A stretch of 64,000 nt of DNA, taken from the NCBI GenBank assembly GCA_964188305.1, contig OZ076894.1; one strand, 5' to 3'. The notes under the pieces were generated by a model. It was not told the DNA's origin and searched no databases. It worked only from the letters and a program-made list of their open reading frames with translations. Positions 1-64,000 of this stretch are shown here, one piece after another (positions within the stretch are counted from its first letter, which is position 1; each line of letters begins with the position of its first letter). Source of the DNA: Podarcis bocagei. Taxonomy: Eukaryota. The position numbers and the translations under genes are program-made.

Positions 1-1099
1 TGAAACAACGGTAAAACTTATTATGAAGTATGATCCAACCACTGTTAAGCATCTTTGCATTTCCAAGAAGAGAGATTTCAAGTGCGCACTTACTGCTTAA
101 CTTGGTTAGATCATTTCTCTTGCGTGTTTTGTCATCCACAGTCTATGTGTGTTGAATCAACAGACACTGAGGTCAGTGGTAACTATGAAAGCTTGTATTG
201 TACGTAAACAGAAGTTGGGCAGGACTTCAAAATGACTGATGGATTGCAACTGGCAAGCTAGTTACAGCACCTTGATAGATGTTCCTGCTTGCCTGGCAAC
301 AACACACATACTTTTTTTTTAACACCAAAGATGTTTGTATTTTCCCAGACTTTTAAATATATGAATGAATGTTTCGTATGCTATTTATATGTTGTATTTT
401 TATTTTATCTTGTTTTTTGTAAACTACCCTTGAAGGTATACTTTAAGGCACTATAGATAATAATAAAAAATCCACACCACTTTGAAAACCTTTGGAAGTA
501 TCCTAGGTACCTTACCCTATAATTCAACTGGGGGGGAAAACAAAAGAAAATCAACATTCATCCTTTTTGCTATTCAGGGCTGTGTCTTTCTTGACCCAAT
601 AGATCTGGATGCAGACAGAGCCAAGCAGATGATAAACATCTCTGCCATCCGTAGCTTTTCAATTTGCATATCCGTTTTCCTCATGAACCATCAGTTATTC
701 CAAAGAGAGGGAGGGAGGCGGAAGTAAAAGGCCATTGAATATTTTTTACAGCCTTGTAAAGCAAGCCATTTTTCATTTTAATTATATGAGGAACTCATTA
801 ACGCTGTCTACGGCTCAGATGATTTAGTGGGTATGAACTGGATGTGTTTCCGCATGGTCTGAAATCTAAATGTTAACTGGAGAAACGCATGTATTTATTT
901 CTAGACAATTGCTATTTGACAACTCCTGGCCTGCAAAAATCAATATGTCTGGTATTAAAAACAACGCTTACTGGGGTGTTTTCAAGCACAAGCATTAAAA
1001 GTTGTTATATAAAACTGATGCAGCCCCCCCCCAAACAGTTCAAGCAACAGACTGGGAGAGATTGGCGAGTTTAGGAGCTGTTTCGGCATAATGTAAGTT

Positions 1100-2080
1100 G
1101 AACAGGAGTTGCAGTATGGTTGTTGCACGTCAAGGCCCTGCACCCCCTCCTCTGATGAATAAAACACGTGGATGCAAGTATTTTAGGTTAATGGGCTAAT
1201 AAAGGCCACAGCTTTATTGGTTACAGAATGTGAGTGGTATTGGCTTTAGGCACTGGACCCGAACCGACTATATCGGAATCCGGCCTGTCATGCAGGAAGT
1301 CTAACAAGGGTTAACCACCTGTAGGGGGAGCCCTGTTGATGTACATCAACTCGGAGCTCCCCCCCCCAGGGTCACCTGATAGGTCGTCCCATGGTCCTAG
1401 ACTCCACCCGGGCTTCCAAAAGGAACCACAACCCCCGGATCCCTTTAACACAGCGGTTCACAACCTATGAGTCCCCAGATGTTGTTGGACCACAACTCAC
1501 ATCATCCCTGAGCTCTGGCCTTGCTAGCTAGGGGTGATTGGAGTAGTAGTTCAACAACATCTGGGGACCCTCAGGTTGAGAAAGGCTGCTTTAACGGAAT
1601 ACCCTTAAAGAGGAGGGGTAGGTGATGGCCACAACCTCCCCTCCCATAAACCAAGATTTTCCAGTGCCTAACTGCCAAACCTTACAAAGTTGTGACGATT
1701 TGCTACGAGGTAGGCGAAAATCAAGTGGCTGGTGTCAATCTGCCAAGTGGGAAAATTCCTACCAGGCCCCTTCAACGGGCAACCAGCCAAAGTCCATAGC
1801 AAGGCCAAGGTGACGAACGCAAGAAGGGTAGGAGGGTGGGAGATCCATGGAAGCCGGGAGCAGACAGAAGAGCTCCCGGCAAACCACGCCCCCCAGCCAG
1901 CCGGATTGGCTGGTGGTTGTGAAGCAGACTGGGAGTCCCCTGTGACGTGGGGGACACGCTGAGGGTGGGAAAGTGTGAGGCCTGCATGCAAACCCTGCTC
2001 CTTTCTGAAGAGGAGCAGCTCTGTCATTCAATTTGTAAAAAAATGACACTACCTCTGCTTGGCAGGTTGGAGTCAACCTG
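1100..2080 (-). mobile_element. Possible LTR-like repeat (solo LTR or non-autonomous), interrupted by a hAT MITE
   Basis: GC-richer ~1-kb block with minus-strand AATAAA (~1213) and CCAAT (~1903); no convincing TSD found and boundaries are approximate. Confidence 0.3.
1451..1588. mobile_element. hAT-type palindromic MITE
   Basis: CAG...CTG imperfect TIRs; 8-bp TSD ctttaaca/ctttaacg; internal inverted repeat; same family in opposite orientation at 25892-26027. Confidence 0.75.
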
Positions 2081-2209
2081 CACTCTGGTGGATCATTGGT
2101 AGAGTTTGTTAACTGGCTTTAAAGCAGCTATGATTGTGTATACAAATAGGATGAGAAAACAGATTATTCCACATAGAAAGAATATTAACTGAAGAAAACA
2201 AGGCTCATT

Positions 2210-2362
2210 TTAATGTTTCAATGTTGTATTTTAATCTTGTTTTTAAGTTGTATTCATTCAACTTGTTTTTATTATTGCTTGTTAGCCGCCCTGAGCCCGG
2301 CCTTGGCTGGGGAGGGCGGGGTATAAATAAAATTAATTATTATTATTTATTATTATTGTTAT
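2210..2362 (+). mobile_element. L2-type LINE/SINE 3' tail
   Basis: gccgccctgag...gggcggggtataaataaa followed by a (TTA)-rich tail; similar copy at 10090-10220. Confidence 0.6.
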
Positions 2363-3010
2363 TTCTTGGAAATAATTGTGGCTTTTATGCCCTGCCGTTT
2401 TCAACACCCTGCAGGAGGATTCCATCCAGTGTGGCTATGCACTTTCTGCCTACCAATGTGTATTTTTATATAGGTACATGCATTCTTTTGACAGGGAAAA
2501 AACGAGCCAACCAAGGAATGCCTGAAGCACGAAGAACAGCCCTATGCAGATGATTAACATCTGGGTACAACACATAGGAGTGAGAGCATAACTTGCTTAC
2601 CAGGAAGCAAGACCTGTTTTGCTCAGGTGTTTTTACTTCTGGGTAACGTTTAGTATTGGGAACTGCAAAAATACTTTTTATGACCAGAGAAAAACCTAAC
2701 CTGAAAAATAAACAATAAACGAATATACACCGAGACGGAAAAGCTAACTGAAATTAAATAGGAAGCTCATCAGATGAAGAATTTTTCCATTGTAATCTAA
2801 CTCTAGCCCACACAGCGTAACCTAGATTTCGACTGACTATTCCCACCCCAATAAGTGCAGTATTCAGAATATGATTAAAAGAATAACTGAGTAAGAGAAA
2901 GTAAACATGACATTTTGGTGCCTGGCATCTACCAGGTAGAAGTGAAGTTTTAATATTAAAGTGAATTCCCCTGAGCAGATGAAAAAAATTATTGCATTCC
3001 GCATACATTT

Positions 3011-4377
3011 CAGTGGTTGCTGAACAACTCCAGGCACGCCTGGAAGAAGCGGACCATTTGGATCCCTTCCAGTCGGGATTCAGGCCTCATCATGGGACTG
3101 AAACTGCCTTGGTCGCACTGGTTGATGATCTCCGGCGGGCTAGGGACAAAGGTGAGAGCTGTTTCCTAGTTCTGCTGGATCTCTCAGCGGCGTTTGATAC
3201 CATCGACCATAGCATCCTTCTGGACCGTCTTGAGGGGCTGGGAGCTGGGGGCACTGTTATACAGTGGTTCCGCTCCTTCCTCCTGGGCCGTGTTCAGAAA
3301 GTGGTGGTGGGGGATGAGTGTTCAGACCCTTGGGCCCTCACTTGTGGGGTGCCTCAGGGTTCTGTCCTCTCCCCCATGCTTTTTAACATCTATATGAAGC
3401 CGCTGGGAGAGATCATCAGGAGGTTTGGGCTGGGTGTTCATCAGTATGCGGATGACACCCAGCTCTACCTCTCTTTTAAATCAGAACCAGTGAAGGCGGT
3501 GAAGGTCCTGTGTGAGTGTCTGGAGGCGGTTGGAGGATGGATGGCGGCTAACAGATTGAGGGTGAATCCTGACAAGACAGAAGTACTGTTTCTGGGGGAC
3601 AGGAGGCGGGCAGGTGTGGAGGATTCCCTGGTCCTGAATGGGGTAACTGTGCCCCTGAAGGACCAGGTGCGCAGCCTGGGAGTCATTTTGGACTCACAGC
3701 TGTCCATGGAGGCACAGGTCAAATCTGTGTCCAGGGCAGCTGTTTACCAGCTCCATCTGGTACGTAGGCTGAGACCCTATCTGCCTGCGGACTGTCTCGC
3801 CAGAGTGGTGCATGCTCTGGTTATCTCCCGCTTGGACTACTGCAATGCGCTCTACGTGGGGCTACCTTTGAAGGTGACGCGGAAACTACAACTAATCCAG
3901 AATGCGGCAGCTAGACTGGTGACTGGGAGCGGCCGCCGAGACCATATAACACCGGTCTTGAAAGACCTGCATTGGCTCCCAGTACGTTTCCGAGCACAAT
4001 TCAAAGTGTTGGTGCTGACCTTTAAAGCCCTAAACGGCCTCGGTCCAGTATACCTGAAGGAGCGTCTCCACCCCCATCAGTCTGCCCGGACGCTGAGGTC
4101 CAGCGCCGAGGGCCTTCTGGCGGTTCCCTCACTGCGAGAAGCAAAGCTACAGGGAACCAGGCAGAGGGCCTTCTCGGTAGTGGCGCCCGCCCTGTGGAAC
4201 GCCCTTCCAGCAGATGTCAAAGCGATAAACAACTATCTGACATTCAGGAGACATCTTAAGGCAGCCCTGTTCAGGGAAGTTTTTAACGTGTGACATTTTA
4301 CTGTATTTTTGGTTTTTATGGAAGCCGCCCAGAGTGGCTGGGGAGGCCCAGCCAGATGGGCGGGGTATAAATAATAA

Positions 4378-4427
<50 letters not shown>
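3011..4427 (+). mobile_element. 5'-truncated young L2 (CR1/L2 clade) LINE with uninterrupted reverse transcriptase C-terminal ORF
   Basis: ORF to 4293 with QSGFR, LLDLSAAFDTIDH, GVPQGSVLSP, YADD, RLDYCN and LHWLPV motifs; 3' UTR stem-loop and (TTA)n tail. Confidence 0.92.
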
Positions 4428-5698
4428 CTATCACTGCTACTGTTTGCATTAAGAACCGACGGTGTGCTGTGCATCACTGGTTTTTATGGATCAAAATTAA
4501 GTGCTTGCAGCATCTCACACAGTTGTAGAAAGAATAAAGATACCTTTAGTGCACTCTGGTTACGACACATAATTTCGTTTTGGACAGCACGCTATTGATT
4601 TCCATTCTTACGCAATGCAATGAACCTCTATTTGAAGGCTGCCAAATTTATCAACAACTGATCTGCAACACAACAGAATCATCACTGCCTTGGAGAGTGG
4701 CAGCCTGGGTCATCATCCTGTACACAGTTTGTCTGATAAAACCCATTTGTTGCCGTTTAAGACACAGGTGGATAACCTGTGGTTTGTACATAGTCCTTAG
4801 CCATTCTAGGTGTGGCCTACCCAGCCCTGAGATGTCCTACTCACCTTTGCCCACTGCCCAGTGGAGCAGCACAGAGACAGCCATTTTGAATGCAACAACA
4901 ACAACTTTACTATTTGTACCCTGCCTGTCTCACTGGGTTGCCCCAGGCACTCTGGGTGGCTTCCAATAGAATATAAAAACACTTTCCCTCTGTGTTCCAG
5001 ATCACAAGCAATTATTTCTCAGGAGCAGCTATGTAACTGACTATTTCAAAGTATTAAAAGTATCAACAAGATTTTTAAAAATGTGTTGGTTCTTGCAATT
5101 TTATTTCAAATGCATCCAATATTGGGTACTTGCAACGAATTTTCCACTATTCCTGAAATCACTTTGGTCCACCCATGAAATCCTGAAATGGTGCTTGTCA
5201 ATTCCAAATGTCACAGTGCAAGGCAGTCAAGGAAGACAGTTTAATAACATACCACGAAACATAAAATCTACCCTTTTGGATGAGCAGATCATCAACATTT
5301 ATATTTTCCAGAACATCACAACAGGGAAGTGGTGAGGGAAGCAACTGCTGAAATGTTTAGGTGTGTTCCTATTTTCCTGAAAAACTATCTTCATTTTTGT
5401 TACTGCAGTCATCTTATTCTGTTGAATATTAATAGTCATTAAAAAATATACATTCTGGCAACATCAAATTCTGTCCCTTCTCAGTGGGGCATTAATTTAT
5501 GCAGCCAGTTGATTTTGGACATGTCCCAGATGGGAATTCTACTGTCAGTTGCACATGCCTACAGCAAAAATTGTTGTTATGTTCTGATCTCCAATGAACT
5601 CCAGTGAAAACGTTGCTGAATGTTTTGTTTATTGCTTACTACCCTAAAGGGAGGACCAACAGTCTAGGGCAGAGCTATCCATTAGATGTAGCTCTGAT

Positions 5699-5700
<2 letters not shown>

Positions 5701-5748
<48 letters not shown>
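5701..5748. repeat. (GT)n microsatellite
   Basis: Perfect GT dinucleotide run. Confidence 0.95.
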
Positions 5749-5751
<3 letters not shown>

Positions 5752-5936
5752 ATTGATATTCTGTCAGGAAAACATTCTCAAGTGGCATTTAAAAACCCAG
5801 TATTGTGTGTGTGTACGTACATGCATGGTACAAAATGGCCATTGCTATCTTGATCCACAAGCTCAGAAAAACTGGCAGAGCTAAAGGTTATGAGAGGAAA
5901 AATGGAGTGCCTAACCTCAAGTTTCCCTTGTAACTA

Positions 5937-6416
5937 CAGTGGTACCTCAGGTTAAGTACTTACAGTGGTGCCCCGCAAGACGAATGCCTCGCAAGACGAA
6001 AAACTCGCTAGACAAAAGGGTTTTCCGTTTTTGCGTTGCTTCGCAAGACGAATTTCCCTATGGGCTTGCTTCGCAAGACGAAAACGTCTTGCGTTTTTTT
6101 TTAAAGCCGCTTGAAGAGGCGCAGTTGCGACGGACCGTGCTTCGCAAGACGAAAAGCATTGCAAGACGAAAAGACTCGTGGAACAAATTCTTTTCGTCTT
6201 GCGAGGCACCACTGTAATTCATTCCGGAGGTCCGTTCTTAACCTGAAACTGTTCTTAACCTGAAGCACCACTTTAGCTAATGGGGCCTCCTGCTGCCGCC
6301 ACACTGCTGGAGCACGATTTCTGTTCTCATCCTGAAGCAAAGTACTTAACCCGAGGTACTATTTCTGGGTTAGCAGAGTCTGTAACCTGAAGCGTATGTA
6401 ACCCGAGGTACCACTG
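5937..6416. mobile_element. Tigger/pogo-like MITE containing a nested second MITE (5963-6214)
   Basis: Outer TIR CAGTGGTACCTC...GAGGTACCACTG with TA TSD; inner CAGTGGTGCCCCGCAAGACGA...TCGTCTTGCGAGGCACCACTG with its own TA TSD. Confidence 0.88.
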
Positions 6417-6891
6417 TATAATGCAAAGCCAGATGTAACCTTCTCTGCTTACTGATGAGTAGGAAACAATAAACAGTGTTAGTAAGGAACTAGTGAGGAG
6501 TACCCAGTGCTGCCTGGGAATTTGTAGAAACCCAAAAATACTGTGATCTTTAAGTGGATAGCGCAATTTGCGAGTCTGGACCTGTCACCCCCCCAAACTG
6601 GGCAAAGCCATGCCAAAGTAATATTTTGGTCCACCATGTTGATTCAAAATTACACCTGCCACACAAACTTTGACAGAGACCTCCATCCCACCTTGGGAAG
6701 CATCATGCTGAGTTTGACAACAATATCTTGAGATGCAGCACAGAACTTATGCCAGAAAACAAAGTAATACCAAAGTGATGTTTGGGTGCACCATCTGGAT
6801 TCAAAAAAGCAACCGACATCCAAACAGTGGCAGAGTCTGCCACCCTTGCCTTGGGAGCTCTCGTGTCAACTGCTATAATGCCAGAACCTTT

Positions 6892-6944
6892 TGTCCAATG
6901 TGGGGCTCAAACGCACAACCCTAGATTAAGAGTCTCATGCTCTA
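6892..6944 (-). pseudogene. tRNA-Lys(CTT)-derived fragment (pseudogene or SINE head)
   Basis: Reverse complement tagagcatgagactcttaatctagggttgtgcgtttgagccccacattgg resembles the 3' two-thirds of tRNA-Lys-CTT; 5' acceptor stem missing and T-arm mutated. Confidence 0.65.
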
Positions 6945-8526
6945 GAGGCAGCCAAACCTATAGAGAACGGACAGACAGGTGTATGGACAAAATCCTTTCT
7001 AACATACATGACTAAGTACAACAGGTTTTCTCTCCTTTCGCTTCCTTCTTGATCTGGTTTCTAAGCTTAAGGTGTGCTTAAAGATATAGCCAGATCCTTA
7101 CAGCAGGTGTGTTGCTTAATTGCTTCCTCCTCTGCTGATTCTCCATCACAAAGTTCCCTCTATAGTTTTCAAGGTTTTTATTCCTCTCCATGCTGCAAAA
7201 CCCAAAGCGATGGTCTGTGGCAGAATCAGCAGAATTGGCAGGGGTTAAACACTCCTTTCTCCTGCCAACCAGACCACCTGTGTGTTTCCTACTTCATGTT
7301 AACTTTCTTCTTTTCTTTTAGTAGATTTGGGGACACATGGTTGGTAAGATAACATTTCCACCTGTCACACAAAGATTTAAACTAATTTAGGGCTATTGAC
7401 TTCAATACAATGACGTACTTCAGTCTGTGGATTGCAGATTAGGTTGTAAGAGAGAGATATCTCTTCTTGCAGTCTAAAGGTTGCTGCTTTAAAAAAATTA
7501 ATATTCATGAGTATTCTGTGCTCTTGTTAAGACCACACACCTATTTTATATGCTTCACCCATGCTTGGGAGTAAGGTATTCTGCATGAGTTTCCCATGAG
7601 AACTTGGTGTTAAAATGGGATCCACTATGAACATTACTACAGGTGTGAATAAAGATTGGTACATTATTTATTAAATTCAAACCAGGTGAATTATAAACAA
7701 AATCCATTTTCCTAGAACACCCAGTGACTACAGCTGTTACTTATGAATCACTATTTGCAAGTTATCAGATTGTACCTGTCAGCACTTGTCAAATACCTTT
7801 CCTGACAGCAGAAACCAAGACTGTGTCATAAGAAAAAAATTCATTACAAGGCGAGGTGCCAATCCTCTGGATTCATTGTGGGGGTGGTAGTTTAAATAAA
7901 GGCTAGTTCTGTTTTTGGTTGGTCCAAACATTGAGAAAATGGTGGTGAAGGGAGAGAAGACTGGGGCATTTTTTGGGCGGGAAATTTCTACTGGACCTTA
8001 GACAGGCTTTGCATGTGCTGTGCTGCCATGCCTTTGCTGCTGTGGGTATGGAACCACTGTAAATCAGTTTTAATGTATCGTAAATATTGGGTTTTAATGT
8101 AATTGTGTTTTGATATTCTTGTTGCACACTGCCCTGGCGTATATTTCTTAAATGGAGGGCAGTATATAAATGAGTTAAATAAATAATAGCAATTAATGTT
8201 AAGCACATAAAAATAACATGGTTCTGCTTCCCAGGAATCTCAGCTTTCACTTTTTAAAGGACAAGTTAACTCAGGGTTCCTACATGCCATAGCTATTGTT
8301 TTCCCTACATTACCCCAACATACGAGATCTGAATCAGGAATTCAGAATAGGTTTGATCCAGCTACATATTCTGACCAATGCATTTTTGTTCTGTGAAGCT
8401 TGTGTCATTTCAATGTGTGTGTGTATATATTTTCTCCCACATAATTCTGAATTTAGAAAATTATAATGGTGGTTTCTTACAGATTAAAAATAGCCTTTTC
8501 GCTAATAATAGTACAGATCAAACTTA

Positions 8527-8807
8527 CAGTGGTACCTCGCAAGACGAAAAACGCGCAAGACGAAAAACGCGCAAGACGAAAGAGTTTTCTGTTTTTTGAG
8601 TCGTTCCGCAAGACGAATTTCCCTATGGGCTTGCTTCGCAAGACAAAACGTCTTGCGAGTTCTTGCGAGTTTGTTTCCTTTTTCTTAAAGCTGCTAATAG
8701 CCGCTAAGCCGTTAATAGCCGCTAATAGCTGTGCTTCGCAAGACGAAAAAACTGCAAGACGAAGAGACTCGTGGAACGGATTAATTTCGTCTTGCGAGGC
8801 ACCACTG
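8527..8807. mobile_element. Tigger/pogo-like MITE (GCAAGACGAA-repeat family)
   Basis: TIRs plus TA TSD; same family as the nested element at 5963-6214. Confidence 0.85.
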
Positions 8808-9919
8808 TAGTTGTAAGATGAGCTATATGAAAGAACGCCGACCAAAAATTGCATCTTTCCTTAGGTCTTTTTAAAGTTCATTTGGATGACAGAATTGCAG
8901 TATGTTATTGAAGTGTATGTCCTTCCTTAAATGAACAATTTTTTAAAACAAAAAAAAGCCCTGCAGTGAAGACTTCAGCGAATGTTTGCAACTAGCAAGA
9001 GACAAGGCGGCAGCATTAGTTTCCCTATCTCCCATGAGACTGGGTGAAAATCCTAACAATGGAGTGGTACCCATGTGCTGAGTCAGGCAGTTAGCTCCTG
9101 CTTTGTATCACATACAGACCAACAGCATCTCTTTCATCCCCTGTGGAATGATGCAAAGGGCTAAACCAACCAGTGCAGCTTCACTGTCACATCTGAGTGC
9201 CTATGGAAAAGACTACCAATGAGGGAATGTACACAAATACCTGAGGGTAGCACATGAAAATGAGCACTCACCCCTTCCTTTGTGGGCACCCTTTGCAGGA
9301 CCGCACACAGCACCTCTGGCCACGTGGGGCCCACCAGCTGGTTGGGCTGGCCCGCCTCCCTGTGCTAGTCATTGGCGGTTCCCACCAAACCCCAGTTAAC
9401 CTATCAGCCCCTTTGGGAGGTGTGGCCAGTTGCATAAATAGGAGGCGGAGCAATAGGAGGCGGAGCCGGCAGCAAATCAGGGTAACACATGAAAATGCTG
9501 ATGGAGATTGTTTGAAGGAAAATGAATAGGGATCTCTTGTAGCAAGTCCCCCCCCCCATGAAGGACTAAATGGGTTTTCTTGCGCCCCAACAAAACAAAA
9601 CAAGGCTGCAGTCGCATGCTTTCCTGGGAGGAAACCCAAATGAACTCAGTGACACATACTTCTGAGTAGACCTGCACAGGAACATGGAAATCTAAAAGTT
9701 TGGAATAGACTTGGAGAAGCATTGTGGCCAGGCTTGAGTCTTCTCAAAATGCAGGCAACTCCAGAAAATACATAAATGATAAATGCTGTACCTAAAAACA
9801 AAAAAGGCTAGGTACACATGAGCAGCTTGAATTGCAGTGAGGTAATTTCCCACCACCAAAAAATCTCCCACCTGCCTTCACTGAAGTTGCAGTGGGTAAT
9901 TGAATTAAATTGCCAGTCC

Positions 9920-10400
9920 ACTGTGCAGTGGTGAAAAACTCAACAGATATCGAGGTGGAAAAAGCTGCAGCAAAGGGCAGTCAAAGTGATCAGGGTGTTG
10001 TAACACTTTCCCCAGGAGAAAAAGGCTAAAACGCATTTGACTTTTTTAGTTGGGTATGAGGACATGAGTAAGTTAAGGACATGAACAAGGTTTGCATTTT
10101 AACCTGTATTTTAAATTGCCCCCCCATTATGTTTTTACTGTAATTTTACTGGTGTTAGCCGCCCTGAGCCCACCTTTGGCCAGGGCAGGCGGGGTATAAA
10201 TAAAATTTATTATTATTATAAAATTATGCACCTTGCACAGAAACAAAGAACTTGTTTCACATAATAACAACCACTCCGGACACCCAGTGAAGTTAGTGGC
10301 CTGTAGATTTAAGACAGAAAACACTTCTTCACACAACACATAACTAATTTACAAAATTTATAGATGACTTCTGAAGAGAATTAGGACAAATTAATGGAGA
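9920..10400 (+). mobile_element. Degraded CR1 LINE 3' fragment interrupted by an L2 tail
   Basis: CR1-like motifs (cagcaaagggcagtcaaagtgatcaggg; ggacacccagtgaagtta...gatttaagacagaaaacacttcttcacacaac). Confidence 0.55.
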
Positions 10401-10644
10401 TAGCCAAAACCAGCACACATTTTCTGAGGCAATATGCTATTCAATGCCAGTTTCTGGGGCCAATCGTGGATATTCTGTGTTCTCCTGCCTTGCACTAGCT
10501 GTCTGCCAGTTTGAACTTATATTTCTGATGAGGCTAAAATGGAATTACCCCCTCCCCCCAATGTATGCCACACTGAAGGGCAGGATACAAATGGGGGCAA
10601 ATAAAGAGCTCTAGGCAGGAACCGGGCTTTATAGTTTTGCATAG

Positions 10645-11074
10645 TGTCAGGGAACTGACATCGGAGCCAGAGGCAGAGGGAAGGCTCTCAAGTGATGCTG
10701 GAGAGGGACCCAGCAGGGAGAGAGGCAGCTCAGCTGGGGAAGGAAATCAGCGCAACACCAGGGATAAAGGGGGGCAGATGGGGGAACCGGCGAGAGGGCT
10801 CCAGGACTCTTCGCTGGACACCAGCGGGAAGAGCACGGGTTCTCCGCTACCCACGCCCTCCCTGCGTAGAAGACTTCCGCGCAGGGAGAGTAGGAGGAGA
10901 CTTGGCGTCAAACAACTTTTATGCTGGAAAAGGTTTAAGAAACGCCCACTGACGGATTCTGCTAGCGACTGAGGCAGCCACGAAGTGAAGGGCTGTCCAG
11001 ACATGAAAGGTTTAACAAGCCGACTTAACCAGGAGTGGCGGTAACTTACGCACGAGCAACCCATATTCACTACA
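10645..11074 (+). mobile_element. Solo LTR (Gypsy-like)
   Basis: TGT...ACA termini with a perfect 5-bp TSD CATAG (10640-10644 and 11075-11079); 430 bp. Confidence 0.75.
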
Positions 11075-14000
11075 CATAGCAAATGAAAAACAGGAAACGT
11101 TCCCACCTCATGGCACTTGGAGCACCGTGAAATTACAGCCACCCCCTGCCCTTTATGCTCCCAAACTTCAGCTTGCAAAAACAATGTTAGGACGAGACTG
11201 CATGGCAGAGCTTTGTAATATTATAGAAAAGAAAGGTCAAATAAATGCCAGTGCGCAGAATGACTGGGGGTGGAGAGAGGATTTTGAAACAGGCTAGAAA
11301 AGCAAAATGGGAAGCTGAGACCGTTGTGTACACACATTCAAAGCACATTCTGTCTCTCAAAGAAATCCGGGCACTATAGTTTGCCCCATACAGAGTTACA
11401 GTTAACAGTGACCTTTAACAAACTACAGGGACCAGAATTCTTCGAATGAAAGTATGTGTTTTGAATGTGCTTTAAAGGTATCATTGTGTACACAACCTAT
11501 GACAACAAATGAAGTGTTGCCCATGATAAGATTTTGAGGTAAAATGTGTCTCTGGCTAAATACAAATGACCATATACCAAGTAGACATTTAATACAGTAT
11601 ACATGCTGCCACTTGGTTACCTAGAGCTCATCCTGTGATTTCTTCCCTTTGTCTCATGATTTATAGGCACGTGTCCAAGAGGTTTTGCTTATGTCCCGTC
11701 GCTTTCCCTGACAGAAAAGTGGGATTTTTTATTTTATTTTAGTTATTATTAAAAATCTATGCCGCCCTTCATTCAAGAATCACATGGAGGTTTACAATAT
11801 GAAAACATAAAAATACACAACATAGTACCAAACATAAACAATACCGTAACCACCCCAGTCAGGTGTGGTGAATTTTTCAACTTTCAATTTCCAAGTTCCA
11901 AAAAAATTAGGGGTGTGCTGGGAATTCAAAAGATATTTTGGTTATGCAGTAACCACCCCGAGACCTGTGGGTATAGAGTGGTATACAAATTTAATAAATA
12001 ATAATAATCCTGGGAACTGTAGTGTGTGAAGGGTGCTGGAAATTGTAGCTCCATTCCCTCAATATTCTTTGGAGCAAATAATGTCCCTTTAATGTACATG
12101 TATGGTGTCTACAGAGTCCTAGACAACCGCTCCTTTCAGGTGGGAATCATGCACGTACTAAAATAGTCAGCTTCTGCAATAATAGCAGATTGAAAGGTCT
12201 TGCACCACAACTTCCCCCAAAGACTGGACTTTTGGCAATAAAGTGATGGCAAAATGTGCTGGGAGCGTGAGGGGGATAACACCTGAAAACCCGCTGTTTG
12301 CTGCTGAATCGGAACAAATGGCAGTCCTCAGAAAACTCAACTGACATTTCCTCCAATTCAGCAGTAAATAGGTTCTGCTGGGGAAAGCGAAGATACAAAA
12401 GAAAAAAGCCTCTCAAACCTGTGCCTGGAAATCACAGGACAAACAGGCGTGTGGATGTCTGTTTTGTCCTGGCAAGTATTGTTTGTGCTCCTTGGATATT
12501 TAGGATATCCTCCCCAACACAAAAACTTGATTCCAGGGCACTTCACAACAATACAGCAAACACAGGGGTATGCAGGGTTCTGCAAGCCTAGAAGGAAAAG
12601 CAGAATGGGTTAAACTGCTGCTGTTTTGTTAAAGCGATTATTAATTTAAGCCTCGTATTCGCTTGTTACTGCAGCAAACCTCAACACCTTGTGGTTGGAA
12701 TCCACCATTTTGGAAGAGGAACTTACTTTGAAGAAACTTCCCCCGCAACAACTTGGGACCTAGAAACCTCTCTCCTTGTATTAGCCTGCTTAGTTCCTTA
12801 GACTGGGGGACAGGCGGACCCTTTCTCATTGTTGCACCACAAGGGAGTGGTATATGAGACGGGGTACAAGCACACCCCTCAAGAAGGCCCTGACTATAGA
12901 ACCACCCTCCCTCTGGAAGTATGACTGACATTTAGCACCAGGTTAAAGCCTGTTTTGTTTGCCCAGGCATTAATCTGCTGCTGCAATTTGCATGCTGAAA
13001 TTTTTTAATTTTATTTTTTACATTTAATTCATATTATGACTTGCTCTTTTTGTTTGTGTTGTTGTTTTAAACCACAGTGCAACCTGGGATGAACTGATGA
13101 AGGCTGGCTTAAAAACTGCCCTTAATAAATAAAAAGTGAAGTACTTGCTATGACATGGATAGGAAAGCCCACCCCCAGGACATGAAAGTCCACTTCCACA
13201 TTTGGAACCTGTATGGCTCTAATTAATCTGTTCAGTTCTGTCAAATTACCTGGGCAGTCAGCCAGGCGTGGCCTAGCTAAAGAGGTCTCCTTGCAATACC
13301 AATCTGTGAAGAGAGAGGAGGACATTCCAGTAGGAGATGAAGAACAGCATTTGAATTTATTCCATTTGTAGGAACATTGGGGGAGGGTCACATTGATCAA
13401 AATGAGTGTTTTTAAAAATGCAATTTTCGATACATCATTGAGTCACTCTCCATGTCATCAGTAAAGAAAGGACTTCCACATTTTCATTGCCAGTTGAGCT
13501 TACATTTCTGAGGCGTTGCTCAGCACCATTCTAGAAGCAGTGTGTATGTAAAATACAGCTTCCAGTTTCCTCTATGAGCCAAGACTACACCTCAGATTTC
13601 TTTTTGATAAAATAACTCGAATTTGCGGAGGCACACTCAGCGATGTCCTTGTCTTCTCCCATTTAGGACTCCCTTGAGGTGGCAATAGTGGTCAAAAAGC
13701 AGGGATGAAGTTTTAAAATAAACAGTGTGACTGAATGGCCACCAGTTGAAACTGACCATATTATTATGAACTCCCTGCCCAGATGTTTTTCAGCCCCCGA
13801 ACTGCATAATGTATAGCCGCAAAATATGACTGACAAAACTAGTCCTCCTGCTCTTCAGAGAGCAAAATTTCTGGCCTGCTCCTGGGGCCTTTTCTCAAAG
13901 TAGTCAACAACCATGCTAAAGTGAGCTTGTTTTCTCTCATAGAATGATGGTGGTGGTAGTAGCCTCCAAGCACTCAGGGAAACAGCTCTTCAATCTGCTC

Positions 14001-14418
14001 AGTTGTCACATATGAAACAAGTGGTTTTCTTTGATTTGTCTGAAGGCTGGGACTTGAGCTGCTTTGGAATGACAATAGACTACTATTTCAGTTCTACAAA
14101 GAATAGGAAGTGCCATTCACAACAGATAATTAATCGTATCACATATTTGCAGGCACACACTCATGCATTTGGAAAAGGGAAAGCAAAATAACTAGTGAAT
14201 CTGCCTCATGTTAAGTCAGACAATCATTGGTCCAGCTAGCCTATCTGTTCCGACAGGCATATGTATGCTGAAATATTCAGATGTTGCATGATTAGTTATC
14301 CATTAGGTTTCATCCAGTGCTCTAGTACTTAGCAGGTGTGTTGTGTTGCTGTTATCAAGAACCAAAATATTTCATTTGCACCACAGTTCCTCCATATAGT
14401 ACTTGGATAGTCCTTGAA

Positions 14419-14642
14419 CAGTGGTACCTTGGGTTACAGATGCTTCAAGTTACGTGTTTTCGGGTTGTGCACTGCGCCGAACCTGGAAGTACTGGAACGG
14501 GTTACTTCTGGGTTTTGGCGCATGTGCAGAAGTCCTAAATCACGCTTTGTGCATGCACAGACATGGCACTGAGGGTTGTGAACGCTGCAGGTTGTGAACG
14601 TGCCTCCTGCACGGATCACGTTCGCAACCCGAGGTTCCACTG
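14419..14642. mobile_element. Tigger/pogo-like MITE
   Basis: CAGTGGTACCTTGGGTT...AACCCGAGGTTCCACTG TIRs. Confidence 0.75.
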
Positions 14643-14739
14643 TACTTCTAGAATGCCACAGTTATTCACTCAGTTAGTTTCTGCTATGTGCTTGGAGAAT
14701 TAACATTAAATCTCAGAAATCAAGTTTCACTTCACTTGT

Positions 14740-15430
14740 GCGTAAGGAATACAAATTTTACTTCGGTATTCAGATCAAGACCATGGGCCTCACATATTTC
14801 TTGTAAAGCATACATAACCCTGCTGACAGCCTGGCTAAAAGATGAATCTCGCAGAATGCAGTTTGCTGTACTCATGGTCTGGAGAGACCACATCACAGAC
14901 TGTTATTTCTGCTTGACTCTACTTGAAAGCAGTGATGCTTCACATAGGCAACAAATACCCTTCTGCTCCACTAACTTACGCCATCCATATGAAGGAATTG
15001 CATGACAGCATGTGATGTCTTCTAGAATGCATTCAGTATAATAGCTATAATAACAATGCTTGGCACATCTGCAGTGATCTGAAAGTAATTGCACTCCTCC
15101 TCAGTTTACTACTGGGATACGTGAAATACACAAGATACTATTGTTTTAGTTGTGAGTGGGACAGTCAAGCCTGAACTAGTTTCAGAATACTTTCAAATTG
15201 CTGTGGGACATAAGTAAAATATAAAAGTGAAATACAGATGCAAAACAACATCAGCAAAAATTTAGGTGTGTTCATAATTTAATAAAAACTCCTACTCCCA
15301 GATATTTTTTGCCTCACTTACTTAATAATAAATTCTTCAGCATAACCGTGGTGGGCAGAAGACAAAATCTGAAGCCATTTCCAAGTTCAGCACCCTATTT
15401 TGCGTAAGACAAACAATACCTCTTGCACGT
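14740..15430 (+). mobile_element. Fossil, internally deleted Cys-rich DNA transposase (possibly Sola-like; family tentative)
   Basis: Translated remnants PWASHISCKAYITLLTAWLKDESRRMQFAVLMVWRDHITDCYFC and WHICSDLKVIALLLSLLLGYVKYTRYYCFSCEWDSQA. Confidence 0.6.
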
Positions 15431-16934
15431 CACAAAGATTTTGTGAGGGGTTTTCTTTTGTCACACCGTGTTTGATTCTACTTCTTAACACACAAGGCCT
15501 CAGAACCAGTGATTTCATTTACCTATTATGGCCAATATCCTTTGATAGATATATCATCTATGGATTTGACTGACACTAAGCCATAGATGTGGTAGAGTAT
15601 TCCATACATTAAGAATATATTTCTTGGGTTCTCTCCCAAACTTACAGTAAATCATCTTTAGTGGATAAGCCCAATTGCTGCTATTATGAGAAAAATCCCT
15701 CGCTCTATCCATTGTCTTGACACAGTCATGTTTTTCTTTTTTAAAAAATAAACGTCTATTATGTCCTCTCTGTCATTGTGGCAGCGTCTCTTCTCCCTGT
15801 TCAACCTTCAAAAGGTTTTGCTTCCACTCAAAAGAGGGAAGGAAATGTCCTTGTAAAAGAATCAGCCGCTACTATCTGGAGAAGCTGAGCGAAAAGAATG
15901 CCCTCGCCCCACCCACAGGAGCAGAGCAGCTGTAGCTGCAAGGATGACAAAGGATAAGTGAGAGTCGGACCTTGAAATCTACCTGAGCACTGGAATGACA
16001 TCAAATAAGTCTCTTCTTCCCTTTCAGTGCTGAAATTCACACATGGCTCTGCTTTCTCAGAAATGACTTTAGAGTTCAACTATGGTTACCAGGAGTTTCA
16101 CATGCATACCTTGTTAAGTGACCTACCCTAGTTACTTCTGATCATTTCTTAGTCTGTGTACACATCACACATTTAAAGTATGCGCTCTCCCCTCCCCAAC
16201 TATCCTAAGAACTATAGTCCACAGCTCACAGAGCTACAATTCCCAGCACTGTTAATAAACTATAATTGCCAGGATTCTTTGGGATACGGGGGAGGAACTG
16301 AAGGACCTACCTATCTAGGTAGGTCCCTATCTGTTACTAGGAGCATCAAGGACGCTGCAAGAGTCAAACGACAGCAGGAAAATGATTTTTTTATTTTGTG
16401 AAGCAATTGCTTGGACACAAAGGCACAGACCAGCTCATGCTCGGAGTCTGGCCCCGAATTATAAGCAAGCCAGCTTTTTATACATTTGCAGAATACAATA
16501 CCACCTGCTTTCTTGTAAACCACCTGATTTCTTGTAAACCACCTGATTTCTGGGAAATTGAAAGTTATAATAAGTTCCTATTACCATGTAAGGTCTTGCC
16601 TCCCTCTTTCCTGCCATGGCCCACTACACCACGGCCATGTGCATCCCTGAGTTTGCTTATCTCTTTACACCCTTGAATAATAAACATTTGAGCCTGTTCC
16701 ATCAATGCTAGCCTTGTTCTCCTGAGGATCTCTCCTCTCTAAGAAAGGCCTTTGGGGGGGTTTGCTATGGCCCTACAGAATGTGCTTTAAGGTTGGGTAC
16801 CCACCATACATTTAAACACCTTTCTAAGTTCATTATCAAACTGTTTCAGCTGTTTCTAGAAAACAAGCTTTATCATGATGTAAGGAGAACTGAATTGACT
16901 GTTGCCCCTAACCAAACAAGATAGATAGCACTGT

Positions 16935-17070
16935 TTAGAAGACATCTGAAGGCAGCCCTGTTTAGGGAAGTTTTTAATGTTTGATGTTTTATCGTGTTTT
17001 CAATATTCTGTTGGGAGCCCCCAGAGTGGCTGGGGAAACCCAGCCAGACGGGCGGGGTATAAATAAATAA

Positions 17071-17128
<58 letters not shown>
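16935..17128 (+). mobile_element. L2 3' end fragment with (TTA)n tail
   Basis: Closely matches the 3' end of the element at 4248-4427. Confidence 0.8.
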
Positions 17129-17129
<1 letters not shown>

Positions 17130-19149
17130 AGGCCTCTGCAGTTATCCAGAATATCGTACAAAACAATTACATATTTTGAACTTCACTTGTGGCACACACC
17201 CCAGAAAGGATGGCAAGCAGTGACTTAGATTAGCCGTTTGCAAACTTTCTACCACCATCAAGCACTTTCTTATGTTTAGTCAAAATCACATATTTCCTTG
17301 TGATGTGAACCTTTTGCCGGAGCAACAGAAAATAAATTAGCTCCGTTATCTTTTGAGCCCTTCAAATATTTCTGGATGGCTGTCACACAGTTTCTTAATC
17401 ATCTCTTTGCTAGGCTAAACATACCTGGATAGTTGAGTCCAAAGGCTAGCACTTGGGAACAGGGCCAAGGACTTTCTGTTCTTTGTAGCTATTTAGGGGC
17501 TTCCCAAGTATTTGGCCTTTTGAGGTTTGAGGATATCCAGTGCAAATGTCATGATATTTGTTATATTACATTTGCTTTATCCTTACGTTGACTTTTTAAT
17601 GCTATATTTGTATTTTGTTTATCTGTTTGACATCTGATGTCAAAATGCGATCAAACAACTACACTACTTTCCAAAGACATCTGAAGGCAGCCCAGAATTG
17701 GGAAGTTTTTAATATTGGACGTTTGCTGTGTTTTTATGATGTTGAAAGCCACCACCCAGTCAGATGGGTGAGGTAAGAACAATAATAATTTAATAATAAT
17801 AAATTACACCAAGAGAACCTCAGTTATGGGGCACAAAAAGTACCATTAATACTCAAATGATCCTCAAAACAAAATACTCTTCAATGACAACTGCTGGAGT
17901 AAATGGCTTGCTACAACCTGCTGGGCATCAAACCCGCAGTGTGCATTTGATAACATAGTTTTAGATCCCCTACAGTAAGGGTGGAGCACCTTTGTGGTTT
18001 GGTTGGGCAGATTTTTATCTCCCTCCACACCACACACCAACTTTGACAGGTGGGCAGGACTACCTGTCAATCATCTGGCAGTATCATTTTGCCAGATGAT
18101 TTGGCCACCTGTCCAAAGTAGGACCACGGAGGTGATAGCGAACAAACAAGACTGACCTTTTTTTCCTGCGGGGTTCAGGTGTGTGAGAGCTCTCTATGGG
18201 AACTCATGACCTCAGGTATAGGGCATGTGGGTGTGGCTTTTGAATAACAACCTCAGTGTACTACAGTTCCCCTGCCCTTGCTCAGCTGGTTAGATATTTT
18301 AAGTTTTAGGAATTTCTGTTGTTGCCAAAGCTTATTATTTGACGTTACCATGTCTTCTTGCTGAATCTTACCATATGAGACTTTAAAAAATAGTCTAAAT
18401 AAATATATCAAACTTGAGAAGCATCAAGAACTACAGTAAACAAGAATACTGCTAATTTGCATTACTCGGTTGCATGTTGACAGGATTTGATCACCATCTG
18501 CATTGCAATCGCACACTGTTCTCTTCTCTCATCTCTTATATTCATTTCCCCTTTGTCCTTTGGCTCACCCCACTCACTGCACCATTAAAATGTGCTACAT
18601 AAAATCAACACAGCCTTTAAAAATCCACCCTAGCTGTGAAATGCCATAATCAACCCACGGCCCAGTCCTATGTGTGGGAGACCTGCTACTCTGGAAGCTG
18701 ATTTTCAAACACATATGATATTCCCTTGTAGTTTCAAATTTTCCAAAAGAGATACTGGTACTGAGGAAAGTATTTTTCTTTTCTTTTCAAAAGAGATACA
18801 GAACAGTTATTTATACAATCAAAGAATGTTTACATCTCCTCTAAGCAATGGTGAAGAAATGTTGATTACAACCATTAATGTGGGGGCATAGTAAATCTGA
18901 GCTTGCCACAAAACAAGAAACTTCATTTCTTGGGGAGAATTGACATAACTCAGCAGAAACATTGTGAAGCATTGTCAAGAGTTACTATAGTACTTTCTAA
19001 TCTGAATGATCCCCAACTGCCTGTGTGTGTGGTTTATAGTCAAAGCATCTTTTCATCCATTTTTATTTCATCCCCCTCCATGGTAAACCTTACAGAAATC
19101 TGATCAGCACTCTTCAATTGCTCTATTCTTTTTCATGCATTTACTACTA

Positions 19150-19389
19150 CAGTGGTAACTCTGGATGCGAATGGGATCTGTTCCAGAGCCCTGTTCGTAT
19201 CCTGAGTAGAATGCAACCCATGACTGCGTGGGTCGCAATTCGCTGCTTCCGCGCATGACATCATTTTGAGCGTCTGTGCATGCCCGAGCGGCGAAACCCA
19301 GAAGTAACGCGTTCTGTTACTTCCAGGTCGCCGCAGAGAGTAACCTGAAAACGTTCAACCTGAAGCATATTTATCCCGAGGTATGACTG
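19150..19389. mobile_element. Tigger/pogo-like MITE
   Basis: TIRs plus TA TSD; related to 44129-44361. Confidence 0.75.
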
Positions 19390-19630
19390 TATATGAGGTT
19401 TCTGGGTGCCAGACTTCTGTAATCCCTAGATTCACCAAGTGTTACAATTTAATCTAGATTTGGTCTGTTAAACTAATCCCTAATCCCTGGATCCAGATTA
19501 AGCCAAAATAGCTTTCTGTGTTGAGGTGAGCACCTGAGTGATAGGCCATTAAGAGAAGAAAGGCTCAAAAGGCTCCTGTGAAATAGAAAATGGGTGCCCC
19601 CCCAACAGATAAAGTCAGAGTTTAGGAGTA

Positions 19631-19842
19631 CAGTGGTCCCTCGGGTTACAAACACCTCGGGTTACAGACTCCACTAACTCAGAAGTAGTTCCTTGGGTTA
19701 AGAAATTTACCTCAGGATGAGAACGGAAATTGCATGGCAGCGGGAGGCCCCATTAGCTAAAGTGGTACCTCAGGTTAAGAACAGTTTCAGGTTAAGAACG
19801 GACCGCCAGAACGAATTAAGTTCATAACCAGAGGTACCACTG
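19631..19842. mobile_element. Tigger/pogo-like MITE
   Basis: TIRs plus TA TSD; inverted relative of 5937-6416 and 30485-30719. Confidence 0.8.
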
Positions 19843-20015
19843 TAATGTGAGCTGGATGCAAAATGCTACTGGCTGGAAAGGCAGAGTCAGAGCACAATGT
19901 TTGCTTTCCGCTTGAATCCAAGGCTGTGGTTATGGGAGAAGCATGACCCTTTTGGGATGTTAATGCTTTGAACCTCTCAATCATAGGCTCAGGTTGTATT
20001 TATGTGTAACTAAAC

Positions 20016-21260
20016 CAGTGTTTCCCAACCTTTTTTGGGCAAAGGCACACTTGTTTCATGAAAAAAATCTCGAGGCACACCACCATGCCAGATGGGGAAA
20101 GGTCACTTTTTACCTATGTAAAAAAAAATAAAAAAATAGTAACAGCATAGAAGGTAATGGTAAGCTATAGCTTGTTTAGCTTATACCTAAATCCGACACT
20201 GATTGGTCTCCCTTCCAAGGCACTCGAGGTCCCACATGAAAGCGAGCCCCCAGCAAGGCCTCGACGGCCTGCAAGGCGCTTCCCCTTGCGAGTGGGAAAC
20301 GGACGGGCGGCGGCCCGAGCACGACCTGGCGCCCTCTCAGCTCAGCGAGCACGACCTGAAAGCTCTGGCCGCCTCCCTGCACGCCCTCCCGGACCTGGAG
20401 TACGGCGGCAGCAGCGCGCCTCCTTCGACGGGCCCCGACGGCAACCGCGAGCGGCCCCGTCGGCGGGCCTCGGCGGCGGACCTCCTGCAGGACAGCTCCG
20501 GCTTCGCGCCGGACTACGAGGGCTTCGAGTACCGGGGCGACCCTTACGAGGAGGTGGAGCCGCTGCGGAACCTGCCCGCCTTCGAAGCGTGCTCGCCGGC
20601 CTCGTCCGAGTCCAGCATCGACATCTGCTTCCTGAGGCCCGTCCACTTCACCAACGAGCCCAGCAGGACGGAGCGCACGCTGCAGCCGCTGCCCAAGAGC
20701 GCGGCGCCGACGCCGCAAGCCAGCGGCACCTACAAGCGCGAGGTTTTCCGCAGCAAAGGCAAGCAGCTGAGCCGCTCGCTCAAGGAGTTCCCGCGCAGCA
20801 GCGGAGGCGGCGGCGGCTCCGAAGGCATCGCCAGCACCAGGCTGTACAGCACCCGCAGCAGCAGCGGCAGCCGCCTGCCGGCCCCGACGGAGAGGGGCTT
20901 CCCGACCCACGGCGCCCCCTCCGCCGCCTCCCGGAGCTCCCAGCGGCACCACTTCCCGCCGCCGAGAGGAGCGGGCGACCAGCCCAGCTTTCTGGAAGTA
21001 AGGAGAGCAAAAGGCAAGGGCAAAGGCGCTTCCTAGCCAGGGTCTAAGCGTGCCTATGTGGGGCACGTTACAGCCCCGTGACGTCAGCGCCACGCAGGCA
21101 GCCAGGCAGGCAGATGGCGAGAGCCCCGCGCTGGGCGGCCTCTCCTCGCCGCCGCCGCCCCGCCTCTCGCCGCCCGACTCATCCGCCTCCCTCCCACGGC
21201 ACACCAGGCAACGTCTGGCGGCACACTAGTGTGCCGCGGAACACCGGTTGGGAAACACTG
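20016..21260. mobile_element. Non-autonomous hAT transposon carrying a captured host exon (Pack-hAT / Pack-TIR)
   Basis: Perfect 15-bp TIRs CAGTGTTTCCCAACC (20016-20030) and GGTTGGGAAACACTG (21246-21260); perfect 8-bp TSD AACTAAAC (20008-20015, 21261-21268); subterminal GGCACAC repeats at both ends; no transposase. Confidence 0.92.
20220..20997 (+). pseudogene. ARHGEF33: Transposon-captured copy of an ARHGEF33-like coding exon (C-terminal region), frame intact
   Basis: Translation contains CSPASSESSIDICFLRPV, LQPLPKSA, LSRSLKEFPR, RLYSTRSSSG and FLEVRR, recalled as matching the ARHGEF33 C-terminal region; acceptor ctcccttccAAG|G at 20219/20220 and donor GAA|GTAAGG at 20997/20998; no other exons of this gene in the window. 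Confidence 0.78.
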
Positions 21261-21304
21261 AACTAAACCATACAACTGGTTTATGTGTAACTAAACCATA
21301 CAAC

Positions 21305-21663
21305 TGGTGCTGGAGGAGACTCTTGAGAGTCCCATGGGCTGCAAGAAGATCAAACCTCTCCATTCTGAAGGAAGTCAGCCCTGAGTGCTCACTGGAAGGA
21401 CAGATCCTGAAGCGGAGGCTCCAATACTTTGGCCACCTCATGAGAAGAGAAGACTCCCTGGAAAAGACCCTGATGTTGGGAAAGATGGAGGGCACAAGGA
21501 GAAGGGGACGACAGAGGACGAGATGGTTGGACAGTGTTCTCGAAGCTACAAACATGAGTCTGATCAAACTGTGGGAGGCAGTGGAAGACAGGAGTGCCTG
21601 GCGTGCTCTGGTCCATGGGGTCACGAAGAGTCGGACACGACTAAACGACTAAACAACAACAAC
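21305..21663 (+). mobile_element. BovB (RTE) LINE 3' fragment
   Basis: Translation WCWRRLLRVPW...YFGHLMRR...RRRGRQRTRWLD; (CAA)n tail; approximate TSD aaaccatacaac/aaatcatacaac. Confidence 0.9.
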
Positions 21664-22585
21664 AAATCATACAACATAAAGGCACCACAGTCTCTGCTAT
21701 GCCTCATTCCAAAAGGAAACACGAAGCCTGGGTAAGCGCCTAGAAACCTTGGCATCTTGCACCGTTCAGAGACTGGGGTGGCAGGCAACAATATATATTT
21801 AATCAGCACGCCAAGGAAAAACAAATTGCTACAGTGAAATGAAGCAGTCCTTTTACTTGGTGAAAAAGCTGAGTGTGCCTTTTGCTAGGTTATTATTTAT
21901 ATCGTTTACAAACATAACCCCAAAAAAGACAGTTTCCTGCTCTGAGGAGCTTACAGTGTACTTTGATGAAGGAAATGGAAGAAAGGGGGAGGGAAGGTTG
22001 ACATTTGGAGTGAAAGTGAGCAAAATGGGCAGACACAAGATCTTCTCATTTGGGAGATAAATATCTACTTCTATTCTAGTAGAAGTATTAACTAAACTGC
22101 ATTAATCCACTGCCAGAATATAGGGCAACAGTTCCTGTTTGCTGAGGCGGTGATTGTGCAGGAAACATTAAATGGGCTGCTATTTTGCACTATGGGAATA
22201 CAAAAATTGCCAGGCATGCTACTGACTAGGCAGCCTTTTGACAAGTTGATGGGGGTGGGGGAAGGGTCATTGGAAAGACATAGTTGCAGAACTGTATCTA
22301 AATTTGCCCCCAACGGAGTCGAATTGCCAAATGGTAGCTCCATTTGCAGAGACAGAACGCGCTTTCTATATAGGATGTGTTGGCCTCTATATTGCGACAT
22401 CTCAAATCAAACAATTCTACAGCAATTACCCCCTTGTTTGGCAACAATTTCAACTGCTTCAATTTGAGCCCTCACTAACATCTTTGTGATTATGTTATTA
22501 ATCATAAATATCTTGATGCTGCATCTTAAGAGAAATTTAATAGAATTTGTTATCACAGATAAAAGAATTGGTACACTCTCTTGTA

Positions 22586-22768
22586 CAGTCGTACCTCAGA
22601 AGTCTAACAGAATCCGTTCCGGAAATCCATTCAACTTCCGAAATATTCCGAAACAAAGCACAGCTTCTGATAGGCTGCGGGACAGTTGAAACACTCACTT
22701 CTGGTTTTCGATCGTTTGGGAGCCAGAACATTCGACTCCCAAGACGTTCGGGAGCCGAGGTATGACTG
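22586..22768. mobile_element. Tigger-like MITE
   Basis: CAGTCGTACCTC...GAGGTATGACTG with TA TSD; related to 62632-62872. Confidence 0.7.
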
Positions 22769-23048
22769 TACTCTTTAGTCCTAGTGCTCTTCTTAGCTAA
22801 CACCTGCTCTTACAAAACGAAACAAAAATTGCAAAGGAAATAATAATGCTGCCAAAAGTGGAGTGATCTCCCTGAAATCCTCTGGCTATTCAATCCCTGG
22901 AAGTGGTGGAAGTGCTGCTCTGTGGGCAGATAGGGGAGTGTGGCAGTGGAACAAGATGCCCAGCACCAGACACTTGGAATACTTAAGGATTCAGTGGATG
23001 GAAGTCTTTGCTGGCCAAATTTGAGTTTGCTGCAAATGGGACAGGATA

Positions 23049-23412
23049 GTAAAGTTAAAGGTAAAGGACCCCTTGACGGTTAAGTCCAATCAAAGGGGAC
23101 TATGGGGTTGCAGTGCTCATCTCGCTTTTCAGGCCGAGGGAGCTGGCATTTGTCCCGGGTCATGTGGCCAGCATGACTAAACCGCTTCTGGCACAACGGA
23201 ACACTGTGATGGAAACCAGAGCACACGGAAATGCCATTTACCTTCCCGCTGCAGCAGTACCTATTCATCTACTTGCACTGGTGTGCTTTTGAACTGCTAG
23301 GTTGGCAGGAGCTGGGACAGAGCAACAGGAGCTCACCCTGTCGCGGGGATTTGAACCACCAACCTTCTGATCAGCAAGCCCAAGAGGCTCAGTCGTTTAG
23401 ACCACAGCGCCA
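23049..23412 (+). mobile_element. Sauria SINE
   Basis: ggtaaaggacccctt...catgtggccagcatgac...tttaccttcccg...tacctattcatctact...accacagcgccac. Confidence 0.88.
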
Positions 23413-24171
23413 CTTACACATACTCCTCACCCCTATTACCGACTCCAGTGGGAGGGAGCAAGGTAAATAATCACTCTTCCTGCCAACCTGATTCTGCATT
23501 CCCATCCCCTACCCCCTCTAAGATGGGGGTGGATTGGATGGTGCAAATTTACTCCCAGCAATCTGGGGATGGAGCTTGCAGCCAAAGGATTCCCAGTCAT
23601 AGGACGGTAGAGATGGTTTTCCATTATATGCTATGAACAACAGCTATTAAATAGAACACATGTCCAAAAAAAGAGAGAGAGCACCAGTCCTTTACATTAC
23701 CTTTGCAAACTTTGCAATGTACAGACTGAGCTCAAAAATATATTTTGTTAATTGATTGTTAGGCTTCAAAATCTGCTAGGGCAACTAGAGATGTAAATTT
23801 AATATATTGCTTACAGGCATCAACATCTGTATATAAATGGCTTCTTCTCTAGCAAAAACATTTCCTATCTATTTGCTTAAGACTCGAATTATGAACATCA
23901 AAAACACAGATTGCCTGGAGCTTTCGAACTATTCTTGTTGCAATGTAATAACAGCTGCCACAATCCATGTAGCATTTATAGCGTGGTTGACCAACTGCAG
24001 TTCTTGTAATTATGGTCAAGCACCAAGATTTAAAGAAAATTAATCCTGAGGAACACAAACACTGCAATCAGTTAACACTATCAGCATTGTTTTCCATTTT
24101 TAAATATAGAGACAGAAGAACCACTACATACAATTTATAGGAGACAAACAAAATTCCTCCTTATGATGGAC

Positions 24172-24286
24172 CATGGGCGTAGCCAAGGGGGGGGGCAGAG
24201 GGGCAGCTCCCACCCCAAATCAATAAAAATCAATACAAACTTGAGGTTCTAACCCCCCCTTAACAAAAACCTTGCCTACGCCCATG
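24172..24286. mobile_element. Small hAT MITE
   Basis: 17-bp TIR catgggcgtagccaagg/ccttgcctacgcccatg; 8-bp TSD tgatggac/tgctggac. Confidence 0.78.
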
Positions 24287-24454
24287 TGCTGGACCATTTC
24301 ATTTGTTCATTTCCAGTGTGGCACTATGTCACCATACATTACTTTTTATTACTATTTGCAAAGTGGGAGGTGTTTAAACTGCCCAAGTCACCATGTCAGC
24401 AAGGTGGCCAATTGATCAGGTATTTTGCTTTTATGTAGGTAAAAGGAAACACAA

Positions 24455-25342
24455 TGCGGGTGGCGCTGTGGTCTAAGCCACCAAGCCTCTTGGGCTTGCC
24501 GATCAGAAAGTTGGTGGTTTGATGGGGTGCAGCTCCTGTTGCTTTGTCCCAGCTCTTGCCAATCTAGCAGTTTGAAAGCACCCATGTTGTTGTTGTTTAG
24601 TCGTTCAGTCGTGTCCGACTCTTTGTGACCCCATGGACCAGAGCACGCCAGGCACTTCTGTCTTCCACTGCCTCCTGCAGTTTGGTCAGACTCATGTTTG
24701 TAGCTTCGAGAACACTATCCAACCATCTCGTCCTCTGTCATCCCCTTCTCCTTGTGCCCTCCATCTTTCCCAACATCAGGGTCTTTTCCAGGGAGTCTTC
24801 TCTTCTCATGAGGTGACCAAAGTATTGGAGCCTCAGCTTCACGATCTGTCCTTCCAGTGAGCAGTCAGGGCTGATTTCCTTAAGAATGGATAGGCTTCAT
24901 CTTCTTGCAGTCCATGGGACTCTCAAGAGTCTCCTCCAGCACCATAATTTAAAAGCATCAATTCTTTGGCGATCATCCTTCTTTACAGTCCAGCTCTCAC
25001 TTCCATACATCACTACTGGGAAAACCATAGTTTTAACTATACGGACCTTTGTTGGCAAGGTGATGTCTCTGCTTTTTAAGATGCTGTCTAGGTTTGCCAT
25101 CGCCTTTCTCCCAAGAAAGCGCCCATTTAAGTAGATAAATAGGTACCACTGCGGCGGTAACGTAAACACCATTTCTGTGTGCTCTGGCACCCGTCACGTG
25201 TTCTGTGTGCCAGAAGCGGTTTAGTCATGCTGGCCACATGACCTGGAGAGCTGCCTCCCTCAATCTGAAATCAGAGATAAGCACCGCACTCCATAGTTGA
25301 ATTTGAATGGACATAACCATCCAGGGGTCCTTTACCTTTATA
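24455..25342 (-). mobile_element. Sauria SINE interrupted by a BovB 3' fragment (~24586-25116)
   Basis: SINE halves flank BovB RT-end sequence with a (GTT) tail; TSD aaagcacccat/aaagcgcccat. Confidence 0.85.
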
Positions 25343-25891
25343 CCTTAGAACAGGTACAGGGAACCTTAAGTCGTCCAGATTTTCCAGAGATACAGTGATG
25401 GCATCTTTATCATCTAGATTCATAGGGAGGAGGTGTATAAGGAACTCCACTAAAACTTTCATTTCACCACCAGTCTCAATTTCCAGATATTATTCTGTCA
25501 CTACACAACGCATATATAAGCACTACCTTATACTGAACACTGCTACACATACATACATAAATACTAATCACTTCCTCCCAGAACACACTATGAAATCCTT
25601 TGTTTTCAGCCAAACCCTATGATATAACAGCATCTGTTCCAACTTGTTGGAGATTCCGTTTCAGGATTTACACATTTTACTCCCAGCTAGAATCGTTCCA
25701 GCACATTATCAGTGATCTACAGTCCATCCTGCATGGTAAAATCTTCCCCTAACTGGCCTTGGGTAGTTGACTTGAAGGCCCGGTGAAGCAGCCAGGCTTG
25801 ATCAAACTTTTGCTCTGAGCCAAGCAGAAAACAGGGAGGGGTCATGCATTGCTTGGATGCTGACAAGGAAGACGTCCACATCCACCTACAT

Positions 25892-26027
25892 CAGCCTTTC
25901 TCCACCTTGGGTCCCCAGGTATTGTTGAACCACAATTCCCATCATCCCTAGCCAGCAAGGCCAGAGTTCAGGGATGATGGGAGTTGTAGTCCAACAATAT
26001 CTGGGGACCCAAGATTGAGAAACACTG
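25892..26027. mobile_element. hAT-type palindromic MITE
   Basis: TIRs plus 8-bp TSD acctacat/acctagat; same family as 1451-1588. Confidence 0.78.
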
Positions 26028-26589
26028 ACCTAGATGCTTACAAAGGCATTTTACGTATGTATCACACTGTTTATGTAGCAGTTATGACATGTGAACAAAC
26101 TATAATGAGGTCATTAATCAATTTGTGCAAAATTCATTGCATGTGAAGAATGGGAGAGAGAAAGCGGGAGACATGAGAGAGAGAACAATCTGACACAATG
26201 GTCTTCAATAAACACAACTGGTGCTAAGGCGCTGCGGCAAAACCCTCTAAACAACAGACTACAGACTGGTCTGCATTTTCCCTCGAAGCCTCACCTCTGA
26301 CTGACCAGAAAAGGTTCAAGAGTTGCTCCTGCCTGAAGATCAGAGATTAACCATCACCCTTTGCTGGAAGAATCAAGTTAGACTGCAACAATCCACCACT
26401 GGTGGACAATTATATGCTTTTGTGGTTGGCAACCTTGGGAACATTTGCTTTGCATTGTATGGTAGCCTTGTAGGCATTTCATGTAAGCCTGAAAATTGAC
26501 TTTCACTTTTTTCTGTTTTGTTGTCTAGAGTTCTAAGTACACACCATTGCCCTGACACGTCTTCGTGTTTACAGGCCTGCCCTTGCTTA

Positions 26590-27400
26590 TGAACAGCCCC
26601 CTTACTTATGACTCGCCAGCAACAACACGCCTCCTAACAGACACATAAGCACAGGGATCAGACCTGCAAGAAAGCCCGTTCCGTATTCACCATGGCGACA
26701 CGATCACAGGTCAAAGCAACACCAGCCACAACAGTGGAGGCTCAATCACCAGGCTATCTTCCAATATGGCATCTGATATCATCTGCCAGAAATGCCCTTC
26801 TGCATTCTACACAGGGCAAGCAGGTTCCATCTCTACAGAAAATAATAAATTGACATTGATCTAGGAGTGGATGAATCAGCCTGTTTCTGGCCCATATGAT
26901 TCTTGCAGGAGTTTATTTGTAAGTTTGTTCTGTCTAATTTCTTCTCTAAATATGCAGATTTTTTTAAATTTTAAAAGATGGATATAAAATCTTAAAATAG
27001 CTATTTTCGAATGCATTCATTCATAAAACATTCACATGCATTTTCTCTCTCACCCACCCACCCACCCACCCACCAAAAACGGCATCATAAAATTTGAAAA
27101 TTGGTGAAATGAAATCTGAAGGAAGCTGTTCCAATCTACACATTATTCTGGAATGTGTTGATCAGGTCAGTTTGCATCAGTATTTGGGGGGAAAGGGGGG
27201 GTATTCTAGCAAACCTGTCGAAATCTGTCATTAGGAAAGGCAATATTCAGAAATGCCACTGAATATTTACGGACCTGCAAGTGCCTGTTCTTGAACAAAG
27301 GAGCTTCAAGGGAAACTCTACTGAATTACAAGATCAAGAAATTCAGTTATTTCACCTGAATCAAGCTAATGGTGTGTGTTTAAATTTCACTATAAGTGTT
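26590..27400 (+). mobile_element. Degraded Penelope-like element (GIY-YIG endonuclease region)
   Basis: Remnant translation TITG..NTSH...SSN..IICQKCPSAFYTGQ, typical of a PLE GIY-YIG domain; fragmented. Confidence 0.5.
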
Positions 27401-27689
27401 AAATTAGTTTACCAATGGCAGATTGTCTGTGTTGTCATCAACACTGAACAGTCATTGCAATGATCTTACGTACATTTAAACTAGAATGTAATTGTCAGTC
27501 AGCATTTTTTTTTTGCATATCATTTCCCTCTGATCTTGCTGCTTAGAATTTTTCCACCTCTGCAATCATGTGTATATTTATATCTTCCACAATAGTGTCC
27601 TGTCTGTATCTCTTTCCCCACCCCGTGTGTGTGTGTGTGTGTACACACACCGTGGAAAAGACCCATTCTTGTATTGCTACTCTCCAAAC

Positions 27690-28380
27690 CCCTCACATAA
27701 GAGGCACATGAAGAAGGGCCTCAGGTGATTATTGCAGGGTCTGAGTCAATTCATATGGGAAGAGGTATTGTGATCCTGAGCTGTTTAAGACTTTACAGTC
27801 AAAACCAGCAATTTCAATTGGGTCCAGAACTAATCAGCAAAATGGTCCCACCCACCCCCGACTCAGGACAGCTGCTCCAGAAGGATATCATGGATGATGG
27901 TATCAAAAGCCGCCGATAGGTTGAGGAGAATTAACAAGGACACATCTCCCCTGTCTCTCAACAGAGGTCATCATACAAGCCAAAACAATTTCTATGCCAA
28001 AACCCTGATTGAAATGGATCTAGAAAAATGAGTTTCCTCCAAGAGCATCTGGATCTGGTCCAAGACCGCCCCTCAAAAACCTTCCCCCAAAAAGAGACAC
28101 TGGCAACTGGCCACTAATTACATAGATTTTCCGAATCCAGGGAGGATTTATTGAGGAGGGGTTTTACTACTGCCTCCTTCAAGCAGGCAGGGGCCTCACC
28201 CTCTCACAAGAAGACATTAATCTTCACCCTGGCCCAGCCAGCTGTCCCCTTCCTGCTCGTTTATCAGCCAAGAGGGGCAAGGGTCCAGAGCGCAAGTGGC
28301 TGCCCTGACTGATCCAAGCACCTTCTTCATGTACTTGAGTCTTATTAGCTGAAACTTATCCAACATAGCATTGGTTGGCC
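27690..28380 (-). mobile_element. Old L2 RT fragment
   Basis: Remnant ATCALDPCPSWLIN and adjacent L2-like sequence with many frameshifts. Confidence 0.6.
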
Positions 28381-28473
28381 TCTGTCTTGGGAGACAATGG
28401 AGGACTGTGCCTTTGGGGGTGAAGTCAAACTGTTGGAAGGTTACAACGCTTGCTCTACATAACAGAACTAAAC

Positions 28474-28563
28474 AGTGTTCTGGACCCATATAAATATAGT
28501 GTTCTGGACCCATATAAATATAGTGTTCTGGACCCATATAAATAGTGTTCTGGACCCATATAT
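28474..28563. repeat. 22-24-bp minisatellite (agtgttctggacccatata) x4
   Basis: Copies start at 28474, 28498, 28522 and 28544. Confidence 0.9.
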
Positions 28564-29550
28564 ATTTAGATAGAGAGTGTGCACACACACACACAACTTA
28601 GAATAAGACTTCATGCATCTGACTTAGTGGATTCCAGTCCAGGGAACTTTATGCCATGTGCAAATCTTTAAGCTACCACAGAACTCTGTTTTTGAAAAGG
28701 GCTGACAAACCAGAGAGAAATTTTGAAAGGAACTGGATAATTCCAAGCAGATATTTACCTGGATTATCAAAGACAACTGGAGAGTGTTTATAAAAGAATT
28801 CGTGGAATATTAACATTTTCTGTTTTAGCACAGTGTCATAACCACTGTACAAAAACTGCATGTATATCTTTTTAGATTCTTGGACTCCAGGGCAAATGCC
28901 ATCTAGGCAGGAAACATGGAAGAGCCTGCTATTTAAAGGGGGGGAAACCTCAAGAATGCCCTTAGACATGTTTTGAGACAAAAATGTACAAACCCAGAGA
29001 CTGAGGCTGCCATGTTGGTCGAACAAACAAATGTCTAAAACTACTCATTTAAATGTAATAGCCAAAAGCGATATCCATGCATTGTTTACTTATTTGTTCT
29101 AAAGATTTGATGCCGATATCTATGAAGCTACTTGTACAATAAGAGTCAGTGGGCATATACAAGGAAAGAACTCGAAACACAACTGACAGAAGAAACGCTA
29201 CGCCCTTGAGCACCTGGGGAAAATGTATGAACAGCTACATATAATTAACTTAAGGGAAACATTAGGGGTCCATAAGTTCAAAATTTCCATTTTTATTTCC
29301 CCCCTGACTGAGGGACTATCTCAACAACTAGCATTCAGAAACTATTCCCCTCAGGGTTGTCATCCTGAGTCAGCCCTGCCTACGCTGGGAACTCTTCCAC
29401 AGTAGTTGCTGTGGATTATCATCATCACCCATTGTCTGGAATTGCTCCTCAACCCTGCCCTGTTTTGGAATGCAGACTGGCCTGACATCTCTTGAATTCC
29501 CCTGCTCAGATTGGCTCAGCCTTTTAAAAATAAGCAGGAAGAGGCTATTG

Positions 29551-29802
29551 CATGGGTAGGCAAACTAAGGCCCGGGGGCCGGATCTGGTCCAACTGCCTT
29601 CTCAAGCCGGCCTATGGACAGTCTGGGAATCTGTGTGTTTTTACATTAGTAGAATGTGTCCTTTTATTTAAAATGCATCTACGGGTTATTTGTGGGGCAT
29701 AGGAATCCGTTCATATATATTTTTTCAAAATATAATTCAGCCCCCCACAAGGTCTGAGGGACAGTGGACCAGCCCCTTGCTGAAAAAAAATGCTGACCCC
29801 TG
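29551..29802. mobile_element. hAT-Charlie-type MITE (OposCharlie1-like)
   Basis: Perfect 8-bp TSD ggctattg; CA(T/G)GGGT termini; ggcccgggggccggat and tctgagggacagtgg subterminal motifs. Confidence 0.75.
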
Positions 29803-30484
29803 GGCTATTGGGAGGCTGGTCAACAGCTTGCACTGTGAGCTCCTTGGCTGTGATTCTTCTTGTGACTGCATCCTTAAACTGGCCTGCTTTGAGCCTGTCT
29901 GTTGAAAGCTGCTCTGTAACCAAACTGCTAGCAGCCAAGTTAATTTGCTGCACCATTACCAACAGGGCAAGAAAGTGCAATCCCATACAGGTCTACTCAG
30001 CAGCAAGCCCCACCGAGGTCAATGGGACTTGCCTCCAGCTAATCCATTGCAGAAATATGAAAATTAGCATGTCTATGTCATCAAGGAACACCACACTTCC
30101 ATCAGAGTAAGAGGTTATGTGTACTTCTCAAGCGGAGAAACAGGGGGCGGAGGGAGAGAGAGATGGGAATTATATTAATATCCCTGGGTTATGAAGATCA
30201 AACTAGAACGAGAAAATATGTTAACAGTATGACACTCTTCAAAATTACCTTCTGAAAAGACTAATCAGAAATTTCAGTACTGCTTTGGTCACACTTCTTA
30301 ACTATTTCCCATGGAATACCTTGAATATCAAAAAAATGATATGCCACTCTTCAGTAAAAACTCTTAGGGCAGCTTATAGCAAAATAATTAAACACCATAA
30401 TGCATAGTACATTGCAAAAATAAAACCACAGAAGCAGCAATTAAGACAAACTTGGGAAAAATCAACAGAATGAATAAAAACATA

Positions 30485-30719
30485 CAGTGGTACCTCAGGT
30501 TAAGAACTTGATTTGTTCCGGAGGTCTGTTCTTAACATGAAACTGTTCTTAAGCTGAAGCACCACTTTAGCTAATGGGGCCTCCCACTGCCGCTGCACCA
30601 CCGCCGTCTGATTTCTGTTCTCATCCTGAAGCAAAGTTCTTAACCCGAGGTACTATTTCTGGGTTAGTCTGTAACCTGAAGCGTCTAATCTGAAGCATCT
30701 GTAACCCGAGGTACCACTG
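30485..30719. mobile_element. Tigger/pogo-like MITE
   Basis: TIRs plus TA TSD; uninterrupted copy of the outer element at 5937-6416. Confidence 0.85.
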
Positions 30720-31675
30720 TACTAAAAGCTAACTGTGTTGGCCTGGTTTGCACAGCAAGGCTACGCTAAACTGCGGCTTACTGAGAACATGCAAAGATGT
30801 TATTGGAGAGACACTTGCAGGCATTTTCTCCCCCCCCCCCGCCCCAGTCTTTTTCATTCTAATAACGCACAGAGCTAAGCCAAGGTTCAGCTTCGTGTGT
30901 CATCCAAACTTGGGCTTCCTTGCTGGCTACAGCTTGTGATCAATGATGAGAGCGCTTAACCATGAGCCCAGATTCAGATGACATACTAAACCAAACTTTG
31001 ACTTAGTTCAGCATGGTGCAAGAGTAAAAAAGATCAGAGAAGAGAAACGCTCCCTTTCAAGCCACTTCTCTCTCAGCCTCCGTTTCTTTTCCCAAATGAG
31101 AGAATAAGAGAGAGCTTTCATAAGGCGCAATAACTAAAGAAATCAAAATCAATTACACGGTAAACACTAGAAATCACCCTTCTTTCATAAACTAATGCCC
31201 ATACTGCTGTAGCCTTTGCTGTCTCCACTGAGGTGACCTTATAGAGCTGTAATGACACGTTTGAATAATAGCCCTATTTTGTAAATCAGCAGAATCAGGG
31301 ACATCAGACCTGCATTGAGAAACCTGAACTCTCGGGCTGTCTTTTCTTCCCTTTTAAAATGCCAAGTTGAATGTACACAATCAAGACTGCTCTGACTGCT
31401 GGGTAAAGAAAGGGGAGCGGAAAGTTTAGAGCAAATAGCCAGTTCTCACAGTGAAGGGAAATCAACGGTGTGATTCCCTGAAGGATCTGCTTTAGGAAGT
31501 CAGGGGAGGGCAGTGGTGTAGCCAAGCAAAGTGTGAGGTAGCCAAGTGAACAGTGAGGTAGCTCTTCACCATCACGGATGGGGAAAATGCAATCAAACTG
31601 TGAAGAACTCTCCTCCTCCAGCCACCAAAAAATTTCTTACATCTTGGTGAATCAACATCTAAACAGAACAAGAGA

Positions 31676-32366
31676 TTCTCACAGCTGTCCATGGAGGCGC
31701 AGGTCAATTCTGTGTCCAGGGTGGCTGTCTACCAGCTCCTTCTGGTACGCAGGCTGAGACCCTACCTGCCCGCAGACTGTCTCACCAGAGTGGTGCATGC
31801 TCTAGTTATCTCCCGCTTGGACTACTGCAATGCGCTCTATCTATGTGGGGCTACCTTTGAAGGTGACCTGGAAACTACAACTAATCCAGAATGCGGCAGC
31901 TAGACTGGTGACTGGGGGCAGCTGCCGAGAACATATAACACTGGTCCAGGAAAGACCTACATTTGCTCCCAGTACATTTTCAAGCACAATTCAAAGTGTT
32001 GGTGCTGACCTTTAAAGCCCTAAACAGCCTCGGCCCAGTATACCTGAAAGAGCGTCTCCATCCACATCGTTCAGCCTTGACGCTGAGGTCCAGCGCCGAG
32101 GGCCTTCTGGCAGTTCCCTCGCTGCGAGAAGTGAGGTTACAGGGAGCCAGGCAGAGGGCCTTCTCAGTAATGGCGTCCACTCTGACCTCCTATCAGATGT
32201 CAAGGAAATAAACAACTACCTGAGTTTTAGAAAACGTCTGAAGGCAGTCCTGTTTAGGGAAGTTTATTTATGTTCAATGTTTTATCGTGTTTTTAATATT
32301 CTGCTGGGAGCCGCTCAGAGTGGCTGGGGAGACCCGGTCAGATGGACCGGGTATAAGTAATAAATA

Positions 32367-32409
<43 letters not shown>
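31676..32409 (+). mobile_element. Frameshifted L2 3' fragment with (GTT)n tail
   Basis: High similarity to 3693-4380, with indels. Confidence 0.85.
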
Positions 32410-34599
32410 CGAGGTATGTTCAGCCTGCAACCTTAAGCCAACTTACTTGGGAGAAAGTCTCACTGAACTCAGTGAGAATGACTTCCATGTATCCAAGTAT
32501 AAGATTTGCACTGTGAAGTGTAAAGTGATTCAGATAAATCCCTAACCTCACATGCACTGACTGTATCTAACCTGGCAGTGACTAACTAGGAAAAATATAT
32601 TGGGGTTACGGTGGATCCTGCAGTGAAAAAACCAATCCGATGTATGGGTGTGGTGTTTGCAAAAAACCCAAATTTTAGGATTAACATAAAGGAATTGAAA
32701 ACTACAAGTAGTGTAATGCACAAGATAGCCAGTAATTTAATGCAGATCTATCAATATATGCCAGTCTGCATTTGGAATAATGGGTACATTTCTAGCCATT
32801 CCATATCGGAAAAGGGTATATTGCAGAGCTAGATGATGCAACACCAATAGGAGGGACCTTATGGGCAAAATAAATGGCAGCCATCACCTGGCAACCCAGG
32901 AGTGCCAATCCCCTGCTCACCTCAATTCCTCTAAAAACAATACTACATAATTGCTTAACATTGCTCGGAGGCCTGGTGGTGCAGCGGTGGCTCATCACAG
33001 TAATACTGGAGGGGAGGTTTGGCAAGATGGGTGTGTTCCATTATGGCTCAACACCAGCAATACCAGTTCTTCCTAAGCAAATGCTGGAGGAGGCCACCAT
33101 CGCCACAGGTGGAAGTATGATGGCAGATTAAAGGGATCTTGAGTCTGCTCTTGCATTCCCTGAGCTACAAGTATTCATTTAATGATTTTCTGCAGTCTGT
33201 TTATTCCCCCCCCCCACCAAATAGCTGAGTAACACCTAGTGAAATATATTGCCCTTTTCGCTTTTTTTGCAGCAATGTGAATGCTATTCTTACAGCGCAA
33301 CAATACTTTTTATTAGGACAAGCAAAAATGTCACATTTAAGTGAACATTTTTGATAGCTCTAATAAACTTTCCTGTGACATTTAGGTGTGTTTTTTTAGG
33401 ATTTGCACTCTACTTAGCTTGTCTACTGTGTTCCTGAATATTTATTGCAAATTGGATTTATTGTATAAAGATTCTGCTTCTGTTCTCGTATCAACCCCCT
33501 AAAACACACAGACATTACTGATATCATCACACAGCTACTTCTTTTGAGAAGGGAGACAAATGAAAAATGGGCTTTAGAGTACTCCTTGTACTCTGGGCAT
33601 GCTTCCCTTCTCTCTACTACTAGCCTCTTCCCCTCCCCCAGCATCTCAATTTCAGCCGCACTATTGTTAACCATATTAAAATTTCAACATGTACGGTTGT
33701 GGCTTCTAGTTTTCCTTTAACCCTCTTGGGCAGATGAGCGCAAAAAAATGGAATATTTCTTAAATCCCGAAGACCGCTTGCACAGTTCTTAAGAAAACCA
33801 TGAATTTGCAAAGGATTCCGACCTTGATCACCTGCTTCTTTGAAACAGCAGCATTTGTGCAATTCAGACTTTCCAGTTGTCTGGAGAAAAGAAGTAGTGA
33901 GAGTAAGGGCAATCCTAAAACCAATTTACCAGGGAGTAAATTTACTCACTGAGCTCAGTGGGAAGTGCTCCTGGTGTAAACATGTTTAGGATTGTCCCCT
34001 TATGGTCTGTCAGGGTTTTTTCTGCAAAAAAATTTATTATTATTATGAATGAAAAGCCTTGACGGAAAACAGACGTCTCATTCCGGATAGTGTAACCTTT
34101 AGGGCACTTGATCGAGTTATTGGGTGGGTGGTGGGTTCGCAGGAAACGAAACCTTCCGTCTTTCAACCATAATAACTAGCAGATTTCACAGCTCATTAAA
34201 ATATGGTGACGGGAGTTCCATGATAAATGGCCTTAGAGAAGGTTAGACAAAGCAATGCAGCTCTGGAGCTTTGTGGGAGATGTAGCAAGCAAACAAAAGT
34301 CATCCCTTTCTCTCTTGCCTCCGGGAAAATTAATGCAAGAATCAAAGAAAACACTAACCCAAGGGATTAAAATAAAAAAATGGGAAGAAATTCAAAAGTC
34401 AGTGCACACTGAAATCTATAGGGTATGAAAGTACTGCCAAAGCAAGCCTTGCCAACATGCATAGCTCTGCTTTTATTTAATCCTTTTAGGAGAGCTGCCA
34501 ATGTGTACGTTCATCACAGATGCCTTTCATTGATGCTCAAGAAATACCCCGTTTTCAGAAAGCAGACACATCCTCTAGGTTGACTGGCAGCCTGCACAG

Positions 34600-35250
34600 C
34601 CAGCCTTCCACGCAAACACAGACCCACACAAGGAAATAGCAGCCTGCAGTCTAACAATAGACAGGCGCGGAGTCCCCCCGCAAAAAACCAAGAATGGATT
34701 TGGGGGGTTAACGGAACAAGAGGTGCGAACGCCTGAAAGCGACAAGGTCAGGGAAACGCAAAGCAGACGGCAGGATTCAAACCCACGCCTCGGCGGCTTC
34801 TGAACAATGCTTTTATGCGTAAATACGCGCAAGAGATGAGAAAGAAGGCAAAAGGGGGGAGGGATGCGAATGCCCTACCTGGATTTGGCGACGAGAAATT
34901 GGGTCGGGCTTTCCCATCTGCGGTCTGGCCAGCCAGCAGCAGCCGCCCAGCCTCGTCCCTTAAGCCGCCTCCATTGCTGCCCGCGCTGCTGCCACACCAT
35001 GGCAAGGCGAGCCAATGCGATCACATGCTCGCTCTCTCCCTGCAACCTCAAGTTGAGAAGGGAGGGAACAGGCTCCGCGGAGGTCGAGGCGCGATCGCTC
35101 GCTCGCTTTCCCCCCCTTTCTAAACCAGGCTTCTCTCTCTCCGGCCCCACCCTTAAGCCTCGCCTAATAATAGATCAAGGGGGCTGCTTGAGCGTTGGTC
35201 GATTCCCGCGTGTGATCCACCTTCGTGGAACCGCAATGCTTGTTCCAGGG
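34600..35250 (-). promoter_or_regulatory. CpG island; probable promoter and first exon of CRACD (KIAA1211) by synteny
   Basis: CpG-dense non-repeat sequence downstream of the CEP135 3' end; minus-strand donor CCAG|GTAGGG at 34879/34878; CRACD follows CEP135 on the same strand in human (recalled synteny). Confidence 0.55.
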
Positions 35251-36914
35251 AGTCCCAAAAAAAGGAGGTAGGGCTTTCTGAAATAAGGGGCATCGTTAAA
35301 TTGCTGTGGATCAGGTGCTTCCTCAAATACCTCTTAAAATAAGCTGGCCTTTAGTCTCATTAGGCTACCTGCATATTGCTATATGGACATACCGTACCCA
35401 TGTCGACTGGTGTGTGCTCTCTAGTCCCATTGTCTGTATGGAGAGTTTAAAGTCTAGTTGGGAAAGTGGGCTTAAAACACCTGAATGACACAAAGCTGGC
35501 TCACCTGTGGACCTCCAGGTGTTGTTAGATTACAGCTCCCATCCCTGGCCCTTGAATACACTGGCTGCAGCTGATGAGAGTTAACTAGATAGAACTGGCT
35601 ACAGACTCAGTAGGTTGGCATTGCCTTTTTATTTTAACTATTTTATGACTGACATTAGAAGTACACCATGGAGAAACTGATTTGTAAAAATGTTGCGTGG
35701 AAAAAATACAAGAGAGAGACATTACACATACTTCTGTAAATCAAGAAAATCTTTAATAAAAATACAAAAAAATGGTGAAAGAAACCTGGTGTATTGATCA
35801 CTAGACTTAATCATAGATTTTGAGCTATTTCTAGTCAGCTGAACTACAGGTTGAGTTGCAAAGTCAAAACAGTGCCTCTCAGTTTTGCCTATACTGATTC
35901 AGACTTCCTACCCACAGAGAATACCTTCCAGATCAGTTCATCTGCCACAGAACTGGTACACACTGCAGAAAAACTGGAGGAGCATCATAGGTAGGGGTTT
36001 TGTAATGACACAACAGTACAGTATGCACAGTGCATTTGTTGTGTAGTTTCCACACCGAGGTATGAAAGTGCACACTGAAGGCAGTTTCTATGGCCTTTTC
36101 TGCACGTCCTCAACATGCGCATGCAGAAGGTCCCATGTACAATGTCCAGGTATGTCTGGGAAGGACCACTGCCAGTCAGTGAGCTAGAGGAACCTATAAG
36201 GCAGCTTCCATGCTCCTATCACATTAAGCCAAATTGCAGTTTATACTGGGACCACACAGAGTTTCTTTGCTCCACCCCAGTCCGTAAACAAACATGTATT
36301 TTTACTCCTGCACAGTGGTGAGTTAAGCCAAGATTTGCCTTAGCATGTCTCCTGAAGCTGGACTTGTGGTTAAGCTCTCTTAGTGTGCTAATCACACACT
36401 GCATACCTTGGCTACAACGTTTGGTTAGTGTGGAGAGGAGACTGCTTAACCAGGAGCCCATGTTCTGATGACATCCTAAGCCAAACCTTGGCTAAGATTT
36501 AGCACTGCACAGGAGTTTTAAAAGACCAGGGGAAAACAAAAATCAGTTTTTGATAAGGCATAATTTAGCTTACCGTGACATGCAAAACATGCCTGTATAG
36601 GTATGTCCCTAGACGGATTGTTGCATAAACTTACACACAGAGAATAGGGAAGTTTTTGTTCAAAGTACAGTGACATTTTTGCATGGGCCAGGAGAATTGT
36701 TTTTTAATTTATCCACAATGTAGTGCTTAATATTCATGTCTAATATTTTTCTAAAAATAAGCAAAATGGTTCATCCATTAGGAGGCTACCTTGAGCTCTC
36801 CACACTTCTTTAAAACCAGAGACACATTTTAGATGCTTTTATTTTCATTGCTTACAGCAGACATTATTATTATCCTGTCCTTATTTTGTAAGATAACATC
36901 ATATCTTCAAAGTA

Positions 36915-38681
36915 CCGTATTTTTCGCCCCATAAGACGCACCGGCCCATAAGACGCACCTAGATTTTAGGGGGGGAAATAAAGGAAATTTTTTTTATTTC
37001 CCCCCCCCAGGTGCGCTGCGCTACACCAGGAGCTTGGGGCGTGCTGAGGTCAGCGCGCCCCAAGCTTCTGCATGCCGGCAAGCAGTCCGCTGCCGCCCCA
37101 AGCCTCCCGCACCCGGCAGGAGGTCCCGCCGGGTGCGCAAGGCTTGGGGCGGCAGCGGACTGCTTGCGCGCACCTAGAAGCTTGGGGCGTGCTGAGGTCA
37201 GCGCGCCCCAAGCTTCTGCATGCCGGCAAGCAGTCCGCTGCCGCCCCAAGCCTCCCGCACCCGGCAGGAGGTCCCGTCGGGTGCGCGAGGCTTGGGGCGG
37301 CAGCGGACTGCTTGCGCGCACCTAGAAGCTTGGGGTGTGCTGAGGTCAGCGCGCCCCAAGCTTCTGCATGCCGGCAAGCAGTCCGCTGCCGCCCCAAGCC
37401 TCCCGCACCCGGCAGGAGGTCCCGCCGGGTGCGCAAGGCTTGGGGCGGCAGCGGACTGCTTGCGCGCACCTAGAAGCTTGGGGCGTGCTGAGGTCAGCGC
37501 GCCCCAAGCTTCTGCATGCCGGCAAGCAGTCCGCTGCCGCCCCAAGCCTCCCGCACCCGGCAGGAGGTCCCGTCGGGTGCGCGAGGCTTGGGGCGGCAGC
37601 GGACTGCTTGCGCGCACCTAGAAGCTTGGGGTGTGCTGAGGTCAGCGCGCCCCAAGCTTCTGCATGCCGGCAAGCAGTCCGCTGCCGCCCCAAGCCTTGC
37701 GCACCCGGCGGGACCTCCTGCCGGGTGCGGGAGGCTTGGGGCGGCAGCGGACTGCTTGCCGGCATGCAGAAGCTTGGGGCGCGCTGACCTCAGCACGCCC
37801 CAAGCTTCTAGGTGCGCGCAAGCAGTCCGCTGCCGCCCCAAGCCTTGCGCACCCGGCGGGACCTCCTGCCGGGTGCGGGAGGCTTGGGGCGGCAGCGGAC
37901 TGCTTGCCGGCATGCAGAAGCTTGGGGCGCGCTGACCTCAGCACGCCCCAAGCTTCTAGGTGCGCGCAAGCAGTCCGCTGCCGCCCCAAGCCTTGCGCAC
38001 CCGGCGGGACCTCCTGCCGGGTGCGCGAGGCTTGGGGCGGCAGCGGACTGCTTGCCGGCATGCAGAAGCTTGGGGCGCGCTGACCTCAGCACACCCCAAG
38101 CTTCTAGGTGCGCGCAAGCAGTCCGCTGCCGCCCCAAGCCTCGCGCACCCGACGGGACCTCCTGCCAGGTGCGGGAGGCTTGGGGCGGCAGCGGACTGCT
38201 TGCCGGCATGCAGAAGCTTGGGGCGCGCTGACCTCAGCACGCCCCAAGCTTCTAGGTGCGCGCAAGCAGTCCGCTGCCGCCCCAAGCCTTGCGCACCCGG
38301 CGGGACCTCCTGCCGGGTGCGGGAGGCTTGGGGCGGCAGCGGACTGCTTGCCGGCATGCAGAAGCTTGGGGCGTGCTGACCTCAGCACGCCCCAAGCTTC
38401 TAGGTGCACGCAAGCAGTCCGCTGCCGCCCCAAGCCTCGCGCACCCGGTGGGACCTCCTGCCGGGTGCGCGAGGCTTGCAGACACTCGCACGAAGCAGGG
38501 GGAGCCCTCCAGAGGGCTCCCCGTGCTTCGGGCGACAGGCTGCCGCCCCAAGCCTCGCGCACCCGGTGGGACCTCCTGCCGGGCGCGCGAGGCTTGCAGG
38601 CATTCGCCCCATAAGACGCACCCCGATTTCCCCTTCATTTTTGGAGGGGAAAAAGTGCGTCTTATGGGGCGAAAAATACGG
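36915..38681. mobile_element. Non-autonomous Tc1/mariner-superfamily (Tc2-like) DNA transposon filled with satellite
   Basis: Perfect 27-bp TIRs CCGTATTTTTCGCCCCATAAGACGCAC (36915-36941 and 38655-38681); TA TSD on both sides; internal direct copy of the TIR core at ~38601-38620. Confidence 0.9.
37031..38600. repeat. 148-bp GC-rich tandem repeat (~10 units) with central inversion; ~1.37-kb imperfect palindrome 37031-38398
   Basis: Units start at 37031, 37179, 37327, 37475 and 37623; orientation flips at 37714/37715. Confidence 0.93.
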
Positions 38682-39469
38682 TAGTTTTTAAAAGCAGAAT
38701 GGCAGAAACCACCATTTCACTCCTTCACGACTGTGGTGTTTCACATAAAAAAAGGCAGTATATGGAATAAAAAGCTGTTTTTTCAGCAGCGAAATTCACA
38801 ACGGCCCATTTCAAATGCAACAGGAAACGTGCAGCAGCCATGTCGAACACCGGGGCTCATGTGTTTTCCCTCACCTCTCTCCATTTTCATGGTTATGATG
38901 AGGTTTCTTTAAACTCTGGGATCCAGTCTGAGTCTAGTTTGTTTGAACTAATTAAAGAGTTTTAAAACCAGTTACATCCAAAGTTGGGTTACATGCTTCC
39001 AACCTCATTTGTTAAAGGGGAACACATGAACCTGAGGCTTAATAGGCTTATGCATCTTGCAGGAAACCATGGTTTCCTATTACATTTGAACTGGTCAAAT
39101 ATCTTATTCATGAATTATTCAGTTTTATAATACACACACACATATATATATTAAAAACTACAATATCTTCCCAAGGGATTTCTTCTTTTTTTGTAGTTTT
39201 GAACCTAAGTCACTTGTCAGCTGAGTTTTCATCAAGTACTGATGCTGAAAAGTCAAAGGAAATGTTCAAAAAGATCACATTTCATGGCATATTAAGAACA
39301 TGTCCACAATTTGTGTGTGTGTTCTCTGTTACCACTTTCACTGTGAATGATGTGAAGGTATGAAAACGTACCATACTAATGAACTGTCAATACCTTAAAA
39401 ACAATATACGGTCATCCTTAATTTTAACACAGTATTTCTGCTGAGACTATTATTCCAGTTAATATATAT

Positions 39470-40775
39470 TTTATTTATTAAAACAATATGCTTTCACAGT
39501 TTTATTAAAAGCAACCTAGACACAGCCAACTTCAGGATTTGGGGCTTCCATTTTTGTCGTATGTCATATTCCTTTTCTGTTCTTCATAGCAGTTTCTATA
39601 ATGGAAACTGGAAAATATGTGCTTTTGAAGAAAAGTTTTAAATCAATCTGCAATTATGTTTGGAAAACTGAAGTTCCTTCACATTAGACAGTATATTATT
39701 ACTGTGTATTATACCATTAAGTACATATGTTACAGCAAAAGTATGTTAAACAAGATTAATATACTGGGAAGAGACAATTCAGATACACCCTTAATCCAGA
39801 ATTCTATTCACACTGAAACACAAACAGATCAGCTTTGCATATTATGGAAGTCCCATAATTAAGATTTTTTTATTTAAAATGAAACAAAACTAGAAAAAAT
39901 GAACCGAGTTGTGGGCAGAGGTAGCTCTGTGCTTAATGTATGCTTCTATGCTCTGAAAAGGTTAGTGGACAGAGATGATACACAGTCAACACATATAAAG
40001 TTGACTGTTAAGAAACATATTCCAGAACCTGTTAATATAATATGACATTATTGTGACAATAACTTCAAGTTTATCAGTCTTTTTGCAATAAGAGTCTTAC
40101 TTCACTTACCTAATAGTTTTTCTAAACTAACCTGCCTTATTTTACGCCATTAAAAGCTGGAGCTCAGCTGTGGCAACTCCTCAAACTTTATCACTGAACT
40201 TTAAAAAAAGAAAGAAGAGTGTTGACAGATCCAAGATAAGCATATATATTGCATTATTACTAACATGATAACTTAATGCAAGCAATTGTAATTGTTTTTA
40301 ATAAGAGCAAAATTCAAGTGATTTTCAAAATACAGGCTCAGCTCTGAAGAGTGATAAAGAAGTAGATGAATCCTTGATCTGCTATTTTTGTTAGGTTTAT
40401 AGACAATGCTAGGTTAAATTGAACATTATTTAGGACTTACAGGTTATATAAAATTAGTGGGGTGTAAACAAAAGAGCAAATAAATGGTAGCCTAAAAGGC
40501 CTTCACTTGGTTTTGTAGTAAACAGCTTGCATTTGAAAATGAGATTTAAATTCGCACACTTTGGTCGTAACCTAAAGACAAAGCTCATCCACATATTTAA
40601 GAAATATTGTGTGATAAAAGAATGTTCCAATGGTTGATCACACATTATAAACATTCATTTTTCTCAAGGTTTTAAATGATTTAACAGTGTTTAGGAGGTA
40701 GAGTTCATGTCAGTGTTGACAACGAGTCCAAACATGTTAAAACTTCTATTACTGTTCTTCTTTTAAAGTAACTGA
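39470..40775 (-). other. CEP135: Probable CEP135 3' UTR with candidate poly(A) signals
   Basis: AT-rich and repeat-poor; minus-strand AATAAA at 39869-39874, 39501-39506 and ~39470-39479. Confidence 0.45.
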
Positions 40776-40797
40776 TTAATCCTTGAAGCCCACACCT
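40776..40797 (-). CDS. CEP135: CEP135 probable last coding exon (K)GVGFKD*
   Basis: Acceptor ttttccttctCAG in phase with the previous donor; TAA at 40778-40776. Confidence 0.65.
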
Positions 40798-41527
40798 CTG
40801 AGAAGGAAAAGATTACAGTTATTATATTACATTGGCACTATACTGTCCGTTTAAGACCTGATAACTTAATATTATTTTCTGCGGAATCTGTTTCTCAGTA
40901 CTTCAAGTCAGACTGCACTATAATAAAAACTATTAATAATATGCACTGGTATAATTTTAGTTACCCTAGCTACCCAAAAGCTCTCCCCCCCCCCAATTAC
41001 ACTCACATGGAAGGGCCACAGAGCAAAGGTTTACTGTTGTCAATCTGTAACTTACTCTTGGAAAAATGCTAACTGCAGACCTGTTCTGACATTTCATTTT
41101 ACGTTTCATATTATGAAAACTAATAACATGTCAAAAAAGTAAACACCCAATCTATTCAATGGCATACTTGTCTGCTTGTTCTGTTACCACTGTAGCTGTT
41201 CTTTCTGGAGAATGTGAAGTTTTAAAAGTTGAACTAAGCGGGGATGAGGCACGTAGCGAAGTGGTAGAGAGACCATGTCGACGCATCTCTTGAATGGCAC
41301 GTTCCCTGTTAAGTAAAAATAAGAAATTGTAAGCGTATCTCCATGCATTTTGCCACATTGGAAGCAAGTTGGAGCGATACAGAGAACCTTTTGATCCAGT
41401 GGAATGTGTCAATTAACGAAGGGAAGATTTTTGCTTATTCTCCCTTCCCCTGAAGCTTCTAGCACTCCCAAAAAATTGCTCTAGAGATTTCTCCTGCTTC
41501 CTTCCCGCTTCCTCCATTAGTGGATAA

Positions 41528-41570
<43 letters not shown>

Positions 41571-44500
41571 GTAATAATAATAATAATAATAATAATTTAT
41601 TTCTACCCCGCCCATCTGGCTAGGTTTCCCCAGCCACTCTGGGCGGCTTCCAACTGAATATTAAAAACAATACAGCATCAGACGTTAAAAACAGGGCCGC
41701 CTTCAGTTGTCTTTTAAAAGTATACTTGTGTTGGAAAAACAGCATTAGGAGAACATATTGGATTCCACTCATAATTCTGTAATCAGATTTTTAGTCAGCT
41801 GTAATATTAAATATTTTCTGCAGAATAGTATACATAGTACTTTTATATTTCTTCTCTTAAAAACATAGGATTTGTGACACTGGGCACTTTTATAAAGCAA
41901 ATTCACTTACCTTTCAAATCGTTCTGTTGTCAGCTGCCTTTTCACAATATCATAATCAGCCTGCAGCTGTGCAAGTTTATTTCGAGTTATTGAAACTTCC
42001 CTATTAACGCTCGTTCTAAAAATATTGCAAACAAAGAAAGTTCTTAACAATTGCACAGTTACAGATGGAATCTTATAGGAACTTTAAAAATAGCGGCAAC
42101 AAGGCAGCTAAACAAGGAGCAAGAAACAACAACAACAAAAACCCCATATACGCAGACATACAAATGTGTACACACAAATGCAAACACACACAATGAAGAT
42201 ATTTCTCAACTGCAAGTTTGTAACTATTATTGGGGAAGATTCTTATCAAGGTCAGTCCAGTTAAAGTATTATGGTTGGAGGCAGAGTCAGCTCAATATGG
42301 AACTTAAGACCAGCTCACAACATTTGCTCATGCTGCTAATTCCTTCCATATCTTTTGAGATTTCAAGTGTGAGAAATCAGGATCTGAATCAGAAACCCAG
42401 GGCTACATGGGACTGCACTGAGTACCCCAAACATCTAGAGCAGGGGTGGCCAACTTCCAAGAGACTGTGATTTACTCCCACTATAAAAAAACTGACAGTG
42501 AGATCAAACCCATCAAAGTTGTTGAGCGTTTGTTGTGGGAGAATGAGCCAAAGTTGTTGAGCTTTTTTGGGGGTATTGGGGTTCCAGGGACACCCCGTGA
42601 TCGACCTGTTGGACACCCCTGATCTAGAGGGAATTTAGCACTCATGTTCACATGAATCAGTCTCTAAAGCAGTTTCACTAGTTCCTTTAATTCACCATGG
42701 CTGAAGTCAACATCTGACCCTATGAATGGATGTGCAGTGAGACAGTACTACAAAATCACTGTTAAAAGAACATATGATGCTACCCTTAATTCCAAGTAAA
42801 TGCCATTATCTTTGGGCGCAAGTCTTGGAGGACCGAGGGCTGAGACAAAAATAATTAAGACTTAATTATTCCATCTGCATAGTTTCCAGCAACTAAGTTA
42901 TATAGTTTGTGCAGAATGGTGCTAGAAATTTAGGATTTTATCAGGTGAAAATGGTTTTTTATATATACAGCTAGGTTTCTCATGAGGCCAGATATCTTTG
43001 CATGAAGTTATAAACAGTAGCTTTAAAATGTTGTAAGAATAGTTCTGAACTTTACAAACATACAATTTACTCTCCGAGAGTGTTAACTTGTCCTTAAGTA
43101 GCTGTATTTCTGAATCTTTCTCATGGGTTATCAAATGATTCTGAAAATCTTTGTCCCTGCTGGTAGACAAGAGTGTTTCCAAGTTCTGTATTGTAAGCCG
43201 CTCACTGGACAATTGTTTTTTTAACAGTTCTGTTTCTGCTCTTGCATCTTCACATTCTGATATTACCTAGAACATAAAAACAATTCATTCTAATTAAGAG
43301 TTTCAGGTTAAATATTAAAGGTCTTATTCATAGGCATCCTTTCATATAGGCAAATTCTATGCAGATGCTTAACTTTATGTTCCTTCAACAGGTTTAGGTA
43401 GTAGTGGCCTTGTTTGCATGTCACATTAAATCAAATTACAGCTTACCAAGACCAAACAAAAGTGTTGGCTCCCTATTACACCTGCTTTGTTCCTCTTTGG
43501 GCTAAGATAAGGTTTGGCTTAACATGCTGTCCAAACCCTTAATTGAAATATGTAGCCAAGACTTGTTCTTTGCTTCAGATCTTGCTTAATGGGAAGACAC
43601 CTTAACCAGTAATGCAGCCAGTATCTGAATATTTAACCATGGTTAAGTATAAACCAGAATGCATCACCATGGTTTGAAGCGGGATTGAACTTACTCTGAT
43701 TAAACACTACAACTGGTCCGTCTTTCACTTTTAACTTATCTTAAGATTCAAGCCAATATTTCTTAATTTGAGGAAGTTCACATAAAAGAAGACTCGTGTC
43801 CTTGCCTCTGTGAAATGTTGGCAGGTCCTCCTAAACACTGTGGGATATGATGTAGGCACTGCAGGGGAAGGCGTAATTGCTCATTTGGTCTTGGATCTGA
43901 GCTAAGTGAACACATGGAAGTTCGTGGAATGTTTCCCACTTCCTCCTCCCCATAGTAGCCTCCCATGCCCATTTCTGAAGAGCTCTTCCTCCACTCTCTG
44001 AAAAGGGATTTCAGGGGCCACAGCTTGCTGCAGGGGAGTGGAGGGGAAACTTGCCTTACTTGCACTTTCTCAAGTGAACGATCTTAGGGTTCAAATCCTT
44101 GGGTTTACATTTTAGTGTCACATTTGACCAGTGGTACCTCTGGATGCGAATGGGATCCGTTCTGGAGCCCCGCTCACATCCTGAAGCAAACGTAACACGC
44201 AACTGCGCGTCTGTGTGGGTCGCGTTTCGCTGCTTCTGCACGTGTGCGTGACATCATTTTGAGCGTCTGCGCATGCGGCGAAACCCGGAAGTAACATGCT
44301 CGCTGTGGAGCGCAACTCAAAAATATTCTTCCCGAAGCTACTTCAACCCGAAGTATGACTGTATTGAACTTATTTAGATGTGTTGTGCTAAGAGCTAAGT
44401 TCTTCCTCTTACCCTCTCAAACTCCATAGATTTGGATGTTAACTGACGTGAGAGACTTTCTTTGCTGGACTCCAGTTTGGCACACAGATCTCTAACAGAA

Positions 44501-45887
44501 ACCACATCAACAGAGATGGAAGACTTTTCTTCTTTTTCACGTTTGAGACTCTCCTCTAGTTTGGCCATACTTTTTGCCATTGAAGAGATCTGTGATTCAT
44601 AAGCTTGGTGGGCAATGATATGCTAAGTGAAAGACAAATGCAACTCTATTATTACATGCAGGCATGCGACAGTCCGTCTCACTGCACACTAACCAAAATT
44701 CAAGCTCTCTTGATCACTGAGTTAATATAAAGAAAACAACCCCCACCAACTTGTTTCCCCCCTCCAAAATACACTTATAATCATTTATAAGCCCTAACGT
44801 GCGAGAACAGAAATAGCTCTGAAATTAGTGTTCCCATGAGCTGAAACGAATTATTAATTAACACACCTTGTCCTCTGCAGAAATCTCCAATTAATGCAAA
44901 GGTGTATGATTAAGAAAGCACATTAGGAAAAGGGACGAGGTAATAAAGTTCAGCTAGTGTCAGTAATTACCTCCTGAATTTCTTTTTCCAGTAGTTCCGC
45001 TCTCTCTCTAAGATGCCGTCTCTCAGTATCAACAGAAAGGAGTTCCAGTCGTACAGAGCTGCTTTGCCCCTCAGCTTGATGGGCCTTTACTTCCCAGCTT
45101 TCAGCTTGGCTATAGAGCATCTGGAACTTTTCCAACAGCTCCTTGTTTTCTCTTTCCTAGTTCAAAGCAGAAATATATACCATTGAGCAATGAATCACTG
45201 TATCAAATGCTTTTTACCCACAAGAAATCATCACATTGCTTCACTACGCATGGTAGAAGAGTTTGACCCTGAACTTGTCCTCTTCTCCATATTTTACTTG
45301 CACCCCAACTCCCACTTCTCTCCTTCCTCTTAAATAAATCATATTTTTTACATCCACATCTTTGTTTACAGTGAGGCTGAGTCCTTGAGTTAGAATCTCA
45401 AAGCATTTAAAGCGGATGTTGCTTTTACAAGTTGATACAAATTCTGATGATTACACATAAGAAGGGTGTCATATTTTATGCTTTGTCTGTTGTATAAATT
45501 TTCAAGGATTAAGGGGGGCGGGAATGGTCTTTTGCTATGATCCAAATGTATGCACACATAAAACCTGTAGCTCCAGCATGTGTATAAGTTTTTAAAGCAT
45601 TTTGGAAGTTTGGTGTAAATAGATCTTTAAAGCAGAACACACAGAAACCCCAAACTCTTTCTCACTCTAACTGAACATAAAAAGCTATCTGCTGATTCAA
45701 AATGTGAGATACAGAAAGATTCCCTTTCAGAAGAACTCATGTTGCTCAGAGGTCTCTGGGATATATCCTTTGTCTTTGCTGTTTAAGGAAGTTTTTAAGG
45801 ATGGATGTTTTATCGCTTTTTAAATTATTAGTAATATTCTGTTGGGAGCCACCCAGAATGGTAGTGGAAACATAGCCAAATGGGCAG

Positions 45888-45947
<60 letters not shown>

Positions 45948-48900
45948 TTGCTACAAGTAACAAATTGCATGCAGTAGGAATCTGCAAGTTTGAGATATTC
46001 TGAATAAGATTTTGATTTTTAAATCATTTTAAGTACCTTTCACAAACAGAATTTTAAAAACAATGCTGTGCTACATTACACGATAGGCTTTTCATGGACT
46101 ATGTTAATTGCAATCACACTGAACACATGCAGTCTGTTACTGGCTTCAATTTAACAACCTGAGAGTGGGCATGACTCCAGCCCTTTGCACGGGGCTTGAA
46201 AGCTAGGGCTCCAATACTCAGTACAGTGGAACCTCTATTTGCGACCATAATCCATTCTGGAGGTCCGTCCAGAGGTTGAAACGGGTCGCTGGGAGAGGCG
46301 CTGTTGTGCGCGGGCGGTGATTGCCCGCTTCTGTGCATGTGCATGAACAGCGGCAAACCCACCAGTTACTTCCAGGTTTGCCGTGGTCGCGGCTTGGAAC
46401 GACAGTAAGAAGAGGCGGTGGTAAGTAGAGGTTCGACTGTAGTGTGCATGTCAACTGCTGAAAGAAAGCAGGAAGTCCCTAGCTACAAAACCTAATATCC
46501 TGCTGTATTGCCTGCCTAGTCAGGTCTTGAGATGCAGCTTCTAAATGCAAAAGCTCTACCCGGCTTGCAACTTCTGTTGTAGCCAATAAAAGAGGCTGCA
46601 GTGAGTGCTTGGTTGGTGTGTGTGTATGTGTGGTGTCCACAGCAGTTGCTCTGGTTTGCAAGTGTGCTGATGGGCCCAAAAAGATTAGAGACCCCTAGTT
46701 TAGCATTATGTTTGAATGCAGGCATTGTGCTGGCAGTACAACTGTTAGGCTATATCAAACAGTATTAATATCGAAATCTGTACCTGAAGCCAAATTGTCA
46801 CTTTTGGAATGTATAAGCTGAATGTTTATTTCATGTTTAGTTTTAATAGTTTCCAGCCATCTCCACCTCTGCAGCACTCCGCTTGTGGGTTGATGCTAGG
46901 CCATGCCTGATCTTAACTTTTAAAACATGATACACCTGATTAATAAAATATTCATGGGAACTTCCAAATGCACTTCCTCACCTTTGAGGCCATTAAACTT
47001 TCAAACCTGGAGACTTCTGTTATGTAATTATGAACTCTAATTTTCATTTCTTCTTTATCACGCAATGCTGCTTCCAGTTCAGATGAGATTGCCTATTTAG
47101 ATGATAAACCATTACATATAATATTACATGCAAATAAAAGAAGGCTAGCTCTCATTTGGTAACCCTGTGCCTGAGCTGTACCAGACTTCAGGCTTCAGGT
47201 GTATATGTACTTCTGCATAGAAAAGAAATTCCCTATACATAAGAGATCAGGGAAACACTAGTTTTCTATGTTTTGATTTTAAATAAAGGAGCATTCTATC
47301 ATGCAAGTCCCCCATCTGCAGTCTGAAATGAAAAAAGCCCAGACAAAAATTAACTACCCTAAAGGGAGAACTTGCCCAATAATGGCTAGATTCTAACTTA
47401 ATGTTGTTTGAACAATCACTTGATGGCTATTTTAAAATCTTACACTTTTTACGGCTAAATGTAATCCGAAGAAAACATGTAAAGAAATACAGTTCCAGGA
47501 TAGAAAATCTGGACACGTTTAAATCAGCACCCCCTAAAGTAAAAAAATATAGATTGAATGTAATGCTGCCACTCTTAACAAACACACCAGTTAAAATTAT
47601 CCAAGAGCTACAAATCACATAAAATGTAATTTCAGGTACCCAAACATTATTTAAAGCAATTGTGATATGTATTATTATGAACTATTGTACCTGATTTTCT
47701 CTGGCCATTGTGGATAGATCATCCTGTAATCTTCTGTTCTCTTTCAAGGCCATTTCTTTCACCCTGCTGACTTCACCAAGCTCAGAATGTGCTGCCTCGA
47801 TCTGGCGACGGACGCTGGCTAGTTCTCGGTCTTTACCGCTTAAGGCATCCTTTAATTGGCTAGCAAATGGGGGATTTGGAAAACCTTAAACAGAATTTAT
47901 CTTTTTGCATTATATAAATCTATGTAACAACTACATTCCAGTAACTAAGATGAATCATCTCAAGTGTTTTTAACTTTGCATTAGATAGTAATGATAACAT
48001 TATTGTACAATTCCATCTTTGCAGTTTCTTTATTAGCAACTTGATCGCCAAGCATTATGTCTGAAATTGTGGCACAGCACTATGATTGGTAACATGGGCC
48101 ACATAATAATAATAATAATTTGTACCACCAAGTTATAGTTTGTTTTAACCATCTAGTAAGCCAAGACTTGGCCCAGATGTTCAAACTGCAGTTTGCTTTG
48201 CATAATATTAGTTTGCTGTTCTTCTACTTACCCTGCAAATACTCAGTTGCTATACTGAATTCCTTCGTAGCATTTGAGTATTGGCAAGGCACCATCAATT
48301 ATTATCATTGGTTGGCTGTGGAAAAGATCAGGGAACATTACATTTTCCTCCTTGGAAATATTTTGGCATGCTCCTGAGCAAAAAAACAGCCCTCCACCGA
48401 TTCTTATGTAAGGTGCACAGAATTTAAAGTACATTTGTAAGTGCTGAATTAGGATAATTGTAATTGCCTTAGGTTTCCCCCCTCCCCCAAATGGCCATAT
48501 TTTAGCCTGCTTCAGAGGAACCATCTTCTTCACGTACAAAGGTTCAATTATAAGTATATTAGCTTATTAAAATACTTTGATTGCTATAAGATGAAATTGC
48601 AGAGTCAAAAGTAATAATTTTCATTACTATTACTTACTCTAAGGACGACTCTAACTGAGTAAGAGTTTGTCGCAAATTGAGGATAGTTTTTTCCTATAGA
48701 AAGAAACATGATGGCAAAGATTATTGGTTTTACATAATTCACATCAACCGCACTAATAGGTATGATCAACAAGTGAAATACAAATATACAGCATAATACA
48801 GTACTGTTACCAGTCATTCACTAGCAGTCTCTTGTAGTTTAATATTTAAGAGTAGCTGAAGCGAAAAAAATTGGGTACCTTCAGCTTACTAATGGCCAAT

Positions 48901-51900
48901 GATATTCAATATTCATTTGCATTTATTTATTTATTTTCCTTTGGACTCCATTTTTCTTTTGGCCATCACTACTTATGGCCTGAAGGGACTGAAGTGTGAG
49001 GTTACTGATATACCACATACCTTCCCAGGAAAAAAATGTGGCCTCTTGTAACCATCCTAAGTTCATAGTTTCTTTTCACAATGCTGACAGCACATGATTC
49101 TGACAGTAAGGCACAGAGAAACTGGAGAGCAGAGGTGGAAAAACTGTTGCACAACCCTTCCCCTTTTCACATTTACTTCAAAGTGCTTTTCCTTTCCCCT
49201 ACTCTCTCCTGCCTAAAATGAAAGCAGTAAGGGAGCATATGGGGCATGTGTCAGCATTTCTGCTCCTACTGCTTCATGCCAGCAGTCAGAAAGCTGGGGG
49301 AGAAGGGAGGAAAGAAATACGCGGAGAAGGTAAAGCTGAAAAGATCTCGGCAGCAGTTTCATTTTATAATTTTTATTACTAAATACTCATCTATTAATTC
49401 AAGCTTCTTTGTATGCATTAGATTGTGATCTCTTCAGAAGTACTTATAGGGCTGCTGGTTTTGGTGACTGCTGAAACTTAAGACTATAAACAATTTTTCC
49501 CCATACTCATTTTTTTTAATCTTTAATGTACAGTTTGATTTTTTATTATGTTTTAAGGAAGCTATTGACAGTTACTAATTTTCTTCAGTTCATAATTCTT
49601 TTGTTGTCTTTTATCAGTATGCACCATTCAAGACTTACAAGTCCTGACCTGGATCAAAAGTCAGGTAAGCAGAGTACAATAGTAGTACAATAGGCCCCCT
49701 CCTCCCAACTCCAGCCCATGTGTCCCCCTGATGTGTCTATTTCATGCCCCGTGTACATACCTTATTGGCTAAATTGTCATCTAGATAAGCAACTCTTTCT
49801 GTCTTTTCATCTACACTTTCCTGGAGGCTGTCTTTTTCCTTAGCCAAGACATTAATTGTACTTCTGAGCACACTGATGGTCTCATCCTGTGCATGGTGCT
49901 TATTACTGAATTTACCTGAAAATAAATAAATACTGTTTGAATTATGAAGAGCAGGGGCTCCCAAAATGTGGTCTCCAGACTACATTCAGGGGGGCTTCAG
50001 CATGTCTGTGGATTTGTGGTTGAAGATGGGAAACAGTATGTTCATTGCAATGAAAAGTCACATTTATTTCAATTGTATTTTAATTGCTTCTTTTATATCT
50101 TATTTTGTATTTTATTGTACTACAATAGGAATCTATGGAAAACAATAAAATTTAATTTATGAGAAATAAAAGCAGCAATAAAATGCATTGAAAAAACTAT
50201 ACGGAATCTAGAACAGCACATTACAATTGATACAAAAGGCAGAAAAATAATTAAGCAGTTAGCAAAGACTCCTAGCAATTTTCAAGCAGTCCATGGGGCA
50301 AAACGTTTAGGGATCTATTGATGTAGAGCTTAAAGATGACAGCTAATGTTGTGTGAGCAGACATTCACTCATGTAATGGAACTTTTCAAGCAGTCCATGG
50401 GGCAAAAACTTTAGGGATCTATTGATATAGAGCTTAAAGATGACAGCTAATGTTGTGTGAGCAGACATTCACTCATGTAATGGAACTTCTCCTTCCACCT
50501 GCCGCCTTATCTCTGACCCCCCTCACCCAACAATATCTCTGACCCCCTCACAGAACAATGTTCTGTGCCAAGAGTTAAACTAGTCTCAATCTCTTGACTT
50601 TTCAGATTAAGTAGTTAAGCCGTAAATTTTTCACTCTAAGAAATAAAACAGCATTCACCTGTTTTTTCTTCTAGCAATAAAATTTCTTCTTGAGCCAAAT
50701 GAAGTTCATCATCTTTAAGAGCCAACTGATGCTGCACTTCATCTAAAGATTTTTGTATCTGTTCATTTAGTAGTCTGCAGAATTGATATCCATTTTGGAG
50801 GGAGGGGGGAAACAGGTGCAGGTTTTTAAATGTAAATAAGTTAGAATATGATAAGCACAACCTGAAAACACTGCAAAGCACAGAATTATGCAGCAAAGGG
50901 AATGACACTTTCGAATGAGCTTACAAAAACAGCAATTAGTAGCTGTACCTTTTAAAGCTTTTAAAAAACAGCCTCAGAAAACTAAAACCATGCATCAGGA
51001 TATATCAGCTAGAAATGCAGAGACACTGAACATTATACTTTTAAGGAATCCAATCTTTTATCTCCTGAAATTGGGGCACTGACACAATTTGGGGCTTAAT
51101 TCGAACCAAAGCACAGCCGAAGCCTCTTGCTTAATGAAATAACTGGACTGAACCCTAGGATGTGTTAAGTAATACTAAATTGTCTTCAAGCATATTCAGT
51201 GTTCCTTTCCATCATTACTAAGCAACTGGAATGTCCACATATTATTTTGAATTAAGGAACACAGCTTCCAATATGACTTTCAGGCAATTATGGAGCCTGC
51301 ATCTCTATTTAAGGTCTGAAAATTGATGCAAATATTTCCTGTAAAATGACATAAATTAATAGATTTGAGCAAGGCACCAATAAGATACTAAATAAATGGC
51401 TGAACTTACTGAAGGGAGTTTATTTCTGTTTTAAATTGTGAAGCATCTTCAGACAACTGAGACAGCTGATGAGACTTAATATTTGATTCATCTTCTAAGC
51501 AGACTATTTTGTTTTTTAACAATGAAATAGTAGTTACTTGATCAAGATGTTCAGTCTCCAACTGCAGCAGAAAACAACACACAAATATTATTTTCTGAAT
51601 CTGCTAAGAGCAGCATTTTTCTTGAGAAAAAAAATTAAGTATTTAAAAAGCTAAGCAAAATCCTAATAAAGACCAGTTCACTCAAATTCAATAAAAACTG
51701 CAAAACTACAGCTGTAATCTTAAGCTCCTTAGAATCATAGTGTTGGAAGGGACCGCAAGGGTAACCTTGTCCAACCCCCTTCAGCGCAGAAATCACAGCT
51801 AAAAGATCCCTGACAATGTGGCCATCCAACCTCTGATTAAAAACTAATGAAAGAGAGTCCATCACCCTCTAAGGTAAACTGTTTTAGTTTTTTAGTTTAG

Positions 51901-53410
51901 GCCCAGTTCTCCAGTCTGTTAAGGTAATCTTGAATCCTGATTCAATCTTCTGAGGTATAAACTACCCCTCCTAGTTTGGTGCCATCTGCAAATTTGATAA
52001 GCACCCCCTCATTAGTGAACTCCACCAAAATCTTTTAGTTGTTAAGGCGCAATGTACCGGCAGTAAAGCTCACAATAATGGAGCTGCCATCAGGAAAAGG
52101 AAATTGAAAAGGAATTGCTAAAAGTTCATACGATGTCTATCGAAAACCTGGTCTTGCAAATGATTGTGAGAAGTAAACGGACAAAAGCCATGGTCTCAAT
52201 CATAATTTGAATAGTCAACACACAAACAATGACATTCCATCACTACGCATTAATAAATTCTGATGCCAGCAAGTATTTAAATCACTTACTCTGTGAACAG
52301 TGTTTTCCAAGTCTGATATTTCCTGTTCTAACTTTGATTTTTCATCCTGATGGACCTTATGAAACAAAGAAAAACAACTCATCAGAGGGCATTGTTTAAT
52401 TGTCTGATTAACCTTTGAGCATCTGATCGTCTAGGGAGCATGGGAATTAGGAGACATAAAGAAAACTGCACCTACTCTCTATGCCTTTAGAACACTGAAC
52501 TTGGCTAATATATGTGCTATGTGGAAAGGTGAGGCAGGAAGAACAGACACAGAAGGCATGGGTTTATGTCAGGGCTGGAGTCAAAAATCATGACAGCAAG
52601 CAAGAAGCAGAGTTTATCAGAGAAGTTAACTCTTTATTTAAAGAAATGGTATACAACTCAGCAACACTTCCCAGCAAGTCCTGCCCCTATAGAGCAGCTG
52701 CCAGGACTGAATGTCCCCACCTTCAACCTCCTCTAAAGCTCCCCCTCTGCTGGATGTTTCCCAAGCAGCCTCAAACTGCATCTAGGCATCTCTAATCTCT
52801 GCTCCACTCTATGCATCATTCTGTGTGTCATTGGAGACAAGGGGGCTCTTTTCTCCAAAAGGGGGGGGGGCAGGACATCACTTTCGAGCTGCTGCTGCTT
52901 TTGACTGGCTCTGCCCTGCCTCCATTTGTTTCCTGCAGGTTCGACTGATAAAGAATTCCTTGGGAGCAGAGTCTGGGTGTCAGTTGTTGAAGCCTCTCCT
53001 CTGCTCCTGATGACTCTGCTGCTGGTTCCATAGCAGCTCACATGGATACTCACACAATGTTAATATTAACAACAATAGAAGCAGCGCTCCCCCCCCCCTT
53101 AAAAAATGTTTAGGGGTGCTCTCATTTTGACTCAAGAAAATCACCATTTTATAGTTCAAGTTGGGAGAAATAAATACAGTAAATGGACAAAAGTACAAAG
53201 ATTCACAAAATGTTTAGGGGTATGCGTACCCCTGCATCCCCCCAGAAAAAAGCACTGCATATATGGGTCCAGAACACTATATATATATGGGTCCAGAACA
53301 CTAGAAGTATTATGTGCAAGATAGCAGCTTATTGACTTCATCTGTAGCATGGTTTCCCCCCCCCCAAAAAAAAACTGACGCTCCAAATAATAATAATAAT
53401 AATAATAATA

Positions 53411-53455
<45 letters not shown>

Positions 53456-56400
53456 TATATACCACCCTTTATCACAAGATCCCAAGGCAGTTCACAAGAT
53501 AAAAATGTGTCTTAGAAATTTTTGAATGGCTTTGGCTGAAATCAGTGAATTGACTGCCCTGCTTAATTGCGCCATCCATGGGGAGTAGCGACTTTTGTGA
53601 GGTAACAAAGTAGCACAAAGTTATCGCAAGCTCGAAACATTACAAAAAAGCATTATTTGTAAAATGATGACCTTTAACTTCTCTCTTAGTCCTTCTTTCT
53701 CTGCCACCACTCTTCTGAAATCGGACATTGCAATGTTCCGCTCCTCTTCTGCGTAACTTTGTGTCATAAAAGAAGTTTTTGTTTCTCTCCGTAGACGGTT
53801 TAACTCATCTTGAGACTTAAAAAGGAAAAAAAATAAACGTTTTTTAAGTGTATCAATAAAATGAATATATATATGCAAGCTATCAGATCATGCATGGAGG
53901 AAAGAAAGGCGTAAGATGGTGGGTGAAAGAAAAAAGATGGAGAACAAATAAAACGCTGCCAAGTATATGAGGACTTTGGCCCAGCACTGACTTGTACCAT
54001 GCCACCTGCCCAACCAGAGGCCATTCTTACCCAGTTCAATGATAGCTATGCATCTGGTGCAGGTTAAGACATTGTCTCAACAGCATAAATCTATTACCTG
54101 TCCTTTAATCTGCATTCATTCCTCTTTCTGTTACTTCCATGTCTAAGCCTGGCTCTGCAGCAATTGCTGCATCCTATTCTCACAGTGGTGAACCAGATGC
54201 ATGTGGGAAACCTGCAAGCAGGACCTGAGGACAAAAGCACTCTCCCCTCCTGCAGTTTCCAAGACGTATTCAGAAGCCTCCTGCCTCTGACTATGGAGGC
54301 AGAACATAGTCATCCTGGTTAGTAGCCACTAATAGCCTTAGCCACCACGATTTTGTCTAATTCTCTTTTGAAGAGTATTTCTATGATTATATGTTGCTTC
54401 CTTCTTGCTCCTGCAAATCTCGGCTCCATTATACATGTTATGTCAGTGGCCCCACCTATTAATTTGGACTTACCCGTTCATAAAGAATGCTTAGTTTGTC
54501 TCTTTCTGCAGTTAAGAGTTTGACATTAGATTGAATTTCTATCATGTGCTTTTCAAATCTTTCTAGCATAGACTGTAGCTCATCTCTTTCTCGGGTGACC
54601 AATCTTAGATCACCATTCTGTCAAAAAAATAAGGGGGGGGGGGGGAGGAAAATCACACATTAAAAACTATATTACTAGTTACCCGGCACAGATACTGTAC
54701 TGTTACTGACAGGTGCTACTGATGTAAATAATCAGCGCTGAAATACTGGGTTAAATTACTTTAATTATACTGAAGTAATTAAGACAGATATGTCTGATGA
54801 CAGGATTATACCTCAAACTATGGCTGAGTTCAGACGATCATTCCAGGCTTCATAAACAGCTTAGCATTAGAAGAGTGGGTCTATGTGAGCCCTGGGCATG
54901 AGGAACATATGCATTTTAGGCTGTAGTCCTATGCATGTTTAATTAAGGAAAAGAATCTTACTGAATTAAGTGGAATGTACTTCTGAGTAAATATGAATAG
55001 TAATATCATCATACTGTACTGCCTCATATTTAACCCTAACGCTCCAATTTTTGGACAGTATCAAATTGCTATTAAAGCCCAACAGATACCTTTAAAGACC
55101 CAGCAGGAAGTAAAATTGATTTGATTTAAAACTAACTTGTTTAACATAAAAATACACTGTATTGACACTACGTTTCAAAAACACAGCTCAAGCACCAAAT
55201 CTACTGAGATACAATGTTTACTTAAATTCTTCATTGGGCTCTCTGGAAGCCATGAAAGATACAGCAGAAGAGAAAGTAAAACAAAAACAAGCAAACAAAC
55301 AAACAAAATGCTTAGGTGAAATATTGCACTCATAGTAAATAATATAAGATATATCCCCAGTGGCCTAATAGGGACTTTCAAGAAGGCAAATCAGAAAGCA
55401 TTGTCACAAATTTGCACTATAAGTATAAACATGCTCCAAGCTGGATTTACACCTGATGGCAAAGTTCATTCCTGAAGTCCAACTGCACAGAAACACTTTG
55501 CAATGTTTGGGAGCTATTTGCTTTGTTTTAGCAAACAGATGAATGTAGAGGGGGGAAATTATTACAAAGCAGGGTAAGGTAAAGGTAAAGGGACCCCTGA
55601 CCATTAGGTCCAGTCGTGACCAACTCTGGGGTTGCGGCGCTCATCTCACTTTATTGGCCAAGGGAGCCGGCGTACAGCTTCCGGGTCATGTGGCCAGCAT
55701 GACTAAGCCGCTTCTGGCAAACTATAGCAGCGCATGGTAACGCCGTTTACCTTCCCGCTAGAGCGGTACCTATTTATCTACTTGCACTGTGATGTGCTTT
55801 CAAACTGCTAGGTTGGCAGGAGCTGGGACCAAGCAACGGGAGCTCACCCCGTCGCGGGGATTCGAACCGCCAACCTTCTGATTGGCAAGTCCTAGGCTCT
55901 GTGGTTTAACCCACAGCGCCACCCGCGTCCCTATTCCAGGATTTCTGAAGTGGTCTAAACAGGGGAAAAACAGCATTTCAAATATGCAATTTTCTATACC
56001 ATATTCTGAGAATTTTCTGGGAATAGAATGGATCCCAGTTAATGAAGGTGTTCAACAGTTTCTCTTTTCCATTCACATTGGTAAACTAGACAGATAGCTT
56101 TGTAATGCAAACTTTTTTTAAAAATTGAAAAACAGGAGTCAAGGGGGGAAATGAAACACAAACAGTTAAGGGACCCCATGTTCTCTGAAGAATACATTGA
56201 ATATGAAGTGGTTCAGGTTTGCTAAAAAGTTTTACAAATATTTTGAAAAGCTGCTGGGGTCTGCAGCAAATCCACTGGCATACAAGTATTAAACCTTGCA
56301 CTTCTATTGGAAAACATTGTTTTCCCTTACTAAAACAGTATGAATTCAGTTAGCCAGTCTGACTACTTGAGAAATGCCTCCTCCTTACTACTGGCAGTCA

Positions 56401-59400
56401 CATCTGAGTAGTACGGCAGTTGTAAACTGGGGCACCATATGAAAAAGGTTACTAGGCATTATAATGTATTTAACAAAAAAATTATTACCTTTTCTGGTGA
56501 CTTGCGTAATGGGCTAGATCTTTGTTTAATTATCTTTTGGAGACACTCTAGCTCACGCTTATAGTAGTCCCTGTCTTCTTCTATAGTTTTTACAAATGCA
56601 TCCAGACGAGAAGGTGATTTGTCCCCAAGTGCTATACCGCCTTCTAATCTCATTTTCTCAAGTTCTACAACAAGCTCCCGATCTGCATGAGAAAATAACC
56701 AACAAGCATGAATGAAGTTAGCATATACCAGAGGTGGTCAATTTAAAGAAAACCAGCACATGGTTGAAGATATACAACGAAGATGCTAGAAGGAGCAAAG
56801 TCAGACAGAACTGCATTCATCCATCCTCAAGAAAATATGGACTAAAGGAGGAAGAATGCATTTTAAAAATTACTATCTTAAGAGGCAGTCCAATCTTTTA
56901 AGTCCAATCTTTTAAGAGTGGATAATACCAAGGAAACAGGTTTTACCCTATATGATGAAGAAAGGAAAAGAAAAATTGGGCTCACCAGGCAAATTCTGGT
57001 TCAAAAAATGTGTAGGTAACTCACCAGCGAAGTAAGTTGTACATGTTAAAAGTTCTGCTATCTTCAGTGTATTTCCCCCAGCATTTGAATACAAGCTATC
57101 ACAGTGGTCCCCAACCTTTCTGAACAATTCTCATAGGCACTACAACAGAATGGCTGCAGTGGTGGTGAGCCTAGCACAAGACACCCATTTCACAGAAGGG
57201 AAACTGTTTCCTGCCTCTCCCGACCCCTAACTTTGTCACTCCGTTCCTCTAGGCCCCTTCCCCGCACTGCTACTTCCTTCATCACCATCAGAGCCCCCCA
57301 CCGAGGATAAGGCCGAGAGGGAACAAACGAACAGCAAAAGTAAAGGGGAGCAGAGGCAAAAGTAAAATCCCAAAGAAAAGCAAAACTTCAGAACAATAGA
57401 AAAGAGTTCTCCATAAGGCACATTGCCTTCCACGACATCACTTGTGGATATCCCAGCTTTTGCCCTGCCTGTTTTTCCCCCCTGTTCGGTTGGAGTCTGC
57501 AGGAAGACTTCCAATTGGGCCACATTGTTGCTGTGGCAGCAATGGGGTGGATAGGGGCCTGAGCAACTCTCAAGTAGTGAGCTGTCGGTGACCCAGGGAA
57601 CATCTTGGTAGATGCTTGGTAGGTGCAGGTACTATGCTGTGGATTGTCTTGGGTACAACATGATCCACCAGATCTCTTAAAACACATACCTATTATTTCA
57701 AGGTTTTCAAGTTTTTTGGCCAGTCTATGGTTCTCTAGTTGAACCTGGTTTAACAACACTTCAAGATTTTGTTTTTCATCAGTTTTTCCATAGAGTTCTT
57801 CGGTCAGCCTGTCTTTTTCTCGCCGATATGTAGATAACTCCTAAAGTCAAATTACACATTTTCAAAATAGGATAGTACAGTAAATATAGAGTTTGTAAAA
57901 CAATATTTCATTGACATAGGTCTTTCTACTTATACATGATGCTTAAATCTAAATTCTAGTCATCTTCCAGACAAGTTGTAATAGCAAAATGCGGCATAAT
58001 GAAAGAATGTCTCCAGTAATGGGAAAGTGCAAACAATGTACTTTTAAAATTCCAGGTTTGGGAAAAGCAGAGAATTGCTTTCTCAAAATCTACTTGTTTC
58101 CTGTTGAAATCATGTGACTTAACATGCTTAACTGACTGGATTGTGCAAACTCTCTTTAATATAAGTGTGGCTTTCAAGACACAGTAGTTAGTTTTTTGTT
58201 CTGTTTGCAGTAGAGTTTAATCTAATCTGAAAACAAGAATACTGTTCTACCAAAACATGTCCAATAAAGGATATCACTTATTTTCTCTTTTCTTCTCTAG
58301 AACTTGTGCATTATCAGCTGTTTGTCAAGAAGTAGAAAAGCAGCACAGCTATCAAAATACTGCTGCTACTAATGCTTTCCTTTCTTGTTTTGTTAAACAG
58401 ATGTCTTTAGCACACACATTATATTCAGCCTAAATATCCAAGTATTAAAAATGCATTGAGTTAAATAAACTTATTCCACTTTAAAATTGTTACTTACTGA
58501 TTTAAGCTTCGCTATTGTCTCTTCACGATCTTGGATTTCAGTGTATGTTTTTTTAATCTCTTCCTGTAAATCATAAATGATAAAATGTTTATAAACGTGA
58601 AGAGTCTTTATAAATATGCCACCATATTACACAGATGCACTTCTTTTACACAGAAGTAAAAAAAAAAATCTTTTCATATTTTTAAGGTCATGTTCCTGTT
58701 TAAACATAAAATATATCAAGTAAGTCCACATGGTATCTAATATCTATTATATCTATAACTTTCATTCACATAATTTACAGAAAAAGAGCAGGGATGTACA
58801 AAACTGTCTGCAAAATGTTATGTACCGTATTTTTCGCTCCATAGGACGCTCCTGACCAAAAGACGCACCAAGTTTTTAGAGCAGGAAAACAAGAAAAAAA
58901 ATCTGACTCAAATTTTGTACTAAACTATTTAAAACAGCAAAGTGTGTGGCTCCTGTCCACTTTGCTGCTTTAAAGCGAGCCATGGTATATAATGATGAGA
59001 ATGGAAAAAGGACACATTCCATTATAATGTAGCTGTTTTCATTATCACTGGGAAGTCAGTATTGGCAGCAGTCACAAAAACTAAAATTTGAGCATTTTAC
59101 TGTTATTAATCAAGAATATTAATAGTCAGGGAGAGAAACCAGGGCTGTGCAAATGAGAAGTGCTTGGAGTNNNNNNNNNNNNNNNNNNNNNNNNNNNNNN
59201 NNNNNNNNNNNNNNNNNNNNNNNNNNNNNNNNNNNNNNNNNNNNNNNNNNNNNNNNNNNNNNNNNNNNNNNNNNNNNNNNNNNNNNNNNNNNNNNNNNNN
59301 NNNNNNNTGGCTGGGCCTCCCCAGCCACTCTGGGCGGCTTCCAAAAGAATATTAAAATACTGTGAAGCTAAAGATCAAATGATTGTGCTCCAGTTCCTAA

Positions 59401-62154
59401 ATCTCTGAAGTTTTCTCAAAACAGGCATGGTTGTTTTGAAAGGAAGATTCAAAATGGAGTGACTGAGCAAAGAACAGAGGAGGAAAAGAGGGCAGATAAA
59501 TAGCTTCCATTCAATACCAAGAGAACACAATGTTTTTGGTTTAGTATAAGTGGACTGTACTTGTAAGAATTTGTATAATGAATTATAGAGTTGGAGTGGA
59601 ATATCAGAGCCTCTTTTCAGCAGTAAAGATTAGCTACTAGGAACATGGTCCACACACACAGGATGTCTGGTTATAGCTGTGCAGCTTAAACTGTTCCTGA
59701 GCCAGATACCTGCTTAGTTTTAGCTGAAATTACTATTACTGGTTTGTAGAGATGCTTTGCATGTATTTATGACTATTTCCCCAAAACTGCTACTTGAAGA
59801 AATCCCCAAACTTACTATTTTTAAACTTCAAATGGAGCCCAGAATCCAGTTAGGCAATCCTTTGCAGTTGAATTAGGAGGCACTGAGAGACAGCAATTTG
59901 CTGCTCCCCACCCCCACCCTCCACCCCAGGAGCACACAGCCTTCCCTCTGCTTACAAACCTTGTCCGGACTTCAGGGGAAAGCAAAGTCTGTAGGCAGAG
60001 CAGTGTAGCTCCCCACCCCCACCCCCAAAAAGAACCCCAGCAGCACACAATCTTCCCTCTGCTTGCAAACCTTGCAAACCTTGTCGGGACTTCAGGGGAA
60101 AGCAGAGGCTGCCGGTAGAGCCGCGTGGCTCCTCCCCCCACCCCCAAAGAGCAGCCCAGGAGCACAGGACAACAGCGATTTGGCTCCAGGGAACACACAT
60201 TCGCTCCATAAGACGCACAGACTTTTCCCCTTACTTTTTAGGAGGGAAAAAGTGCATCCTATGGAGCGAAAAATACGGTAGATTTATGTGCATCATCAAT
60301 GAGCTAATGTAGCAGAGTACATACAAGGCCAAGCTACAAAGTTAGTAAATTGAAATCTAGTCTACATCTGAGCTCTGTAGATGGCCTCAAGCAAGCTACT
60401 CCCTCTCAGCCTCAGACTCTATCTGTAATATAGGAGAATCTGACCTACCTTACATGGCTGTTGTATGGTTTACAACAAAACAATACATGTTAAATGCATC
60501 AAATGCTTGAAAATGTTATATAAATGCTATTTGTATTATTCCTATAAACTGTAGCAAAAAAACTTTGCAGTTGAACTACCATCATCTGCGGGTATAGGGT
60601 GGTAAATAAATAAATAAATAAATAAATAATAAAAATTCTATTTACTTGTCAGATGGGAATACAAGGAGCAGAGAAACCCAGAAATTACTGTAAATAGCAC
60701 ATATTTTGAAGCCTCTATGGGACAAAGAGACCTGGAGTGCAGCAGAAAATTTAATGGAACTGGGGAGCAGTTGAATGACATCGGAGGTGTCTGGTGGCTA
60801 CAGGGATAGCAAATGACTAGGAAAAGATCTATGTGAGCAAATCTACAGAAAGGTCTCCAGATCCCTTCTGCAGAATAAGGGAACCCAGCAGACTAAAGAG
60901 AAGTTCTCTAGCAAATGTGCAGCATGTCCACAGTGTAACAGCTGTCCTTAGTAGGAAAGAAAATACCAAAACGCTCATCTGACATCCCAAAGGCCCTTTT
61001 GGAGGTTAAACTAATCCTTCTTATAGCATATGGTTACTCAGTTCTACAGTTCCTTAGCCAACTACAAAACAGACCTCATTCCATTATAATGTACACAGGG
61101 GCCTGTTACAAGCATTGCAAATACAACAAAATATCAAAATCCATACATTAAAGCAAGGATATGGAAGTTATGGCTCTCCAGATGTTGCTGGTCTGCAAAT
61201 CCTCTTCTGCACTACACTTTATGAAATTTAAAATACAAGGGCAAATGTGTGTACTTTTAAAAGCAGATGCAACTCCTGAAACCTTTCATTGGGAGTTGAG
61301 ACATTTTCTTGATGTTCTACCAAGTTACAAAATTCCCTTACCTTAGCCTGTCCAATTTCTTTATCTGCAGTCTCAAGCACAATTTCTTTGTGCCTTTCCA
61401 ACTGTTGTGCCAACTGATCTATTTCACTCAATTCTTGGCACAGTTCTTCATTTTTATTGCTTAAATGAGCCACTTCACTAGTGACATTTTGCTTACTGTC
61501 CAGAAGATCTTGTATGCGCATTTCAAGCTCTTTGTTTGTTTGCTGCAGAAATTCAATCTGAAACACATCCACAACATACAAAATGTTTCAAGTTAATAAA
61601 ACAGTAGAAGCACAACTACAGGCAAACAAAAGATAGCAATTAGTTCTCAAATAACTTTCCATTATTAGCTGTAGTACTTTATGTTCTTAGAACATAAGAA
61701 ACATTTGAGATCTGTGGATATTTTAATTAGCTGAATAGCCAAGTCATGAATTTGGTTCCCAAACATTTGGAGGAAACAGCCTCCAAAAATTTTCAGCCAT
61801 ATTATCATTGCTAAGTTAATCGGCTGGAACACAATGACCACAAAAGGAATAAACTAACTTATGAGTAGGTGTAGGATACAGCCAGTAAAATGGGACGTGA
61901 CATCTCTGATCACAGTTATGGAGTCAATTCAGGTGTTTTTGGAGTTGCAGCACTTCACTAAAGCTTTATCGGGAGCTGAGGAATCTTACAAAGGTTTCTA
62001 AGTGAAAGAGGCTCAAACATGTTACCTGTAAATTTAAGTGAGCAATAATTTTTTCATTACTTCTGCTTCTGGCTTCCAAAGATATGACATCATGAGAGCG
62101 ACCGCCATCCAGTGCCAGGCCTAAACGCTCAATCTCACTGTCTCGCAGCTCAAC
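40776..62154 (-). CDS. CEP135: CEP135 centrosomal protein 135 kDa, 20 spliced coding exons in window (N-terminus lies beyond 64000)
   Basis: Exon translations match CEP135 (LALDGGRS, KSPSRLDAF, RERDELQ, AEGQSSSVRLELLSVDTERRHLRER, RERAIQEMRRHGL); all junctions GT-AG with compatible phases. Confidence 0.96.
41168..41305 (-). CDS. CEP135: CEP135 exon ERAIQEMRRHGL...EQAD
   Basis: 138 bp; donor AA|GTATGC; read-through instead stops at 41152. Confidence 0.85.
41526..41720 (-). mobile_element. L2 3' tail with (AAT)n
   Basis: Reverse complement of the L2 3' UTR seen at 4250-4427. Confidence 0.75.
41911..42015 (-). CDS. CEP135: CEP135 exon TSVNREV...TERFE
   Basis: 105 bp, phase 2 to 2. Confidence 0.9.
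42441..42621. mobile_element. hAT MITE
   Basis: CAGGGGTG(G/T)CCAAC TIRs; perfect 8-bp TSD atctagag. Confidence 0.85.
43064..43266 (-). CDS. CEP135: CEP135 exon VISECEDAR...LSESK
   Basis: 203 bp, phase 0 to 2. Confidence 0.92.
44129..44361. mobile_element. Tigger/pogo-like MITE
   Basis: TIRs; related to 19150-19389. Confidence 0.7.
44413..44622 (-). CDS. CEP135: CEP135 exon HIIAHQAYESQISSM...MEFER
   Basis: 210 bp, AG/GT bounded. Confidence 0.92.
44971..45156 (-). CDS. CEP135: CEP135 exon ERENKELL...EKEIQE
   Basis: 186 bp, AG/GT bounded. Confidence 0.93.
46224..46439. mobile_element. Tigger-like MITE
   Basis: CAGTGGAACCTCTA...TAGAGGTTCGACTG with TA TSD. Confidence 0.75.
46982..47092 (-). 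CDS. CEP135: CEP135 exon AISSELEAA...SLMASK
   Basis: 111 bp, AG/GT bounded. Confidence 0.9.
47691..47859 (-). CDS. CEP135: CEP135 exon QLKDAL...TMARENQ
   Basis: 169 bp, phase 2 to 0. Confidence 0.9.
48638..48693 (-). CDS. CEP135: CEP135 exon EKTILNLRQTLTQLESSL
   Basis: 56 bp, phase 0 to 2. Confidence 0.82.
49761..49915 (-). CDS. CEP135: CEP135 exon GKFSNK...DNLANK
   Basis: 155 bp, phase 1 to 0. Confidence 0.9.
49952..50320. mobile_element. hAT MITE with duplicated right end
   Basis: TSD atgaagag/atgtagag; degenerate TIRs. Confidence 0.6.
50279..50488. repeat. 104-bp tandem duplication
   Basis: Two near-identical copies starting at 50279 and 50383. Confidence 0.9.
50659..50774 (-). CDS. 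CEP135: CEP135 exon LLNEQIQKSLD...LEEKT
   Basis: 116 bp, phase 2 to 1. Confidence 0.88.
51410..51561 (-). CDS. CEP135: CEP135 exon LETEHLDQ...KTEINSL
   Basis: 152 bp, phase 0 to 2. Confidence 0.85.
52290..52355 (-). CDS. CEP135: CEP135 exon VHQDEKSKLEQEISDLENTVHR
   Basis: 66 bp, AG/GTAAGT. Confidence 0.8.
52567..53054 (-). mobile_element. Possible degraded solo LTR
   Basis: TGTCAGG...CACA termini and minus-strand AATAAA; no TSD confirmed. Confidence 0.35.
53672..53815 (-). CDS. CEP135: CEP135 exon SQDELNRLRR...REKLK
   Basis: 144 bp; weak donor GTCATC. Confidence 0.85.
54474..54617 (-). CDS. CEP135: CEP135 exon NGDLRLVTRERDELQ...LYER
   Basis: 144 bp, AG/GTAAGT. Confidence 0.9.
55573..55931 (+). 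mobile_element. Sauria SINE
   Basis: Full-length copy homologous to 23049-23412. Confidence 0.9.
56489..56682 (-). CDS. CEP135: CEP135 exon DRELVVELEKMRLE...RKSPEK
   Basis: 194 bp, phase 1 to 0. Confidence 0.9.
57690..57840 (-). CDS. CEP135: CEP135 exon ELSTYRREK...LENLEII
   Basis: 151 bp, phase 0 to 1. Confidence 0.88.
58498..58563 (-). CDS. CEP135: CEP135 exon EEIKKTYTEIQDREETIAKLKS
   Basis: 66 bp, AG/GTAAGT. Confidence 0.88.
58825..60278. mobile_element. Tc2-like non-autonomous element (sister of 36915-38681) spanning an assembly gap
   Basis: TIRs CCGTATTTTTCGCTCCATAGGA and TCCTATGGAGCGAAAAATACGG; TA TSD; internal 105-120-bp repeat at 59903-60170. Confidence 0.75.
59171..59307. other. 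Assembly gap (N run)
   Basis: 137 N; the right edge lies in an L2 tail. Confidence 0.99.
60300..60530 (+). mobile_element. Ancient MIR/CORE-like SINE
   Basis: caagctactccctctcagcctcag...atctgtaa...acctaccttacatggctgttgt core. Confidence 0.55.
61342..61557 (-). CDS. CEP135: CEP135 exon IEFLQQ...EIGQAK
   Basis: 216 bp, AG/GT bounded. Confidence 0.92.
62026..62154 (-). CDS. CEP135: CEP135 exon VELRDSEIERL...AHLNLQ
   Basis: 129 bp, AG/GT bounded. Confidence 0.92.
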
Positions 62155-62631
62155 CTTTGGAGACAAAATCATTATTCTTTTAAAATGATTTAGTGTTGCT
62201 GCTGTAAATGCCTGGCCAGAACTTCTCGACTTAATACATAAGGATATGGGACTGTTCTAGGGTTGCGATGATTTCCAATGAAAACACTCATCATACCAGA
62301 AATTATCCTCAATACCAGTCTGATGTATGGACCATTTGTGAATGTGTTACCAGAGAGGCTGTGATAGCATGCAGGAAGGGTCCTCCTCAAGTGTTCTAGG
62401 GGCCTGTCAAGTTCATCAAAGCCACACATGCCAACACAACAGAGGTAAAGTGCAATGAGATTAAGAATAAGTTTCTTTGGAAAGGAAACTGAATATTAAT
62501 AGGAATCTCTTCTTAGGAAACTGCCTTGGGGTTTGCTGTGGAACTGGTGATGCTCATGCACAACGTTTTATCATTGTAATCACCAAAATGTCAGCTAGGA
62601 TTCCCCCACAATTAACTGGGATTTCCTTTTA

Positions 62632-62872
62632 CAGGCAAACCTCGGTTGTTGAACGTAATCCATTCCGGAAACCCATTCAGCTTCCAAAATGTTCGACAAC
62701 CAGGGTGCGGCTTCTGATTGGTTGCAGGAGCTTCCTGTAATCAAGCGGAAGCCGTGTTGGACGTTCGGCTTCCGAAAAATGTTTGAAAACCGGAGCATTT
62801 ACTTCTCAGTTTTTGGCATTCAGGAGCCAAAACGTTCCAAAACAGGGGGGTTGGGGAGCTGAGGTTTGACTG
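62632..62872. mobile_element. Tigger-like MITE
   Basis: CAGGCAAACCTC...GAGGTTTGACTG with TA TSD. Confidence 0.7.
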
Positions 62873-63515
62873 TACCACAAAAATTCTCAGATAACCCATT
62901 GTACATGTGCGGTCACTCCTGGTGTGGATGCTCGCTATCACATTTTCTTGTAGATGATTTGTCACACATTTTGGTGGGTGGTTTCTAATACCACACACCT
63001 ACTTCTGTTTGCTCCTCACTTGATACAAGTGTGACAGTTTCCACCAACTGTCTTATTCTGGAGGAGTGTCCAAATTTCGACTAGCCAGTTAGGAGGAGTT
63101 GTTCTCTCGAGATATCTACACAGTACAAGTAGGGTATTAACTCAGAAACTGTTATCATAGTAAATACACCAGGCACTTTTGTGCAAGTCCTCAGTATTGA
63201 TTTTTTTAAAAAAACAAAAATTAAATGCAAATCGATACTGCCCAGTTTCTCCCTCATCCCATCTGTAAAGAAAGCACATGCCTCAATTTTGTATTTTGTC
63301 AAATATGGTAACTTGGGCTAGTAACATTTTCTCTCCTATGTTTCCTGTTTTATTTTGTTTTGTTTTATTAAAGGAATACATGCACATAGTTACAAAAATA
63401 TTGTGTGCATGCCCAGAACAGAAAAAGGCAATGGAAGGGAAGGGAGGAACAACTGAGAAGGATAAAAACTCCTCTGTATAAATTCTGTCAAGCTCTACCC
63501 ACTGGGATAGACGGA

Positions 63516-63563
63516 TTATAATATAATATAATATAATATAATATAATATAATATAATATAATA
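63516..63563. repeat. (ATATA)n pentanucleotide microsatellite
   Basis: Read directly from the sequence. Confidence 0.9.
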
Positions 63564-63754
63564 CCAGTGAATAGCCAGGACAGGAAAAAAATAGGAGTTT
63601 GGTGAAAGCTAATGTGCCAAAACTATTAACAGAAAAATTGAACCAATCTCTTTGCGATATAGGGACCCCAACTGAAACCACCCGTATACAGAGTCAGAAT
63701 CCTGACCCATCTAGCTCAGTATAGTTTACACTGACTGCAGCTCTCTAGCATTTC

Positions 63755-63828
63755 AGACAGGGATTGCAGATTGAGTCCGAGATGCTCTGCATGCAAAGCA
63801 TGAGCTGTACCACTGAGCTACATTCCCC
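63755..63828 (-). mobile_element. tRNA-derived SINE head
   Basis: Reverse complement ggggaatgtagctcagtggtacagctcatgctttgcatgcaga... with an A-box-like motif. Confidence 0.5.
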
Positions 63829-64000
63829 ACTGTGTCAGTAGAATGAATACGGAAGTAGCTATGCCAAAGCAAGCCACTACTGGCTTTTAACCAGAACATT
63901 AACAAAATGCTGACAGTTCCTGGGGGAAATGCTGATCTTAAGATCCCTTCTTCAGCAAAGAGAAACTGTAGACTATACTGAAAAGTTAAGAAGCAAAACA

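What the first reader, a model, noticed from the sequence alone, without database searches (positions are those of the whole stretch)
20016..21260. Pack-hAT: a hAT DNA transposon carrying a complete, in-frame ARHGEF33-like exon with its splice sites
Seen directly: perfect 15-bp TIRs, a perfect 8-bp TSD (AACTAAAC; 8 bp is the hAT signature), GGCACAC subterminal motifs (20044, 20074, 21198, 21220) and a perfect 20-bp palindrome gcggcacactagtgtgccgc (21218-21237). The interior is not transposase. It is a very GC/CpG-rich 778-bp stop-free exon (20220-20997) bounded by a polypyrimidine-AG acceptor and a GAA|GTAAGG donor. From recall, the peptide matches the post-DH C-terminal region of the RhoGEF ARHGEF33, which in human is unlinked to CEP135/CRACD. 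Inference: the retained intronic flanks mean capture happened at the DNA level (gap repair or template switch, as for plant Pack-MULEs), not by retroposition. Perfect TIRs/TSD and intact CpGs suggest it is young, and it may belong to a mobile family spreading a spliceable host exon around a lizard genome.
Basis: partly seen in the sequence, partly recalled or inferred. Interest (0 to 1): 0.92.

Follow-up and report, generated by a model that had tools for sequence, protein, structure and literature searches.

The report
Lizard hAT transposon carrying ARHGEF33 exon
A 1,245-base cut-and-paste (hAT) transposon with no transposase gene carries a genomic copy of one whole coding exon of the wall-lizard gene ARHGEF33. 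It appears to sit at roughly 7-17 copies per genome in related lizards, a well-documented but not unprecedented case of a vertebrate transposon picking up and spreading a host exon.

Summary
The perfect 15-bp inverted ends, perfect 8-bp target duplication, GGCACAC motifs and 20-bp palindrome are all where stated.

**Cargo.** The interior 20161-21050 is a DNA-level copy of the penultimate coding exon of Podarcis ARHGEF33: 778 bp plus 59 and 53 bp of flanking intron.
- The peptide is 95-97% identical to Podarcis ARHGEF33.
- Homology ends at the same two points in three Podarcis genomes.
- The junctions have 4-bp and 1-bp microhomology.

**Not the real gene.** That gene is compact (18.6 kb in P. 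muralis) and none of its other exons is in the window.

**The arms are a real transposon.** A second element with the same arms, a different interior and its own 8-bp duplication lies in a P. muralis ARHGEF33 intron.

**Copy number.** Contig depth in two other lizard DNA runs puts the cargo at about 17x and 7-9x single-copy depth. The arms belong to a family of tens of thousands of copies.

**Age and expression.** Five changes are shared by all cargo copies and two are private to this one, so it is young. No spliced or appreciable RNA was seen.

This scan already found the same 1,245-base chimera on another piece of this genome. It is a new member of the known Pack-TIR kind, unusual for size and copy number.

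The parts
20008..20015 (.). left copy of the 8-bp target-site duplication AACTAAAC
   Evidence: identical to 21261-21268
20016..20030 (+). 5' terminal inverted repeat CAGTGTTTCCCAACC
   Evidence: I3
20016..20164 (+). left arm of the non-autonomous hAT backbone (AT-rich, GGCACAC at 20044 and 20074)
   Evidence: 98% identical to the left arm of an independent family copy in P. muralis, L003 9867-9714. Contig depth is 1e5-1e6 in two DNA runs.
20161..20164 (+). left capture junction, microhomology TAAG shared by arm and parental intron
   Evidence: three-way comparison
20165..20219 (+). 3' end of the parental ARHGEF33 intron (with the microhomology, 59 nt of parental intron from 20161). It includes the end of an older high-copy repeat (to 20201) and the acceptor AG.
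   Evidence: loose ends at 20201
20220..20997 (+). complete penultimate coding exon of ARHGEF33 (778 nt, 259 codons plus 1 nt)
   Evidence: 95-97% aa identity to Podarcis ARHGEF33. It equals L003 exon 17049-17816. GC3 is 0.91.
20998..21050 (+). first 53 nt of the parental downstream intron, with donor GTAAGG. The right junction at 21050 has 1-nt microhomology (G).
21050..21260 (+). right arm of the hAT backbone. It is GC-rich, with TGACGTCA at 21079-21086, GGCACAC at 21198 and 21220, and the palindrome 21218-21237.
   Evidence: 92% identical to L003 9237-9016; very high contig depth
21246..21260 (-). 3' terminal inverted repeat
   Evidence: I3
21261..21268 (.). right copy of the target-site duplication
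21261..21308 (.). context: the target lies in a 28-bp tandem duplication that includes the 5' junction of a truncated BovB-like LINE (21305-21664). The hAT insertion is therefore the youngest layer here.
   Evidence: D7/D8

Best explanation
This is a Pack-TIR of the hAT type.

**Capture.** A non-autonomous hAT element consists of a 149-nt AT-rich left arm and a 211-nt GC-rich right arm, with 15-nt TIRs and subterminal GGCACAC motifs. Its interior was replaced by about 886 nt copied from the host's own ARHGEF33 gene: the penultimate coding exon with 59 and 53 nt of intron. The copy was made from genomic DNA, by template switching during double-strand-break repair or replication. This step is inferred from intron retention and from the 4-nt and 1-nt microhomology at the junctions.

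**Spread.** The chimera kept both ends, so a transposase supplied in trans by an autonomous hAT (not identified) could cut and paste it. This copy landed at AACTAAAC in the region downstream of a coiled-coil, CEP135-like gene. Sister copies bring the cargo to roughly 7-17 copies per genome in related wall lizards.

**Origin and function.** The capture happened within Podarcis, on the lineage that shares four derived sites with P. muralis. The exon keeps an open frame and both splice sites, but most likely it is a neutral passenger. No splicing or meaningful expression was detected.
For: **Element.** TIR, TSD and motifs.

**Host origin.** ARHGEF33 homology. The peptide is 95% identical to P. 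muralis, 96.9% to P. raffonei, 96.5% to P. lilfordi, 93% to L. agilis and 92% to Zootoca.

**Boundaries.** DNA homology to the parental locus spans exactly 20161-21050 in three Podarcis genomes. Junction microhomology.

**Independent family copy.** L003 9016-9867 has the same arms, another interior and TSD CTGTAGAC. It is absent from the P. raffonei and P. lilfordi loci.

**Not the real gene.** No other ARHGEF33 exon is in the window, while the real gene has at least 13 coding exons in 18.6 kb.

**Copy number.** The cargo contig has depth 222 against 12-14 for unique flank in run X3, and 294-377 against 40-45 in X5.

**Independent assemblies.** Logan contigs L004 and L005 are 99.56% identical and run from the cargo into the right arm.

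**Family backbone.** The cargo-less joint 20085->21068 appears in DNA and RNA runs.

**Age.** Five cargo-specific and two private substitutions; four derived sites shared with P. muralis.

**Foreign composition.** A GC island of 64.5% sits in roughly 42% GC surroundings.
Against: - I did not see a second copy with its own flanks and TSD. Multi-copy status rests on k-mer depth of collapsed contigs, on contig variants, and on an unverified scan note of another 1,245-base copy.
- The left arm-cargo junction is not spanned by any listed independent contig. The contigs start at 20166, where parental and chimeric paths merge.
- No autonomous hAT or transposase was found, so the superfamily rests on TSD length, TIR form and motifs.
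- The parental exon of the window's own species was not available.
Confidence: 0.88

Rival explanations
1. Single-copy Pack-TIR made in place by transposition-independent gap filling and never mobilised. The depth excess comes from something else, such as a local tandem or segmental duplication.
For: Most animal Pack-TIRs are single-copy (Tan et al. 2021, PMC8277862). I saw no second insertion site directly. The element is single in this window.
Against: - The perfect TSD brackets the whole chimera.
- The parent is not in cis: no ARHGEF33 sequence lies within 20 kb upstream or 43 kb downstream.
- The cargo contig is 7-17x single-copy depth in two runs of two species labels.
- Variant cargo contigs exist.
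- A scan note reports another copy on another piece of the genome.
Confidence: 0.08
2. A genuine exon of ARHGEF33, or of a paralogue, that happens to be flanked by transposon fragments.
For: The exon has an intact open frame and both splice sites. CpG count equals that of the parental exon.
Against: - Full-length lacertid ARHGEF33 proteins hit only this exon in 64 kb, although neighbouring exons lie 1.6-1.8 kb away in the real gene.
- Homology to the parent stops exactly where the two halves of one known element begin.
- One TSD pairs the two ends.
- RNA depth is about 0, with no splice joints.
Confidence: 0.02
3. Assembly chimera that joined a transposon and the ARHGEF33 exon.
For: Repeat-rich surroundings. 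The left junction is not seen in the listed independent contigs.
Against: The cargo-to-right-arm junction is present in independent short-read contigs from several runs: L004 to 21097, L005 to 21066, X16 to 21079 and X5 to 21076. Five organism labels and ten studies hold most of the stretch. The TSD is perfect.
Confidence: 0.02

Closest known systems
Animal Pack-TIRs, especially multicopy Pack-hAT-N8_XT of Xenopus tropicalis (Tan et al. 2021, Nat Commun 12:4280, PMC8277862)
   Same: - A hAT non-autonomous element with its interior replaced by host DNA.
- Microhomology at the breakpoints.
- The parent lies at a distance.
- The chimera was amplified by transposition.
- The cargo is GC-rich, as reported there for multicopy cases.
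   Different: - The cargo is a whole 778-nt coding exon with both splice sites (about 886 nt), against a median of 224 nt and a 291-nt 5'UTR piece in the frog example.
- Estimated copy number is 7-17, against 3 in that example.
- Only 4 of 370 Pack-TIRs in that survey were multicopy.
- The paper's text does not mention lizards: a term search for 'lizard' and 'Anolis' gave 0 occurrences.
Plant Pack-MULEs and Pack-CACTA
   Same: A TIR transposon carries host gene fragments captured at DNA level with introns. There is a preference for GC-rich fragments, and the chimera is amplified.
   Different: The superfamily differs (hAT, 8-bp TSD, against Mutator 9-10 bp or CACTA 3 bp). The host is a vertebrate. 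This comparison rests on general knowledge and on the citing text.
Ssk-FB4 of Drosophila melanogaster (same paper)
   Same: A young multicopy Pack-TIR carrying coding sequence.
   Different: Ssk-FB4 carries a whole gene and has proteomic and selection support. Here a single internal exon is carried, with no expression evidence.

Membership tests
hAT superfamily (non-autonomous member) | 8-bp target-site duplication | tested here: met
   AACTAAAC in the window. An independent family copy in P. muralis has CTGTAGAC.
hAT superfamily (non-autonomous member) | short TIRs (about 10-25 nt) beginning CAG/TAG | tested here: met
   15-nt perfect CAGTGTTTCCCAACC
hAT superfamily (non-autonomous member) | target consensus nTnnnnAn | tested here: inconclusive
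   The window TSD fits at position 7 only. The P. muralis copy's CTGTAGAC fits both positions. Two sites are too few.
hAT superfamily (non-autonomous member) | mobilised by a transposase with BED/RNase-H-like/hAT dimerisation domains | not testable with these tools
   The element has no transposase. No autonomous partner is in the window or in the fetched loci. The lizard genomes cannot be searched here.
Pack-TIR (criteria of Tan et al. 2021) | both flanking parts belong to one identifiable TIR transposon | tested here: met
   The arms match the two ends of L003 9016-9867 at 98% and 92%. The cargo-less joint 20085->21068 is present in the runs.
Pack-TIR (criteria of Tan et al. 2021) | internal non-transposon sequence with an identifiable parental copy elsewhere | tested here: met
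   20161-21050 equals the ARHGEF33 exon plus intron flanks in P. muralis, P. raffonei and P. lilfordi.
Pack-TIR (criteria of Tan et al. 2021) | multicopy class: several insertions with distinct TSDs | tested here: inconclusive
   Depth is 7-17x single copy and variant contigs exist. Another copy was noted by the scan. Distinct TSDs were not seen by me.
ARHGEF33 gene (functional locus) | DH-domain and neighbouring exons adjacent and spliced | tested here: not met
   Only one exon is in 64 kb. There are no splice joints and RNA depth is about 0.

The most novel reading that the evidence does not exclude
Wall lizards may host a recently, perhaps currently, active hAT family that behaves like rice Pack-MULEs. 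It would repeatedly swap its interior for GC-rich, CpG-island-like host fragments and then amplify the chimeras. On this reading, the ARHGEF33-exon subfamily (7-17 copies, at least 99.5% alike) would be insertion-polymorphic among individuals and species. It would be able to donate a ready-made spliceable exon to genes it lands in. Supporting leads: other scan notes report SIX5, PACS1 and RANBP9 5' ends inside hAT elements of this genome, and the P. muralis copy has a different CpG-rich interior.
Probability: 0.4. Interest if true: 0.7.

Novelty: new member of a known kind. Interest (0 to 1): 0.5.

Why it matters
Gene-fragment capture by DNA transposons is a main route of exon shuffling in plants. 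In vertebrates it is known mostly as small, single-copy relics.

This case offers several things together:
- both junctions can be read at base resolution;
- the parent is identified in several species;
- the capture is dated within one genus;
- the chimera appears to have been amplified.

It is therefore a good natural system for asking how capture happens and whether carried exons are ever used. It also warns annotators: 'ARHGEF33-like' ORFs of 266 aa in Podarcis data are transposon cargo.

Tried and rejected
- **Pfam on the cargo peptide:** no family. The region is disordered.
- **First protein search:** it could not see full-length ARHGEF33 because of the length limit. This was solved with region searches on longer queries.
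- **50%-representative search:** it gave no close relative.
- **Other squamate loci L001 and L002:** they match only the exon, at 68%, and have no TIRs. They are useless for junctions.
- **The look-up of encoding contigs for the Zootoca isoform:** not on record.
- **Earlier-findings search by sequence:** blank.
- **Second copy in the window:** none. The TIR-like site at 26013 belongs to another MITE.
- **RNA:** raw RNA-seq run X23 has about 0 depth over the exon and no joints at 20220 or 20997. Run X16, whose RNA label is a guess, has one unspliced 916-nt contig at depth 6 that reaches into the right arm. There is thus no support for splicing, and this is not evidence against it in other tissues.
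- **Occupancy of this locus in other species:** undecided. The X3 flank contig stops 2 nt into the TIR with 10 unaligned letters, which hints at an empty or different allele.
- **Idea that the P. muralis intronic hAT copy was the capture donor:** rejected as unsupported. It is absent from P. raffonei and P. lilfordi, and the family is abundant enough for a chance neighbour.
- **CpG-decay dating:** uninformative. The CpG count (101) equals that of the parents (99-101), and all cargo-specific changes are non-CpG GC-to-AT changes.
- **Identity of the neighbouring gene:** only weakly supported as CEP135.
- **Operator limits:** Read laying was given 2,501 letters.

Full report
**1. The observation**

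- CAGTGTTTCCCAACC at 20016-20030 is the perfect reverse complement of 21246-21260 (I3).
- AACTAAAC abuts both ends.
- The TIR pattern with up to two mismatches occurs four times in the window against 0.18 expected. The other two hits belong to other elements.
- GGCACAC occurs five times in the 360 nt of arms, out of 11 hits in the whole window on both strands.
- The palindrome 21218-21237 is perfect.
- The interior is a GC island: 72% GC and CpG o/e 0.98 over 20220-20997, in surroundings of about 42% GC.

An open frame by itself proves little, because three of the six frames are open for more than 275 codons. The frame 20221-20997 stands out in two ways. It has a normal amino-acid make-up, and GC by codon position is 0.66/0.60/0.91. 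That pattern marks a real coding sequence that evolved under GC pressure.

**2. What the cargo is**

The 259-residue translation has no Pfam family. It does match ARHGEF33 of birds, crocodilians, turtles and geckos at 54-67% identity, always in the region after the DH domain.

The first search could not see full-length proteins. Two region searches with longer queries brought in squamate ARHGEF33, including lacertids. Identity to the cargo is:

| Species | Identity |
|---|---|
| Podarcis raffonei | 96.9% |
| P. lilfordi | 96.5% |
| P. muralis | 94.7-95.0% |
| Lacerta agilis | 93.1% |
| Zootoca vivipara | 92.3% |

The P. muralis gene (locus L003) has at least 13 coding exons within 18.6 kb. The captured exon is the penultimate one, L003 17049-17816. 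Its neighbours lie about 1.8 kb upstream and 1.6 kb downstream. In the window, full-length lacertid proteins hit only 20221-20997. This is therefore not the gene.

**3. Boundaries and junctions**

DNA homology to the parental locus runs from 20161 to 21050 in P. muralis, P. raffonei and P. lilfordi, and from 20176 to 21049 in L. agilis. That covers 59 nt of upstream intron, the exon, and 53 nt of downstream intron. Capture was therefore from genomic DNA.

The remaining parts, 20016-20164 and 21050-21260, match the two ends of another element that lies in reverse orientation in an intron of P. muralis ARHGEF33 (L003 9016-9867). Identities are 98% and 92%. That element has the same TIRs, its own 8-bp duplication CTGTAGAC, and a different 476-nt interior. 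It is absent from the P. raffonei and P. lilfordi loci, so the family was active after these species split.

A three-way comparison shows TAAG shared by arm and parent at the left junction, and a single G at the right junction. The GC-rich right arm, with TGACGTCA at 21079-21086, is transposon backbone and not cargo.

**4. Copy number and family**

DNA runs of five organism labels from ten studies hold 69-83% of the sampled words of 19700-21560. I laid four runs on 19400-21900.

| Run | Unique flank contig depth | Cargo contig depth | Ratio |
|---|---|---|---|
| X3 | 12-14 | 222 (contig 20166-21049, 2 differences in 884) | about 17x |
| X5 | 40-45 | 294-377 | about 7-9x |

- The arms have summed depths of 1e5-1e6, so they belong to a family of tens of thousands of copies.
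- A joint 20085->21068 is seen in X3, X5 and 72 RNA reads. It is a short cargo-less form of about 263 nt.
- Loose ends at 20201 come from an older high-copy repeat whose end lies in the parental intron, 18 nt before the exon.
- Two Logan contigs from other runs (L004, L005) are 99.56% identical to the window. They run past 21050 into the right arm, so they come from chimeric copies and not from the gene.

The scan's own notes report another 1,245-base ARHGEF33-carrying element on another piece of this genome, and several hAT elements with other GC-rich cargo. I could not check those.

**5. Age**

An alignment of three cargo sequences with four parental exons gives the following.
- Four derived sites are shared by the cargo and P. 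muralis only: 20418, 20535, 20805 and 20808.
- Five changes are common to all cargo copies.
- One to four differences separate the copies from each other.
- Two changes are private to the window copy: 20662 and 20905.

All cargo-specific changes run from G or C to A or T outside CpG. The CpG count (101) equals that of the parents. Four of the six coding changes alter the protein, which fits no constraint, though the sample is tiny.

The capture is thus placed within Podarcis, and the spread came later. The target site lies in a 28-bp tandem duplication that includes the 5' junction of a truncated BovB-like LINE, itself inserted in an older repeat. The hAT insertion is therefore the youngest event at this site.

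**6. Function**

Raw RNA-seq (X23, 12% of the run read) gives about zero depth across the exon and no joints at 20220 or 20997. Another run of uncertain type (X16) has one unspliced 916-nt contig at depth 6.

The exon is 3n+1 long, so inclusion in a host transcript would shift the frame. An ATG-initiated ORF of 266 codons exists, and gene callers pick it up on short contigs (P0198, P0199). The most likely status is a neutral passenger.

**7. Comparison with what is known**

Tan et al. 2021 (PMC8277862) reported the following:
- 370 Pack-TIRs in 100 animal genomes, 208 of them hAT;
- a median captured length of 224 nt;
- 13.4% with exonic sequence;
- microhomology at most breakpoints;
- only four multicopy cases, which tend to carry GC-rich DNA and lie far from the parent.

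This element fits that class in every tested respect. It stands out by cargo size, a complete exon with both splice sites, and apparent copy number.

It is a new member of a known kind. The same chimera was already found by this scan elsewhere in this genome.

Noticed in passing
L003:9016-9867 (P. muralis ARHGEF33 intron, minus strand): A second element of the same hAT family, with TSD CTGTAGAC and a different 476-nt interior. The second half of that interior is CpG-rich (o/e 1.08) and contains GCGCATGCGC. The element is absent from the P. raffonei and P. lilfordi loci, so it is a recent insertion. Its interior may be another captured promoter-like fragment.
   Followed up: partly
window 21261-21308 and 19999-20017: A 28-bp unit (TTTATGTGTAACTAAACCATACAACTGG) is tandemly duplicated at the insertion site. 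The unit includes 3 nt of the BovB 5' junction, so the order of events is old repeat, then BovB, then duplication, then hAT.
   Followed up: yes
window 21305-21664 and 24585-24944: A 5'-truncated BovB-like LINE tail, with an inverted 95% identical copy 3 kb away. Flanking CATACAAC at 21297-21304 and 21668-21675 looks like its target duplication.
   Followed up: partly
window 19628-19849: A very high-copy short repeat (ggttaagaac-type). It has the highest summed contig depth of the stretch in all four runs and is abundant in RNA reads on both strands.
   Followed up: no
window 25880-26027: Another MITE-like element, ending in CAGTGTTTCTCAATC on the minus strand, with an internal gggagttgtagtccaaca motif. 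Its TIR is related to that of the element studied but belongs to a different family.
   Followed up: no
L003:17049-17816 versus L006, L007 and the cargo: The P. muralis assembly GCA_964188315.1 lacks 18 nt (6 codons, between GCAAGGC direct repeats) that the cargo and the other Podarcis genomes have. Small in-frame indels also occur in GGC/GCG runs. This looks like slippage polymorphism in the parental exon.
   Followed up: partly
ARHGEF33 exon in lacertids (L003, L006-L008) versus L001, L002: The lacertid exon is about 70% GC with CpG o/e 0.90-0.94 and GC3 0.91, against 54-57% GC and CpG o/e 0.3-0.4 in two other species' orthologous loci (organisms not identified). In this region the lacertid protein is only 66% identical to gecko, where other lizards are 74-79% (snakes 66-69%). 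This suggests strong GC-biased evolution of the locus in lacertids.
   Followed up: partly
window 42925-62256, minus strand: A series of coiled-coil coding exons. A feature search lists 'Centrosomal protein 135' among weak hits, and Pfam gives only sub-threshold coiled-coil families.
   Followed up: partly
window 2983-4290, plus strand: A 436-codon open frame with a reverse-transcriptase domain (PF00078, E 5e-32): a LINE fragment.
   Followed up: no
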